DNA of 64,000 nucleotides from Alphaproteobacteria bacterium 41-28 (GTDB lineage Bacteria; Pseudomonadota; Alphaproteobacteria; UBA9655), in NCBI GenBank assembly GCA_001897795.1, contig MKUL01000022.1, forward strand, positions 3,363 to 67,362, in the 5' to 3' direction. Position 1 is the first letter of the stretch, and every line of letters starts with the position of its first letter. The notes beneath the pieces are model-generated. The model ran no database searches, had not been told where the DNA came from, and saw nothing but the letters and a program-made list of their open reading frames with translations. This document shows, piece after piece, positions 1-64,000 of the stretch. The translations under genes were made by a program, and so were the position numbers.

Positions 1-1709
1 ACCGTATTAAATTCAAGTCCTTTCGCGCTGTGAAGAGTCATAAGGTTTACCATCTCAACACTTGTGCCACTGGTGTTTTCCATGACAAGACTTACATGTT
101 CTAAAAAGGCTGGTAAACTTTCAAACTCATCGATTGCGTTCACAAATTCTTTGAGGTTTTCAAGACGTCCCGGTGCTTCAGGAGATTTATCCGCCTGCCA
201 CATGGCTGTGTATCCTGACTCATCCAAGATAATCCGTGCAAGTTCCCCGTGGGGGGTTGTCTCTAATTGCTTGCGCCAGCGGCTGATATCAAACAAAAGC
301 CCTTCCAGGGCTGCTTTTGCTTTCCCACGCAATTCATCTGTGTCCATTAATCGCAGGGTGGCTTCCGTCAGGGGGATCTCTTCATAGCGGGCATATTGAT
401 GAAGGATTTGAAGCGTACTTGTGCCAATCCCGCGCTTAGGGGTATTCATGATACGTTCAAACGCTAAGCTATCACTGGGTTGAATGACGATGCGCATGTA
501 GGCGAGCGCATCTCGTATCTCAAGGCGTTCATAAAAGCGAGGGCCACCAATGACGCGGTAAGGAACCCCAAGGGTAATAAAACGTTCTTCAAACTCACGG
601 GTTTGAAACCCAGCTCGTACAAGGATTGCCATGGAATTTAGGGACTGGCCTTTTCGGTGAAGCGCTTCGACTTCATCTCCTACGAAACGCGCTTCCTCTT
701 CACCATCCCAGACGCCTTGAATACGAACTTTCTCTCCCCCCGTCTGTTCGGTCCAGAGGGTTTTCCCAAAACGACCCGCATTTTGCGCAATAAGCCCAGA
801 GGCGGCGCCCAAAATATGTGCATTAGAGCGATAGTTTTGCTCAAGACGAATAATAATGGCTCCCGGAAAATCCTTTTCAAAGCGCAGGATGTTACCCACT
901 TCTGCGCCGCGCCACCCATAGATGGATTGATCATCGTCTCCTACGCAACAAATATTCCCTGATCCTTGAGCAAGAAGACGCAACCAAAGATATTGAGCCA
1001 CGTTCGTGTCTTGATACTCATCCACAAGTATATAGTGAAATTGAGTCGTGTATTGCGCAAGAACATCGGAATGTTCTGTAAATAATTTTAAACACAACAA
1101 AATTAGGTCCCCAAAGTCAACGGCGTTCAAAACTTTGAGACGATCTTGGTAAAGGCCATAAATGTGATACGCTGCTTTTTCAAAATCTGAGGCAGGAGTT
1201 GAAACTTTTTCTGGTGTGAGTGCGCGATCTTTCCAACGACTGATAATGGATGTCAAAACCCGCGGAGGGTATTTTTTCTCATCAATTTCTTCGGCTTTGA
1301 TGATTTGTTTGACGAGGCGCAATTGGTCATCCGTATCTAAAATTGTGAACGAACTTTGGAGACCTAAAAGTTCCGCATGACGTCTTAAGATGCGTACACA
1401 AACAGAATGGAAAGTTCCCAACCATAATCCTTCAGCAGGACCCCCAATGAGATTTGCCACGCGTTCGCGCATTTCATGGGCGGCTTTGTTGGTGAATGTT
1501 ACCGCTAAAACTTGGGAAGGCCAGGCCCTTTGGCTTAAAAGAATGCCCGCAAGACGTGTGGTGAGAACACGCGTTTTTCCTGTGCCTGCGCCTGCCAATA
1601 CCAATAGTGGCCCTTCAGTTACCTCAATTGCTTGTCGTTGAGCAGGATTTAAAGAGCTTACTTGCTCTAAAAATACAGGATTCGTGATCTCTTGGCCCTC
1701 AAAGGACAT
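1..1709 (-). CDS. uvrD: UvrD/PcrA-family DNA helicase II, N-terminal ~569 codons; the C-terminus lies beyond the window start
   Basis: Own minus-strand translation from the ATG (complement of 1707-1709): MSFEGQEITNPVFLEQVSSLNPAQRQAIEVTEGPLLVLAGAGTGKTRVLT... It carries Walker A AGAGTGKT, DEYQDTN and QNYRS. The frame is open to position 1. It is missing from the ORF track only because it runs off the edge. Confidence 0.9.
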   Translation of the reverse strand, partial: MSFEGQEITNPVFLEQVSSLNPAQRQAIEVTEGPLLVLAGAGTGKTRVLTTRLAGILLSQRAWPSQVLAVTFTNKAAHEMRERVANLIGGPAEGLWLGTFHSVCVRILRRHAELLGLQSSFTILDTDDQLRLVKQIIKAEEIDEKKYPPRVLTSIISRWKDRALTPEKVSTPASDFEKAAYHIYGLYQDRLKVLNAVDFGDLILLCLKLFTEHSDVLAQYTTQFHYILVDEYQDTNVAQYLWLRLLAQGSGNICCVGDDDQSIYGWRGAEVGNILRFEKDFPGAIIIRLEQNYRSNAHILGAASGLIAQNAGRFGKTLWTEQTGGEKVRIQGVWDGEEEARFVGDEVEALHRKGQSLNSMAILVRAGFQTREFEERFITLGVPYRVIGGPRFYERLEIRDALAYMRIVIQPSDSLAFERIMNTPKRGIGTSTLQILHQYARYEEIPLTEATLRLMDTDELRGKAKAALEGLLFDISRWRKQLETTPHGELARIILDESGYTAMWQADKSPEAPGRLENLKEFVNAIDEFESLPAFLEHVSLVMENTSGTSVEMVNLMTLHSAKGLEFNT

Positions 1710-1774
1710 ATTTTTCTGCTGCACGAGTGACATCTTCAGGCTTATACCATGGTCTTTGAAGAGGGGGAAGGGGA

Positions 1775-2914
1775 CTATCCAATATAGGTTTCAAGACCAC
1801 ATACTTCTATTTTTTCCGTAAGAGGAAAGCGGGTGGAGCCGGGCACAATGACCGTAAGTTTATCAAGCTTTAAATCTTCAAGAGCAATTTGCATGGATTT
1901 GGTGATCTTGGGATGATCCGTATATTTAATTTCAAAACCTAATTTTTCTCCACCTTTTACGATCAACAAATCAAGTTCTGCTCCTGTTTGAGTGGCCCAA
2001 AAATAACAGTCTTGAGGGTCAGCTTGATGAAATCGCGCAACTTCTTCTAACGCAAATCCTTCAAAGGATAAACCTAATTTGGGATGATGGAAAAGGTCTT
2101 CTTCTGTTTTAATTCCCAAAAGGGTGTGGAAAAGGCCACTATCCCGAAAAAAGACCTTCGGAGATTTTACCTGACGTTTCCCAATGTTTTCAAACCAGGG
2201 ATTGAGTTGTCTCATCATATAGGTTCCTTCAAGGATATCGAGATAATGACGAGCCGTTTTGTGGGTAATTCCTAAAGAAACACCGACTTCAGAAGCGTTG
2301 AAAATTCCTCCATGATAGTGAGTCAACATCATCCAAAATCGTCGAATCATTTGGGGAGAGACTTCAAATCCAAGTTGAGGAATATCTTTTTCGAGATATG
2401 TCGAAATAAATCCAGTACGCCACCGATTGCTAACTTTATAATTAGGTGCCAGATAGGATCGCGGATATCCCCCTCGTTCCCATAAGCGTCGCCAATCATG
2501 AACTTCCTGTAGGGAAAAAGGAGTCATTTCAATGTATGAAATGCGTCCTGCAAGGGTCTCTGAGGTTTGCCGAATGAGATCAGGCGAGGCGCTCCCTAAA
2601 ATCAGAAATCGAAGAGGTAATTTATCTACAAGAACGCGGAGAAGTGGAAATAGATCCGGACGTAACTGAACCTCATCAATGATAATAAGTCCCTCTAATC
2701 TTTCTAGAGTAAGCTTTGCATTGACGAGTTGAGAGAGATCTCCCGGATCTTCTAGATCGAAGATATGCACAGGTCCCTTTACTTGCTCTGCATAGAGTCG
2801 CGAAAGAGTTGTTTTTCCACATTGACGTGGCCCTAGAAGAGCACATATAGGGGTGGCTTCAAAATCCTCTTGAATTCTTTTGATAAAATCTTTGCGAAGA
2901 ATGAGTTTTGTCAT
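1775..2914 (-). CDS. AAA+ ATPase with a DUF4143-like C-terminal domain (COG1373-type)
   Basis: Walker A GPRQCGKTT and Walker B IIIDEVQ, with a C-terminal region typical of DUF4143 ATPases. The ATG at 2914 (MTKLILRK) is preferred over the track's TTG at 2929. Confidence 0.8.
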   Translation of the reverse strand: MTKLILRKDFIKRIQEDFEATPICALLGPRQCGKTTLSRLYAEQVKGPVHIFDLEDPGDLSQLVNAKLTLERLEGLIIIDEVQLRPDLFPLLRVLVDKLPLRFLILGSASPDLIRQTSETLAGRISYIEMTPFSLQEVHDWRRLWERGGYPRSYLAPNYKVSNRWRTGFISTYLEKDIPQLGFEVSPQMIRRFWMMLTHYHGGIFNASEVGVSLGITHKTARHYLDILEGTYMMRQLNPWFENIGKRQVKSPKVFFRDSGLFHTLLGIKTEEDLFHHPKLGLSFEGFALEEVARFHQADPQDCYFWATQTGAELDLLIVKGGEKLGFEIKYTDHPKITKSMQIALEDLKLDKLTVIVPGSTRFPLTEKIEVCGLETYIG

Positions 2915-2920
2915 AAGTTG

Positions 2921-3024
2921 ACCCTGCAATTTGGGAGCTCATCTCCCAATTTACAGGGTAAAAATTCTAAAATCAAGGCCATTTTACCCTGCAATTTGGG
3001 AGATGATCTCCCAATTTACAGGAT
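2921..3024. repeat. Two direct copies (2921-2960, 2986-3024) of a ~40-bp imperfect palindrome in the divergent ATPase/sodB intergenic region; candidate operator pair
   Basis: Read directly: accctgcaatttgggag-ctcat-ctcccaatttacagggt and accctgcaatttgggag-atgat-ctcccaatttacagga. Both copies keep the same two arm mismatches. Copy 1 starts 7 nt upstream of the ATPase ATG. Confidence 0.8.
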
Positions 3025-3106
3025 AAAATTCGTCATGATAGTCCCTTCCCAAATCTTTAAAAACACACTAAGCTCTTAAAAAAACACATTAAGAAGGAGC
3101 ATCACA

Positions 3107-3718
3107 ATGGCTTTTGAATTACCACCACTTCCTTATAAAGAAGATGCCCTTGAACCCCACATTTCGGCACGAACTCTAAGCTTTCACCATGGAAAACACC
3201 ATAAGGCCTACGTGACAAAGTTAAATGAGCTTATTCAAGGAACAGATCTTGAAAAGAAATCCTTAGAGGAAATCATTCGTATCTCAGTGAATAACGCTGA
3301 CAAGGTAGCTATTTTTAACAATGCGGCTCAAGACTGGAATCATACCTTTTATTGGCATTCCATGCGTCCTCAGGGAGGGGGAGAACCTAAGGGAAATTTA
3401 GCTGAAAAAATCACCAAAGACTTTGGAAGCTTTGGTGAATTTGCAGAGCTTTTCAAGCAAGCCGGTGTCGGCCAATTTGGCAGCGGTTGGGCATGGCTTG
3501 TATTGGATAAAGATGGAAATTTAAAGGTTACGAAAACGCCGAACGCTGATCTTCCTATGGTTCACGGTCAGAAGGCCCTTCTCACTTGTGATGTATGGGA
3601 GCATGCTTACTACCTCGATTATCAAAATCGTCGTCCCGATTATATTAGTATCTTTCTCAAAAACCTTGCTAATTGGGACTTTGCTCAAAAGAATTTTGAG
3701 AAAGGGATGAAAGCCTAA
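3107..3718 (+). CDS. sodB: Fe/Mn superoxide dismutase
   Basis: MAFELPPLPY..LEPHISARTLSFHHGKHH, WNHTFYW and DVWEHAYYLDYQNRRPDY are canonical Fe/Mn-SOD motifs. AAGGAG RBS upstream. Confidence 0.95.
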   Translation: MAFELPPLPYKEDALEPHISARTLSFHHGKHHKAYVTKLNELIQGTDLEKKSLEEIIRISVNNADKVAIFNNAAQDWNHTFYWHSMRPQGGGEPKGNLAEKITKDFGSFGEFAELFKQAGVGQFGSGWAWLVLDKDGNLKVTKTPNADLPMVHGQKALLTCDVWEHAYYLDYQNRRPDYISIFLKNLANWDFAQKNFEKGMKA

Positions 3719-3768
3719 TACTTTTTTATTGACGGAAGAGGCCGTGTCAGTATGATGCGTTTTGCGAG

Positions 3769-3852
3769 GCCCCTGTGGCGGAATTGGTAGACGCGGCAGA
3801 CTCAAAATCTGTTGTCTTTGACGTGGGAGTTCGAGTCTCCCCGGGGGCACCA
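3769..3852 (+). tRNA. tRNA-Leu (anticodon CAA), class II with a long variable arm and an encoded CCA
   Basis: Manual cloverleaf. Acceptor GCCCCTG pairs with CGGGGGC. The anticodon loop is CTCAAAA, the T-arm is GGGAG-TTCGAGT-CTCCC, and the 3' end is CCA. Confidence 0.9.
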
Positions 3853-4111
3853 GCCTTCGCTGCTTCAAAATAAGTCAAAGCGCAAAATCAAAGCGCACCA
3901 TATCTTAAAATATTTTAAACCGGATTTTCAGTAGAGATACTCAATTTTAGAAGGAAAGAGCTATTTCTATCGATAGATTAATCAAATATTTAATTAAGAT
4001 ATTTTTTTAATCCTTTAAAATTAAAAAATCATTAAACTTTTCCAAAATGAAATTTTTAGCGAACATACAAGCAGGCAACCATATAACCAGCCTCAAACGA
4101 AAGGAAAGAAA

Positions 4112-4501
4112 ATGAAATTGGAGAAAACACCGAAAAATCTATTTTTATTATCTCTTGCGGGAGCGGCGTTTTTTACACTCAGCGAAGCCAATGCGGGGGT
4201 CGTAAAAATCATTAATAACAGCGATGACAACATTATGGTGAATGTTATTCCTGGTGTCGAGGGGATTCCCTACTGCTGGAAGTGCTTTGATAGTTGTCTT
4301 AATTCCTGTGGAAAAAGCACTGCTAAAATCGTTGTTCCTGTCGCGGCCTTTGGAGGGTGCGAATACTTCTCAGTTATCGATATATCAAACGGAATTCTGG
4401 GGAGTGGGAAATGTAAGAACCTAAGTGTTTTTAAAAACTACGAAGTTTCTTTTTACTCCACGACTTTTGGAACCAATTGTGCGATCAAAGAAATTTTATA
4501 G
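4112..4501 (+). CDS. Small secreted cysteine-rich protein, unknown function
   Basis: GGAAAG RBS, an N-terminal signal peptide (LLSLAGAAFFTLSEANA) and 8 Cys in the mature part. No recognisable family. Confidence 0.6.
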   Translation: MKLEKTPKNLFLLSLAGAAFFTLSEANAGVVKIINNSDDNIMVNVIPGVEGIPYCWKCFDSCLNSCGKSTAKIVVPVAAFGGCEYFSVIDISNGILGSGKCKNLSVFKNYEVSFYSTTFGTNCAIKEIL

Positions 4502-4522
4502 GTAATAAAATAAAGGAAAACT

Positions 4523-4711
4523 ATGAAAAAATTTGAGAGAGAAATAAATAGAGCATTTAAAAAGAATACTTTCTTAATAGCAATGGCTTTTCCGTACCTT
4601 TTAGGGGGATGCAATACAATGGAAGGCGTAGGAACGGATATACAAAAAGCTGGTAAAGCATTAGAGGAATCTGCAGAAAGAAACAAACAAAGCTGTCCTT
4701 CATGCCCCTAA
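4523..4711 (+). CDS. Entericidin (EcnA/B)-like small lipoprotein
   Basis: Lipobox LLGGC followed by NTMEGVGTDIQKAGKALE. This matches the entericidin pattern C-N-T-x-x-G-x-G-x-D-I. Confidence 0.6.
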   Translation: MKKFEREINRAFKKNTFLIAMAFPYLLGGCNTMEGVGTDIQKAGKALEESAERNKQSCPSCP

Positions 4712-4792
4712 TGTTTGAAATCGGGCTCGTATAAGCCCTAAACTAAGCTTTATAGAAAATTATGTTTAAATATTTAAATAAGGAGATAGCTC

Positions 4793-5236
4793 ATGAGTAC
4801 AAAAGAAAACTATATTAAGCAAGCTGAAAAGCAGATGGAAAAATATAGAGATAAGATTTCTAAAATTGATGATCTCTTGAAAAATAAAAAAGAAAGTGGC
4901 GAGTCTGAGTTATTGGCACATAGAGAAAATTTAAAAGATAAGTTTGATCAAGCCGAGAAGATGCTTAAGAAAATTAAGTCTGGATCGGAAGAAAACTATG
5001 AGAAAATAAAAGAAAATGCTACTGAGATCTTTGAGAGTCTCAAAGAAGCCTTTCATGAATTCTCAAGTTTTCTTTCCATGGAACAACTTTCTCGCACAAA
5101 GGATGTAGTGATAGATTATGGCAATGAGAAGCTTGATGAATTTCAAAGTTTTGTTAAAGAGCGTCCCCTGACGATTGCCGCATGGGCAATGGGCATTGGG
5201 TTTATCATTGGCACTTTATTTACACGATCAAAGTGA
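4793..5236 (+). CDS. DUF883 / ElaB-YqjD-like membrane-anchored stress protein
   Basis: Charged coiled-coil N-terminal part plus the C-terminal anchor RPLTIAAWAMGIGFIIGTLFTRSK, typical of ElaB/YqjD. GGAG RBS. Confidence 0.7.
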   Translation: MSTKENYIKQAEKQMEKYRDKISKIDDLLKNKKESGESELLAHRENLKDKFDQAEKMLKKIKSGSEENYEKIKENATEIFESLKEAFHEFSSFLSMEQLSRTKDVVIDYGNEKLDEFQSFVKERPLTIAAWAMGIGFIIGTLFTRSK

Positions 5237-5649
5237 TGAGGTCTCTTATGTTTATTCTTGATCTTCTTCTTAATGCTCGCGAATCGAGATCCGTTTTAGT
5301 AAGTAAGATTTTAGGATGCTTTTTCTTAATGCTAGCGGGGTCGGTTGGTGTGTTTTTTCTTTTTCAAGTTCTTGTCCCTATTGTGGGATATTTAGAAAGT
5401 GGAATCATAGCGTGCGGCTTATTGGGAGTTCTTGGAACAGGTTTTCTCTTGGTAGGCAAAAAAACGAAGGCTTCACCTCAAGAAGAATTAGCTGAAAAAG
5501 TTTTAAATTTTTTCAAGGGTTTTGACTTAGAGACATTCCTGAAGAATAATGCATTTGCAGTCTCCCTGCTTTCGTTTGGAGTAGGGATAATTTTATCTCG
5601 GTTCAAGAATATCAAAAGCCTTTCTAGAATTTATAAGATGCTGAAATAA
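5236..5649 (+). CDS. YqjE-like (holin-X/DUF1469-like) small membrane protein
   Basis: The ATG at 5236 overlaps the upstream TGA stop (ATGA coupling). Three hydrophobic segments. The position after a yqjD-like gene mirrors E. coli yqjD-yqjE. Confidence 0.45.
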   Translation: MRSLMFILDLLLNARESRSVLVSKILGCFFLMLAGSVGVFFLFQVLVPIVGYLESGIIACGLLGVLGTGFLLVGKKTKASPQEELAEKVLNFFKGFDLETFLKNNAFAVSLLSFGVGIILSRFKNIKSLSRIYKMLK

Positions 5650-5713
5650 AAAGATTTTGTCTCCATAGAGGAAAGAAGACATATTTTCTCCTAACTAACG
5701 AATAGAGGGAATC

Positions 5714-5938
5714 ATGACAGTTACAAAAGAAAGAAAGGGTAAGAACACTTCTAAAAATTTGCAAATGAAGGAGAAAGAACAAACCTTTGAGGAAAGAAAA
5801 CGGGCAGCTTATTCAGCAATGGGCAAACTAGGGGGGCTTGCACGGGCAAAACAAATGGCTGAAAAGGGGTTTTCAAAGGCCGATGAATTTAAAGTCCCTT
5901 CTAAAAAAGATCTTAAGCCAAAGGGTAAGAAAAAATAA
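5714..5938 (+). CDS. Small lysine-rich protein, weakly KGG stress-motif-like
   Basis: EERKRAAYSAMGKLGGLARAK resembles one KGG-type repeat. GAGGGA RBS. The function is uncertain. Confidence 0.4.
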   Translation: MTVTKERKGKNTSKNLQMKEKEQTFEERKRAAYSAMGKLGGLARAKQMAEKGFSKADEFKVPSKKDLKPKGKKK

Positions 5939-6031
5939 AAACAACTAGCACCTAAATTACAAATTATAATACTTTTTCAGCAGCCTCCTGATAATTTGGA
6001 ATAAGATCAGTTTACATACCCTTTTCATGTT

Positions 6032-6880
6032 TTGAGAGATAACGTATTTAACTGCAGATCTATGTTATTGAGTAGCCATTCTAAAGTAAAAGAGTCTTGC
6101 AATCTCAGGGGAAATGTTAAAAACTTAGAAATGCGTAAGGAATTTTGTATTATCTTATCCGGCATTGGACGTAATCTCAGGCTGCTCCTGAATGGGTTTA
6201 GGGATCATTTTAATTTAAAAAATAAAGAAATTAAATCAATAGTTAATACATTTCTCCTTGTTTTTCTTTTTACGATGATTTTAGAAATTATCACTCATTT
6301 ATCATATAATAAAAGTTCTTTTTATGAAGCCGTTCACCATATCCTTAAAGAAGAAGGAGGGCTTGCGAATGTTCGCGGTGACAAAGGAGGCATTACAAAT
6401 TATGGAATCTCTATCAATTACCTCAAAGCTCTTATTCGAAAAAATCCTTCTTTGATCAATGAATTTGATCTTGATCACTGCAAAAAAATAGATGCTTATG
6501 ATATTATACATATGAATCAAAAAGAGGCAGAATACATTTATAAGACTCAATGGTGGAATAAGTATGGTTATGGGAGAATCAATTATCAACCATTAGCAGA
6601 TAAGATTTTTGATATATCAGTGAATATGGGGCCTACGAAAGCTGCTTTACTTCTTGTTAAAGCATGTAAGGAAGTAAATAATGAGAAATTATACTTTAAG
6701 ACAAGTTCAAGATTAAACGGTCAAATTGTTGATTATATTAATTCCTTACCCGAAGAAGATAAAAAAGAAATAGTAAAAAGGTTAAAGGTATTATGCTTAC
6801 GACATTATTTTGAAATTGTTAAAAAAAATCCTTCTCAACGCAAGTTCTTACGCGGATGGATTCGAAGAGCAATGAGCTAG
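6032..6880 (+). CDS. Glycoside hydrolase family 108 (lysozyme-like) with a PG_binding_3-like tail and an N-terminal membrane anchor
   Basis: ILKEEGGLANVRGDKGGITNYGI matches the GH108 signature (EGG..D.GG.T.yGI). The C-terminal KFLRGWIRRA matches the PG-binding_3 end. TM segment IVNTFLLVFLFTMILEII. The true start may be the ATG at 6131 rather than the TTG at 6032. Confidence 0.75.
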   Translation: MRDNVFNCRSMLLSSHSKVKESCNLRGNVKNLEMRKEFCIILSGIGRNLRLLLNGFRDHFNLKNKEIKSIVNTFLLVFLFTMILEIITHLSYNKSSFYEAVHHILKEEGGLANVRGDKGGITNYGISINYLKALIRKNPSLINEFDLDHCKKIDAYDIIHMNQKEAEYIYKTQWWNKYGYGRINYQPLADKIFDISVNMGPTKAALLLVKACKEVNNEKLYFKTSSRLNGQIVDYINSLPEEDKKEIVKRLKVLCLRHYFEIVKKNPSQRKFLRGWIRRAMS

Positions 6881-6934
6881 CTCAAGCAACCCCAACTTTA
6901 GATAAAGGATTGTTTTATTTTAGCATAATTCACC

Positions 6935-6985
6935 TAAACCCCTCACTCGTCACTTCTCAATGATTTACCAGGTGAGGGGACTCCC
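6935..6985. repeat. Internally deleted (~50 bp) copy of the 125-bp palindromic element found at 48554 and 51141
   Basis: ctaaacccctcactcgtcactt....ccaggtgaggggactc shares both termini with the long copies (ttaaacccctcacccgccactt ... gggtgagggggactc). Confidence 0.65.
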
Positions 6986-7353
6986 AAGCTCTTTAATAAA
7001 AGACCAATGAGGCACGTTAAATTTTATAGGAAGCCTATAAAATGCAGAGATTATATGAGTAAAAGAAATTTCATCGGAAAAAATTTCCAAGAAATTTCGC
7101 GAAAGGCAGAAAAAAATATTGGAGAAGAAAAAGGAAGATGTTATTTTAATGAGGGGAGTTTTTGAAAGAGAGAATGTATTGTACCCCTATTTTAATTGTG
7201 TGAAGCTTTTTCGACAAAATTTATTGATTATTCACAATTTTTTAACCCAAAATAATTTAAAATCTTGGTTTGCTTCTGTATGCTTTCCATTTCTTTCCTC
7301 TCGCCATGCTGTATCTTGGAGTCGGAAGGGAAAGCGCTTTAAGGGCTCTTATC

Positions 7354-8265
7354 ATGGATTTTAATGATCTTTATATTCTCATCTCTCTTTCCAAAACAAA
7401 GTCCCTGACAAAAACGTCAGAAGAGTTTGAGATGAAAGTTCCTTCTGTCAGCAAAAGGCTTGAGAAACTTGAACTAGCTTTTGGTCAAAAAATTTATTAC
7501 CGGAAATCAAAAGGAATTGAGTTTACACGAGCAGGGGAGGAGCTCATTGAACTTTATTCTGAAATTCTTCAAAAGGTTGAGTTTCTCCAGCAAAAGCTAA
7601 AGGGAGATATAGAAAAAAAAGAAACTCTAACTCTCTCAACAACCACAGCCATCCTTGTTACAACAATGGGCCAGTATATTAAAGCTTTTGTGGAGGAGTA
7701 CCCAAAGGTTGTTATGACTTTACTCGCTCACAATTCAGAAAGAGAACTTTCTCAATACAGCTCAGATATTATTGTTTGGACTTATTTGAAAGACAGGCGA
7801 GACCTTAAACAGGAGCTTCTTTATACCTATGAATTTGGGCTGTTTGCAAGCAAGTCATATCTTTCTAAGATGGGCGTTCCTTCGGATGGTTTTAAGACAG
7901 GTCAACACCGAATTCTTAAATTTGTGGAATTTAATACAACACCTTACGGGGGAGGCTCAAATGCTTTATTTGATTTTCTGCCATTTTCCTCCCAAGTTGA
8001 AACAGTTTATGTTAATGCAGGATTAACGATGTATAACATGATTAAGGAAGGGATTGGGATTGGTCCTGTTTGGACCAACCGTCCGGGGAGATTGAGCGAT
8101 AATTTGGTACGCCTATTCCCAGAGTTTACAACAAAAGTGGAAACTTATATTATGCATCGCAAAGATCTTCCTTCCTCTCACCCTGGAAGGCTTTTTGCTG
8201 AACACTTAAAAGTGTTTTTACTAAACCTAGATAAAGGTGCTTTAAATGAAAAAAATCCAACTTGA
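7354..8265 (+). CDS. LysR-family transcriptional regulator
   Basis: The N-terminal wHTH MDFNDLYILISLSKTKSLTKTSEEFEMKVPSVSKRLEKLELAFGQKIYYRKSKGIEFTRAGEEL is typical of LTTRs. The ATG at 7354 is preferred over the track start at 7270. Confidence 0.9.
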   Translation: MDFNDLYILISLSKTKSLTKTSEEFEMKVPSVSKRLEKLELAFGQKIYYRKSKGIEFTRAGEELIELYSEILQKVEFLQQKLKGDIEKKETLTLSTTTAILVTTMGQYIKAFVEEYPKVVMTLLAHNSERELSQYSSDIIVWTYLKDRRDLKQELLYTYEFGLFASKSYLSKMGVPSDGFKTGQHRILKFVEFNTTPYGGGSNALFDFLPFSSQVETVYVNAGLTMYNMIKEGIGIGPVWTNRPGRLSDNLVRLFPEFTTKVETYIMHRKDLPSSHPGRLFAEHLKVFLLNLDKGALNEKNPT

Positions 8266-9361
8266 AAAGGCAGGCGTTCAGTGTCAACTCCAATTTTTCA
8301 AAAAAACAGATGAAGTTATTAAGCCATCTCTATTTTTCTTTCTTAAAAAAGGGGATCTCATCCTCTGGGATTATGAAAATCATTCTCAATACAAATTGGA
8401 CGAACCTTATATAGATCGCCTTATTGAAATTGCTTCAGGTAAACCCATTGTCGAGGACGATATTACACGTCATCTCAGAGAAGAAGGCTTGCTTGTTAAG
8501 GAAAAAGAAGAGACACGTGAATGGGGCTGGGACGAACTTTCATGGATTTTTCATCAAGGGACAAAGAACCCTCCGCGATTAGAATCAGATGCCAATAATT
8601 GGTTTGAAGCTTACCTGCAAAACTGTCAAAGTAAGCCCTCTCCAAAGGAAGCACCTTCTTCTTCTAAGGGAGAGGCCATTTCTCTTGCTCCCATTGATAA
8701 AAAACTCTTTCAATCAAAATCGCTCTATGAAGTCTGTCAGGAAAGGATGACTTCAAGGACGTTTAGCGGAGAGAAAATCAATTTTGAGGTTTTTTCCTCA
8801 CTTATAGGAGCAACTTTTGGCTATAGTTCCGCTCCATGGGGAAAGAACGGTAACTATGAGATTTACGCAAAGCATAAGGTTTCTCCTTCTGCAGGCGGAC
8901 TCCATCCCTTTGAATTCTATATAATGGTTCATCATGTCGAAAACATAGATCCTGGGATATACAAATATGATCCTCAAGCTCATTGCCTTTATCCTTTTGA
9001 AAAAGGAGATTTCAGAGAGCAGCTAATTCATTCTTTAGCGGGTCAAAATTTCGTGAAGGACCTTTCTTTCGGTGTCTTTTTTGTTGCCGATTTTTCGAGA
9101 GTTTGGTGGAAATATGAGCACTCCAGAGCATACCGCCAGGTTTTACTTGATGCGGGGCATCAATCGCAAACATGTTTGCTCCTTGCAACTTCGCTTGGTC
9201 TTTTAACTTGGCCAACAGGCGCTATTCAAGACAAAGAAGTTGAAAAATTATTGAAGATTGAAAACGATAAGTTCAGCCCCATCTTTTTTGTCGGTATTGG
9301 GACAGGGAAGCCAAATTCGTTCAATGAGGAAATTATTTCCATATTGAAATCAAATAGATAG
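8246..9361 (+). CDS. SagB/ThcOx-type (nitroreductase-fold) dehydrogenase with an N-terminal PqqD/RRE-like peptide-binding domain
   Basis: The C-terminal half, TSRTFSGE...VSPSAGGLHPFEFYIMV..IDPGIYKYDPQAHCL, matches the SagB-type dehydrogenase pattern. N-terminal GDLILWDYENHSQYKLDEPYIDRLIEIASGKPI..ITRHLREEGLLV looks like a PqqD/RRE winged helix. The gene overlaps the LysR gene by 20 nt. Confidence 0.75.
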   Translation: MKKIQLEKAGVQCQLQFFKKTDEVIKPSLFFFLKKGDLILWDYENHSQYKLDEPYIDRLIEIASGKPIVEDDITRHLREEGLLVKEKEETREWGWDELSWIFHQGTKNPPRLESDANNWFEAYLQNCQSKPSPKEAPSSSKGEAISLAPIDKKLFQSKSLYEVCQERMTSRTFSGEKINFEVFSSLIGATFGYSSAPWGKNGNYEIYAKHKVSPSAGGLHPFEFYIMVHHVENIDPGIYKYDPQAHCLYPFEKGDFREQLIHSLAGQNFVKDLSFGVFFVADFSRVWWKYEHSRAYRQVLLDAGHQSQTCLLLATSLGLLTWPTGAIQDKEVEKLLKIENDKFSPIFFVGIGTGKPNSFNEEIISILKSNR

Positions 9362-9455
9362 TTAAAAAAACAACTTTTTTGAAAAAATTGTCTTGTAAAC
9401 TAAAACATGGTGTGTCTTAATCTTAAAAGAAGATGAGAGGTTAATTTTAAAAACT

Positions 9456-9476
9456 CCCCCCCCCCCCTCTCTCTCC
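9456..9476. repeat. Homopolymeric C12 tract followed by (CT)n in an AT-rich intergenic region
   Basis: Read directly: aaact cccccccccccc tctctctcc. Confidence 0.9.
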
Positions 9477-9894
9477 AAGGTGGAAAAAGCACCCGTGACC
9501 CTTTTTAAACGATCACAGGTGTTAAGTTAGCCCACCCGTTAGTAAGTATGGTGTTGGTGGTATGTGTTTGTTATTAATTTTTTAAATAGCACCTGCGACG
9601 GTCCTGAAAAACAGCCGCAGGTATTTAAAACTTACATCAATTTTTCATAAAAGTCTACCTTCTTTTTGATAAAGAACTTCCTCTCAAAAAATTTATCCTC
9701 TTTCAGTTTCATTATCATTAAATGATAAAAAACATATGAGGATTCTCTTTGCTTTCAAAAGAGACGTTTTTCATATTGAAAATTTAATATCATCTTAAAT
9801 CTTAATTCTCAAAAAATTAGTATTTAAAAAAATTAGCCATAAATTAATCTATAAAAATTATAATCATGTAAGGGGCAGATGATAAGGAGTAAAT

Positions 9895-10191
9895 ATGAAA
9901 AGAATTATTTTTACTTCGTTGAGCGGCATGATTAAGGAGAAATATGGCCTGGAAACGTGGTCTAAAGTTCTTGATAACGTAAATCTAAAAAGAAAAGGTA
10001 ATTATACCCCAGGTGGAACCTGTGATGATGAATTAAAGGCTTCTATTTTAACAAAAAAATATTCTTTTTTTCTACTGAAGGACATCGCCTTTAAAGAGTT
10101 CACTCAAAGCATTTCAATGCTCCCGTTCACATACCGAAGACGTATTCCATACCCCGGTGATGGACAATTGGGGGTGTATATTGGGAGATAG
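9895..10191 (+). pseudogene. Truncated H-NOX (heme-NO/O2-binding, HNOB) gene fragment
   Basis: MKRIIFTSLSGMIKEKYGLETWSKVLDNVNLKRKGNYTPGGTCDDEL matches the N-terminus of HNOB domains (MkGiifnsl.e.v.ekyGee.W..il...g......ft....Y.Dee). The ORF is only 98 aa. It ends before the heme-ligating His and the YxSxR motif, and it overlaps the next gene. Confidence 0.55.
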
Positions 10192-12799
10192 CAAGGAGCT
10201 AGACGTAGAATTGGAACTCCCAAAAAAAGCACGTTTACGTGATAAAAAATCGCGCCGTCAAATGGATCCACTATTGGAAGATAAATTTCGCGATCTTTAC
10301 CTCGCTAATGAAGAACTTCAAATAAAATGTCAGGAATTAGGAAGGCACTCGGAGGAACTGGAACTATTTTTATCACTTTCACCGTTTTCTCAAGGATCAC
10401 AAGACGTTAATACAGTTCTCCAGTTTTTTGTGAACTCAATATGCAAGTTACAAAAATGGCCAGCAGGACACGTTTTCGTTTTTAAGGAAGGAAATGATAA
10501 GCTTTTGGTGAGCTCGGGGATATGGTATTTTGATAGTGAGAAAGATTATCATGAGCTCCATGATGTAACATCAGCCATGACTTTTAAAATTGGGGAAAGT
10601 TTACCCGGGATTACGCTTGCTACGGAAAATCAATTATACATTGAAGATGTGCAAAATGATCCTCAATATTTTCGATCGAGAGTTTGCAGGAAACTAGGGA
10701 TACATAGTTCATTTGGTATCCCTCTTAAGTGCAACAACAAAGTGCTAGCAGTTGTTGAATTTTTTATTTTTGAGACGCTGAATAAAGATGATAAAGCATT
10801 TGATTTGATAGGAAATTTTGTTCAGCAGTTAGAAGGGGTTTTAGAACGTCAACGGGCCCAGGAAGAAGCACGAGAAAGTAATATTAAATTAAATCTTGCC
10901 AATGAAGAGCTTCGAAAAAAATATCAAGAATTAAAGAAGCACTCGGCCGAATTAGAACTATTTCTTTCGCTTGCACAACTTTCTCAAGGAACACAGGAGC
11001 TTAATTCCGTTCTCCGGTTTTTTGTGAATTCAATTTGTAAATTAGAAAAATGGCCAGCAGGTCACGTCTTTGTTCTCAAGCCAGGAAGTGATACAGAATT
11101 AGTATCCGCAGATATATGGTATTTTGATAACGATAAAGACTATCATGAACTGTATGACATAACATCGACAATGACTTTTAAGCTTGGCGAAAGCTTACCT
11201 GGGATTACACTTGCGACAGAAAAACCATTGTACCTTGAAGATATACAAAACGATCCTGATTACTTTCGATCAAAAGTTTGCAAGAAGCTTGAAATACATA
11301 GCTCATTCGGTATTCCTATTAAGTGCAATAACAAAGTACTCGCTGTGGTTGAATTTTTTATTCTTTCTCCCGTAAATCAAGTTGACAAGGCATTCGATTT
11401 GATAGGCAATTTTGTAAAGCAGTTAGAAGGGGTTTTAGAACGTCAACGGGCCCAAGAGGATGCACGGGAAAGTAACGTTCAATTACAACAAGCTTTCATT
11501 GAAGTTCAAGAAATGGCCCACCATGACTCATTGACGCAACTACCGAATCGACGTCAATTTGAATTAACTTTAACGAGATATATAGCAAGATCGAAGCGCA
11601 ACGATAAAAAGTTGGCACTGTTTACTATCGATCTCGATAACTTTAAGGTAATCAATGATCGCCTTGGCCATGATATTGGCGATTTGCTTTTAGTGGAGAT
11701 AGGGAAGAGGCTTCAAACGAATATTGGTACGGAAGATTTTATTAGTCATTTGGGGGGAGATGAGTTTGCCATTATTTTACAAAATAGTAGTGTGAAAGAG
11801 GCGGAGATTGTCGCTGAGAAATTGCTACATAATCTAAACGAACCTGTTAAAATAGACAGTAACGACATTTCTATTTCTGTGAGCATTGGAATTGCATGTT
11901 TTCCAGACATGGGTTCAGATTATGTTACTTTGTATAAAAATGCAGACATCGCCATGTATAAAGCAAAAGAAGTCGGAAGGAACACTTATAAGTATTTTGA
12001 TGTTTCGCTGGGGAGTCAGTACAAAAAGCGTCTAGAGATTGAAAACCATATTGAATTCGCTTTAGAAAAAGGTGAATTCTTTCTCGTCTATCAACCTATC
12101 TATACCTTAACGTCACAAAAAATATTCGGACTTGAAGTCTTATTACGGTGGCAGCATCCCGAATATGATCTCCTCTTTCCAGAAGAATTTATTTTTATTG
12201 CTGAAGAAAAAGGGACGATCGTCCCTATTGGCGAATGGATATTGCGTGAAGCTTGTCAACAATATATGGAATGGCGTCGTGAAATAAACTCAGACTGTAA
12301 GCTTTTCGTCAATATTTCACCACGGCAGTTGGAAGATAAAAATTTTTTTATTAATGTTATCAAAACAATAAGTAAATCAGGTATGCCTTGTGGCTCCCTA
12401 GAATTTGAAATTACTGAAACAGCTCTCATGGGTAAGCAGGAAGAAACTCAAGAAATTTTAAAAAGGGTGAGTAATTTGGGCATCAAAATAGCCATTGATG
12501 ATTTTGGTACGGGATATTCTTCATTTGATCGTCTTAAGTCTCTTCCCATTAGTGCACTGAAAATTGATAAGTCTTTTATACAAGATATTGGCGCCGAAAA
12601 TAATAATGACCTTATTGTTAAATCAATTATTTCTCTTGCGAAAACACTAAATTTACAAGCTATAGCTGAAGGTGTTGAAGAGAAAGCTCAACTTGATTTT
12701 TTGCTGGAAAATGAGTGTTCGGAGGGACAAGGCTATTATTTTAATCATCCTCTTACAAAGGAAGAAATGAAGCTTGTTCTTCTTAAAAGTAAAGCCTAA
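10157..12799 (+). CDS. GAF-GAF-GGDEF-EAL cyclic-di-GMP turnover protein
   Basis: Two GAF-like modules. GGDEF domain with an intact HLGGDEF. EAL domain with EVLLRW, FVNISPRQ, EFEITE, IDDFGTGYSS, KIDKSF, AEGVE and GQGYYF. The start is GTG 10157 or ATG 10160, with no clear RBS. Confidence 0.9.
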   Translation: MMDNWGCILGDSKELDVELELPKKARLRDKKSRRQMDPLLEDKFRDLYLANEELQIKCQELGRHSEELELFLSLSPFSQGSQDVNTVLQFFVNSICKLQKWPAGHVFVFKEGNDKLLVSSGIWYFDSEKDYHELHDVTSAMTFKIGESLPGITLATENQLYIEDVQNDPQYFRSRVCRKLGIHSSFGIPLKCNNKVLAVVEFFIFETLNKDDKAFDLIGNFVQQLEGVLERQRAQEEARESNIKLNLANEELRKKYQELKKHSAELELFLSLAQLSQGTQELNSVLRFFVNSICKLEKWPAGHVFVLKPGSDTELVSADIWYFDNDKDYHELYDITSTMTFKLGESLPGITLATEKPLYLEDIQNDPDYFRSKVCKKLEIHSSFGIPIKCNNKVLAVVEFFILSPVNQVDKAFDLIGNFVKQLEGVLERQRAQEDARESNVQLQQAFIEVQEMAHHDSLTQLPNRRQFELTLTRYIARSKRNDKKLALFTIDLDNFKVINDRLGHDIGDLLLVEIGKRLQTNIGTEDFISHLGGDEFAIILQNSSVKEAEIVAEKLLHNLNEPVKIDSNDISISVSIGIACFPDMGSDYVTLYKNADIAMYKAKEVGRNTYKYFDVSLGSQYKKRLEIENHIEFALEKGEFFLVYQPIYTLTSQKIFGLEVLLRWQHPEYDLLFPEEFIFIAEEKGTIVPIGEWILREACQQYMEWRREINSDCKLFVNISPRQLEDKNFFINVIKTISKSGMPCGSLEFEITETALMGKQEETQEILKRVSNLGIKIAIDDFGTGYSSFDRLKSLPISALKIDKSFIQDIGAENNNDLIVKSIISLAKTLNLQAIAEGVEEKAQLDFLLENECSEGQGYYFNHPLTKEEMKLVLLKSKA
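10289..11476 (+). repeat. In-frame tandem duplication (period 594 nt = 198 codons) of the coiled-coil + GAF module
   Basis: LANEELQIKCQELGRHSEELELFLSL...ERQRAQEEARESN recurs as LANEELRKKYQELKKHSAELELFLSL...ERQRAQEDARESN. The LAN codons start at 10301 and 10895. By eye, roughly three quarters of residues are identical. Confidence 0.85.
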
Positions 12800-12888
12800 C
12801 AACTAAAGAAAAAGACTGACCTATCCTAGGTTGCAAAGTGGCTCATAAATCCTTATATATAGGATAAAGAGTAAAATAGGGTGTTCCT

Positions 12889-13509
12889 ATGAAATTTCAA
12901 AATCTTCCTTCGATCCTTCCTTTGTATGCTGCAAATGGCATAATTTTATTACCGCGTGCTCAGCTTCCTCTCATGCTTCAGGGAAGAAGTGAGAAAGCCA
13001 TCATAGAATGTGCTCTTCGAGATGGGCATCGTCTTGTTGGAGTTATTCAAGCTAACCCTGAAGGCGGTCATTTTCAAAAAGGATGTGTTGGACGAATTAT
13101 CAACTTCCAGGATGGGGCACAAGTCTTTGTTATTCTCGGAGGTCTTTGCCGTTTTAAGATAGAAGAAGTTCTCGAGGATGAGCCTCTGAAAAAAGCCAGA
13201 GTCAGTTATCAAGGGTATGAGGGTGATTTGGACGACTCGCTCGCTGACCCATTTGTGGATCGCCCCCGACTTTTAAACCTTTTGAAGGACTATTTAGAAG
13301 ATCAAGACATTATGGCAAATTGGGATGAAATTGATCATGCGAGTAATGACCTCATCATCAGTTCTCTCAGCATGGCTTGTCCTTTTAAGCCCATTGAAAA
13401 ACAAGCACTTTTGGAAATTTCTTCCCTTTCTGAAAGGTGTGATATGATGATTGCCTTAATGGAAATGGCTTCCCCTCATTTAAAGGGGCGTAGGCCGATG
13501 ATTCACTAG
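12889..13509 (+). CDS. LON N-terminal substrate-binding domain protein
   Basis: [45 protein letters not shown] is typical of stand-alone Lon N-domain proteins. Confidence 0.75.
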
Positions 13510-13520
13510 TAGGGTATTTG

Positions 13521-13709
13521 ATGAAGAAAAAGCCTTCTTTAAATCCAAAACTTTTTGAAATGCTTGTTTGCCCTCTTACCAAAGGGCCTCTTACCTATGA
13601 CCCAGATAAACAAGAGCTGATCAGTCTTTGCGCCAAACTTGCTTACCCTATTCGTGATGGTGTTCCCGTGATGTTAATGGATGAAGCACGAGAGTTGGAA
13701 GAGGAATAA
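13521..13709 (+). CDS. Trm112/YcaR (UPF0434) family small protein
   Basis: [15 protein letters not shown]....ELIS....[13 protein letters not shown] pattern. The ATG at 13521 is preferred over the TTG at 13518. Confidence 0.8.
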
Positions 13710-13806
13710 TCTGTTACCTACTTCGGTATGGACAAAACAGCGATTGCTGACAACCGCAACTGCTAAGTAGTTTGTTACAGCCCGCCTTCGCCGAGGCTTC
13801 GTCGGG

Positions 13807-13865
13807 CAGCCTTCGCTGCTTCTCTTTCTGGCTTGCCAGCCGTAGCTGTGAAGCAGCGAAGGCTG
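13807..13865. terminator. 16-bp-stem hairpin immediately 3' of tRNA-Arg (on the minus strand)
   Basis: cagccttcgctgcttc (13807-13822) is the exact reverse complement of gaagcagcgaaggctg (13850-13865). The stem reaches into the encoded CCA. Confidence 0.7.
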
Positions 13866-13940
13866 GCGCGCCCTGCAGGATTCGAACCTGCGACCTGCGG
13901 CTTAGAAGGCCGACGCTCTATCCAGCTGAGCTAAGGGCGC
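13864..13940 (-). tRNA. tRNA-Arg (anticodon TCT), encoded CCA
   Basis: The reverse complement reads gcgcccttagctcagctggatagagcgtcggccttctaagccgcaggtcgcaggttcgaatcctgcagggcgcgcca. It forms a cloverleaf with anticodon loop CTTCTAA. Confidence 0.9.
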
Positions 13941-14074
13941 ACACTGGCTTCACCATAACGAAACTTCCAAAAAAGTAAACTAGGTTTCAAATCAATTCTC
14001 TTGATTTTTGTGAGAGGGAGCTGTTAATGTATTAAAATTATTTGTAAGGGGGGAGGAATAATAATCTAAATAAT

Positions 14075-15157
14075 ATGACAAATTTAGCATTGAAAGTAGA
14101 ATCACAAGAAAATGATTGCCCTTCTGTGGGAGATCTTTTAAAGGAAGCTCGTCTATCGCAGGGCTTATCTCTTGAAGAGATAGCCAAAACCTTATGTATT
14201 AGTAAACGCCACTTGGTTCACCTTGAAGAGGATCAAGAAAACCTTGTTTGTGATGTATATACATTAGGCTTTTTAAAGTCCTACGTTCAGTATTTGGGGC
14301 TGAATGAAAAAGACTTCTGCAAAATGTTTAAAAGCCAAGCAATCCACCTTCCACCTTCTCATCTTCCCTTCCCAGCCCCCCTTCCAGGAAAGGGAATCCC
14401 TAGTCTTCGCATTCTTGGTTTTTCTTTTCTTCTTCTTCTTGGGGTTATCGTGGGGTGGGAATGGGTTAAATACTCTAATTCACAAATCCATCCCCTTAAA
14501 GATATGAAAGTGGTTGAAACTTTGCCAAAAATTAAACCCATACCTGAAGAATCAGTGGCTTTGCAAAATCAATCAGCTATATCTGAGAACCTTCTCCAAG
14601 CCATTATACCAGCAGAAGTGACTGCCCCCCCTGAAAATTTGACTTCAGATCCAGAAACACTCATCTCTTCGGAATCTGTAACTTCAAAACCCATGGACCC
14701 TCCTGAAAATTTGATTTCAGATCAACAAGCACCCATTTCTCCAAAATCTATACTTTCAAAACCGACTGAATCTTCTGGAAATACGACCTCAAATCCACAA
14801 ACACTCATTTCTCCGGAATCTTTACCTTCAAAACCGACTGATTCTCCTAGAAATACAACCTCAGATCCACAAATACCTGTTTCACCACAATCCGTTTTTT
14901 TAAAAGCGACAGAAGAAACTTGGGTGGAAGTCACAACTCTAGAAGGGACTGTTATTTTAACCCGTATTTTAAGACCCGGCGAAACCTTTGAATTAAAGCA
15001 CCCGCAAAGTCTTGTCTTAAAAACGGGAAATGCTGGGGGGGTTTCTCTTGTGTCTGGGGAAAAATCAATACCTTCTCTAGGTAAATCAGGAGAAATAAAA
15101 AAAGGAATTTTCCTTGATCCTGAAAAATGGGTTGAACAAAGTCCCGAGACTCATTAA
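14075..15157 (+). CDS. rodZ: RodZ-like cytoskeleton protein (HTH - TM - Pro/Ser-rich repeats - DUF4115-like C-terminus)
   Basis: XRE-type HTH VGDLLKEARLSQGLSLEEIAKTLCISKRHLVHLEED. TM ILGFSFLLLLGVIVGW. The C-terminal segment ATEETWVEVTTLEGTVILTRILRPGETF...LKTGNAGGVSL is typical of RodZ. Confidence 0.8.
   Translation: MTNLALKVESQENDCPSVGDLLKEARLSQGLSLEEIAKTLCISKRHLVHLEEDQENLVCDVYTLGFLKSYVQYLGLNEKDFCKMFKSQAIHLPPSHLPFPAPLPGKGIPSLRILGFSFLLLLGVIVGWEWVKYSNSQIHPLKDMKVVETLPKIKPIPEESVALQNQSAISENLLQAIIPAEVTAPPENLTSDPETLISSESVTSKPMDPPENLISDQQAPISPKSILSKPTESSGNTTSNPQTLISPESLPSKPTDSPRNTTSDPQIPVSPQSVFLKATEETWVEVTTLEGTVILTRILRPGETFELKHPQSLVLKTGNAGGVSLVSGEKSIPSLGKSGEIKKGIFLDPEKWVEQSPETH
14630..14896 (+). repeat. 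About 3.7 tandem 72-nt (24-aa) repeats inside rodZ
   Basis: The four units read PENLTSDPETLISSESVTSKPMDP, PENLISDQQAPISPKSILSKPTES, SGNTTSNPQTLISPESLPSKPTDS and PRNTTSDPQIPVSPQSV. Confidence 0.85.
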
Positions 15158-15187
15158 CTATATACGTCATGAACAAAAATGTAGGTT

Positions 15188-15227
15188 TCTGGATTGCTTT
15201 GGGTGTTTCGCACCCTTGCAAAGATGA
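15188..15227 (+). repeat. Small palindromic intergenic repeat, family 'TCTGGATTGCTT-stem-loop-stem-TTGCAA', copy 1
   Basis: tctggattgcttt GGGTG tttcg CACCC ttgcaaagatga; compare the copies at 17711 and 21388. Confidence 0.7.
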
Positions 15228-15353
15228 GTGGGGGATATTTCCGGTAGTCGTCTTCGCGATCACGCCGCACGAAGTGCAAAGGCGGAGTGGCGATCCATTT
15301 CCGTCTTGTTTTGAATATAAAAGAATACAAATATCACAACTTAGCGAATACGA

Positions 15354-16610
15354 ATGACAACATTACAACCTGTTCGGGGGACGCATGATTTGTTACCCCT
15401 AGAACACCGAAAGCATTCCTATATTATTGATGCAGCACGAAAAGTAGCTGCTTCCTATGGCTTTCTTGAAATGGCAACCCCCCTATTAGAATTTAAAGAG
15501 GTTTTTAAGCGCACCCTGGGTGATGTGTCGGATATTGTTACCAAAGAGATGTATGAAATTGTTAAACGAGGGGATGAAGAAATCGTCCTTCGTCCAGAAG
15601 GGACCGCGGGCATTGCCCGGGCAGTCATGTCAAACGGTCTGACCCAGTCCATGCCCTTAAAGTTTTTTTATGAGGGTCCCATGTTTCGCTATGAACGACC
15701 CCAAAAGGGACGCTTGCGTCAACTTCACCAAATTGGCGCTGAACTTTTTGGTGTGTCTGATTCTATGGGGGATGTTGAGGTTATTGCTTTAGCCTTTGAT
15801 ATCTTGAAAGTTTTGGGCTTGAGTCAACATGTGACGTTAGAAATTAACACTCTTGGAGATGATGAAAGTCGAAAGCTCTATCGTGATCATCTTGTCGCTT
15901 ATCTTAAAGATCATCATGCAAGCCTTTCTCCCGACAGTCAGCAACGTCTCGATCGGAATCCCTTAAGAATTTTGGATACAAAAGATGAGGGCGACAAAAA
16001 GATTTTAAACGGAGCTCCCCTTCTGACGGAAAGTCTTAATGCTTTTTCTCAAGAAATGTTTTTGAAAATTCAGGAGGGTCTCAATGCTCTCAAAATTCCT
16101 TTTCAACTGAACCCCCATCTCGTGCGAGGGTTGGATTATTATTGCCATATTGCATTTGAATTCACGACGACTGAGCTTGGATCTCAAGGAACAGTATTAG
16201 CCGGAGGGCGTTACGATGGCCTCATGACCACTATGGGAGGGCCGTCCATCCCTGGTGTTGGCTGGGCTGGTGGTATTGATCGTTTGGCTTTAATGCTGAG
16301 TGAAGATGCTCTTCCTCCCTTCATCCGACCGATCGCTATAATTCCTATGGATGAGGCGTTCGATATCAAAGGTCTTGAACTCGCGCAAGCCTTGCGCGGA
16401 CAAGGCCATGTCGTGGAAATGACATACGGGGGAAACCTTGGAAAACGCCTTAAAAAAGCCAATAAAATGAATGCTCATTATGCATTCATTTTAGGGGAAG
16501 CAGAGGTTGCTTCTCACACTGTGACCCTTAAGGATTTAGATACGGGCGAACAAACCCAACTTCCTCGGGAGCAAATAGGCGAATGGCTTAAAGATAAGGG
16601 TATTTCGTGA
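15354..16610 (+). CDS. hisS: Histidine--tRNA ligase
   Basis: Class II aaRS motifs: [39 protein letters not shown]. Confidence 0.95.
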
Positions 16611-17689
16611 GCTTTGATCAGAAATTAAATCAAGTCCTCACTCATTTTGAGGAGCTGAGAGAAAAGCTCTCTTCCTCAATGGAGGATCATGGGGAATTTG
16701 CAAGACTTTCCAAAGAGTATTCAGATCTCACGCCTATCGCTGAAAAAATCGTTGAGTGGCAGCAGGTTTCCGATGAGAAGAAGAACCTTGAAGAACTGCT
16801 AGGGGATCCCTCGTTGGATAAAGATTTCAAGGAAATGGCTCAAGAAGACATTGAGCGCGTTCAGGCGCGCCTGCCCCAGCTTCTCCTCGAAATTCAAGTT
16901 CTCCTCCTTCCAAAGGATGTGGATGATGACCGAAACGCCATCATGGAAATTCGTGCAGGTACGGGAGGAGAGGAAGCCGCTCTTTTTGCGGCGGATCTTT
17001 TGCGCATGTATCAAAGGTATGCTGAACTTCAAGGATGGAAATTTGAGCTCATGCATGAAAGTGACACAGGTATTGGGGGAATTAAGGAAGCGTCTGCCTC
17101 AATCTCAGGTAAAGGAGTTTTTGCAAAGCTCAAGTTTGAATCTGGCGTTCACCGTGTTCAACGGGTTCCCGCAACGGAAGCCGGTGGTCGGATTCATACC
17201 TCAGCCGCAACCGTTGCGGTTTTGCCGGAAGCTGAGGAAGTCGATATCCATATCGAAGAGAAAGACTTGCGAATTGATGTGTTTCGTTCGAGTGGTCCGG
17301 GAGGCCAGTCGGTCAATACGACCGATAGTGCGGTCCGTATTACCCACCTTCCGACAGGAGTCGTTGTCCAACAACAAGATGAAAAATCTCAGCATAAAAA
17401 TAAAGCAAAAGCCCTGAAAATCCTAAGGGCTCGCCTTTATGAACATCAGCGAGCCGAAAAGGCTGCTGAAAGAGCGGCCAATCGCAAAAGCCAAGTGGGG
17501 AGTGGGGATCGCTCAGAGCGCATCCGGACCTATAACTACCCGCAAGGGCGTGTCACGGATCACCGCATTAACCTGACGCTCTATAAATTGGATCGCATCA
17601 TTGATGGCAGCGCCCTTGATGAAATGGTTCAAGCGTTGATTTCCGAAGACCAAGCGAGTCGCTTGGCGGAGTTGGGGGAGACGGTTTAG
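16607..17689 (+). CDS. prfA: Peptide chain release factor 1
   Basis: The PAT tripeptide (RVPATE) and the GGQ motif ([24 protein letters not shown]) are present. The GTG start overlaps the hisS stop (GTGA). Confidence 0.95.
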
Positions 17690-17710
17690 GCAAATATTTA
17701 TTTTGTGGTC

Positions 17711-17748
17711 TCTGGATTGCTTCGGAGCAAAGCTCCTCGCAATGACGG
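17711..17748 (+). repeat. Small palindromic intergenic repeat, same family, copy 2
   Basis: tctggattgcttc GGAGC aaa GCTCC tcgcaatgacgg. The flanks are conserved and the inner stem sequence differs from copy 1 while still pairing. Confidence 0.7.
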
Positions 17749-17963
17749 TAAAGTGTTAAATTCCCTCCATTCTATAAAATTTGTCAGGTTCTAAAGATAA
17801 ATTAACATACTTTCTATTCCGAGAGAAAAATTGATTTGGGTTTTATTTTTAACGTAAAATTAATACTTTACTAACTACCTTATTCTAATCTGTCGCCTAA
17901 AACACAGGCTTGTCATCGGAACAAGATTGATGAGCAAATTTAAAACCAGGGAGGAAATAGAAT

Positions 17964-18353
17964 ATGGAACTTTCAATTTTTTTAGCAAAGGCTATTGGAC
18001 TTTACTATGTGATTATTAGTTTGGGAATGATTCTCAATGGTGGCAGGATTAAGGCCCTGCTGATGGAGATTATGAATAACTCTGCATTACTGTTCATCAC
18101 GGGTTTTTTTGCGCTTATCCTTGGCATTCTTCTAGTCACGAGCCATAATATTTGGGTCGCCGATTGGAGAGTTCTTATCACCCTTTTGGGATGGGGAGCT
18201 CTTTTGAAAGGCATAATGTTGGTTACGTTACCCCAACTCATGATTGAAGCCAGTAAAAAATGGGTTCAGAACACCATCTCTTACTATATAACGATGTGTG
18301 TCGTATTTTTAATTGGTATCTTTTTATTGTATCATGGGTATGTACTAAATTAG
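17964..18353 (+). CDS. Small integral membrane protein (4 predicted TM segments), unknown function
   Basis: GGGAGG RBS and a hydrophobicity pattern. No recognisable family. Confidence 0.55.
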   Translation: MELSIFLAKAIGLYYVIISLGMILNGGRIKALLMEIMNNSALLFITGFFALILGILLVTSHNIWVADWRVLITLLGWGALLKGIMLVTLPQLMIEASKKWVQNTISYYITMCVVFLIGIFLLYHGYVLN

Positions 18354-18446
18354 TAATCAATTTTTATATTTGTTGACAATTTCTGTATACAAATTAAAAT
18401 AAAAAATCATTTTAAAAATGAATCCATGTGTTTTGATGAGGTTTTT

Positions 18447-21368
18447 ATGCGTATTCTTGTTTTACTTTCAACATCTGTATTTTTCATAGGAGTTACCCCC
18501 CTTTCTTTCGCTAATTATTACGAAGGCGTTGAGGAATTTGAAAAAGGTAATTTTAAAGCTTCTACTCCTCTTTTTATTGAAGCAGCACAAAAAGGAGACA
18601 CGCGCGCTCCCTTTTACCTTCGCTTTCTTCAAAGCAAAGGTTTTATTGATTTAGAAGATTTCAGTGAAGAAAAAGTACAGTTTTTAAAAAGAATCCCTAA
18701 TATTTTGCCTTATTACCCAAAGCTAGGCCAGGGGGAAGCTACCCTAGAGATCTCTCTTAATTACCTTAGATTGAAGGGACTCCATCCAGATTATCCAGAA
18801 AGCTCTAGAAAAAATAACTCTCAAAAAAAATTATTTAATCAACTTTTAAATTACAATCTTGTTAGTCATAGCTATGTCATTTTAGCAAAAATTTTAGAAG
18901 ACGATACAAAGAAAGTATTTTTAAAAAAAGGCCATCAAGAAAAAATCTTAGAGTATTATCAAAAAGCCGCAGCGTTAGGAGATTTTCAAGCACTACAAGC
19001 TTTAAAGAGGCTTATGGGTACGAGCAAAAAACTATCCATTAACTCTCTTTTTCTTCAAGAACTTAATGTGCTGGAAGGCCCAGATTGCGCAGGGAAAAAC
19101 CCTGGAGTTGCAGAACTCTACCTTTCAAGAATGTATGACGGTCATCGCAATGCTTACGGGATATTTCCTAAGGATGGGCCAAAAAAGTCACAGTGGCAAC
19201 TCATGTCCGCACGCCGCGGATGTATGAATGCACAGATAACTATTGGCGAAGCTGTTGATAAAACCTTTAATGCCCCCAACATAAACTTAGATGCACCGGA
19301 TTTTACAGAACAAGCTCGTTGGTATTTTATGGCAGCGAGACGAGGAGAAAAACAAGCCATATATATGATCGCTAAAAATTTTAAAGAAGGCAAGGATGGA
19401 TTTCCTGAAAACTTAAAAAAGGCCGAAAAATTTTATAGAAGGTATCTTCGAAAGACCACAGATGCAACAGATTCACACTCTCTAAAACTAAGAAGTCAAG
19501 CTGCCTGTAATCTAGGAAATATATACGAACGTTACTATAGAGATTTAGAACTTGCCGTTAAGTATTATCGTATGGCCTCTGAAATGGGGCTTTCTCTCGC
19601 AACTTATAACCTTGCCGTTATGCACTGGAATGGATATGGGGGACTCCTACAGGATAAACAGAAGGCAGTTGAGCTTTATCTCCAGGCAGCAGAAGCGGGT
19701 TTTCCACTGGCTCAAACAGATGTAGGTGAATTTTATTTTAAGGGTGAACACCTTCCCTTAGATTATAAGTTGGCTCATCATTACCTTTCAAAATCCGCGA
19801 AACAGATTGATCGGAAAGCTCAATATTATTTGGCAAGACTTCTTATAGAGGGTTTACATAATGGTGAACAAGATACAGAAACAGGCCTAAAATGGATGCA
19901 AGCTTCTGCTGAGCAAGGTTATGCGCCAGCATGTTATTATCTCGCCCACTTCTGCCTAAAGCGCAAATATGAGAGCCTGCCAGAAGATGAAACCTCCATT
20001 ATTAACTTTGCCAAAAAAGCAGCTGAAGATGAAACATATGCTTATGGAAAATCACTTCTAGGAGGCTTTCTCCTTAGTGGATACGGATCATTAGAAAAAG
20101 ATGAATCCAAAGCCTTTCTCCTTATTCAAGACTCAGCAGCAGCTGGTAATATCGGTAGTAAGTTTGGTTTGGGAATGATTTACACACGAGGATTGTGTGG
20201 ACAAACCCAAGACCATGATTTAGCTCGAAAGTATTTTGAAGATATAGCTCAGGAATGTCCGGAGGCATTGAATGAGCTTGGGCTTTTTCAAGAAAATGGA
20301 CTCGGAGGTTATGAGGCAAATCCTCAAATGGCAATGCTTTTTTACGAAAAAGCCTTTAGCCAAGGCTGTTTAATTGCTGGCTACAATCTTGCTTTACTTC
20401 TTGGCGATGATAAAGCAGCTTATTTTAATGAAGACAGAGCCTTGTCTCTTTTTGAAACGGTCGCAGAGACGGGCGATTATGATGCTTGTTACAGCGCTGG
20501 TGTCATTTACCTCAATCGGGCCCAGGCACAAGGAAAAGAAAACAAAGAAAAAGATGCAGCACTTGAAAAAGCAATTGAATATTTTGAAAAGGCTAAAAAT
20601 CCTGATAAATTAGAAGCTTACCATAATTTAGCTGTTGCATATATCCTGAAACGTTCCGATATACTTGATAGTTCTGACTATAAGGGCCAAGAATTAGATA
20701 CACGTTTTAAAGTTCCATATCTTATCATTGAAAACTTTACATATGCAGCCGAGCATGGTCAGGCTTTATCTCAATTTAGTTTAGGCCTTTTCCTTTACAA
20801 TGAATCTAACGAAAATAAACCCCAGGCCCTTAAATGGCTTGGAAAAGCAGCGGATCAAAACTTTCACGGCGCACGCTTTGCTGAACGTTATTTAAAAGGA
20901 AATTCAGAGATATCGAAAGAAGTTATCTCGGCTTTGTCAGGAGGTCATATTGAAGAAGCAAAGCAAATAAAAGGGGAAGAGTCATTTATGCTTCAAAATC
21001 AAAACACATTAAACTCTAATGAAAAACGCTCTAGAAAGGGTGAGGAAGAAGATTCAGACGCACATCAGAAGCGCCTTGAAAAACGTATTGAGGGATTTCT
21101 CGATCCACGTGGTAAAAAAACCAATAAGCTAGGAGATTTTCTTAAAATTGTGAATTCGATGAATAATGGGGAAGGCAAAATTGAAAATCAAGCGGGCGGC
21201 TCAGGGATAAATATAAGGACTAGAGGACAAGATGGACAGAACCATTCTCTTTCTCTCCATAGGATGCATCGGAAAGGACGTAGCTCACAGCAACAACTTT
21301 GTCCTGGACGAGTGGGTTCTCTTTGCCATTTTATTGAGGATATTAGAGAGAAAAAAAAGGGCGAGTAG
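18447..21368 (+). CDS. Large secreted Sel1-repeat (SLR/TPR-like) protein with a distinct C-terminal ~84-aa module
   Basis: Signal peptide MRILVLLSTSVFFIGVTPLSFA (ATG 18447). There are many Sel1-type units, for example A.YNLAVMHWNGYGG..QDKQKAVELYLQAAEAGFPLAQ. Confidence 0.85.
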   Translation: MRILVLLSTSVFFIGVTPLSFANYYEGVEEFEKGNFKASTPLFIEAAQKGDTRAPFYLRFLQSKGFIDLEDFSEEKVQFLKRIPNILPYYPKLGQGEATLEISLNYLRLKGLHPDYPESSRKNNSQKKLFNQLLNYNLVSHSYVILAKILEDDTKKVFLKKGHQEKILEYYQKAAALGDFQALQALKRLMGTSKKLSINSLFLQELNVLEGPDCAGKNPGVAELYLSRMYDGHRNAYGIFPKDGPKKSQWQLMSARRGCMNAQITIGEAVDKTFNAPNINLDAPDFTEQARWYFMAARRGEKQAIYMIAKNFKEGKDGFPENLKKAEKFYRRYLRKTTDATDSHSLKLRSQAACNLGNIYERYYRDLELAVKYYRMASEMGLSLATYNLAVMHWNGYGGLLQDKQKAVELYLQAAEAGFPLAQTDVGEFYFKGEHLPLDYKLAHHYLSKSAKQIDRKAQYYLARLLIEGLHNGEQDTETGLKWMQASAEQGYAPACYYLAHFCLKRKYESLPEDETSIINFAKKAAEDETYAYGKSLLGGFLLSGYGSLEKDESKAFLLIQDSAAAGNIGSKFGLGMIYTRGLCGQTQDHDLARKYFEDIAQECPEALNELGLFQENGLGGYEANPQMAMLFYEKAFSQGCLIAGYNLALLLGDDKAAYFNEDRALSLFETVAETGDYDACYSAGVIYLNRAQAQGKENKEKDAALEKAIEYFEKAKNPDKLEAYHNLAVAYILKRSDILDSSDYKGQELDTRFKVPYLIIENFTYAAEHGQALSQFSLGLFLYNESNENKPQALKWLGKAADQNFHGARFAERYLKGNSEISKEVISALSGGHIEEAKQIKGEESFMLQNQNTLNSNEKRSRKGEEEDSDAHQKRLEKRIEGFLDPRGKKTNKLGDFLKIVNSMNNGEGKIENQAGGSGINIRTRGQDGQNHSLSLHRMHRKGRSSQQQLCPGRVGSLCHFIEDIREKKKGE

Positions 21369-21387
21369 TCTGGGAATTGTCCAACAT

Positions 21388-21427
21388 CGTCACTGCGAGC
21401 CTCCAAAGGAGGCGAAGCAAGTGACGG
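21388..21427 (-). repeat. Small palindromic intergenic repeat, same family, copy 3 (reverse orientation)
   Basis: The reverse complement reads ccgtcacttgcttcg CCTCC ttt GGAGG ctcgcagtgacg. The flanks are the same and a third stem sequence is used. Confidence 0.65.
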
Positions 21428-21546
21428 TTGAAGCATTGGGTAATTATTTAAAAAAATGCACCACTTCTAATTATTTTTTTACAAAATGAAATTAAATTTC
21501 CTCTTTAAATGCGGTTGATATATTCTATATGACGAATAACGGTTGA

Positions 21547-22821
21547 ATGAAAAAGCAAATGAAAATCACATCGTCTGAATTTGAAGCATGTCTAGAGACT
21601 CTTGAAGGACCGATTGTTGTTGCCGTATCAGGCGGAGCGGATAGTCTTGCTCTGCTTCTTCTCGCCCATGAGTGGGCACGACAAAATGGGGAGCGGATCA
21701 TTGCTGTGACCGTTGACCATGGTTTGAGAGCCGATTCAAAAAATGAGGCTCAGCAGGTTCAAAAGTGGGCCCAGATGAGAGGCATTGAGCACGTTATTTT
21801 AGAATGGACGGGGGAAAAACCTGCCACTCGTCTTCAAGAAACTGCACGAGAGGCCCGTTATCAGCTGTTAACGCGTTGGTGTAAGAATAATCAAATTTCG
21901 ACGATTCTCTTAGGGCATCATCAACAAGACCAGGAAGAAACCTTTTGGCTTCGTCTAAGTTCAGGAAGCGGGCTTGATGGCCTTTCGGGCATGAAAAGAA
22001 GGATCGTTAGAGACGGTATCACCTTCCTTCGTCCTCTCCTTGGGTTTTCAAAAGAGCGTCTTAAAGCCACACTCATAGCAGAGAATCAACAATGGATTGA
22101 CGATCCTAGCAACCAAAGTTCAAATTTTTTTAGAGGACGATTGCGAACCTTTTTGGAAGGCGAAGGCCTTTCTCCGCAACGTCTTAAGAATACCATGGAA
22201 AAACTACAAGTCGATGTTGATTTTATTCATGATGCACTTCAAAAGGTCATTCCAACCATTGTTCATGTGAATGAAGGAGGATACCTCACCCTAAAGAAAA
22301 AGACTTTTGACGACTTGCATCCAGCCCTTGCGAAAAGACTTCTTCCTTTTCTTATGCAATGGTTTTCTGGTGCAAAATACTCCCCTCGTTCAACCCAAGT
22401 GGCTGCAATTTTACAAAAATTAAAAACACCCGATGCTTTTACAGCAGGGGGAATTTATTGGGCCCCACGGCAGGAGGACATTCTCCTCTTGCGGGAAGTT
22501 TCTGCTATTAAAGAAAAGCTCCCTTTTTCCCAGTTACATCAGAATACCTTATGGGATAACCGCTTTTGGATTGACCATGAGATTAAAGATATTGTTTCAC
22601 GTGAAACATTTCTTGCTCCCTTAGGATCGGCTCCAGGGTTAAAAAAAGAAATAAATTCTTCAATCCCACGTCGCGCTTGGCCAACCCTGCCAGCCCTATG
22701 GGTTAAGGGAAAAGTTGTTTCTATTCCTCATTTCAGATACAATATCGAAAATGAGATGGATCACCGAAAATTTTTTTATTTAAAGCCCCTCTTTCATGAT
22801 TCGTTAAGATTCACTATATAA
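21547..22821 (+). CDS. tilS: tRNA(Ile)-lysidine synthase
   Basis: PP-loop VAVSGGADSLALL. The length and the position directly upstream of ftsH fit the conserved tilS-ftsH synteny. Confidence 0.9.
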   Translation: MKKQMKITSSEFEACLETLEGPIVVAVSGGADSLALLLLAHEWARQNGERIIAVTVDHGLRADSKNEAQQVQKWAQMRGIEHVILEWTGEKPATRLQETAREARYQLLTRWCKNNQISTILLGHHQQDQEETFWLRLSSGSGLDGLSGMKRRIVRDGITFLRPLLGFSKERLKATLIAENQQWIDDPSNQSSNFFRGRLRTFLEGEGLSPQRLKNTMEKLQVDVDFIHDALQKVIPTIVHVNEGGYLTLKKKTFDDLHPALAKRLLPFLMQWFSGAKYSPRSTQVAAILQKLKTPDAFTAGGIYWAPRQEDILLLREVSAIKEKLPFSQLHQNTLWDNRFWIDHEIKDIVSRETFLAPLGSAPGLKKEINSSIPRRAWPTLPALWVKGKVVSIPHFRYNIENEMDHRKFFYLKPLFHDSLRFTI

Positions 22822-22857
22822 AATAAAGATATTCTTTCAAAATGAGAACCGTACGCC

Positions 22858-24801
22858 ATGAATCGTAATTTAGCCCTTTGGATTATTATTGGACTTTTTT
22901 TAGTTGCCATCTTTAATTTATTCCAATCTCCACCATCACAAAAGCAACATATCAATATTGATTATTCAACGCTTTTGCAAGATGCTAAAGAAGGCCGTGT
23001 CCAAGAAGTATTGATCCGAGGCGATCTGGTTAGTGGACATTTGACGGACGGAACCACATTCTCTTCTGCAATTCCTGCCCATGATACTCATCTTGTTGAC
23101 AGGCTTTTAGAAAGCAATGTTCGAATTAAGGCCGCGCCTGTTGAGGAAGATATTCCTTCATTCTTCCAAATTCTCATTTCTTGGCTTCCTATGATTTTGC
23201 TCATTGGCGTATGGATTTTTTTCATGCGTCAGATGCAAGCTGGAGGAAACAAAGCCATGGGATTTGGAAAATCAAAGGCTCGCCTTTTAGATGACAAAGC
23301 AACCCAAGTGACTTTTAAGGATGTTGCCGGTGTTGATGAAGCTAAGCAAGAGCTTGAGGAAGTCGTTGAATTTCTTCGGGATCCTCAAAAATTTCAACGT
23401 TTAGGAGGAAAGATTCCTCGGGGTGTTCTCCTTGTAGGGCCTCCTGGAACAGGAAAAACCCTTTTGGCACGCGCCATCGCTGGAGAAGCCAATGTTCCTT
23501 TTTTCACGATCTCGGGTTCTGATTTCGTCGAAATGTTTGTGGGCGTTGGTGCAAGTCGGGTACGCGATTTGTTCGATCAAGGAAAAAAGAATGCGCCTTG
23601 TATTATTTTTATTGATGAAATCGATGCTGTTGGACGCCACAGGGGGGCAGGCCTAGGTGGAGGCAATGATGAGCGGGAACAAACCCTTAACCAGCTTCTG
23701 GTCGAAATGGATGGTTTTGAGGCAAACGATGGCGTTATTCTTATTGCGGCAACCAACCGTCCTGACGTGCTTGATCCTGCTCTCTTGAGACCTGGTCGAT
23801 TTGATAGGCAAGTTGTTGTCCCCAATCCTGATGTTTTAGGTCGTGAAAAAATTCTCGCTGTTCATGCCCGTCATGTTCCTTTGTCCGATAATGTGGATCT
23901 TAAAGTGATTGCACGTGGTACTCCTGGATTCTCGGGTGCTGATCTCGCAAATCTCATCAATGAATCTGCGCTTCTTGCAGCCAGACGGAATCGGCGCTCG
24001 GTTTCTATGGCGGAGCTCGAAGAAGCCAAGGATAAAGTGATGATGGGAAGTGAACGTCGTTCCATGGTTATGACAGAGGAAGAAAAGCGTCTTACCGCTT
24101 ATCATGAGTCAGGCCACGCCGTCGTTGCTTTTCACTCTCCGGCTTCTGATCCCATTCACAAGGCAACCATTATTCCGCGGGGAATGGCACTCGGAATGGT
24201 GATGCGCCTCCCTGAAGGGGATCGCGTTTCGATGTCCCGTGAAAGACTTTATGCGGACCTTGCGGTCGCTATGGGCGGGCGCATTGCGGAAGAGATGATT
24301 TTTGGAGCCAATAAAATCACAACAGGAGCGTCTTCTGACATTAGCATGGCCACTCAAATGGCACGTCGCATGGTCACAGAATGGGGCATGAGTGACAAGC
24401 TTGGGCCTATTACTTATGGGGAAAACACGCAGGAAATTTTCCTTGGACATTCGGTCGCCCAACATAAAAATGTTTCCGAATCAACAGCTCAGATGATTGA
24501 TGAAGAGATTAAACGCATTATCCAGGAAGGCTATGCAAAAGCAAAAAGCATTCTCACAAAACACCGCGATCATCTTGAACTTCTTGCAAAGACCTTACTG
24601 GAGCTTGAAACACTCACCGGTGACGAGATTAATACTTTGTTAAAAGAAGGAAAGCTCGATCGCACGAGATATACATCCGGTCCCGAAATTCCGAAATCAT
24701 CTTCAATTCCTTCAGGTGGCAGGAAAACAACACAGAAAACAAAGAAGCCAGCTTCAAAAAAAGCCCCAAAAAGGTCGCCGGAGCCGCAGGCGGGGGTTTA
24801 A
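22858..24801 (+). CDS. ftsH: ATP-dependent zinc metalloprotease FtsH
   Basis: Two N-terminal TM segments, Walker [14 protein letters not shown], Walker [13 protein letters not shown], and the zinc motif HESGHA. Confidence 0.97.
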
Positions 24802-24949
24802 TTAGGAGTTATAATTACTTAGAAAGCTACTATTCTTCCCCAAATGGAGGAGAAATTTCACATAAATTTCTACTGGATTTTTGGACTCTTTGGAGCTGAT
24901 TATCCACAGGTTTATAATTTGTTCGATAAAGAAAACAAAGGAGAAGAAG

Positions 24950-26239
24950 ATGCATAAGCATTCACCCAAAATTTCATACAAAAAATTTATCTGTTCTTTG
25001 TTGGTAGTACTTGGGGCCTTCTGTCCTCAAAATTTATTTGCTGTTCTTGTCATAGATTTTGATACTTTTCATTTTCCCAAAGTCCAACAAAGGGGCGTGA
25101 GAGTTGTTCGTTTTGATACAACAACTCAGAAATATCAGGGGCTGGATTATTTCGTTCAAACAATACCAACTCTTCTTCATTTTCAATTTTTAGGAATTGA
25201 TTTTGATTCCAATTGTAATGTTACAGTTCCCACGACATTTCCATTAGAAGGTACGATTATAAGAACAAAAGGAACAGTAGAGTTCGATGACCTTGATAAA
25301 GAGACCCCAGATGAATGGGTTACAACTTCAACTAGAGATTTCACTGATAAAGGAAAAAAGAGTAAATATCGTGTGCTAAGCCACGGAGACATAGAGATAA
25401 AACAAGGCTCGTTTATTATGAAAACTCTCAACAAATTTTCAAAGAAAACCAAGGGTGGAGCTGATTTTTTAGCTACCTTTCATCAATCAACTACAAAAGA
25501 AACCAAATTGATGAGTCATTTATCTGCGGACAAAACAGATAATAAAAATGAAAGGGGCCACTTAGGTGAACTTCTCGTAAAATTAAACATGTTGAGTTTT
25601 GGATATAGGTCCTATTTTTCTAAATACGGAACAGACAATGGATTTGATGGGGTTTTTAAAGATGAGTCAGTCGATCCTCAGTCTTTTATCACTGAGTCAA
25701 AATGTGAAAAAAGAGAAGACGGTGTTAAAGTTATTATGAGAGATAATTTGTCTGAAAGTAAGATGTGTTCTAAATTGCAAGCAATATTTAACAAGCCACA
25801 TACAGGATTATCTGGAGAAGCCATTGAAAGATTAAAAGCGACAGGAAATTTGGTAAAGAAAGATATTGAGACATCACCTAGCAAGGTATTTAAATTTGCG
25901 CACCGGGTAAAAGCTGACGGATCATGCCAATGTTTGGTTAAGGAGTTTAATATAGAAGCTTACCAACTTCACTTGCTCAAAGATCTTTCTCCTCAGTCTC
26001 CAGTTCAAGTTAAGGAATTAGCCGTAAACAATTTAATGAAACAAATGAATGCTTCTCCAGAAGAAAGAGTTTCTTTGTTGTTAGAATTAACTCCAGGATC
26101 AAGCATGGATAAATTACAGCTTATATTTCAAGCATTAGAAATCGATGGAGAAAAGCAAGGGGCCATTTTTGAAATTCTCGAACCTAAGGCTAAAAAGAAG
26201 CTTCCTTTTGATGATGGCGAAGTTGATGAATTAGGTTAA
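24950..26239 (+). CDS. Secreted hypothetical protein with a central PD-(D/E)xK-nuclease-like motif set
   Basis: AAGGAG RBS and ATG at 24950. Signal peptide KKFICSLLVVLGAFCPQNLFA. The segment ERGHLGELLVKLNMLSFGY..(11)..GFDGVFKD..(10)..FITESKCEK gives an E...D...ExK spacing. Confidence 0.6.
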   Translation: MHKHSPKISYKKFICSLLVVLGAFCPQNLFAVLVIDFDTFHFPKVQQRGVRVVRFDTTTQKYQGLDYFVQTIPTLLHFQFLGIDFDSNCNVTVPTTFPLEGTIIRTKGTVEFDDLDKETPDEWVTTSTRDFTDKGKKSKYRVLSHGDIEIKQGSFIMKTLNKFSKKTKGGADFLATFHQSTTKETKLMSHLSADKTDNKNERGHLGELLVKLNMLSFGYRSYFSKYGTDNGFDGVFKDESVDPQSFITESKCEKREDGVKVIMRDNLSESKMCSKLQAIFNKPHTGLSGEAIERLKATGNLVKKDIETSPSKVFKFAHRVKADGSCQCLVKEFNIEAYQLHLLKDLSPQSPVQVKELAVNNLMKQMNASPEERVSLLLELTPGSSMDKLQLIFQALEIDGEKQGAIFEILEPKAKKKLPFDDGEVDELG

Positions 26240-26365
26240 TATTTTATTAATTTATTACTCCCTTTTTGTTAATTTAGTTTGTGCTATATTAATATAGCGA
26301 ACGATAATACTTAGAATTTTAAATCTAAGCAAAGGACAAACTAAAATCTATAAGGGAGAAAAGAC

Positions 26366-27418
26366 ATGTTGCCAACACAGGGATATGCCGTAAAAAGTGC
26401 TTCTTCAAAATTTGAGCCCTTCAATTTTGAACGACGAGACCTCAAGGACCATGATGTGCTCATTAAGATTCTTTATTGCGGAATCTGTCATTCTGATATT
26501 CACCAAGCCCGAAATCAATGGGGAGGATCTATGTACCCGATGGTTCCCGGGCATGAAATTGTGGGTCGCGTGGAGCGTGTCGGTTCTAAAGTTAAAAATT
26601 TCAAAGAGGGAGATCTTGTTGGAGTCGGCTGCTTTGTTGATTCCTGCAAGGTTTGTGAGAGCTGTAGAGCTCATGAAGAACAGTTTTGCGAAACCCATCT
26701 TAGCTTAACTTATAACAGCACGGAGCAGGATAAGAAAACGCCAACTTTTGGTGGTTATTCCTCTCAAATCGTTGTTGATGAGAAATATGTGCTTAAGATT
26801 TCACCGAAGCTTCCTCTCGCAAATGTTGCTCCGCTTCTCTGTGCGGGAATCACAACCTATTCACCCCTTCGATTTTATAATGTGAAGCCTGGCCAGCACG
26901 TCGGCGTCATTGGCTTAGGCGGTTTAGGTCATATGGCCGTCAAGCTTGCAGCATCGATGGGAGCTGAAGTCACTGTATTCAGTCGATCTGATGCAAAACA
27001 ACAGGATGCATACAAGTTGGGTGCTAAGAAATTTGTTGCTACCAAAGATCCAAAGAATCTTGAATCTCTGGCTAATTCTTTCGATCTCATTATTGATGCG
27101 GTTGCCGCGCCCCATGATCTGAATATGTACCTCCATTTGTTGAAGAAAGATGGGGTGCTTGTTATGATTGGCGCTCCAGATAAACCTTTAGAAATTCAGA
27201 CATCCTCACTCATCGAAAAAAGAAGAAAAATTGCCGGGACTTTGATCGGGGGCATTCGTGAAACCCAAGAAATGCTGGATTATTGTGCGGGAAAAGGCAT
27301 TACATCAGATATTGAACTCATCCCCATCCAAGATATCGAAAAAGCCTATGAGCGGATGATTAAAGGGGATGTAAAATATCGATTTGTGATTGATATGAAT
27401 TCCCTTCCTAGGGCCTAG
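26366..27418 (+). CDS. Zn-dependent NAD(P) alcohol dehydrogenase (YahK / cinnamyl-ADH-like)
   Basis: CGICHSD, GHEIVG, the structural-zinc motif CKVCESCRAHEEQFC, and the Rossmann motif GVIGLGGLGHMAVK. Confidence 0.9.
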   Translation: MLPTQGYAVKSASSKFEPFNFERRDLKDHDVLIKILYCGICHSDIHQARNQWGGSMYPMVPGHEIVGRVERVGSKVKNFKEGDLVGVGCFVDSCKVCESCRAHEEQFCETHLSLTYNSTEQDKKTPTFGGYSSQIVVDEKYVLKISPKLPLANVAPLLCAGITTYSPLRFYNVKPGQHVGVIGLGGLGHMAVKLAASMGAEVTVFSRSDAKQQDAYKLGAKKFVATKDPKNLESLANSFDLIIDAVAAPHDLNMYLHLLKKDGVLVMIGAPDKPLEIQTSSLIEKRRKIAGTLIGGIRETQEMLDYCAGKGITSDIELIPIQDIEKAYERMIKGDVKYRFVIDMNSLPRA

Positions 27419-27785
27419 AAAAGGTAAGTCACTCTCTGTTTGGACAAATTGATAAGTCGACTTAGTAATTTGTCCGAAACAGAATGGTCGAGATGAACAT
27501 GATCGGTCAATTCATGTGCTAATTAAATTCAGCGATTCCCACCTGATTGACCATTCAAGAAGAAAATATTGCGTAATGGCATTTGAGTTGCCACTTTGAG
27601 TCTTAAAATGGCATTTACGATGCCAAATTGCAGAGTAAAAATAATCCAAGCCTTTACAACGTCATAGCATAAATATTATTATTCTCTCTTCGGTAATTCG
27701 TTTTAATTTAATTTTTTTATTGCAATTTACATTTTTGTAATATAAATATAATTGTTGTTATTTAAATTGTATTTATGATGGTCAT

Positions 27786-29360
27786 ATGTTTAATAAATAT
27801 CGAAATTTTTCTTTGGCGCTTTTCCTTTCTTGTTTTGTGCTTCCTTGTTCATATGCGGGCAAGGATTCAACGCCCCCCGATGAAGAAGAAAAAAAATCTT
27901 CAGTGAAACGAAAGGTGGGCACTACAAACTTAGAAGAGAATTTATTTCAAGCGCTTCCACATGAACTTTCTGTTGCTATTATTTCAACTCTCGTTGAGGA
28001 GAAGAGCAAAGAAGCTGTTAAGGCTCTTTCCTCTTTTAGGCGCGCAAGCCAGCATTGTTTAGAAATTGTTGATGGAGAAGTTCGTAGGGCGCTCAATCAC
28101 CGGGAGAAAGGTCTGGCAGTAGCCGAGGATTACCCAGAGAACTTGCTTTTACCTCTTTATTATCATTTGAATCAAGCTTCGATTGCGACTGAACCTTCTG
28201 AGGTTATTTCTTACTATATAGCTGCTATGAAGCTAGGTGATGGATACAATAATCCATTAGCAACTCACGGACTCTTCCGCTTCCTTTGGAAAAATCACTT
28301 CTTATTGGAAGACTATGTAGCAGAAGGTAATGATTTCGATATTGTTATTCAAAATTTAACCTGCCATATGAATAATTTATTAATGAAATGGAAGAAGGAA
28401 AAGGACAATAACGAAAAACTCAAAACTGAAAAGAACTTATATAAATTCTATTTAATGTCAAAAAGAACTTCTAACTCTGAAGATTTTCAGCAGGCTTATT
28501 ATGCCTTTCCTTTTGCGAAAAAACAACTTGGCGATCCTATCATGAACGCTTCTGCTTCCACTTTGTGGAATCTTTGGAAATTTTATGATCGTAATTTTCA
28601 AGATGAATATGCGCTTAGTTTATTAAAAAGCGCAGTAGAGAAGGGACTTGCTAAAGCTCAGCTTGAGCTAGCCCATTGGCGCCGGTGTGGAGAAAACAAT
28701 CCAAAGGAAGCTATTTGTTTATTCCAACTTGCTGCAGACCAAGGGTATGTAAAAGCTATGTTTGACCTTGGGTTTGTTTATGAGACTGACGAATCTGGTG
28801 AGAAGGATTTAGCGAAAGCAGCTTATTATTATAGAGCCGGCGCAAATAAAGGGAGTGCAATGTGTCAGGATGCTCTGGGAAGAATGTACATTAAGGGCGA
28901 AGGGGTGGAGCAAGACATGGATGAAGCTGTTGGTTTGCTTACTTCCGCTGCAAACCAAGGTAATACAGGTGCTCAACGGGTCCTAGCACACCTATACTAT
29001 TATGGCGAATTGTTTGACCCTAATTTAAAGAAAGTAGCACGGATTGAACCAAATTTAGAGAAAGCAGCTCATTTTGGTCATGCAGATGCGCAAAATACCC
29101 TTGGATGGTTTTATGAGAACGGCCTTGGTGTAGCACAAAGTTATGAAAAGGCTGTAGAGCAATACCAAAAAGCTAGCCAGCAAGGACATCAATTTGGGAC
29201 TCTAAATTTGGCTTATTTCTATCGTAAGGGGCTAGGCGTTCCCGTTAACATTGTTGAGGCTACTCGATTAGAAGAACAAGTAGACCCTGATACCTTTGCA
29301 GAATGGAAAGAAGCCAGGGCGGAAAAAGCTAATGAAAAGGGTGAAAACCCATCAATGTGA
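27786..29360 (+). CDS. Secreted protein with an F-box-like segment and C-terminal Sel1 repeats
   Basis: Signal peptide ...FVLPCSYA. LFQALPHELSVAIISTLVEE...ALSSFRRASQHCLEIV resembles the F-box pattern (LP.E(I/L)...I...L ... VS+.W..lv). Sel1 units are present, for example AMFDLGFVYE...AAYYYRAGANKGSAMCQDALGRMY. Confidence 0.8.
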   Translation: MFNKYRNFSLALFLSCFVLPCSYAGKDSTPPDEEEKKSSVKRKVGTTNLEENLFQALPHELSVAIISTLVEEKSKEAVKALSSFRRASQHCLEIVDGEVRRALNHREKGLAVAEDYPENLLLPLYYHLNQASIATEPSEVISYYIAAMKLGDGYNNPLATHGLFRFLWKNHFLLEDYVAEGNDFDIVIQNLTCHMNNLLMKWKKEKDNNEKLKTEKNLYKFYLMSKRTSNSEDFQQAYYAFPFAKKQLGDPIMNASASTLWNLWKFYDRNFQDEYALSLLKSAVEKGLAKAQLELAHWRRCGENNPKEAICLFQLAADQGYVKAMFDLGFVYETDESGEKDLAKAAYYYRAGANKGSAMCQDALGRMYIKGEGVEQDMDEAVGLLTSAANQGNTGAQRVLAHLYYYGELFDPNLKKVARIEPNLEKAAHFGHADAQNTLGWFYENGLGVAQSYEKAVEQYQKASQQGHQFGTLNLAYFYRKGLGVPVNIVEATRLEEQVDPDTFAEWKEARAEKANEKGENPSM

Positions 29361-29370
29361 ACCCACCTAT

Positions 29371-29398
29371 TGACAATGCCCTCAATCGAATTACACTA
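29371..29398 (+). promoter_or_regulatory. Sigma70-like promoter for the nrd leader (-35 TTGACA, 16-nt spacer, -10 TACACT)
   Basis: Read directly: TTGACAatgccctcaatcgaatTACACT. It lies just upstream of the riboswitch aptamer. Confidence 0.45.
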
Positions 29399-29404
29399 CC
29401 ATTG

Positions 29405-29600
29405 TCAAAAGGTGCAGCACTGCGAAAGCGGTGATGCTAAAATGGGAATCCGGTGAGTGTAATTTATGCAATGCCGGAGCTGCCCCCGCAACTGTAAGCG
29501 GTAAGTTGTACAAGCACAAAGCCACTGGGAATATCTCCTGGGAAGGCAGTTTGTAACGACGACGATCCGCGAGCCAGGAGACCTGCCTTTGGACAAGACT
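29405..29600 (+). promoter_or_regulatory. Cobalamin (B12) riboswitch aptamer in the nrdAB leader
   Basis: Conserved core aatgggaatccggtgag...gccggagctgcccccgcaactgtaa, then gccactgg...gggaaggc, and an exact B12 box AGCCAGGAGACCTGCC at 29572-29587. Downstream, CCCTCT(29681-86)/AGAGGG(29693-98) can sequester the RBS. Confidence 0.85.
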
Positions 29601-29704
29601 TGTAACGCGTCGGGCGGGGTGCACCGATGAGGGCGTGTCAATATGCACTTCTGGTGTATTTCCCGCTTTCAGGACTCCTGCCCTCTAACCATAGAGGGTG
29701 ACTT

Positions 29705-31612
29705 ATGAAATTTGCATACGATTTTGACCGCGATGGGCATCTCATCGATTTTGATCCCACACGAAACATTTTAAAATTTCCAGAAAAACCAAAGCCTGAC
29801 GTAAAAGGTGAGCCCGTATCTAAGCCAGAAATTTCTCCAGCAAAACTTCACCTTGACCATAGCCGTGACACCCTTCTCACGGATTTTGGTAAGGCAACCC
29901 TGGATGACCGCTATTTACTCAAGGGCGAGCGCTATCAGGATATGTTTGGGCGTGTTGCCTGCGCTTATGCAGACGATATGGAACATGCACAGCGCCTCTA
30001 TGACTATATTTCAAAGCTTTGGTTCATGCCAGCGACCCCAATCCTCTCTAATGGAGGCGCAAAACGGGGGCTTCCCATTTCCTGCTTTTTGAATACGGTA
30101 TCCGATAGCCTGGATGGCATCGTGTCAACATGGAATGAAAACGTGCTGTTAGCATCCAATGGAGGAGGCGTTGGCACCTATTGGGGATTTGTTCGTAGCG
30201 TTGGCGAATCTATAGGACGTACGGGTACGACATCTGGCATCATTCCCTTTATTCGTGTGATGGATTCGTTGACTTTGGCTATCAACCAAGGTTCGCTGCG
30301 TCGGGGAGCCGCAGCCGTTTATCTTGATATTCATCACCCTGAAATCGAAGAATTTCTAGAAATCCGCAAATCCTCTGGCGATTTCAACCGTAAAAGTTTG
30401 TTTCTCCATCATGGGATCAATATCACCGATGAATTTATGGAAGCTGTGCGTGATGATGTGGAATTTGGTTTGCGCAGTCCAAAAACCGATAAGGTCATTC
30501 GCACGGTCAATGCACGGAATTTGTTTCAGAAAATTCTGGAGACGCGCTTGCAAACAGGAGAGCCTTACCTCATCTTTATTGATAGCGCTAATAATTCCCT
30601 GCCAAAGCATCAACGTGAACTTGGCTTAAAGGTACGTATGTCAAATTTGTGTAGCGAGATTTTATTAGCCACCGGTCCCGATCACCTTGGCAAAGATCGC
30701 ACAGCTGTTTGCTGTCTCTCCTCCTTGAATGCTGAAACTTGGGAGGAATGGCATGACCATCCTTATATTATTGAAGATGCTCTGCGTTTCCTTGATAATG
30801 TACTACAAGAATTCATCGATACAGCTCCTGAAGGGATGGCACGCGCTAAGTACTCGGCCATGCGTGAACGCTCGGTCGGTTTAGGCTTAATGGGTTTCCA
30901 TTCCTTCCTCCAATCGCGCGGTATTCCCTTTGAAAGTGCTCTCGCCAAGTCTTGGAACATAAAAATGTTTCGTCATATCCGCCGCGAAGCCGATGCCGCT
31001 TCTGTCCAACTAGCAGAAGAAAGAGGAGCGTGTCCAGATGCGGCAGAGCGCAATATAAAAGCGCGTTTTAGCCATAAACTCGCCATCGCACCGACCGCTT
31101 CCATCAGCATCATTTGCGGAGGCACCAGTGCTTGTATTGAACCTATCCCTGCCAATATTTACAACCACAAGACCCTATCCGGCAATTATGCTGTCAAAAA
31201 TATTCACTTAGAAAAGCTGCTGGAAGCCAAAGGGATCAATACAGAAGAGACATGGCAGTCTATCCTCGAAAATGAAGGCTCGATCCAGCACCTGACGGAA
31301 CTGTCGCGAGATGAAAAGGATGTTTTTAAAACCGCCTTTGAGATTGATCAGCGATGGGTTATTGAACTGGCTGGTGATCGTACGCCATATATCTGCCAAG
31401 GGCAGTCGCTGAACCTCTATTTGCCTGCGGATGTTGATAAGTGGGATGCGTTGATGTTGCACTGGATGGCCTGGGAAAAAGGGATAAAAAGTCTGTATTA
31501 CTGCCGCTCAAAATCGATTCAACGGGCCGAATATACAGGAGGAGAAGGTGTTGCGGAAAAAACGACGCAAGCTCAACGCACCGATTATGAAGAATGTTTA
31601 GCTTGCCAATAA
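29705..31612 (+). CDS. nrdA: Class I ribonucleotide reductase alpha subunit, no ATP-cone
   Basis: Catalytic NxCxE (MSNLCSEI) and the C-terminal redox pair CLAC. There is no VxKRDG-type ATP-cone at the N-terminus. Confidence 0.9.
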   Translation: MKFAYDFDRDGHLIDFDPTRNILKFPEKPKPDVKGEPVSKPEISPAKLHLDHSRDTLLTDFGKATLDDRYLLKGERYQDMFGRVACAYADDMEHAQRLYDYISKLWFMPATPILSNGGAKRGLPISCFLNTVSDSLDGIVSTWNENVLLASNGGGVGTYWGFVRSVGESIGRTGTTSGIIPFIRVMDSLTLAINQGSLRRGAAAVYLDIHHPEIEEFLEIRKSSGDFNRKSLFLHHGINITDEFMEAVRDDVEFGLRSPKTDKVIRTVNARNLFQKILETRLQTGEPYLIFIDSANNSLPKHQRELGLKVRMSNLCSEILLATGPDHLGKDRTAVCCLSSLNAETWEEWHDHPYIIEDALRFLDNVLQEFIDTAPEGMARAKYSAMRERSVGLGLMGFHSFLQSRGIPFESALAKSWNIKMFRHIRREADAASVQLAEERGACPDAAERNIKARFSHKLAIAPTASISIICGGTSACIEPIPANIYNHKTLSGNYAVKNIHLEKLLEAKGINTEETWQSILENEGSIQHLTELSRDEKDVFKTAFEIDQRWVIELAGDRTPYICQGQSLNLYLPADVDKWDALMLHWMAWEKGIKSLYYCRSKSIQRAEYTGGEGVAEKTTQAQRTDYEECLACQ

Positions 31613-31624
31613 AAATGAAAGATA

Positions 31625-32710
31625 ATGAAAATGACTTACGCTGACGCAAACCCATTTGAATTGCAAGGGAAAGGCCTGATAGGCCTCTTAGAAACAACCG
31701 GAACCTATGATGTCGATCGCTATCCGTGGGCCTATCAATGTTGGAAGCGCCAGCAGCAGATTCACTGGATGGGCGAGGAAGTGCCGCTGGGGGAGGATAT
31801 CAAAGACTGGCAATCGGACATTTTGACGGTGAACGAACGCAATTTGTTAACGCAGATTTTCCGCTTTTTCACCCAATCGGATGTTGAAGTCAGCGATAAT
31901 TATTTCAAACGGTATATCCCCATTTTCCAACCGCTCGAAGTGCAAATGATGATGGCAGCCTTCACCAATATTGAAACTGTGCATATTGATGCTTACGCTT
32001 TGTTACTGAAGACTCTTGGCATGCCAAAATCTGAGTTTGAGGTCTTCCGAGACTACGCGGCAATGCGTGCTAAGGCAGATTACATGAAGAGTTTTGGGAC
32101 AAATACGTGTGCTGATGTTGCCCGAACGCTTGCCATGTTCGGGGCATTTACGGAAGGGATGTCTCTCTTTGCTAGCTTTGCTATGTTGATGAATTTCCCG
32201 CGTCATAACAAGATGAAAGGCATGGGACAAATTGTCTCTTGGTCTGTGCGTGACGAGAGTTTGCATTGCGAAAGCATCCTCAAGCTTTATCATGCTTGGG
32301 CAGAGGAAACGGGGGCTGTCACGAAATCCGTCGGCGATGATATCATTGAAGTTGCTAAAACCATGGTGTCGCTTGAAGATAAATTCGTTGAAGTCGCTTT
32401 TGAGTTGGGGGATGTGGAAGGGATGACCCCGCAAGATATTCAAAATTATGTTCGCTACATTGCAGATTGGCGTTTAACTCAGCTTAACCTGACGCCTATC
32501 TACGGTTACTTTACGGGTGGCCCTGGTGATTATCAGCAAAAACAATCCCATCCCTTAAGCTGGTTAAGTGCAATGCTCAACGGCGTCGAGCACGCCAACT
32601 TCTTTGAGGCACGTGCAACCGAATATTCTAAAGCTGCCATGCGCGGAAGCTGGCATGGAGAAGAGGGCACCTGGGCTCTCTTCGATGCCCAGAAAAAGAA
32701 GGTGGCTTAA
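31625..32710 (+). CDS. nrdB: Class I ribonucleotide reductase beta subunit (di-metal/tyrosyl radical type)
   Basis: Metal-ligand pattern FTQSD...ETVHIDAY with Tyr four residues after the His, which is the radical-Tyr position. Later ligands are FTEGMSLF and RDESLH. Confidence 0.9.
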   Translation: MKMTYADANPFELQGKGLIGLLETTGTYDVDRYPWAYQCWKRQQQIHWMGEEVPLGEDIKDWQSDILTVNERNLLTQIFRFFTQSDVEVSDNYFKRYIPIFQPLEVQMMMAAFTNIETVHIDAYALLLKTLGMPKSEFEVFRDYAAMRAKADYMKSFGTNTCADVARTLAMFGAFTEGMSLFASFAMLMNFPRHNKMKGMGQIVSWSVRDESLHCESILKLYHAWAEETGAVTKSVGDDIIEVAKTMVSLEDKFVEVAFELGDVEGMTPQDIQNYVRYIADWRLTQLNLTPIYGYFTGGPGDYQQKQSHPLSWLSAMLNGVEHANFFEARATEYSKAAMRGSWHGEEGTWALFDAQKKKVA

Positions 32711-32789
32711 GGTTAGCCAACAAAAACAACTCCTTAAAAAAACCCTGAAAAAAGGGTGCGCACTTGAAAAAGAGTGTGCTAAATAGTAA

Positions 32790-33860
<1,071 letters not shown>

Positions 33861-33872
33861 GGGGTTTAGAGT

Positions 33873-34766
33873 GTGGCCCTTTTTGTTCGTCATATAAAAC
33901 CAGGCCCTTTAAAACCGACCGCAAACCCTTACCCCTCTCGTTTCCACAGGTGGCGTCATAGCCTTGGCGTAACTTTTGTTCTGATTTTGATCGTAGGAGG
34001 TACCCTTCGGTTTTATAAGCCTTTTTATGACGTCATACAACAGGGGGCTTTCGAAAGTACAGCTTTGATCCATGGGATTTTCATTCATCCCTTTCATCAA
34101 GCTCATACTCTTCTCAAAGACACTCACACTTTTATGTATCTTAAAGAAGAGTACGCTCGCCTGAAAGATGAAAATGAAGCATTGAAATGGCAGCTCCAAG
34201 CCCTAACCCCCCTTCAACATGAAAATGCCCTCTTAAGGGAAAACTTGAAGGTACCCACTTTTGAGAAGCATGGTCATCTCACCGCTCCTATCCTTTCAAG
34301 TCCCTATGACGGCCTCCACCACTTTTTCTTAATTGCAGCAGGTCAAAGGGAAGGCCTCGAGAAAGATCAAGCCGTGATTGTGCCTAAAGGAGTTGTGGGG
34401 CGCCTTGAAAAGGTTGGGAGATATGTATCTCGGGTGTTGCTCCTCAATGACACGAACTCCCGAATTCCTGTCATGACATCAGCTTCGGAACAAAAGGCTA
34501 TTTTAGCAGGAGACGGGAGTTTTTTTCCAACACTTGTCTATGTTGGTGATGTTCGAAAGGTTCAGCGAGGAGAAAACGTAGTCACCTCTGGTCTTGGAGG
34601 GATTTTTCCTCCCGGCTTGCCCGTGGGGCGTGTGGAGGGAATCACCAATGGAAAAATTAGAGTTAGGCCCTATGTGCCTTTTCAAGATCTTGAATGGGTT
34701 CATATCTTGCGCACTAATCCCCATGGGTTTCTTGAAGAACGCAATATGGTATTGGAGGGGGAATGA
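33873..34766 (+). CDS. mreC: Rod shape-determining protein MreC
   Basis: Position between mreB and mreD, the coiled coil LKEEYARLKDENEALKWQLQAL, and the C-terminal segment VVTSGLGGIFPPGLPVGRV. Confidence 0.85.
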   Translation: MALFVRHIKPGPLKPTANPYPSRFHRWRHSLGVTFVLILIVGGTLRFYKPFYDVIQQGAFESTALIHGIFIHPFHQAHTLLKDTHTFMYLKEEYARLKDENEALKWQLQALTPLQHENALLRENLKVPTFEKHGHLTAPILSSPYDGLHHFFLIAAGQREGLEKDQAVIVPKGVVGRLEKVGRYVSRVLLLNDTNSRIPVMTSASEQKAILAGDGSFFPTLVYVGDVRKVQRGENVVTSGLGGIFPPGLPVGRVEGITNGKIRVRPYVPFQDLEWVHILRTNPHGFLEERNMVLEGE

Positions 34767-35233
34767 AACCCCTTCATCATTTTCTAAAGACTCTTCCTCT
34801 TTTGAGCGTCCTTTTTATGATTATGGGATGTTGTGGCTTAAGCCTGGGGGACTATCCCCTTTTGCCGGCACTTTTCCTCACTCCCGTTTATTATTGGCTT
34901 GTTTTTCACCCGAGTTGGCTTCCCGTATGGGGCCTCTTTGGGGTCGGACTCTTCTATGATGCTCTATTTGGATATGAACTCGGTTTTTCTTGCCTGCTTC
35001 TTATGGGAAGTTCCTTTCTAGGCCAATATGTTCGTCCTCTCTTAAACCCTGATCGATTTCTCTTGATCTGGTGTGGGTTTGGTATTTATAGCTTGGGTTA
35101 CTTGATTCTTTATGGTGTTTTAAGTTCTGGAGGCCTACCCATTTTGGTTTCATGGATTTATGGGGTTATCTTATATCCCCTTGTAGCTTGGGTTCTGAGT
35201 CATCTTCATTTGCGGCTACAATCTTATGCTTGA
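34763..35233 (+). CDS. mreD: Rod shape-determining protein MreD
   Basis: Polytopic membrane protein. A 4-nt overlap with mreC and the operon position support the call. Confidence 0.75.
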   Translation: MKPLHHFLKTLPLLSVLFMIMGCCGLSLGDYPLLPALFLTPVYYWLVFHPSWLPVWGLFGVGLFYDALFGYELGFSCLLLMGSSFLGQYVRPLLNPDRFLLIWCGFGIYSLGYLILYGVLSSGGLPILVSWIYGVILYPLVAWVLSHLHLRLQSYA

Positions 35234-37028
35234 AAAAGAAAATACACAATTCCTTCGTCGAATTCTTTTTTTAGGAATCCTACAGATCATGCTCATCACC
35301 CTTCTTTTGGGGCGCATGTATTACCTGCAGATTTTTGAAGGATCATACTATCGTCTATTAGCGGAAGGTAATCGCATTGCTACCCGCCCTCTTATTCCTC
35401 TTCGGGGTCAAATTTATGATCGCAAGGGAATTCCGCTCGCCCAAAATGAAACAAGTTTTCGAATCCTTTTACTGACGGATAAGAAAGATGAAATCGAGGA
35501 AACTCTTGAAACACTTTCAAATCTCATCACGCTCTTACCTGAAGAAAAAGAAGAAACCCTAAAAATGGTTCGAAAAAAGCGAGGTTTGGATTCTTTGATT
35601 ATCAAGGATAATTTGACATGGGATGAAGTTTCCGCAATCGAGCTTCATACAGCAGACTTGCCTGGCATTTCCGTCGAAGTGGGATCTGTACGGAAATATC
35701 CTGAGCTTCTTGGAGGAGCTCATCTCATAGGGTATGTCGCTGCTCCTTCTGAAAAGGAGCAAGAAGAAGATCCCATGCTCTCCATTCCTGGCCTTCAGAT
35801 GGGGAAGGTGGGTCTTGAGAAATATTTTGATAGTCGTCTCCGGGGTATTCCGGGCCATAGTGCCTTTGAAGTGAATGCAAAACGTAAAGTTGTTCGCGAG
35901 CTTCATCAAGTCCCAAGTGCTGCCGGTGAGGATATTCATTTAACGATCGATGCTGAGCTTCAGGCCTATGCCCAAGAGATTCTATCCATTCATGAAAGTG
36001 CTTCTGCGGTTGTGATCGATATTCAAAACGGGGATATCTTGGCTCTTGTCTCTAGCCCTTCTTTTGACCCTAATCTTTTCCCCCAAGGAATTAGCCACAG
36101 GGACTGGCATGAATTGAGGGATAATCCTTATGTGCCCCTGACCAATAAAGCTGTCTCAGGCCTTTTTCCACCCGGATCCACCGTCAAACTTTTTGTGGCG
36201 CTTGCAGCCCTTCAATCAGGTCTTATCGATAAAGAGACAACCGTATATTGCCCGGGCCATATTTACGTTGGGAATCATAAGTTTCACTGCTGGCGCAAAG
36301 AAGGACATGGAACGGTTGATGTTTCCCGCGCCCTTTCAGAATCCTGCGATGTCTTTTTTTATGAAATTGCAAAAAGGGTGGGAGTCGACCGCCTTGCAGC
36401 CCTTTTCAGGGATGTTGGGCTTGGGAGTGGAGGCTTGGAGGGTTTTCCCCATAGCAAAAAAGGCCTTGTCCCTGATAAGAATTGGAAAACGATCGTAAAG
36501 CATGAGAAGTGGACAGTCAGCGACACCATCCAAATGAGCATTGGACAGGGGTATATGCTCACAACTCCGTTAGAATTGGCGGTTGCAATCGCCCGTTTGG
36601 CAGGAGGAGGGAAAAGACTCATCCCACGACTTGAAGGCATAGAGCCGGTCATCTTTCCTGATATGGGATATGATAAGAAGCATATTGAAGCTCTTCTTGC
36701 GGATATGAGTGCGACTTGCAATACCCCTCCAGGAACCGCCTTTCGGTGGCGAATTCTCATAGAAGGAAAGGAAATGGGAGGCAAAACGGGAACGAGTCAG
36801 GTGCGCCGTATTACCATGGAGCAACGAAAGGCAGGGCAAACAAAAACAACTCACTTGCCCTGGAAGTATCGGGAACACGGCTTTTTTGTGGGCTTTGCCC
36901 CCGTCGGCGGTCCACGTTACGCGATTGCTGTTCTTGTTGAGCACGCGGGTGGCGCGGGTCCAGCTGTACAAGCTGCCCGAGATATTCTGCTAAAAGCCCA
37001 ACTACTTGAAAGGGAAAATAAGATATGA
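35226..37028 (+). CDS. mrdA: Penicillin-binding protein 2 (elongasome transpeptidase)
   Basis: SxxK (GSTVKLF), the KTG triad (GGKTGTSQ), an N-terminal anchor, and its position upstream of rodA. Confidence 0.9.
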   Translation: MLEKENTQFLRRILFLGILQIMLITLLLGRMYYLQIFEGSYYRLLAEGNRIATRPLIPLRGQIYDRKGIPLAQNETSFRILLLTDKKDEIEETLETLSNLITLLPEEKEETLKMVRKKRGLDSLIIKDNLTWDEVSAIELHTADLPGISVEVGSVRKYPELLGGAHLIGYVAAPSEKEQEEDPMLSIPGLQMGKVGLEKYFDSRLRGIPGHSAFEVNAKRKVVRELHQVPSAAGEDIHLTIDAELQAYAQEILSIHESASAVVIDIQNGDILALVSSPSFDPNLFPQGISHRDWHELRDNPYVPLTNKAVSGLFPPGSTVKLFVALAALQSGLIDKETTVYCPGHIYVGNHKFHCWRKEGHGTVDVSRALSESCDVFFYEIAKRVGVDRLAALFRDVGLGSGGLEGFPHSKKGLVPDKNWKTIVKHEKWTVSDTIQMSIGQGYMLTTPLELAVAIARLAGGGKRLIPRLEGIEPVIFPDMGYDKKHIEALLADMSATCNTPPGTAFRWRILIEGKEMGGKTGTSQVRRITMEQRKAGQTKTTHLPWKYREHGFFVGFAPVGGPRYAIAVLVEHAGGAGPAVQAARDILLKAQLLERENKI

Positions 37029-38152
37029 TGATTGATGTTATCCCTTCACTTCTTCATAAACTTGCTCGTTTGAATTGGGGAATTTTTTTTCTCCTTCTCC
37101 TTATTTCTGCACTGGGTTGGGGGCTTTTGATATCTGCGGCTGGGGGAGATATTCACCCCTGGGCTTCCAAACAAATCCTTCGTTTTGGTGTTGGCGTCGT
37201 TATCATGTTCTCCATTGCTCTCATAGACCTAAGATGGTGGCTCCATTTTTCTTATTTCTTTTATGGACTTTCCTTTGCGCTCTTGTGCGGTGTTGAGTTT
37301 CTAGGGTTTATCGGTAAGGGAGCCGAACGATGGATCGACCTTTATGTTATTCAGCTTCAACCGTCAGAACTGATGAAGATTGCTCTGGTGATGGCCCTTG
37401 CACGGTACTTTCATAGCCAATCTTTTCCCATACGCTTTCACAAACTTTTTTTTCCTCTTCTCTTAATTATAATTCCAATGATTTTGGTCCTGCGCCAACC
37501 GGACTTAGGGACTGCTCTGATTTTAGTGATGGTGGGAGGAACGCTCTTTTTCTTGGCAGGCGTTTCAATGTGGATCTTTGGAGCAGCCCTGATCGGGATT
37601 GGCGCGAGTATCCCCATCTTATGGAGCTTTCTTCATGATTACCAAAAGGATCGGATTTTTATGTTTTTTGACCCCAGCAAAGATTCACAGGGAGCGGGTT
37701 ATCACATTACTCAATCCAAGATCGCGCTGGGATCGGGAGGACTTTGGGGAAAAGGGTACATGCAAGGGACTCAAGCCTCCCTGAACTTTTTGCCGGAAAA
37801 GCAAACGGACTTTATCTTTACCCTGTTGTGTGAGGAATGGGGTTTTATGGGAGGAGCCTTTCTCCTCTCTCTCTATGCCTTTTTGATGTTCTTGTGTTTT
37901 CGCATTATTCTCACGACTCAGAATGACTTCGGTCGGTTTGTTGCTGCAGGCATGACGGTTAGCTTTTTCTTTTACATCTTTATCAATGTTGCCATGGTCA
38001 TGGGCCTTGTCCCTGTTGTAGGCATACCCCTTCCCCTTGTGTCTTACGGCGGAACGGCCATGCTCACCCTTCTTATGGGGTTTGGGTTTCTTCTAAATGT
38101 GGGGTTACACCGTAATCTCAAAATCCCGAAGTTTTCGATTGGGGTATTTTGA
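37025..38152 (+). CDS. rodA: SEDS-family peptidoglycan polymerase RodA
   Basis: FtsW/RodA/SpoVE pattern (QPSELMKIALV, GLVPVVGIPLPLVSYGGTAML) and a 4-nt overlap with mrdA. Confidence 0.9.
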   Translation: MMIDVIPSLLHKLARLNWGIFFLLLLISALGWGLLISAAGGDIHPWASKQILRFGVGVVIMFSIALIDLRWWLHFSYFFYGLSFALLCGVEFLGFIGKGAERWIDLYVIQLQPSELMKIALVMALARYFHSQSFPIRFHKLFFPLLLIIIPMILVLRQPDLGTALILVMVGGTLFFLAGVSMWIFGAALIGIGASIPILWSFLHDYQKDRIFMFFDPSKDSQGAGYHITQSKIALGSGGLWGKGYMQGTQASLNFLPEKQTDFIFTLLCEEWGFMGGAFLLSLYAFLMFLCFRIILTTQNDFGRFVAAGMTVSFFFYIFINVAMVMGLVPVVGIPLPLVSYGGTAMLTLLMGFGFLLNVGLHRNLKIPKFSIGVF

Positions 38153-38209
38153 GAAGAAACTTTTTTATAATCGTATATACCCGTATAAAGTTTTTAAAGA
38201 GGACGAGTC

Positions 38210-39661
38210 ATGATGAAAACTAAAGCAAGCTTTCTACCATTAATAAGTGTGATGTTTTCCGTGATTCAACCTGCTTGGTCAATGGAAGAACGGGATGAAT
38301 TAAAACCCACCCAGAACTGCAAGCGACCTAACCACCAAATTGATCCAGATCAAAGTAAAAACGAGAAAGAGGAGAAAAAACAGCCTACCAAAAGACAAAA
38401 AGGTGAGGGTGAAGAGCAGGGACTCGAGGAAGAAGAGTTTGAAGAAACCTCTGAAGAAATTATCACACCGGAAGCTTTATACCCCTATCTCGAAAAAAGA
38501 TGGAAAGCTCGCGGGGTTTTTGACACTGCTGCGCAGATGAAATTCCGTGATGAAGTCAACGCTAAAAACCCTCCTGCGATTAGACTTATGTTGAAGGCAC
38601 TTTTGGATTGGGAACGTGATCTAAAAAGAAAATCTTTCCTAAAGAAACAGTTAGACTTACCCACTGATTGTTTCACAAAAGATGAAAATACGGTCAAGGA
38701 TCTACTCAAAAAGTACTTTGCGGAGATAGATTCGCAAAACCCTTACGATATTGCTTTTAGATATAAACATGCAGACGCTTCGCTGATTCTCCGAGAAGAC
38801 GAAAAATTTCTATCCGATTCGATTAAAGAGAGTGATGATCCACGCCTTATTTATAAGGTAGCTCCTGTTCTCTTGAAGGTCACTTCTACGCAAGATACCC
38901 TTCGTGTTGCAGCAAATAAAATAAGTGAGTTGTCTAGGCGCATGTTGGATGAAAAATCTACGGCAGGTTTTAGTATTCGTCACGAGGTTAAAATGTCCTT
39001 TAGATCTTATCTTGCAAAAGAGATTCTTGGAGGACAAAGCAATATTAATTTCCCCTATTTTGAGAAATGTATAAAATCTTTATTACAATCCGATCATCTA
39101 GATAACGCTACGCCCCATCAATTTTATAAGAGCATCCAGTTAGCTCTTAAGTGCGCGGATTCTCTTTACTGGAAATCACTTTGTGACGATCTGTGGATAG
39201 AATTCCTTCCTACCATAGAACAACTCCTGCCAGAATCTTTAAGGGAATTATGGATCCCTGCTGATCTCAGTCTTTGTCTTTATTATTCTGAGAATGAAGG
39301 AAAAGGTTTAGACCCTTTAGGCCTGCCAAAATTTACCTATAATTTTTCTTCATGGAGTCGTTCTTTGAATCGAGAGAGGGCAGACTTCTATCGTCGTCGC
39401 GCAATAGAAAAAAAATATGATTCTGACTCGATTTCCCCTGAACTCCAAGCGTACCTCGAACATACATACAGTACTCTCATAAAAAATCCTTCTCCTCCCA
39501 TAAAATTACTGCCAAACATAATGGTGGACTTGGCTGGAGAAAGTGATAATCGGGAAATTAATGAACATGTAGGTTGGTTGTACTTACATGGCGTAGGTGT
39601 TAAACAAGATGATAATGAAAGTCAGCGACGATTCAAATTGGCTTCAGGAAGTATATTATAA
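38210..39661 (+). CDS. Secreted hypothetical protein with an acidic/basic N-terminal linker and a single C-terminal Sel1-like unit
   Basis: Signal peptide ...VIQPAWS followed by MEERDE, then a KEEKKQPTKRQKGEGEE cluster. The C-terminus reads GWLYLHGVGVKQDDNESQRRFKLAS. Confidence 0.65.
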   Translation: MMKTKASFLPLISVMFSVIQPAWSMEERDELKPTQNCKRPNHQIDPDQSKNEKEEKKQPTKRQKGEGEEQGLEEEEFEETSEEIITPEALYPYLEKRWKARGVFDTAAQMKFRDEVNAKNPPAIRLMLKALLDWERDLKRKSFLKKQLDLPTDCFTKDENTVKDLLKKYFAEIDSQNPYDIAFRYKHADASLILREDEKFLSDSIKESDDPRLIYKVAPVLLKVTSTQDTLRVAANKISELSRRMLDEKSTAGFSIRHEVKMSFRSYLAKEILGGQSNINFPYFEKCIKSLLQSDHLDNATPHQFYKSIQLALKCADSLYWKSLCDDLWIEFLPTIEQLLPESLRELWIPADLSLCLYYSENEGKGLDPLGLPKFTYNFSSWSRSLNRERADFYRRRAIEKKYDSDSISPELQAYLEHTYSTLIKNPSPPIKLLPNIMVDLAGESDNREINEHVGWLYLHGVGVKQDDNESQRRFKLASGSIL

Positions 39662-39753
39662 TGGAAAAAGGTATCCATTAAGATTTCAAGATACCTGGGG
39701 ATTGCTTCCCCCCACGAAAGTGGGCGCGGAAGCAGCCCAGGCAATGGTAGGAA

Positions 39754-40680
39754 CTATTTCTCCAACTGAGCAGCCACTTCTGCCGCAAAGTCAGATTGGA
39801 CCTTTTCAATCCCCTCACCGAGGGCAAAGCGCACGAAGCCTGCAAGTTTGACAGGTTGACCAAGCTCTTTTTCAGCCGTAGCGACAACATCCTTTACGCG
39901 TGTTTTACCGTCTATGATAAAGACTTGCTCTTCCAAAACAACATCCTCGTAAAATTTGCGAAGACGGCCTTCGACCATCTTATCTACAAACTCGGCGGGC
40001 TTTCCAGAGGCAAGGGCTTGCTCACGGAAAATAGCGCGTTCCCGATCAACTTCTGCAGGGTCTACGGCTTCAATGTTCAGGGCTATGGGCTGAGCAGCAG
40101 CCACATGCATGGCAATTTGTTTGTCCACAGCTTCAAGCTTTTCTGTTGGAGCTGAAGATTCAAGAGCCGTAAGAACGCCTAATCGTCCGAGGCCAGGTGC
40201 GACTGCATTATGTATATAAGGAACCACAACGCCTTGGGAGACTTCCAAGTAACCTACGCGTCTTAACATCATATTTTCGCCAATCGTGGCGATAAGGTGA
40301 GTCAGCCCTTCCTCAACTGTTTTTTGAGAACCAGGGTAAGGCGCCTTTTTCAAGGCCTCTAAATCTCCCTTTGTGGTCAAGGCTATCTCGGCCACCTTTC
40401 GGACGAAATTTTGGAACTGTTCACTGCGACCGACAAAGTCCGTTTCACTATTGACTTCTATAATGGCTCCTCGTGGTCCTTGACAAAAAACACCCACGAG
40501 TCCTTCGGCTGCTACACGACCTGATTTCTTAGCCGCAGCAGCGAGCCCCTTTTTCCGAAGCCAATCAATTGCTGCTTCTAACTCACCATGATTTTCGGTG
40601 AGAGCTTTCTTACAGTCCATCATTCCTGCGCCCGTCTTTTCGCGCAGCTCTTTCACAAGTGAAGGGGAGATATCCGCCAT
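39754..40680 (-). CDS. tsf: Elongation factor Ts
   Basis: [27 protein letters not shown], located downstream of rpsB. Confidence 0.95.
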
Positions 40681-40683
40681 CGC

Positions 40684-41538
40684 TTACTCCTTTGCTATTT
40701 CAATTGAAGCATTTTCTTGCTCGATCTCTGGGGCGATTTCTTCAGTGACGATCGATTCACTTGCAGTTTCAGCCTCAGCCTCAACGAAGGGTTCTTCTTT
40801 GACGTCAACAGTTACCTCTTCAGCTTCTCCTATATCAACGCCCGATGATTTCATTTCTGCTTGCAGCCCATCTAAGACGGATGCTGACACGAGAGTGCAG
40901 TAAAGTTCAATGGCGCGCTGCGAGTCATCATTCCCAGGGACGATATAATCGATTCCATCAGGGTTGGAGTTGCTATCCACAATCGCAACAACGGGAATGC
41001 CGAGCTTGTTGGCCTCTTTAATGGCGATGTCTTCTTTGTTGGTATCGATGACAAAGAGAATATCGGGAACCCCCCCCATCTCCTTGATTCCACCTAAAGA
41101 AAGTTCGAGTTTGTTTCGTTCTCTCTCGAGAGTCAAAAGTTCCTTTTTGGTAAAACCATGAACCCCTTGGTCAAATTGCTCTTGAAGTTCGCGCAAACGT
41201 TTAATGGATTGAGAAATTGTTTTCCAATTTGTGAGCATGCCGCCGAGCCAGCGATGGTTCACATAAAATTGGCCGCATAGGTTTGCTGCTTCTTTAACGA
41301 TTTGGGAAGCTTGCCGTTTTGTTCCCACGAACAGAACGCGGCCGCCACCGGCCACAATATCACGGATCGCTTGTAAGGAATGATGCAACAAGGGAACGCT
41401 TTGTTGCAAGTCAATGATATGAATTCCTCCGCGTGATCCATACAAATAGGATTCCATTTTGGGATTCCAGCGACGGGTTTGGTGTCCGAAGTGAACGCCA
41501 GCTTCCAAAAGCTGACGCATGGTAAATGTTGGCATCAT
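40684..41538 (-). CDS. rpsB: 30S ribosomal protein S2 with an acidic C-terminal extension
   Basis: [22 protein letters not shown]. The tail is [36 protein letters not shown]. Confidence 0.95.
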
Positions 41539-41783
41539 AATAAAGTCCTTTCTCCAGTTAAGCCGCCGCAGAGGAAAGGGGCTTTTAAGGCCACCGGAGG
41601 GATCGCTCTGCGTGAGGATTTGTGATCGTTGTAATTAAAGATCACATTAGGGATCTATATACTCCTTCTTTAGGGTCAAGAACAAGAAAAATCTTTAAAT
41701 TGATTCAAGGAAATTGTTCAAAAAAGGATTGAAAAGCACTTTTGACTCTGTCTTAATCATCAAATCCATCGTTAGGAGGGTTT

Positions 41784-42524
41784 ATGAAGATACTTTGCAT
41801 TACCCATGCTGACTTTGAAACTCCTGGGATTATAGAAGACTGGGCAAAGCAACGAGGCTATGGCTTTTCGATCTGCAAACCTTATAAGGGGGAGGACTGT
41901 TTAACCTATCAGTCTTTTGATGTCTTGATTGTTATGGGAGGCCCCCAAAGCCCCTTAGAGATTGAAAAGGATCCCTACCTGAAAGATGAGATCAAACTTA
42001 TTACCCAGGCCATTCACGACAGGAAAATTGTTTTAGGGTTTTGCTTAGGGGCTCAGCTTATTGGAGAAGCCCTTGGCGGGAAAACAGAACGGAGCCCCGA
42101 AAAAGAGGTTGGCGTTTTCCCTATTGTTTTAACAGAAAAAGGACGTGAAGATCCTTTGTTTGAAGGACTTCCAAATCTCATTCCTGTCATTCATTGGCAC
42201 AACGACATGCCGGGGAAAACTGTGAATTCTGTCGTATTGGCTTATAGTGAAGGGTGTCCTCGGCAAATTTTGCGGTACACCCCCTCTACTTATGGTTTTC
42301 AGTGTCATCTCGAAATTACCAAAGAGGGGATAAAGGACATGATCAAAGCCTGCCCGGGGGATTTAAAACCAAGCCGTTTCACACAAACCTCTGAAGAACT
42401 GTTGCAGCAAAACTATGAAGCGATCAATCAAATTATGGTCAAAATTTTAGATCGGGTCGTGGGTTTGAAAGAGGGAGACGAAGTGGAGTCGGATTATAGA
42501 ATGATTAAGATAAGTAAGCGATAA
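41784..42524 (+). CDS. Class I glutamine amidotransferase-like protein
   Basis: Nucleophile elbow GFCLGAQL and the His-x-Glu pair (FQCHLE). Confidence 0.8.
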   Translation: MKILCITHADFETPGIIEDWAKQRGYGFSICKPYKGEDCLTYQSFDVLIVMGGPQSPLEIEKDPYLKDEIKLITQAIHDRKIVLGFCLGAQLIGEALGGKTERSPEKEVGVFPIVLTEKGREDPLFEGLPNLIPVIHWHNDMPGKTVNSVVLAYSEGCPRQILRYTPSTYGFQCHLEITKEGIKDMIKACPGDLKPSRFTQTSEELLQQNYEAINQIMVKILDRVVGLKEGDEVESDYRMIKISKR

Positions 42525-42530
42525 TTAAAG

Positions 42531-42566
42531 GTAAGGGCATGAGATTGTTAGAACTCATGCCCTTAC
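42531..42566. terminator. Bidirectional hairpin between the convergent GATase and lectin genes
   Basis: Perfect 13-bp stem: GTAAGGGCATGAG (42531-43) pairs with CTCATGCCCTTAC (42554-66). Confidence 0.7.
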
Positions 42567-42585
42567 TCAAATATAAAACACTAAA

Positions 42586-43122
42586 TTAATTGTTATTTAT
42601 TTTTTCCAATTTCCAGAGTTGATCTGGATTATATGACTTTGTTTTTGGAGTATAAGATTCTATACTTGGTCTTACCACACCTTTGTCATCTTCAGCTTTA
42701 GGGAAAGCTTCTAAATATCTTGTCCCCCCATTCTTGGTATGACACCCAATGCGATAATAACCATTACTCACAGGTATTATAAACCAATCCTGATCTTGAC
42801 TATAGGATTGAGGCTTTGGTCTTGCCACTTTATCTTTTGGAAAAGCTTCTAAGTATCTTATTCCACCATTTCGTGTCCGGCAACTAATACGACGATAATT
42901 ATTTCTCGTTTCTATAGACCAATTTTGATCTTGACTCAGTGACTCGGGTCTTGGTCTTACCTTACCATTCCCCTCTCTAGGGAAAGCTTCAAGATACCTC
43001 TTACCACGGTTTTTTGTATGGCAAAAAATTTTATATTCACCATCCGCGGGATCCATCGCTTCTGCACTTGTTGGAAGAAAAGGTAAACAGAGGATAAAAA
43101 GTAATTTTTGATATTTTTTCAT
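42586..43122 (-). CDS. Secreted ricin-B-type (beta-trefoil, (QxW)3) lectin-like protein
   Basis: Signal peptide ...PTSAEA. There are three ~45-aa internal repeats, each with YxI.C.T.N.G.RYLEAFP and ending in QNW, QDW and QLW respectively. Confidence 0.75.
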   Translation of the reverse strand: MKKYQKLLFILCLPFLPTSAEAMDPADGEYKIFCHTKNRGKRYLEAFPREGNGKVRPRPESLSQDQNWSIETRNNYRRISCRTRNGGIRYLEAFPKDKVARPKPQSYSQDQDWFIIPVSNGYYRIGCHTKNGGTRYLEAFPKAEDDKGVVRPSIESYTPKTKSYNPDQLWKLEKINNN

Positions 43123-43456
43123 TGTTGTATCTCCTTTTAAAGTTGTTAATAAGCGAGAACCTTATTAGAGGTATAGGGAGGCTAAAATAAGGCTCTCTTG
43201 CGTCTAGTTTCTAATTTTGGACGAAAATGAGAATTGTCAAAAAATACACAAAAACTTTTAACTGGGGTCAGATGAAACAATGAGAAGTTTGGGAAAGGCT
43301 TTGCAAATTTATTTTTGGGGCTGACACCTGCGTAAAAAACCCGCAGAAACTTATCAAAATAGGAAAGAACTTTACAATAAAAATCTCTTAATTAACTTGT
43401 CTAAGTGTTTCAAGTTGGTATTCTTGTGACTAAAACTTAAGAGAGATGCCATTTTT

Positions 43457-46400
43457 ATGCAGGAAACACAAATTTTCTTCCCTCAAGAACTCTATTCAAA
43501 ATACTTGGTGACAATTGGTGGCATCCATTTTACGCGGCGCGAAATTGATGTAATTTCTTGTCTTCTCCATGGAAGAAGTCCCAAAAAAATAGCATCACTT
43601 TTAGTATTAAAACCAATGACAAAAGCCTCTGATAATTCTGAACATAAGTTTCTTCAACCAAGAGGTGTTGAAACCCATATCCGTAATATCAAGTACAAGC
43701 TTAAATATAATACGCGCGAAGAGATCATCGATTTTATTGAAGCCTCTGATAAATATATCTTTTTAAAAAAGTACTATTCTCTTTTACGGATTAATGTGGC
43801 TTTTGAAAAAAGCTTGAGAGACATTTCAAAGTTGAAGCATAAAGTAGAGTCTGTTTTCTTTATTGCTCAAGGGAAGGGTAGAGATCCCCTGATATCTCAC
43901 CTAAAAACCCATTTAACCCTTGCAGGTCTCACTGTTTCGAAGGGAGCTCGTAAAAAATACGATGACTATGTCATTTATGTTCTTCCGAAGTTGCTGGAAG
44001 AGAAAGATCTTTCTTCCCATTTTAAAAAATCAAATCAAAGTTCGGATAAGATTCTTTTTCTTCTTCAAGAAAAGAGTGATCATAAACACATTCCTGAAGA
44101 GTTTAAAGGCTCTAACGTTGTGGATTTTGTTAAATATGAAAATTATTATTTTTCTTTTTTTGCAATTCTCAATAAGCTTCTCCCAAATCTTAATTTTGAG
44201 AAAATCATTTCTGTTTTTGAGGATGAATATAAGAAAATAAATGTATCAATGGAGGCTCAGCCTGCGGAATTCAAGCTACCACAAATCGTTCTAGACGAAA
44301 ATAAGTTAGGATATCATTTCATTCATCCACTAAGGTGGGGTCTTTTATCGGCACTCTCTGTTGTCGGATTTTTTGGGTTTGGATTTCTAGCTTTTCAATG
44401 GAGCAAAGCTCCAGAAAGTTATTCTATTCGATCGGATTTGAATCTTCCTACAGAATCTGCACTTCTTCATCGCTCCGAACTCATTGCGCAGCTTGATAAG
44501 AAATTTAAAGAACATAAAGATATCCAAGCTATTGCTATTGTTGGGCCGGGAGGGGCTGGCAAAACAACCCTTGCCAGACAGTATGCCCATTCTCAAAAAT
44601 CGCCTCTTGTTTGGGAGATTAATGCAGAAACAAAAGAAAGTCTTAAGAGTTCTTTTGAACATTTAGCGCAAGCTTGTTCCAAAACGGAAGAAGATCAAAA
44701 GACATTAAGAGAGCTCCAAGAAATAAAAAACTCTAGAGAAAGGGAAGAAAAAATTATTCAGTTTGTGAAGGAGAGATTGAGGAGCTATTCAGATTGGTTC
44801 TTGATTTTTGATAACATTGAAAAATTTACAGATATTCAACATCACTTTCCTCAGGATTTTGAGACGTGGGGACGAGGAAAAATCATTCTAACGACCCGCG
44901 ACAATAACATTCAAAATAACAAACATATTAATCACGCCTTGCAAATAGGCGAATTAAATCCCAACCAAAAATTAGACCTTTTTACGAAAATCATGAGCAA
45001 TGGAAACGCCAGAGCCTTCTCTCGTGCTCAAGCTGAAAATACTAAAAAGTTCTTAGAAGAAATCCCCCCTTATCCCTTGGATATATCGATCGCCGCTTAC
45101 TATATCAAAGTGACAGGCATTCCTTATGAAAGATATTTAGAGCGTGTTAAAGGATATGATAATGATTTTGCATCAGTGCAAGAGAGCCTCTTAAAAGAAT
45201 CAGGAGAATATACAAAAACACGGTACAGCATTATCACTTTATCTTTAAAACATTTAATAAAGGCTCATAAGGATTTTGCAGAGCTTTTGTTATTTATAAG
45301 CCTCCTTGATTCTCAAAATATTCCAAGGGATTTATTGGAAAAATATAAAAATCATTCTGTTGTTGATAACTTCCTCTATCATTTAAAAAAATATTCTTTG
45401 ATTACAAACGAATCACCTCATCTTACTCATTCCCCTCCAACTTTTTCAATTCATCGTAGCACTCAAGCAATAAGTTTAAATTATCTTACGAAAAAGTTAG
45501 CCTTGGGTAGAAACTATCACCTGATTACATCCATTACTCTTACCCTAGAGCGTTATATTGCTGATATTCTTGAACAACAACATTTCTTAAAAACAAAAGA
45601 CTTAAGAAGTCATTGTGAAAGGTTTTTGAGTCATGATCATTTATTAACAAAAGCTATGAAAGGAGCGATTGGTGGTGTACTAGGGGGTATTTATGTAGAT
45701 CAAATGAATCATAAAAGAGGAAAGCAGCTTCTTGAAGAAAATCTCACAATTCTAAAAAAATTTAATAATGAAAATCATATTCGGATTTCTCAAATTTTAC
45801 TTTATTTAGGGTTAATTAATTGGGATCTTGGTAATTTTGAAAAAGCTAAAGATTTTTATGAGCAAAGCCTCATTGTGTCCAAAAAACACCTTCCTGAAAA
45901 CCCTTCAGGAGTTGCTCGAACCCTAGCAAGTTTAGGACATGTTCTTAGGCAGTTAGGTCATTATGAAAAAGCTCAAGATGCACTTGAACAAAGTTTACTT
46001 ATTTGTAAGAAATATTGTCCAGAAAATCATCTTAGAGTTGCTGTAGTTTTAAGCTACCTAGGATTTGTTCATTATGAAGTTGCTCGCTATGAAAAAGCAA
46101 TAAATCACCTTGAGAGGAGCCTAACTATTTATAAAAAATATTACCCCGAAAACTATTATGGAATTGCTCGTGCACTCGTCATATTGGGAATGAGTTATTC
46201 AAAGCTGGGGAATTATAAAAAAGCTAAGGATATACTTGAACAGAGTCTTATCAATCATTTAAATTATTATCCTAAAAATCATTATTCTACTTTTTGGGTT
46301 TTGGGACAGTTAGGCAATGTTCATACGAGGCTAGGTCATTACGAAAAAGCGAGAGGTCTATTAAAACAATGTCTGGTAACTTTCGAAAAATATTATGGTA

Positions 46401-46762
46401 TTAATCAAGATGTGACGGCTAGGGTTTTATTAGATTTAGGTGAGACATATCTTGCCGAAGGAAATATAGAAGTTGCTGAAAATCTCATGAAAAAGTCCTT
46501 GAAAATCTTCCAACAAAATAAACACCCTTTGAGCTATGCTTCTTTAGAAAGTTTAGCAGAATTATATTTGAAAAAATCAAGAAAGAATGTGAACGTTCAG
46601 GAAACTTCGAATTTTAAAACCAAAGCTCGGGATTACCTCAAACAAGCCCTTGAGGTAGTTAAAATTCACTTTCCAGAAGATTCCCCCCATATTACAAGAA
46701 TCCAGCGCAAACTTAATGAACTAGAACTTCACGATGCCCTTAAAAGACCCCACCTTCATTGA
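43457..46762 (+). CDS. STAND NTPase: N-terminal LuxR-type HTH, alpha/beta region, hydrophobic segment, NB-ARC-like ATPase, ~7 TPR (KLC-like) repeats
   Basis: HTH FTRREIDVISCLLHGRSPKKIASLL...ETHIRNIKYKL. Hydrophobic aa 293-314 WGLLSALSVVGFFGFGFLAFQW. P-loop IVGPGGAGKTTLA (nt 44543-), Walker B LIFDN, and ILTTRD. The TPR units have 42-aa periodicity, for example LASLGHVLRQLGHYEKAQDALEQSL. Confidence 0.85.
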   Translation: MQETQIFFPQELYSKYLVTIGGIHFTRREIDVISCLLHGRSPKKIASLLVLKPMTKASDNSEHKFLQPRGVETHIRNIKYKLKYNTREEIIDFIEASDKYIFLKKYYSLLRINVAFEKSLRDISKLKHKVESVFFIAQGKGRDPLISHLKTHLTLAGLTVSKGARKKYDDYVIYVLPKLLEEKDLSSHFKKSNQSSDKILFLLQEKSDHKHIPEEFKGSNVVDFVKYENYYFSFFAILNKLLPNLNFEKIISVFEDEYKKINVSMEAQPAEFKLPQIVLDENKLGYHFIHPLRWGLLSALSVVGFFGFGFLAFQWSKAPESYSIRSDLNLPTESALLHRSELIAQLDKKFKEHKDIQAIAIVGPGGAGKTTLARQYAHSQKSPLVWEINAETKESLKSSFEHLAQACSKTEEDQKTLRELQEIKNSREREEKIIQFVKERLRSYSDWFLIFDNIEKFTDIQHHFPQDFETWGRGKIILTTRDNNIQNNKHINHALQIGELNPNQKLDLFTKIMSNGNARAFSRAQAENTKKFLEEIPPYPLDISIAAYYIKVTGIPYERYLERVKGYDNDFASVQESLLKESGEYTKTRYSIITLSLKHLIKAHKDFAELLLFISLLDSQNIPRDLLEKYKNHSVVDNFLYHLKKYSLITNESPHLTHSPPTFSIHRSTQAISLNYLTKKLALGRNYHLITSITLTLERYIADILEQQHFLKTKDLRSHCERFLSHDHLLTKAMKGAIGGVLGGIYVDQMNHKRGKQLLEENLTILKKFNNENHIRISQILLYLGLINWDLGNFEKAKDFYEQSLIVSKKHLPENPSGVARTLASLGHVLRQLGHYEKAQDALEQSLLICKKYCPENHLRVAVVLSYLGFVHYEVARYEKAINHLERSLTIYKKYYPENYYGIARALVILGMSYSKLGNYKKAKDILEQSLINHLNYYPKNHYSTFWVLGQLGNVHTRLGHYEKARGLLKQCLVTFEKYYGINQDVTARVLLDLGETYLAEGNIEVAENLMKKSLKIFQQNKHPLSYASLESLAELYLKKSRKNVNVQETSNFKTKARDYLKQALEVVKIHFPEDSPHITRIQRKLNELELHDALKRPHLH

Positions 46763-47414
46763 CCTAACACATACCTTAACCCCAAGTATTCCTTCCTGGG
46801 ATGGCAGTTGTGGGTTTCAGCATGACCTAAGGGATGATTATGATCCTGCCGCTCCTTATCAGGTACGCACCTATGATATTCACATGCAGGCAGGAATGGG
46901 GACGCATATCGATGCACCGGCCCATTTTATTCCGGGAGGTCGCTGTATCAATGATCTGAATTTGCAGGAACTCATTGCTCCCTGTATTGTTATGAATGTC
47001 TCAAACCAAATGCATGAGCGATACTCGTTGAAGGTAAAAGATATTGAATCCTTTGAAACACAGCATGGAGTTATTCCCCCAGGCTGTTTTGTGATTGTTT
47101 ATTCAGGATGGGAACGATATTGGACGACACCCGACAAGTATCGTAATAATCTCGTTTACCCGAGTCTTTCAAAAGAAGCTGCACAAGCTTTACTAGACAG
47201 GCAAATTGTTGGTTTGGGAATTGATACGCTCTCTCCTGATCGACCCGAAGATGGTTTTCCAGTGCATAAATTAATCTTAGGTGCTGATAAATATATTGTG
47301 GAAAATGTCGCAAATGCGTTAAAGTTGCCACCTACGGGAGCATACACGGTTGTGTGCCCTCTCAAGATTGAAAAGGGGACGGAATCCCCAATTAGGCTTA
47401 TAGGGATGTCGTGA
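46734..47414 (+). CDS. Cyclase-family (kynurenine-formamidase-like) metal-dependent hydrolase
   Basis: GMGTHIDAPAHF (HxGTHxDxPxH-type motif) and GLGIDTLSPD. The start overlaps the STAND gene end by 29 nt. Confidence 0.8.
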   Translation: MPLKDPTFIDLTHTLTPSIPSWDGSCGFQHDLRDDYDPAAPYQVRTYDIHMQAGMGTHIDAPAHFIPGGRCINDLNLQELIAPCIVMNVSNQMHERYSLKVKDIESFETQHGVIPPGCFVIVYSGWERYWTTPDKYRNNLVYPSLSKEAAQALLDRQIVGLGIDTLSPDRPEDGFPVHKLILGADKYIVENVANALKLPPTGAYTVVCPLKIEKGTESPIRLIGMS

Positions 47415-47439
47415 AGTTAGATATAAAGGAAAAATAACC

Positions 47440-48450
47440 ATGAAATGGAAGATTCTAGCTTTTTTGATTTGTTTTCTTAGTCTTAATTCTTCCCTTCTCC
47501 ATGCTTTTGAGCAGAAGGTGATTCAGGTGAAGGGTCTTGAATTTTGGACTGAAGCTTTTGGTAAAAAAGAGGACCCAGCATTACTCCTTATTATGGGCAG
47601 TGGTGCTCAAGGATTGTCCTGGCACCAAAAATTTTGTGAGCAATTAGCAGATAAAGGCTTCTATGTTATTCGCTACGATCATCGTGATGTAGGTCTTTCT
47701 TCTAATATAGACTATAAGGAATCTCCCTATACCCTTTTGGATATGGCTAAAGATTCCATTGGTATACTCAATAAATATGGTATTCGGAAGGCTCATATCG
47801 TCGGGGCTTCAATGGGGGGGCCAATTGCAATGTTGATTGGAGCTCATTTTCCCGATCGTGTTTCCACTCTGACTTTGATGGTAACGTCACCTGACATGCG
47901 CTCCAATCTTGATGCCCTTCAAGGCAAGCCCTCGGAAAGTCCTCTTTCGCCTCCTAAACTTGTTATTCTATCTTGGATAAAAAGCTTCGTAAGCAATCCA
48001 CCCAAAACCTTGCCTGAAAAAATGAAAAATTCCTTAGAAGGTAGCCGGCTATTAAATGGAGAGAAAGTTCCGTTTGATGAGGATCTCAATCATCAATTGG
48101 CTCTTCAAAGTATTAAGAGAACCCGTGATCCACTCAGTATGTTCAATCACCTTAAAGCTCTTAATGCGAGTTATGATTTATACAAGCAAGCTTTAACCCA
48201 AATTAAAGTGCCTACCCTTATCCTGCATGGCGACCAAGATCCCATCTTTCCCATTGATCATGGTAAGGCTCTAAAACAAGCTATTCCCCATGCTCAGCTG
48301 GTCATTATTCCAGGCATGGGGCACGTTTTAAATACTCACTTTTATGGTGTTCTCATTGATAAAATTGTTAATCTAGCAAAAAAAGATGCGGTGCAACCTT
48401 GTGTTCAGAAAATCAGAACTGAGGACCAAATGGCCAATTCGCAAATTTGA
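47440..48450 (+). CDS. Secreted alpha/beta-fold hydrolase
   Basis: Signal peptide, HG-like LLLIMGSG, nucleophile elbow GASMGG, and late D/H residues (HGDQDPIFP, PGMGHV). Confidence 0.8.
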   Translation: MKWKILAFLICFLSLNSSLLHAFEQKVIQVKGLEFWTEAFGKKEDPALLLIMGSGAQGLSWHQKFCEQLADKGFYVIRYDHRDVGLSSNIDYKESPYTLLDMAKDSIGILNKYGIRKAHIVGASMGGPIAMLIGAHFPDRVSTLTLMVTSPDMRSNLDALQGKPSESPLSPPKLVILSWIKSFVSNPPKTLPEKMKNSLEGSRLLNGEKVPFDEDLNHQLALQSIKRTRDPLSMFNHLKALNASYDLYKQALTQIKVPTLILHGDQDPIFPIDHGKALKQAIPHAQLVIIPGMGHVLNTHFYGVLIDKIVNLAKKDAVQPCVQKIRTEDQMANSQI

Positions 48451-48553
48451 CATTCCTAAAAAGAGCTATAAAATATAATTATAGACTGAGCGAATTGTGT
48501 CTGGTGTAGTAACTGTATTATTTTGTCTAATTTCCAGTTATACCTATTCACTT

Positions 48554-48683
48554 AAACCCCTCACCCGCCACTTGCTTCGCGCGTGGCGACCTCTCCTACA
48601 AGGGGAGAGGTAACGCAGCAAGCACTTTATCACCTCTCCCCTTGTGGGAGAGGTCGCCGCGAAGCGGCGGGTGAGGGGGACTC
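48554..48683. repeat. 125-130-bp GC-rich compound palindromic element, copy A (MITE/REP-like)
   Basis: aaacccctcacccgccacttgcttcgcgcgtggcgacctctcctacaaggggagaggt - loop - acctctccccttgtgggagaggtcgccgcgaagcggcgggtgagggggactc. The arms are mutually complementary, and each arm holds its own sub-hairpin. Confidence 0.85.
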
Positions 48684-48742
48684 GCTTTGTCTTTTAGAAG
48701 ATGAAAGATATAGCTTGTGAAAACTGATTATAGATAACGATA

Positions 48743-49483
48743 ATGCATCTCTCCCTCTCTCCCCATACCCTTGTCGCGTGGCTTCAACAGCAACCAGCTG
48801 AGATGCTCACTTTGATTTTACTTATGAGTTGTGGTCTCATTATCCTTTTCATGATGCGTCTTTTTGGATCTGTTGGATTGATGGTGTATAGTTCTCTTGC
48901 AGTGGTTGTCGCTAACCTTCAGGTTCAAAAGGCTACGACATCTAAGTTTTTCGATGAACCAATTGCCCTGGGGACGGTCGTGTTTTCTTCGATTTTTATC
49001 GTCAGCAGCATTCTAACTGAATATTACGGGAAGGGCCAAGCGCGCAAAGCTGTATGGTTGAGCTTTTCGGGTATGATTGTGGTGTCCTTCCTTATGTTGC
49101 TCACCATTGGCTTCAAGCCAGCGGGTGGCTTTTATGAAGCCCATCAAGCCATGTGTGTCTTATTTTTTCCCGTCCCAGCATTGATTGTCGCAAGTCTGAT
49201 CGCTTACGCGGTTGGACAATTCAATGATATTTGGATTTTTGAGGCCCTCTCCCGTTTGACGGCTGGAAAGTTCTTATGGTTTAGATCCTTTGTGGCGACG
49301 CTGATAGGCGCTTTTTTAGATAATTTGATTTTTAGTGTCCTGGCATGGATGATTTTTGCGCCTCACCCCTTGCCATGGAAGACAGTCCTCTTTACCTATG
49401 TGCTAGGGACCTACATTTTGAGGGTATTGATTGCTCTCGTAAGCATCCCTTTTGTGTATTTAGCACGGCTCATGGTTAGATAA
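48743..49483 (+). CDS. yhhQ: YhhQ/DUF165 (VUT family) queuosine-precursor transporter
   Basis: Polytopic membrane protein with ALGTVVFSSIFIVSSILTEYYGKGQARKAV, close to the YhhQ pattern. It is coupled to tgt. Confidence 0.8.
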   Translation: MHLSLSPHTLVAWLQQQPAEMLTLILLMSCGLIILFMMRLFGSVGLMVYSSLAVVVANLQVQKATTSKFFDEPIALGTVVFSSIFIVSSILTEYYGKGQARKAVWLSFSGMIVVSFLMLLTIGFKPAGGFYEAHQAMCVLFFPVPALIVASLIAYAVGQFNDIWIFEALSRLTAGKFLWFRSFVATLIGAFLDNLIFSVLAWMIFAPHPLPWKTVLFTYVLGTYILRVLIALVSIPFVYLARLMVR

Positions 49484-50679
49484 TGGATTTTAAATTCGAT
49501 ATAACATTTCAGACGCTTGGTTCAAAAGCACGCCTTGGAAGGCTCTCCACACCCCATGGGGTTGTGGAAACTCCAGCCTTTATCTTTTGTGCAACAAGGG
49601 CAGCGATTAAAGGCGCAACGCCTCAACATATGCGCCAAGAAAACACCCAAATTATCCTTGCCAATACCTACCATCTTATGTTGCAGCCTGGGTCTGACCT
49701 TGTGGCACAGATGGGAGGACTGCATCGATTTATGGGGTGGGATGGTCCTATGTTGACCGACTCCGGTGGATTTCAAATCTTCAGCCTTGGTCATGGATCC
49801 ATTGCAGAAGAGGTGAAAGGACGGCGCCAGACTTTACGACCCAAGAGTCTTTTAAAAATTAATGAGGAGGGAGCAACCTTTAAATCCTACATTGATGGGA
49901 AGAAGCATGTCCTTACCCCTGAAAAGTCAATCCAAATTCAGCGTGGTTTGGGGGCGGACTTTATTGTTGTCCTTGATGAGTGTACGCCCTTCCACGTAGA
50001 TAAGTCCTATACAGAACGATCCATGCATATGAGCCACCGGTGGGCGGAGCGGAGTCTTAAAGAATTTCAAAAAGAACCCACCGATCTTCAAGCTCTTTAT
50101 GGCATCACTCAAGGAGGTGTTTATCCTGATTTGCGAAAAATAAGTGGAGATTTTATCAATAGCCTCCCTTTCTTTGGTCATGCGGTTGGCGGATCGCTGG
50201 GGGCCGATAAAGCGCAAATGGCGGAAGTTGTCGAAATGGCGATGGAGCCATTGGATCCTGTGCGTCCCGTTCATCTTCTGGGAATTGGGGGCATTAGCGA
50301 TATATTCTATGGTGTGCAGCAAGGCATCGATACCTTTGATTGTGTCCATCCCACGCGTCTGGCCCGCCATGGGGGTGCCTTAGTTCCTTTATCCGTGTGG
50401 GAGAGTATGGGCGAAGACCCACGAGGCAGAGAACATATGAACCTTCGCAACGCTCGTTTTCGTGATGATGCTCGTCCACTTGATGAAACCTGTGCGTGTC
50501 AGACGTGCCAAACGCTATCTCGTGGATATCTGCACCACCTGCTGAAAGCAGGGGAGCTCTTGGTGATGCAAGCTTTGACAGTCCACAATGTCCATTTTAT
50601 GAACCGTCTTCTTTTCCGTATTCGGAAGGCGATTTCTCAAGATTGCCTTCAAGAGGAAAAGAAGAAGTGGATTGCTTAA
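49483..50679 (+). CDS. tgt: tRNA-guanine transglycosylase
   Basis: LTDSGGFQ, VVLDECTP, GIDTFDCVHPTR, and the zinc site CACQTC...H. The ATG overlaps the yhhQ TAA stop (TAATG). Confidence 0.9.
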   Translation: MDFKFDITFQTLGSKARLGRLSTPHGVVETPAFIFCATRAAIKGATPQHMRQENTQIILANTYHLMLQPGSDLVAQMGGLHRFMGWDGPMLTDSGGFQIFSLGHGSIAEEVKGRRQTLRPKSLLKINEEGATFKSYIDGKKHVLTPEKSIQIQRGLGADFIVVLDECTPFHVDKSYTERSMHMSHRWAERSLKEFQKEPTDLQALYGITQGGVYPDLRKISGDFINSLPFFGHAVGGSLGADKAQMAEVVEMAMEPLDPVRPVHLLGIGGISDIFYGVQQGIDTFDCVHPTRLARHGGALVPLSVWESMGEDPRGREHMNLRNARFRDDARPLDETCACQTCQTLSRGYLHHLLKAGELLVMQALTVHNVHFMNRLLFRIRKAISQDCLQEEKKKWIA

Positions 50680-50741
50680 GAAATTTTTAACCTGTAAGTT
50701 AAAATAATATCAAAAAATGAAAGGGTAGGGAGGAAAGCCCA

Positions 50742-51038
50742 ATGAAAAAGATATACATCGCTCTAGCACTTCTTTTAATAATGACGGTTCAACCGGCGAG
50801 GGCGGAAGATCAGCCTCCCTCAAAATCTAAGTGTCAAGAATTGTTTGAAAGATGTAAAGAAGCTTCCAATAAACTAACCGTAAAAATGTCTAAAGAGTCA
50901 GCTCTTTGTAAAGAGTGTATGGAGAAATGCAATAGTGCAGTTCTGACGATTTGTGCAAATGCCGAACCTAAAGAAAAGGCAAAATATTTGGAGAGCTTTA
51001 ATGCACATTCTTTAAATTGTAAGCAGAAGTGCCAATAG
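50742..51038 (+). CDS. Small secreted cysteine-rich helical protein, unknown function
   Basis: GGGAGG RBS, signal peptide ...TVQPARA, and 8 Cys (for example the CKECMEKC pattern). Confidence 0.6.
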   Translation: MKKIYIALALLLIMTVQPARAEDQPPSKSKCQELFERCKEASNKLTVKMSKESALCKECMEKCNSAVLTICANAEPKEKAKYLESFNAHSLNCKQKCQ

Positions 51039-51140
51039 TATTTTCATAAAGTAAGCCAGAGACATCTTCCCCTGTGTCATGTATGGACAGGCTTTAGATA
51101 AGTTACTAGACTCATTTGTGAAAGTGACTAGTACAGTCTG

Positions 51141-51270
51141 GAGCCCCCTCACCCGCCACTTGCTTCGCGCGTGGCGACCTCTCCCACAAGGGGGAGAGGT
51201 AACGCAGTCAGCACTTAATGACCTCTCCCCTTGTGGGAGAGACCGCCGCGAAGCGGCGGGTGAGGGGTAC
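51141..51270. repeat. 125-130-bp GC-rich compound palindromic element, copy B, same orientation as copy A
   Basis: Near-identical to 48554-48683, including the asymmetric central loop (aacgcagtcagcacttaatg versus aacgcagcaagcactttatc). Confidence 0.85.
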
Positions 51271-51304
51271 AAAACTTAAGTAGAAAAATAATGGAAGTAA
51301 CCCA

Positions 51305-52345
51305 TTGTCTATTATTATAAAAAATTTAGAAAAGTCCTATGACGTCGTTGTTTTGAAAGGGATTAACCTTGAGGTTCCGCAAGGTCAAATCTTAGGTATT
51401 ATTGGAAAAAGTGGTGCGGGGAAAAGCACACTCTTGCGCTGTCTCAATGGATTAGAGGAACCTAGCGCCGGAAACATTATGATCAATGATCAACCCTTTA
51501 CGGGAATTCCTGACAAAGACCGGCGGCGTATTCAACAAAAAATCGGCAACGTTTTCCAGAGCTTTAACCTCTTAAGCCGTTTGACAGCTCTTGAAAACGT
51601 TATGTTTCCTTTGAAGCTTCTCAAACAAGATCCGCAAGCAAGCCGTAAAAAAGCTCTTAAAATGCTTCATCTTGTTGGCTTGAAAGGAAAAGAAAATGAT
51701 TACCCCAGTCAACTGAGTGGGGGGCAGTCTCAGCGTGTAGCTATTGCCCGTGCTCTCATCAGCGATGTTTCTTTTCTGCTGTGTGATGAGTTCACATCAG
51801 CGCTGGATATTGAAACGTCCCTGGAAATTTTAGAGTTATTGCGTGATTTAAATAAACGACTTGGAATTACGATTATATTGATCACCCATGACATGGCTAT
51901 CGTTCGTGAAATCTGTGACGAAGTTTGTGTTTTAGATAAAGGGCAAATCGTTGAAAAAAATGATATTACATCGATTCTGCTTTATCCTCAAAATGCAGTC
52001 ACAAAATCATTAATTCGCAACCTAATTAACAAAGATCTACCCCATCATTTACAAGAAAAATTGATGAAAAAACCAACCCCAAACTCAGCAGCCCTATTCC
52101 GATTGTTTTTTTCAAGTCAGACCGCGGGAGATCCTATCATTTCCTCTATCGTCAAAAAATATGATGTTCCCATTAATATTTTATTTGGCAATTTAGATCA
52201 CATACGTGAAACAGCTTTTGGATGTCTTATCATTGCGATTCCTTATGAAGTCTCAAAAATTGATGCTATCGTGAATGACCTTGCAATAAGAGACGTCTCA
52301 TCAGAAATCCTAGGATATCTGCCTCAAAAAGGATGTTTCACGTGA
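51305..52345 (+). CDS. metN: Methionine ABC transporter ATP-binding protein
   Basis: Walker A GKSGAGKST, signature LSGGQSQR, Walker B LLCDEFTSALD, and a C-terminal NIL-like domain. The start is a TTG. Confidence 0.9.
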   Translation: MSIIIKNLEKSYDVVVLKGINLEVPQGQILGIIGKSGAGKSTLLRCLNGLEEPSAGNIMINDQPFTGIPDKDRRRIQQKIGNVFQSFNLLSRLTALENVMFPLKLLKQDPQASRKKALKMLHLVGLKGKENDYPSQLSGGQSQRVAIARALISDVSFLLCDEFTSALDIETSLEILELLRDLNKRLGITIILITHDMAIVREICDEVCVLDKGQIVEKNDITSILLYPQNAVTKSLIRNLINKDLPHHLQEKLMKKPTPNSAALFRLFFSSQTAGDPIISSIVKKYDVPINILFGNLDHIRETAFGCLIIAIPYEVSKIDAIVNDLAIRDVSSEILGYLPQKGCFT

Positions 52346-52980
52346 AACAATTAGTTCTACTATCTCTGATAGAAACCTTTGAGATGGTCGGTGTATCTAT
52401 GGTTTTGGGAACGGCCATTGGTATCATATTGGCTACCCTTCTCGTCTTAACAAGACCATCAGGGTTGAGTCCAAAACCCTTCATTTACCAAACATTAGGA
52501 ATCATCTTAAACGCTTTTCGTTCGATTCCCTTTATCATCCTGATTATCCTCATGATTCCTTTTACACGATTTTGGGCGGGAACATCCATTGGTACTGCTG
52601 CGGCGACCCTCCCCCTCACCTTTGCTGCGAGTCTTCTCATCACACGTATCATAGAAGATGCCCTCAATACGACGCCAAAAGGATTGATAGAAGTTGGGAA
52701 AGCCTTAGGTGCCTCGAATTTACAGATTATTATGAAAATTCAATTCCGTGAAGCATTGCCCCTTATTGTTTCTGGCCTCACAACGATCTCAATCAACATT
52801 ATAGGTTTTTCGGCCATGGCTGGAACGGTTGGAGGAGGAGGGCTGGGAGACCTTGCCATTCGATACGGTTACCAACGATACGACTTTACCTTACTCATCA
52901 TCATCGTTATTATTCTTATAGCTATGGTCCAGTGCGTCCAAACGCTAGGCAATTTTCTCTCAGCGAGATTAAAAAAATAA
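52333..52980 (+). CDS. metI: Methionine ABC transporter permease
   Basis: Five-TM permease with an EAA-like loop (IEVGKALGAS). It overlaps metN. Confidence 0.9.
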   Translation: MFHVKQLVLLSLIETFEMVGVSMVLGTAIGIILATLLVLTRPSGLSPKPFIYQTLGIILNAFRSIPFIILIILMIPFTRFWAGTSIGTAAATLPLTFAASLLITRIIEDALNTTPKGLIEVGKALGASNLQIIMKIQFREALPLIVSGLTTISINIIGFSAMAGTVGGGGLGDLAIRYGYQRYDFTLLIIIVIILIAMVQCVQTLGNFLSARLKK

Positions 52981-52997
52981 AATGGAGTTTTTTGTAC

Positions 52998-53759
52998 ATG
53001 AAGTTATTAACGGCGCTCGCACTCTTTATTCTGTCCATAACACCCCTTGTTGCAGCACCGCTTAAGGTAGGCGTCACAGCCGGTCCCCATGCCATCATCA
53101 TGGAAAAAGTAAAGGAACTGGCTAAAAATCAAGGCATCGATATTCAAGTTATTGAATTTAATGATTTTATTTTACCAAATGTGGCCCTGAATGATAAGGA
53201 GTTGGATATCAATTCATACCAACATAAACCCTTTTTGGAGGAACAAATTAAAAGTCGTGGATATAAAATTAAAGCAGCGGGAAAAACCGTCTTAATGCCC
53301 TTGGGTATTTATAGCAAGACGATAAAGAAACTAGCAGACTTAAAAGACAAATCGAAAATTGCAATTCCCTCTGATCCAACCAATGGCGGTCGAGCTCTGA
53401 AGCTTCTGGAGAAGGTGGGATTGATTACATTGAAGCCTGTCGATAATCCGTCAATTTTAGATATTAAGAACAACCCTAAAAATCTAACACTCGTTGAGAT
53501 CGATGCACCTCAGTTACCCCGGACACTGGATGATGTTGATGCCGCTGTTATTAATACGGACTGGGTTCTTTTGGCAGGTCTTGATCCCAAAGCAGCCCTT
53601 GCAACTGAAGACAAAAACTCCCCTTATGCCAATGTCTTTGCAATTCGTGAAGACGAAAACAGGCCTGAGGTTGAAAAGCTGATTAAAATCTATCAGAGCG
53701 AACCCATAAAAACATTTATTCTCGAAAAATTTAAAGGGGCTATTCTCCCTGCTTGGTAA
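52998..53759 (+). CDS. metQ: Methionine-binding periplasmic protein (NlpA/MetQ family)
   Basis: MKLLTALALFILSITPLVAAPLKVGVTAGPHA... and the FNDFILPN/NSYQH pattern. The ATG at 52998 is preferred over the track start at 52932. Confidence 0.9.
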   Translation: MKLLTALALFILSITPLVAAPLKVGVTAGPHAIIMEKVKELAKNQGIDIQVIEFNDFILPNVALNDKELDINSYQHKPFLEEQIKSRGYKIKAAGKTVLMPLGIYSKTIKKLADLKDKSKIAIPSDPTNGGRALKLLEKVGLITLKPVDNPSILDIKNNPKNLTLVEIDAPQLPRTLDDVDAAVINTDWVLLAGLDPKAALATEDKNSPYANVFAIREDENRPEVEKLIKIYQSEPIKTFILEKFKGAILPAW

Positions 53760-53802
53760 GATGCGAAGGATACGCAAAGTCTTTTAGCCGCAATACCAAC
53801 TG

Positions 53803-53872
53803 GTGTCATCCGTGGCAAGAAATGCTAAAGTTTTCCTTTGGAAAACTAAACATTTCTTACCAAGGATGACAC
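53803..53872. repeat. 70-nt near-perfect extended hairpin downstream of metQ
   Basis: gtgtcatccgtggcaagaaatg ctaa agttttcc ttt ggaaaact aaa catttcttaccaaggatgacac. The outer stem is 22 bp with 2 mismatches and the inner stem is 8 bp. Confidence 0.8.
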
Positions 53873-53930
53873 ATCAGGGAGACAATTTCAATTTTGTTCA
53901 TGGAGCCTATAGTCTATTTAATAGCGCTCT

Positions 53931-53985
53931 AAATTTCTATTTCACATTCGTAAATCATTATGTTAAGAGATGCGACTCTATCGAT
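53931..53985 (+). promoter_or_regulatory. Conserved upstream module, copy 1 (TATTTCACATTCGTAAATCATTATGTTAAGAGATGCG)
   Basis: It lies ~89 nt upstream of the 54027 start. It contains TTCACA-N17-TAAGAG, a possible -35/-10 pair. Confidence 0.6.
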
Positions 53986-54026
53986 CGCCAACGGCGACGT
54001 TATTATTTATTTGGGAGTCTTTATGA

Positions 54027-55541
54027 ATGAAAATTATTTATTTATGTTTTTCAATAGTTACTTTACTTATATCTATACCATCTTATGCTATGGAGGAACC
54101 TGAGGAAGATGCCAAGACGAGACTTTCTCGTCATTGGAATGATCTTCGAGGCTCTCTTGAGGAACTCCGATCCTATCTTCCATCTTCAAGAGAAGAAGAG
54201 GTTGAAAATAACTCCGATCCGTTAAAAAGATGGAGAGAAAAGGACGTTGAAGAACTAAAAATTCGTAGATTTTATCCAGATAACCACATACCAATACAGT
54301 TTCGGGATAATAAGTATATTCTAAGGCTTTGCTGGGAAGCTTTAACAACAAAAGGACTTACTGAAACTCAGCGGGCTAATATTTGTATCAATTATGCAGT
54401 GGCTTCTTTAAAATTGGGTCGTGCTACTGATGCTATAGATTATTTTCAGAGGGCTTTAGACGAAAAGAATTCAGAATGTTGTTTTGTAATAGAGGGAAAT
54501 GATCGCCTTACAACTTTCTATTATACTGCTGAGGCATACAAAGATTTAGGGAAATACGACGAGGCGATTGAATTTTATGACCTTGCCTTGAGTGGGACTT
54601 CTCAACTAAATCGTTTTACATCAAAAAAAATTGCTAACCCCAATATCCTTTTTGGTTTGGCAGAAGCATTGAAGAAACGAGCATTAGAGGTTGGAAGTAT
54701 TGAAGCTTATAAAAAAGTCTTAGACCTTAAGGATAGAGGGGGGCGGGTTATGGTGGGCGGCCATGATCGGGTGAAGATTTACCTTCTTCTGGCAAATATA
54801 TTAACTGATGAAAATCTAAGTTGTGAAGCAGTCATTTATTATCATAAAGCCATAAATGCAAGAAATGAGAAAGGTTGTTTTCTTCTCGAAGGAGAAAAGC
54901 GAGAAGAAACCCTTTCCCGACTTATGAGTACGTTGACATCATCAGGCCAAGCAGGGTCTCATGAGGTCTATACGTTGGCAGGTAATACAAAAAATGAAAA
55001 AGGAGTATTTGCATACTCAGATTATGATCAAAAAAGGATTCTCAAAAAGAAGGTCGAGACGGAAAAAAGTCGGAAAAACCTATTTTGTATTCAAATGCCT
55101 GCCAACAGAAAACGTAAGCTACCCCTTTCATGCGATCAAGGCACTAAAAAAGATGAGAAAACCAAATCTATGGATAGTAGACCTGAGGAAAGTGCAGCTT
55201 ACTTAATCGATCGTATAAAAAACGCTTTAAAAGCTGCAGGTGATCTCAAGATTGCGCTAAGAAACTGCGATGAACTTCTAAAAAGGCAAAACTTAATGAG
55301 TGAAGAGGATTATGGTTCTGCATTAGAGCTGAAGTTGACCGTTTTACAAAAATTGGTGAAGGTATCTCAAGGAGAGGTAAAAAAGAAAATGCAGAAAGAA
55401 GCTGAGGAACTTGGTAATTTGTTAAGTGAACTTCAAGAGAGCCCAGAATCTTCTAGAATGGGGATTAACTTTTTACTTAGTGGTGAAAAGCCTCCTCTTA
55501 AAAAGTCAAGGCTTCAATCTGATGAAGCTTCAAATCCATAA
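54027..55541 (+). CDS. Secreted TPR-like protein, paralogue 1, with NLS-like clusters and a PPLKKSRL tail
   Basis: Signal peptide MKIIYLCFSIVTLLISIPSYA then MEEPEED. TPR-like units are present (AEAYKDLGKYDEAIEFYDLAL). Basic clusters are ANRKRKLP and the C-terminal EKPPLKKSRLQSD. Confidence 0.75.
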   Translation: MKIIYLCFSIVTLLISIPSYAMEEPEEDAKTRLSRHWNDLRGSLEELRSYLPSSREEEVENNSDPLKRWREKDVEELKIRRFYPDNHIPIQFRDNKYILRLCWEALTTKGLTETQRANICINYAVASLKLGRATDAIDYFQRALDEKNSECCFVIEGNDRLTTFYYTAEAYKDLGKYDEAIEFYDLALSGTSQLNRFTSKKIANPNILFGLAEALKKRALEVGSIEAYKKVLDLKDRGGRVMVGGHDRVKIYLLLANILTDENLSCEAVIYYHKAINARNEKGCFLLEGEKREETLSRLMSTLTSSGQAGSHEVYTLAGNTKNEKGVFAYSDYDQKRILKKKVETEKSRKNLFCIQMPANRKRKLPLSCDQGTKKDEKTKSMDSRPEESAAYLIDRIKNALKAAGDLKIALRNCDELLKRQNLMSEEDYGSALELKLTVLQKLVKVSQGEVKKKMQKEAEELGNLLSELQESPESSRMGINFLLSGEKPPLKKSRLQSDEASNP

Positions 55542-55610
55542 ATTGCTGTCTATCATTCGGTTTTTCAGCTCCCTATATGCGTGGAAATTGGCGCAATGTG
55601 TGAATTTGTT

Positions 55611-55665
55611 AATTTTTATTTCACATTTGCAAATCATTATGTTAAGAGGTGCGCTCAAATTAATT
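55611..55665 (+). promoter_or_regulatory. Conserved upstream module, copy 2 (TATTTCACATTTGCAAATCATTATGTTAAGAGGTGCG)
   Basis: It lies ~83 nt upstream of the 55700 start. Confidence 0.6.
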
Positions 55666-55699
55666 TAAGCGACTCTTTAACGATGGAGAAATTTATAGA

Positions 55700-56356
55700 A
55701 TGAATAAAGTTTTTTTTGGTGTTTTAGTGGTGATGTTTGTTTTTGCAAGCAAGTCTTATGCAATGGAAGAGAGGGAGGAGACAACCTTCACTCCCAGGAA
55801 TAGACAGATTCCTGAGCAAAGTCCTCTTATGATTCTGGCCCAATATGAACAAAATCATGGCCGTCCCGAAAAAGCTCTTTCCATTTATAATGGGCTCTTG
55901 GCGTTAAATGAGTTAACTCCTCCCAATCTACCCCGATTGGCACCTCAAGACGAAGCGAAACTACTTTATCAAAAGGGATTGGCTCTAAAAATATTGAAGA
56001 AATATGAAGATGCACTCGTTACCTTCAAAGCTGCAAAGAAACTAAACAATTCGAGCGGAAGCTCTGCCTTAGAAGGAAAAGACCGTGCCATGGTTCAGGT
56101 TGAGATTGGGAAAATCCATATAAATTTGGACAAGCCACGCAAAGCTCTAAAAGTCCTTAACATGGCTCTTACAATGAAAAATCCAAATCCAAAAAATGCA
56201 AATGCCTTGCAATACGACGATAGACAACACACCAAACAGATGCTTAAAAAGCTCTATCGTATAATAGACCTTCTTCCCTCACAGCAAAATGCTTTGCAGA
56301 ATCCCTCCAATCCAGGAGGAAAAGAGATAAACTATATTTTTATTTCACATACGTAA
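55700..56356 (+). CDS. Secreted TPR-like protein, paralogue 2 (short form)
   Basis: Signal peptide ...FVFASKSYA then MEEREE. TPR-like units are present (LLYQKGLALKILKKYEDALVTFKAAKKL). The 3' end runs into module copy 3. Confidence 0.7.
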   Translation: MNKVFFGVLVVMFVFASKSYAMEEREETTFTPRNRQIPEQSPLMILAQYEQNHGRPEKALSIYNGLLALNELTPPNLPRLAPQDEAKLLYQKGLALKILKKYEDALVTFKAAKKLNNSSGSSALEGKDRAMVQVEIGKIHINLDKPRKALKVLNMALTMKNPNPKNANALQYDDRQHTKQMLKKLYRIIDLLPSQQNALQNPSNPGGKEINYIFISHT

Positions 56357-56390
56357 ATCATTATGCTAAGAGGTGCAACCCTATTGCTCT
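56331..56390 (+). promoter_or_regulatory. Conserved upstream module, copy 3 (TATTTCACATACGTAAATCATTATGCTAAGAGGTGCA)
   Basis: It lies ~89 nt upstream of the ATG at 56430. Confidence 0.6.
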
Positions 56391-56429
56391 CCATAAGAGA
56401 GCCTTTTATTTCTCTTGGAGAATTTATGC

Positions 56430-64000: not shown

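What the first reader, a model, noticed from the sequence alone, without database searches (positions are those of the whole stretch)
43457..48450. LuxR-HTH / NB-ARC / TPR STAND protein coupled to a cyclase-family hydrolase and a secreted alpha/beta hydrolase, with a divergent lectin
Seen in sequence: a 1101-aa ORF combines four parts.
- A LuxR-type HTH whose recognition helix is displaced by a ~15-aa insertion (ASLLVLKPMTKASDNSEHKFLQPRGVETHIRNIKYKL).
- A ~120-aa alpha/beta-looking region (VFFIAQGKGRDPLISHLKTHLTLAGLTV...).
- An NB-ARC-like NTPase (GPGGAGKT, LIFDN, ILTTRD).
- About 7 KLC-type TPRs.
Its last 29 nt overlap the start of a GMGTHIDAPAHF cyclase-family hydrolase gene. A secreted GASMGG hydrolase gene follows 25 nt later. 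A (QxW)3 lectin gene is divergent upstream, and a palindromic mobile-like element (48554) closes the block.
Established: STAND NTPases with TPR sensors are the chassis of MalT/AfsR-type regulators, bacterial Avs antiviral proteins and eukaryotic NLRs.
Inference: this could be a ligand-sensing switch that controls, or acts together with, the coupled hydrolases. I do not recognise this combination (N-terminal DNA-binding domain, STAND core, overlapping cyclase-family enzyme) as a described system.
Basis: partly seen in the sequence, partly recalled or inferred. Interest (0 to 1): 0.7.

Follow-up and report, generated by a model that had tools for sequence, protein, structure and literature searches.

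The report
STAND regulator cassette inserted beside cyclase
The large LuxR–NB-ARC–TPR gene is real, but it sits next to the cyclase and hydrolase genes only because a two-gene cassette (lectin plus regulator) landed there; it belongs to a large, unstudied family of membrane-anchored switch-type regulators found in protist-symbiont-like bacteria.

Summary
The proposed STAND–cyclase–hydrolase system is not supported.

- **Source.** The protein is identical to hypothetical protein BGO67_09420 of the MAG 'Alphaproteobacteria bacterium 41-28'. That MAG holds at least 10 full-length paralogues. The family also occurs in Paracaedibacter, Odyssella and Caedibacter, with about 900 clusters at 50% identity.
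- **No conserved link.** None of about 118 family genes examined has a cyclase or a related hydrolase nearby.
- **Ancestral layout.** In three related lineages the closest cyclase homologues have the window's GATase gene, or a remnant of it, directly upstream.
- **Insertion.** The lectin and STAND genes form a 4.17-kb AT-rich insert flanked by a 9-bp direct repeat (ATGCCCTTA) that contains the cyclase start codon. The 29-nt overlap is therefore an insertion scar.
A transmembrane-like helix before the NB-ARC domain is conserved in 103 of 103 members. A palindrome is conserved upstream of six paralogues. Upstream neighbours tend to be divergently transcribed, and in two genomes they are lasso-peptide precursor genes.

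Best reading: an AfsR-like STAND transcription switch whose likely target is the divergent lectin gene. The membrane topology remains a puzzle.

The parts
41784..42524 (+). Class-I glutamine amidotransferase gene; ancestral upstream partner of the cyclase gene
   Evidence: Pfam GATase E 5e-17. It is 75-77% identical to the gene that directly precedes the cyclase homologue in L026 and L022/L023. A remnant of it (aa 203-230) abuts the cyclase in L029.
42533..42564 (.). Hairpin AAGGGCATGAG-N10-CTCATGCCCTT between the convergent GATase and lectin genes; its right arm contains the left copy of the 9-bp repeat
   Evidence: Read directly from the sequence.
42556..42564 (+). Left copy of the 9-bp direct repeat ATGCCCTTA (a duplicated cyclase start), preceded by CTC as in the homologues' ...GCTCAT junction
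42565..46733 (.). 4169-bp AT-rich insert carrying exactly two genes (lectin and STAND) and their shared intergenic control region
   Evidence: Homology to L029, L022 and L026 is lost after the GATase 3' end and resumes at the cyclase ATG. GC is 0.34-0.38 here against 0.44-0.46 in the flanks.
42586..43122 (-). Secreted beta-trefoil (QxW)3 lectin-like protein, 178 aa; divergent neighbour and the likeliest regulatory target
   Evidence: translation. RicinB_lectin_2 is sub-threshold. Three internal DNA repeats (families D2 and D7).
43155..43197 (.). Conserved palindrome or hairpin GAGAACCTTATT-N19-AATAAGGCTCTC, about 32 nt upstream of the lectin ATG and about 300 nt upstream of the STAND ATG; the loop carries GGGAGG (CCUCCC on the lectin strand)
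   Evidence: Present at the same position upstream of paralogues P0003, P0004, P0005 and P0006, and in diverged form upstream of P0015. Changes between copies are compensatory. It folds in all five sequences tested.
43457..46762 (+). STAND protein, 1101 aa; identical to BGO67_09420 of Alphaproteobacteria bacterium 41-28
43529..43744 (+). LuxR/GerE four-helix HTH (aa 25-96)
   Evidence: Pfam GerE aa 25-55. AF2 helices 27-36, 42-49, 68-82 and 87-96 with pLDDT >90. Family consensus.
43604..43648 (+). Lineage-specific insertion of about 15 aa (VLKPMTKASDNSEHK) in the helix 2-helix 3 turn of the HTH
   Evidence: Alignment. pLDDT <50 for aa 52-64.
43850..44254 (+). Family-specific alpha/beta domain (aa ~132-266) with no significant structural neighbour and no conserved polar residues
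   Evidence: AF2 N-terminal model: pLDDT 83.6, pTM 0.83. Best Foldseek PDB hit E 0.038 (SARM1; otherwise flavodoxin-like folds). Conserved residues are hydrophobic or Gly.
44336..44404 (+). Transmembrane-like hydrophobic helix (aa ~294-316)
   Evidence: It is the most hydrophobic 19-aa window in 103 of 103 members and always lies 65-88 aa before the P-loop. Mean Kyte-Doolittle score 2.21. The sequence itself is not conserved. K+R count is 4.1 on the N-side against 2.4 on the C-side.
44462..45496 (+). NB-ARC NTPase with helical and winged-helix domains (aa ~336-680): P-loop GPGGAGKT, Walker B LIFDN, TTR, PxPLD, and IHR at the MHD position
   Evidence: Pfam NB-ARC. Invariant columns G363, G365, G366, G368, K369, T480, P540, L541 and H666. 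Foldseek hits 6mfv_A (E 4.5e-12) and Apaf-1 3shf.
45518..46741 (+). TPR array (aa ~688-1095), 42-aa KLC/LGN-like units
   Evidence: Pfam TPR_12, TPR_10 and TPR_MalT. 126-nt DNA periodicity. Foldseek hits to LGN and KLC1.
46734..46742 (+). Right copy of the 9-bp direct repeat ATGCCCTTA, which is the cyclase start codon plus 6 nt
46733..46762 (+). Last nine STAND codons (DALKRPHLH) and the stop codon, read out of frame across the cyclase 5' end
   Evidence: The family C-terminal consensus ends about 11 aa after 'RIQ'. pLDDT is low at the tail.
46734..47414 (+). Cyclase-family (PF04199) metal-dependent amidohydrolase. It belongs to the resident GATase-cyclase pair, not to the STAND cassette
   Evidence: Pfam E 3e-38. 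Arylformamidase TIGR03035 scores 53 bits against a 223-bit cut-off. The nearest solved structures are isatin hydrolases, E 6e-25. Homologue contexts.
47440..48450 (+). Signal-peptide-bearing alpha/beta hydrolase, EstT/macrolide-esterase-like but below family cut-offs
   Evidence: Pfam Abhydrolase_1. NCBIfam macro_16_ester scores 241 bits against a 420-bit cut-off. It is not found next to cyclase homologues elsewhere.
48557..48679 (.). GC-rich ~125-nt palindromic dispersed repeat; a second copy lies at 51145-51268

Best explanation
**The gene and its family (shown).** The 1101-aa gene is one of at least ten paralogues, in a Holosporales-like alphaproteobacterial MAG, of a large uncharacterised family. 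The family architecture is fixed: LuxR-type HTH, a family-specific alpha/beta domain, a single transmembrane-like helix, an NB-ARC NTPase and a TPR array.

**Why it sits beside the cyclase (shown by comparison).** The gene and the divergently transcribed secreted lectin-like gene form a 4.17-kb AT-rich two-gene cassette. The cassette was inserted exactly at the start codon of a cyclase-family gene. This split an older GATase-cyclase pair and duplicated 9 bp (ATGCCCTTA). The STAND reading frame lost its own end, so it now runs 29 nt into the cyclase gene. The overlap and the apparent operon with the two hydrolases are a scar of that insertion, not a conserved system.

**How it probably works (inferred).** It acts as an AfsR-like or MalT-like STAND transcription switch.
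- The TPR array binds a ligand or protein.
- Nucleotide exchange in the NB-ARC domain drives oligomerisation.
- Oligomerisation brings the N-terminal LuxR HTH domains together on a palindromic operator in the shared intergenic region.
- This controls the divergent gene, here the lectin. In other paralogues the divergent genes are lasso-peptide precursors, Sel1-repeat proteins and proteins of unknown function.

The cyclase and hydrolase are probably now transcribed by read-through from the STAND gene, as a by-product.
For: **Identity and paralogy.**
- a 100% match to BGO67_09420 and nine further BGO67 paralogues at 41-54% identity over 92-99% of the length.
- homologues in Ca. Paracaedibacter symbiosus, Ca. 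Odyssella acanthamoebae and Caedibacter sp.
- 904 clusters at 50% identity match the N-terminal module at E<=1e-30. Nearly all complete ones are ~1100-1300 aa.

**No conserved link to the cyclase or hydrolase.**
- tblastn finds none near ~22 family genes in genome and assembly loci.
- It finds none near 96 family genes in 77 metagenome loci, 60 with at least 1 kb downstream.

**Ancestral layout.**
- In L026 a GATase (77% identical to window 41784-42524) overlaps a cyclase (71% identical).
- In L022/L023 a GATase (75%) precedes a cyclase (79%) by 10 nt.
- L029 is syntenic with the window: tsf-rpsB are 83% identical at the nucleotide level and the cyclase is 80% identical. A GATase remnant there ends 19 nt before the annotated cyclase gene (5001), 34 nt before the position that aligns with the window's start codon. 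There is no lectin or STAND gene.

**Junctions.**
- Homology to those loci is lost shortly after the conserved 3' part of the GATase gene, whose spacer to the cyclase varies between homologues, and it resumes at the cyclase ATG.
- ATGCCCTTA lies at 42556-42564 and 46734-46742. The chance of such a match within the ~40-nt left junction is about 1.5e-4 (my arithmetic).
- The insert has low GC.

**Regulator model.**
- The HTH recognition helix is conserved family-wide.
- The NB-ARC motifs are invariant.
- All eight MAG paralogues examined, the window copy included, have a divergent upstream gene 246-485 nt away by the gene calls.
- Across metagenome loci 53 of 80 upstream neighbours are divergent, against a background of about 38%.
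- A palindrome with compensatory changes lies ~290-300 nt upstream of six paralogues and ~30-45 nt from the divergent gene's ATG.
- Lasso-peptide precursor genes and their B, C and D genes lie divergent from P0005 and P0006 in the MAG and from P0038 in P. symbiosus. P0038 and P0005 are 56% identical.
Against: - No experiment or transcript data are available. DNA binding, the operator and the target are inferences.
- The window copy carries a ~15-aa disordered insertion in the HTH turn. This could weaken or change DNA binding.
- With a single transmembrane helix, the HTH and the NTPase cannot both be cytoplasmic. That does not fit a classical STAND regulator.
- No shared sequence motif was found in upstream regions across genomes. 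The palindrome is shared only within one subclade of paralogues and could equally be an RNA hairpin in the leader of the divergent gene.
- No transposase, integrase or terminal inverted repeats mark the insert, so the insertion mechanism is unknown.
- The 9-bp repeat could in principle have mediated a deletion in other lineages. That would need three independent precise losses.
- No terminator-like site was predicted after STAND, so co-expression with the cyclase is likely. A newly acquired functional link cannot be excluded.
Confidence: 0.7

Rival explanations
1. The STAND protein, the overlapping cyclase-family enzyme and the secreted alpha/beta hydrolase form one functional system, in which a ligand-sensing switch controls or works with the two hydrolases.
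For: - All three genes are on the same strand.
- The STAND and cyclase ORFs overlap by 29 nt, and the hydrolase follows after a 25-nt gap.
- No terminator-like site was predicted between STAND and cyclase.
- After the insertion the cyclase has no room for a promoter of its own outside the STAND coding region, so the three genes are probably co-transcribed.
Against: - None of about 118 family genes has a cyclase or related hydrolase nearby.
- The five other cyclase contexts examined lack the STAND gene.
- Three of those five show GATase, or its remnant, abutting the cyclase.
- The overlap is explained by the insertion junction.
- The hydrolase is not conserved next to cyclase homologues either.
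Confidence: 0.06
2. The family is an NLR-like or Avs-like conflict (anti-phage or anti-mobile-element) system. The TPR array senses an invader protein, and the N-terminal HTH, alpha/beta domain and transmembrane helix act as the effector, for example by disrupting the membrane on oligomerisation.
For: - STAND-plus-TPR chassis.
- Strong paralogue expansion and diversification.
- Several copies lie beside mobile-element genes: TraD/MobA, transposases, HipA, resolvase.
- A conserved transmembrane helix recalls the transmembrane effectors of some bacterial NLR-like proteins (from my own knowledge, not tested here).
Against: - PADLOC finds no Avs or other defence-family model, only generic TPR hits.
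- The LuxR recognition helix is strongly conserved.
- The pairing with lasso-peptide clusters is conserved across two genomes.
- Upstream palindromes are conserved. These features fit a transcription factor better.
- The alpha/beta domain has no conserved catalytic residues.
Confidence: 0.12
3. The family consists of secreted effectors delivered into the protist host, eukaryote-like NB-ARC/TPR proteins. The hydrophobic helix anchors them in host membranes.
For: - The family is found in Paracaedibacter, Odyssella and Caedibacter genomes, amoeba symbionts by name and my own knowledge, and in related MAGs.
- Paralogues lie among Sel1, TPR and F-box genes, typical of symbiont effector repertoires.
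- This would remove the topology paradox.
Against: - A bacterial LuxR HTH is conserved at the N-terminus.
- The operator-like palindromes and divergent-gene arrangement point to action on the bacterium's own DNA.
- No secretion signal was identified, and none can be tested with these tools.
Confidence: 0.1

Closest known systems
AfsR and large SARP regulators of Streptomyces (N-terminal DNA-binding domain, NB-ARC, TPR)
   Same: - Same order of parts: DNA-binding domain at the N-terminus, then an NB-ARC STAND switch, then a TPR sensor.
- Some members lie next to biosynthetic clusters (here lasso peptides).
- AfsR is described as an NLR-type transcription switch in bioRxiv 10.64898/2026.09.02.748808.
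- NCBIfam gives a weak AfsR hit over the TPR part only: 41.6 bits against a 1430-bit cut-off.
   Different: - The DNA-binding domain is a LuxR/GerE four-helix HTH. It is not an OmpR-type winged helix with a BTAD domain.
- An extra alpha/beta domain and a transmembrane-like helix lie between the HTH and the NB-ARC domain.
- The MHD position reads IHR instead of xHD.
- The hosts are alphaproteobacterial symbionts, not actinomycetes.
MalT and LAL (large ATP-binding regulators of the LuxR family)
   Same: - A STAND NTPase, a TPR-like sensor and a LuxR-type HTH in one polypeptide.
- Pfam TPR_MalT hit (E 9e-17) and a weak NCBIfam MalT hit over the P-loop region.
   Different: - The domain order is reversed: MalT and LAL carry the HTH at the C-terminus.
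- The NTPase here is of the NB-ARC (AP-ATPase) type.
- MalT has no transmembrane helix.
ToxR/CadC-type membrane-bound one-component regulators
   Same: - Cytoplasmic N-terminal DNA-binding domain, a single transmembrane helix and a large C-terminal sensor.
- The charge bias predicts N-in/C-out, as in ToxR.
   Different: - Those proteins use OmpR-type winged-helix domains and small periplasmic sensor domains.
- None is known (to my knowledge) to carry a P-loop NTPase beyond the membrane.
Avs and bacterial NLR-like antiviral STAND proteins
   Same: A STAND NTPase with a C-terminal TPR sensor and a variable N-terminal module; paralogue diversification.
   Different: - No PADLOC Avs or NLR model matches.
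- The N-terminal module is a conserved HTH rather than a nuclease, protease or similar effector.
PH0952-type archaeal STAND-TPR protein (PDB 6mfv)
   Same: It is the best structural match to the model's NB-ARC-TPR body (Foldseek E 4.5e-12).
   Different: Only 16% identity. The match cannot cover the N-terminal module, because the N-terminal model has no significant PDB neighbour.

Membership tests
STAND / NB-ARC (AP-ATPase) NTPases | P-loop (GxxGxGKT), Walker B, sensor-I TTR, GxP-like motif and a winged-helix His (MHD position), in order, over about 300 aa | tested here: met
   Pfam NB-ARC E 1.4e-13 against a 23.5-bit cut-off. GPGGAGKT, LIFDN, TTRD, PYPLD and SIHRS are present, with G363, G365, G366, G368, K369, T480, P540, L541 and H666 invariant in 103 sequences. 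Foldseek hits 6mfv and Apaf-1. The Asp of MHD is replaced by Arg.
LuxR/GerE-type HTH proteins | Four-helix GerE fold with a contiguous helix-turn-helix | tested here: inconclusive
   Family consensus is canonical. In the window protein Pfam GerE matches only the first half (aa 25-55, 28.3 bits against a 23.5-bit cut-off). A ~15-aa disordered insertion splits the turn. AF2 still packs the four helices at pLDDT >90. DNA binding was not tested.
AfsR / SARP-NB-ARC-TPR regulators | N-terminal OmpR-type winged-helix DNA-binding domain plus BTAD domain | tested here: not met
   No Trans_reg_C or BTAD hit in Pfam. The NCBIfam AfsR model scores 41.6 bits against a 1430-bit cut-off, over the TPR part only.
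MalT / LAL regulators | N-terminal STAND ATPase with a C-terminal LuxR HTH | tested here: not met
   The HTH is N-terminal (aa 25-96) and the NTPase follows it. The MalT model scores 31 bits against a 537-bit cut-off.
Avs / known anti-phage STAND systems | Match to curated defence-system protein models | tested here: not met
   PADLOC-DB gives only generic 'TPR repeats containing protein' hits for the STAND protein and none for the cyclase, hydrolase or lectin.
FxSxx-COOH system TPR protein (NF040586) | Score above the NCBIfam equivalog cut-off | tested here: not met
   186 bits against a 300-bit cut-off, covering only aa 336-631.
Conserved STAND-cyclase-hydrolase gene cluster (the proposed system) | Co-occurrence of the three genes across genomes | tested here: not met
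   0 of about 118 family genes. All five other cyclase contexts lack the STAND gene.
Kynurenine formamidase (KynB, TIGR03035), for the cyclase gene | Score above the equivalog cut-off | tested here: not met
   53.4 bits against a 223-bit cut-off. Isatin hydrolases are the closer solved relatives. The gene is a PF04199 member of unassigned specificity.
Membrane-bound one-component regulators (ToxR-like topology) | A single transmembrane helix between a cytoplasmic DNA-binding domain and an extracytoplasmic sensor | tested here: inconclusive
   The hydrophobic helix is conserved in 103 of 103 members and the charge bias favours N-in. Topology was predicted only from hydropathy and charge. No experimental test or dedicated predictor was available.

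The most novel reading that the evidence does not exclude
The family may be a new class of trans-envelope, NLR-like one-component regulators.

- The LuxR HTH and the alpha/beta domain would sit in the bacterial cytoplasm.
- The single helix would span the inner membrane, N-in and C-out as the charge bias predicts.
- The NB-ARC-TPR switch would then work in the periplasm.

This could be feasible in bacteria living inside a host cell, because host ATP may reach the periplasm of bacteria that import it. In that case ligand-triggered NB-ARC oligomerisation outside the membrane would cluster the HTH domains inside and switch on the divergent 'cargo' gene (lectin, lasso peptide or Sel1 protein).
Probability: 0.15. 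Interest if true: 0.8.

Novelty: new variant of a known kind. Interest (0 to 1): 0.35.

Why it matters
**The proposed three-gene system.** It does not exist as a conserved unit, so the locus should not be carried forward as a candidate new defence or signalling system.

**What remains.** A large family (about 900 clusters at 50% identity) is annotated only as 'tetratricopeptide repeat protein'. It combines a LuxR DNA-binding head, a predicted membrane anchor and an NB-ARC/TPR switch, and it is heavily expanded in protist-symbiont-like bacteria.

**Why that would matter if confirmed.**
- If these proteins are cluster-situated regulators, they would give handles on how such bacteria control secreted lectins, repeat proteins and lasso peptides. 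The conserved pairing with lasso-peptide genes suggests they are.
- They would extend the AfsR-type idea of an NLR acting as a transcription factor beyond actinomycetes.
- The single-helix topology is an unresolved oddity that is worth one experiment.

Tried and rejected
- **PADLOC scan** of the four proteins: only generic TPR hits, so there is no support for a known defence system.
- **Sequence search of aa 1-330 against PDB**: no match at E<=1.
- **Foldseek of the N-terminal model**: nothing better than E 0.038. The weak SARM1-TIR and flavodoxin-like hits are not evidence of a TIR domain, and the domain has no conserved acidic or polar residues.
- **Search for a shared k-mer motif** in 20 upstream regions across genomes: only A/T-rich low-complexity words. 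There is no family-wide operator consensus.
- **Rfam scan of 42400-48800**: only sub-threshold hits, all on the palindromic repeat.
- **Terminal inverted repeats or mobility genes in the 4.17-kb insert:** none seen.
- **Lectin homologues next to other family members:** none. The 'cargo' gene differs from paralogue to paralogue.
- **Literature searches** for this family in Paracaedibacter, Odyssella and Holosporales papers: no description found.
- **ATP/ADP translocase in the window**: none among the ten ORFs scanned.
The scan with the N-terminal module was far more specific.

Full report

Yes. The ORF list gives four genes:
- a 1101-aa ORF at 43457..46762 (+);
- a 226-aa ORF at 46734..47414 (+) that overlaps it by 29 nt;
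- a 336-aa ORF at 47440..48450 (+), 25 nt further on;
- a divergent 178-aa ORF at 42586..43122 (-).

Pfam assigns these domains:
- Large protein: a partial GerE/LuxR HTH (aa 25-55), NB-ARC (aa 342-520) and a strong TPR_12/TPR_10 array.
- Second ORF: PF04199 'Cyclase' (E 3e-38).
- Third ORF: Abhydrolase_1 (E 3e-31).
- Divergent ORF: RicinB_lectin_2, just below threshold.

The window matches the MAG 'Alphaproteobacteria bacterium 41-28', in which the large protein is identical to hypothetical protein BGO67_09420.

**2. The protein belongs to a large, fixed-architecture family.**

- One search returned hundreds of full-length homologues at 39-56% identity over ~99% of the length.
- Nine further paralogues come from the same MAG.
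- Other members come from Ca. Paracaedibacter symbiosus, Ca. Odyssella acanthamoebae and a Caedibacter MAG. These are Holosporales-type symbionts of protists.
- A profile of the N-terminal 267 aa alone finds 904 clusters at 50% identity with E<=1e-30. The complete ones are almost all 1100-1300 aa long.

Alignments of 25 and 103 members and two AlphaFold models (pLDDT 84, pTM 0.63; N-terminal part, pLDDT 83.6, pTM 0.83) give the anatomy:
- LuxR four-helix HTH, aa 27-96.
- A long linker helix, aa 100-124.
- An alpha/beta domain, aa ~132-266.
- A hydrophobic helix, aa ~294-316.
- NB-ARC with helical and winged-helix subdomains, aa ~336-680.
- A TPR solenoid, aa ~688-1095.

Foldseek places the NB-ARC-TPR body next to an archaeal STAND-TPR protein (6mfv, E 4.5e-12), the LGN and KLC TPR domains, and Apaf-1. 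The N-terminal module has no significant structural neighbour; the best hit is E 0.038. Its conserved positions are hydrophobic or glycine, so I read the alpha/beta domain as structural rather than catalytic.

**3. The HTH insertion.**

It is specific to a small lineage.
- The family consensus is the canonical '...KKIASFLSIxPRTVETHIRNIMxKL'.
- The window protein and two paralogues of the same MAG (P0003 and P0004) carry lysine-rich insertions of about 15, 28 and 22 aa in the turn between helices 2 and 3.
- The insertion is disordered in the model (aa 52-64, pLDDT <50).
- The flanking helices, including the recognition helix PRGVETHIRNI, stay conserved.

The domain is therefore probably still under selection. 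Whether it still binds DNA is untested.

**4.

- In 103 of 103 family members the most hydrophobic 19-residue window lies 65-88 residues before the P-loop.
- Its mean Kyte-Doolittle score is 2.21.
- The sequence is not conserved but the hydrophobicity is, which is the signature of a lipid-exposed helix.
- The N-terminal flank is richer in Lys and Arg: 4.1 against 2.4, with net charge +3.3 against +0.5.

By the positive-inside rule the HTH side is cytoplasmic and the NB-ARC-TPR side is not. With one membrane pass the DNA-binding domain and the NTPase cannot both be cytoplasmic. I could not resolve this with the tools available. It is the strangest feature of the family.

**5. The link to the cyclase and hydrolase is not conserved.**

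- tblastn with the window's cyclase, hydrolase, lectin and GATase proteins found none of them near ~22 family genes in genome and assembly loci.
- It found none near 96 family genes in 77 metagenome loci, even at E<0.05. Of those genes, 60 have at least 1 kb of downstream sequence.
- Neighbours vary: Sel1-repeat genes, TraD/MobA, transposases, HipA, tandem paralogues and lasso-peptide clusters.

**6. The cyclase has an older partner, and the STAND gene was inserted between them.**

The closest cyclase homologues (71-80% identity) were located on their contigs:
- **L026.** A GATase 77% identical to the window's gene at 41784..42524 overlaps the cyclase start.
- **L022/L023.** The same GATase (75% identical) ends 10 nt before the cyclase.
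- **L029.** This locus is syntenic with the window. tsf-rpsB are 83% identical at the nucleotide level and the cyclase is 80% identical at the protein level. A remnant of the GATase C-terminus (aa 203-230) ends 19 nt before the annotated cyclase gene at 5001, and 34 nt before the position that aligns with the window's start codon. There is no lectin or STAND gene.
- **L024/L025 and L030.** Other genes precede the cyclase, and there is again no STAND gene.

Junction alignments show where homology breaks. It is lost shortly after the conserved 3' part of the GATase gene, where the spacer to the cyclase varies between homologues. It resumes exactly at the cyclase ATG.

The sequence ATGCCCTTA occurs at both ends of the intervening 4169 bp:
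- at 42556-42564, preceded by CTC as in the homologues' '...GCTCAT...';
- at 46734-46742, which is the cyclase start.

A 9-mer match within the ~40-nt junction has a chance of about 1.5e-4 (my arithmetic). The insert has 0.34-0.38 GC, against 0.44-0.46 in the flanks. It carries exactly two genes. Its left end lies 21 nt beyond the lectin stop codon, and its right end lies at about the normal C-terminus of the family.

The last nine STAND residues (DALKRPHLH) and the stop codon are read out of frame from the cyclase 5' end. The 29-nt overlap is therefore an insertion scar.

No mobility gene or terminal inverted repeat is present, so the mechanism of insertion is unknown. Deletion in three other lineages is the less parsimonious alternative.

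**7. What the STAND protein more probably controls.**

- **Divergent neighbours in the MAG.** All eight paralogues examined, the window copy included, have a divergently transcribed upstream gene 246-485 nt away by the gene calls.
- **Divergent neighbours elsewhere.** Over all genome loci 14 of 20 are divergent. Over metagenome loci 53 of 80 are divergent, against a background of about 38% estimated from the same loci.
- **Alignable control regions.** The intergenic regions of five paralogues of this MAG can be aligned with each other.
- **A shared palindrome.** Six paralogues share GAGAACCTTATT-N17-19-AATAAGGYTCTC, which lies at 43155-43197 in the window. It lies ~290-300 nt before the STAND start and ~30-45 nt before the divergent gene's ATG. 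Changes between copies are compensatory. It folds as a hairpin in all five sequences tested. It could be a dimer operator or an RNA leader element.
- **Lasso-peptide clusters.** The divergent genes of P0005 and P0006, and of P0038 in Ca. Paracaedibacter symbiosus, are small peptides. They have a conserved leader '..YG[VI]xLExSASxLTQ' and a Gly-initiated core with Glu or Asp at about position 8. They lie beside Transglut_core3, Asn_synthase and ABC-transporter genes, which makes them lasso-peptide clusters.
- **Conserved pairing.** P0038 and P0005 are 56% identical, more than either is to most paralogues. The regulator-cluster pairing is therefore conserved across genomes.

This pattern is the one seen for cluster-situated STAND regulators such as AfsR/SARP and LAL proteins. 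AfsR was recently described as an NLR-type transcription switch (bioRxiv 10.64898/2026.09.02.748808). By analogy the window copy most likely regulates the divergent secreted lectin-like gene. This step is inference.

**8. The two enzymes.**

- **Cyclase.** It is a PF04199 member, but not a bona fide kynurenine formamidase (53 bits against a 223-bit cut-off). Its nearest solved relatives are isatin hydrolases.
- **Hydrolase.** It carries a signal-like N-terminus and resembles EstT/EstX-type macrolide esterases below their cut-offs (241 bits against 420).
- **No conserved pairing between them.** The cyclase homologues examined are followed by unrelated genes.

No terminator-like site was predicted between STAND, cyclase and hydrolase. 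The insertion cut the cyclase off from the GATase, so the cyclase and hydrolase are probably now expressed by read-through from the STAND gene. That link would be incidental.

**9. The 'closing' palindromic element.**

The element at 48557-48679 is a ~125-nt GC-rich palindromic repeat. It has a second copy at 51145-51268. It is a dispersed REP- or MITE-like repeat. It lies just downstream of the hydrolase gene but is no evidence that the gene block is a mobile or functional unit.

**10. Comparison with known systems, and verdict.**

- **STAND/NB-ARC:** all motifs are met, except that the MHD position reads IHR, with His666 invariant.
- **AfsR/SARP:** not a member. There is no OmpR-type winged helix or BTAD domain.
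- **MalT/LAL:** not a member. The HTH is at the wrong end.
- **Avs and other defence systems:** not a member. No PADLOC model matches.
- **ToxR/CadC:** the protein has the same predicted topology, but with a P-loop switch where the sensor would be.

I found no paper describing the family.

I rate the family a new variant of a known kind: a STAND transcription regulator. The specific finding, a coupled STAND-cyclase-hydrolase system, is refuted. Interest is modest at 0.35. The main open question is the membrane topology. If the NB-ARC-TPR part really lies outside the cytoplasm, the family would be a new type of receptor. I put that probability at about 0.15.

Noticed in passing
L003:2757-3050 and 7559-7669 (minus strand); L028:6272-6616 (minus strand): Lasso-peptide precursor genes lie directly divergent from STAND paralogues P0005, P0006 and P0038. 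They have the leader ..YG[VI]xLExSASxLTQ and a Gly-initiated core with Glu or Asp at about position 8. Transglut_core3, Asn_synthase and ABC-transporter genes follow. The same pairing occurs in two different genomes.
   Followed up: partly
window 43155-43197; L001 ~5703-5745; L003 ~3096-3136 and ~7714-7754; L031 ~1757-1797: A conserved 12-bp-stem hairpin or palindrome whose loop always contains CCUCCC on the divergent gene's strand. That is an anti-Shine-Dalgarno-like sequence, ~30-45 nt upstream of the divergent gene's AAGGAG ribosome-binding site. It could be a translational or operator element. No Rfam family matches it.
   Followed up: partly
window 48557-48679 and 51145-51268: Two copies (91-98% identical) of a ~125-nt GC-rich nested palindromic repeat bracket the Vut_1 (yhhQ-like) gene, the tgt-like gene I inferred from the translation (no domain scan was run) and a 98-aa secreted-protein gene. 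It is REP- or MITE-like. Spurious ORFs run across it (for example 51012-51279).
   Followed up: partly
window 44332-44353 versus 46735-46756: A 22-nt inverted repeat, 20 of 22 complementary, pairs the region coding for the start of the transmembrane helix inside the STAND gene with the first 22 nt after the A of the cyclase ATG. It is unlikely by chance (~0.01 by rough estimate). Its significance is unknown.
   Followed up: no
window 41784-42524 and 46734-47414; L026:5292-6699; L022:2-1172: A stand-alone class-I glutamine amidotransferase and a cyclase-family (isatin-hydrolase-like) gene form a conserved, often overlapping pair in several symbiont-like MAGs. In L026 an Abhydrolase_1 gene precedes them. 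The pathway is unknown.
   Followed up: partly
window 47440-48450: A signal-peptide-bearing alpha/beta hydrolase most similar to EstT/EstX-type macrolide esterases (241 bits against a 420-bit cut-off). It may be a secreted esterase of a symbiont.
   Followed up: no
window 45449-45460 (aa 664-668, SIHRS): At the NB-ARC 'MHD' switch position the family has an invariant His followed by a nearly invariant Arg instead of Asp. [quoted passage not shown]
   Followed up: no
window 18426-21368, 54027-55541, 55700-56356, 56415-58070: Other AT-rich genes for repeat proteins lie in the same window: one 980-aa Sel1-repeat protein and three adjacent TPR proteins. This fits a symbiont genome rich in eukaryote-like repeat proteins.
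   Followed up: no
L008, L012, L015 (genome contigs): Full-length family members sit on short contigs of MAGs labelled Flavobacteriales, Nitrospirota and 'Rickettsia typhi'. Given that the family is otherwise confined to Holosporales-like genomes, these are probably mis-binned contigs.
   Followed up: no
L029:4694-5001: In the closest relative the GATase gene has been reduced to an 84-nt remnant (aa 203-230) between rpsB and the cyclase. The GATase-cyclase pair is therefore itself being eroded in this clade.
   Followed up: partly
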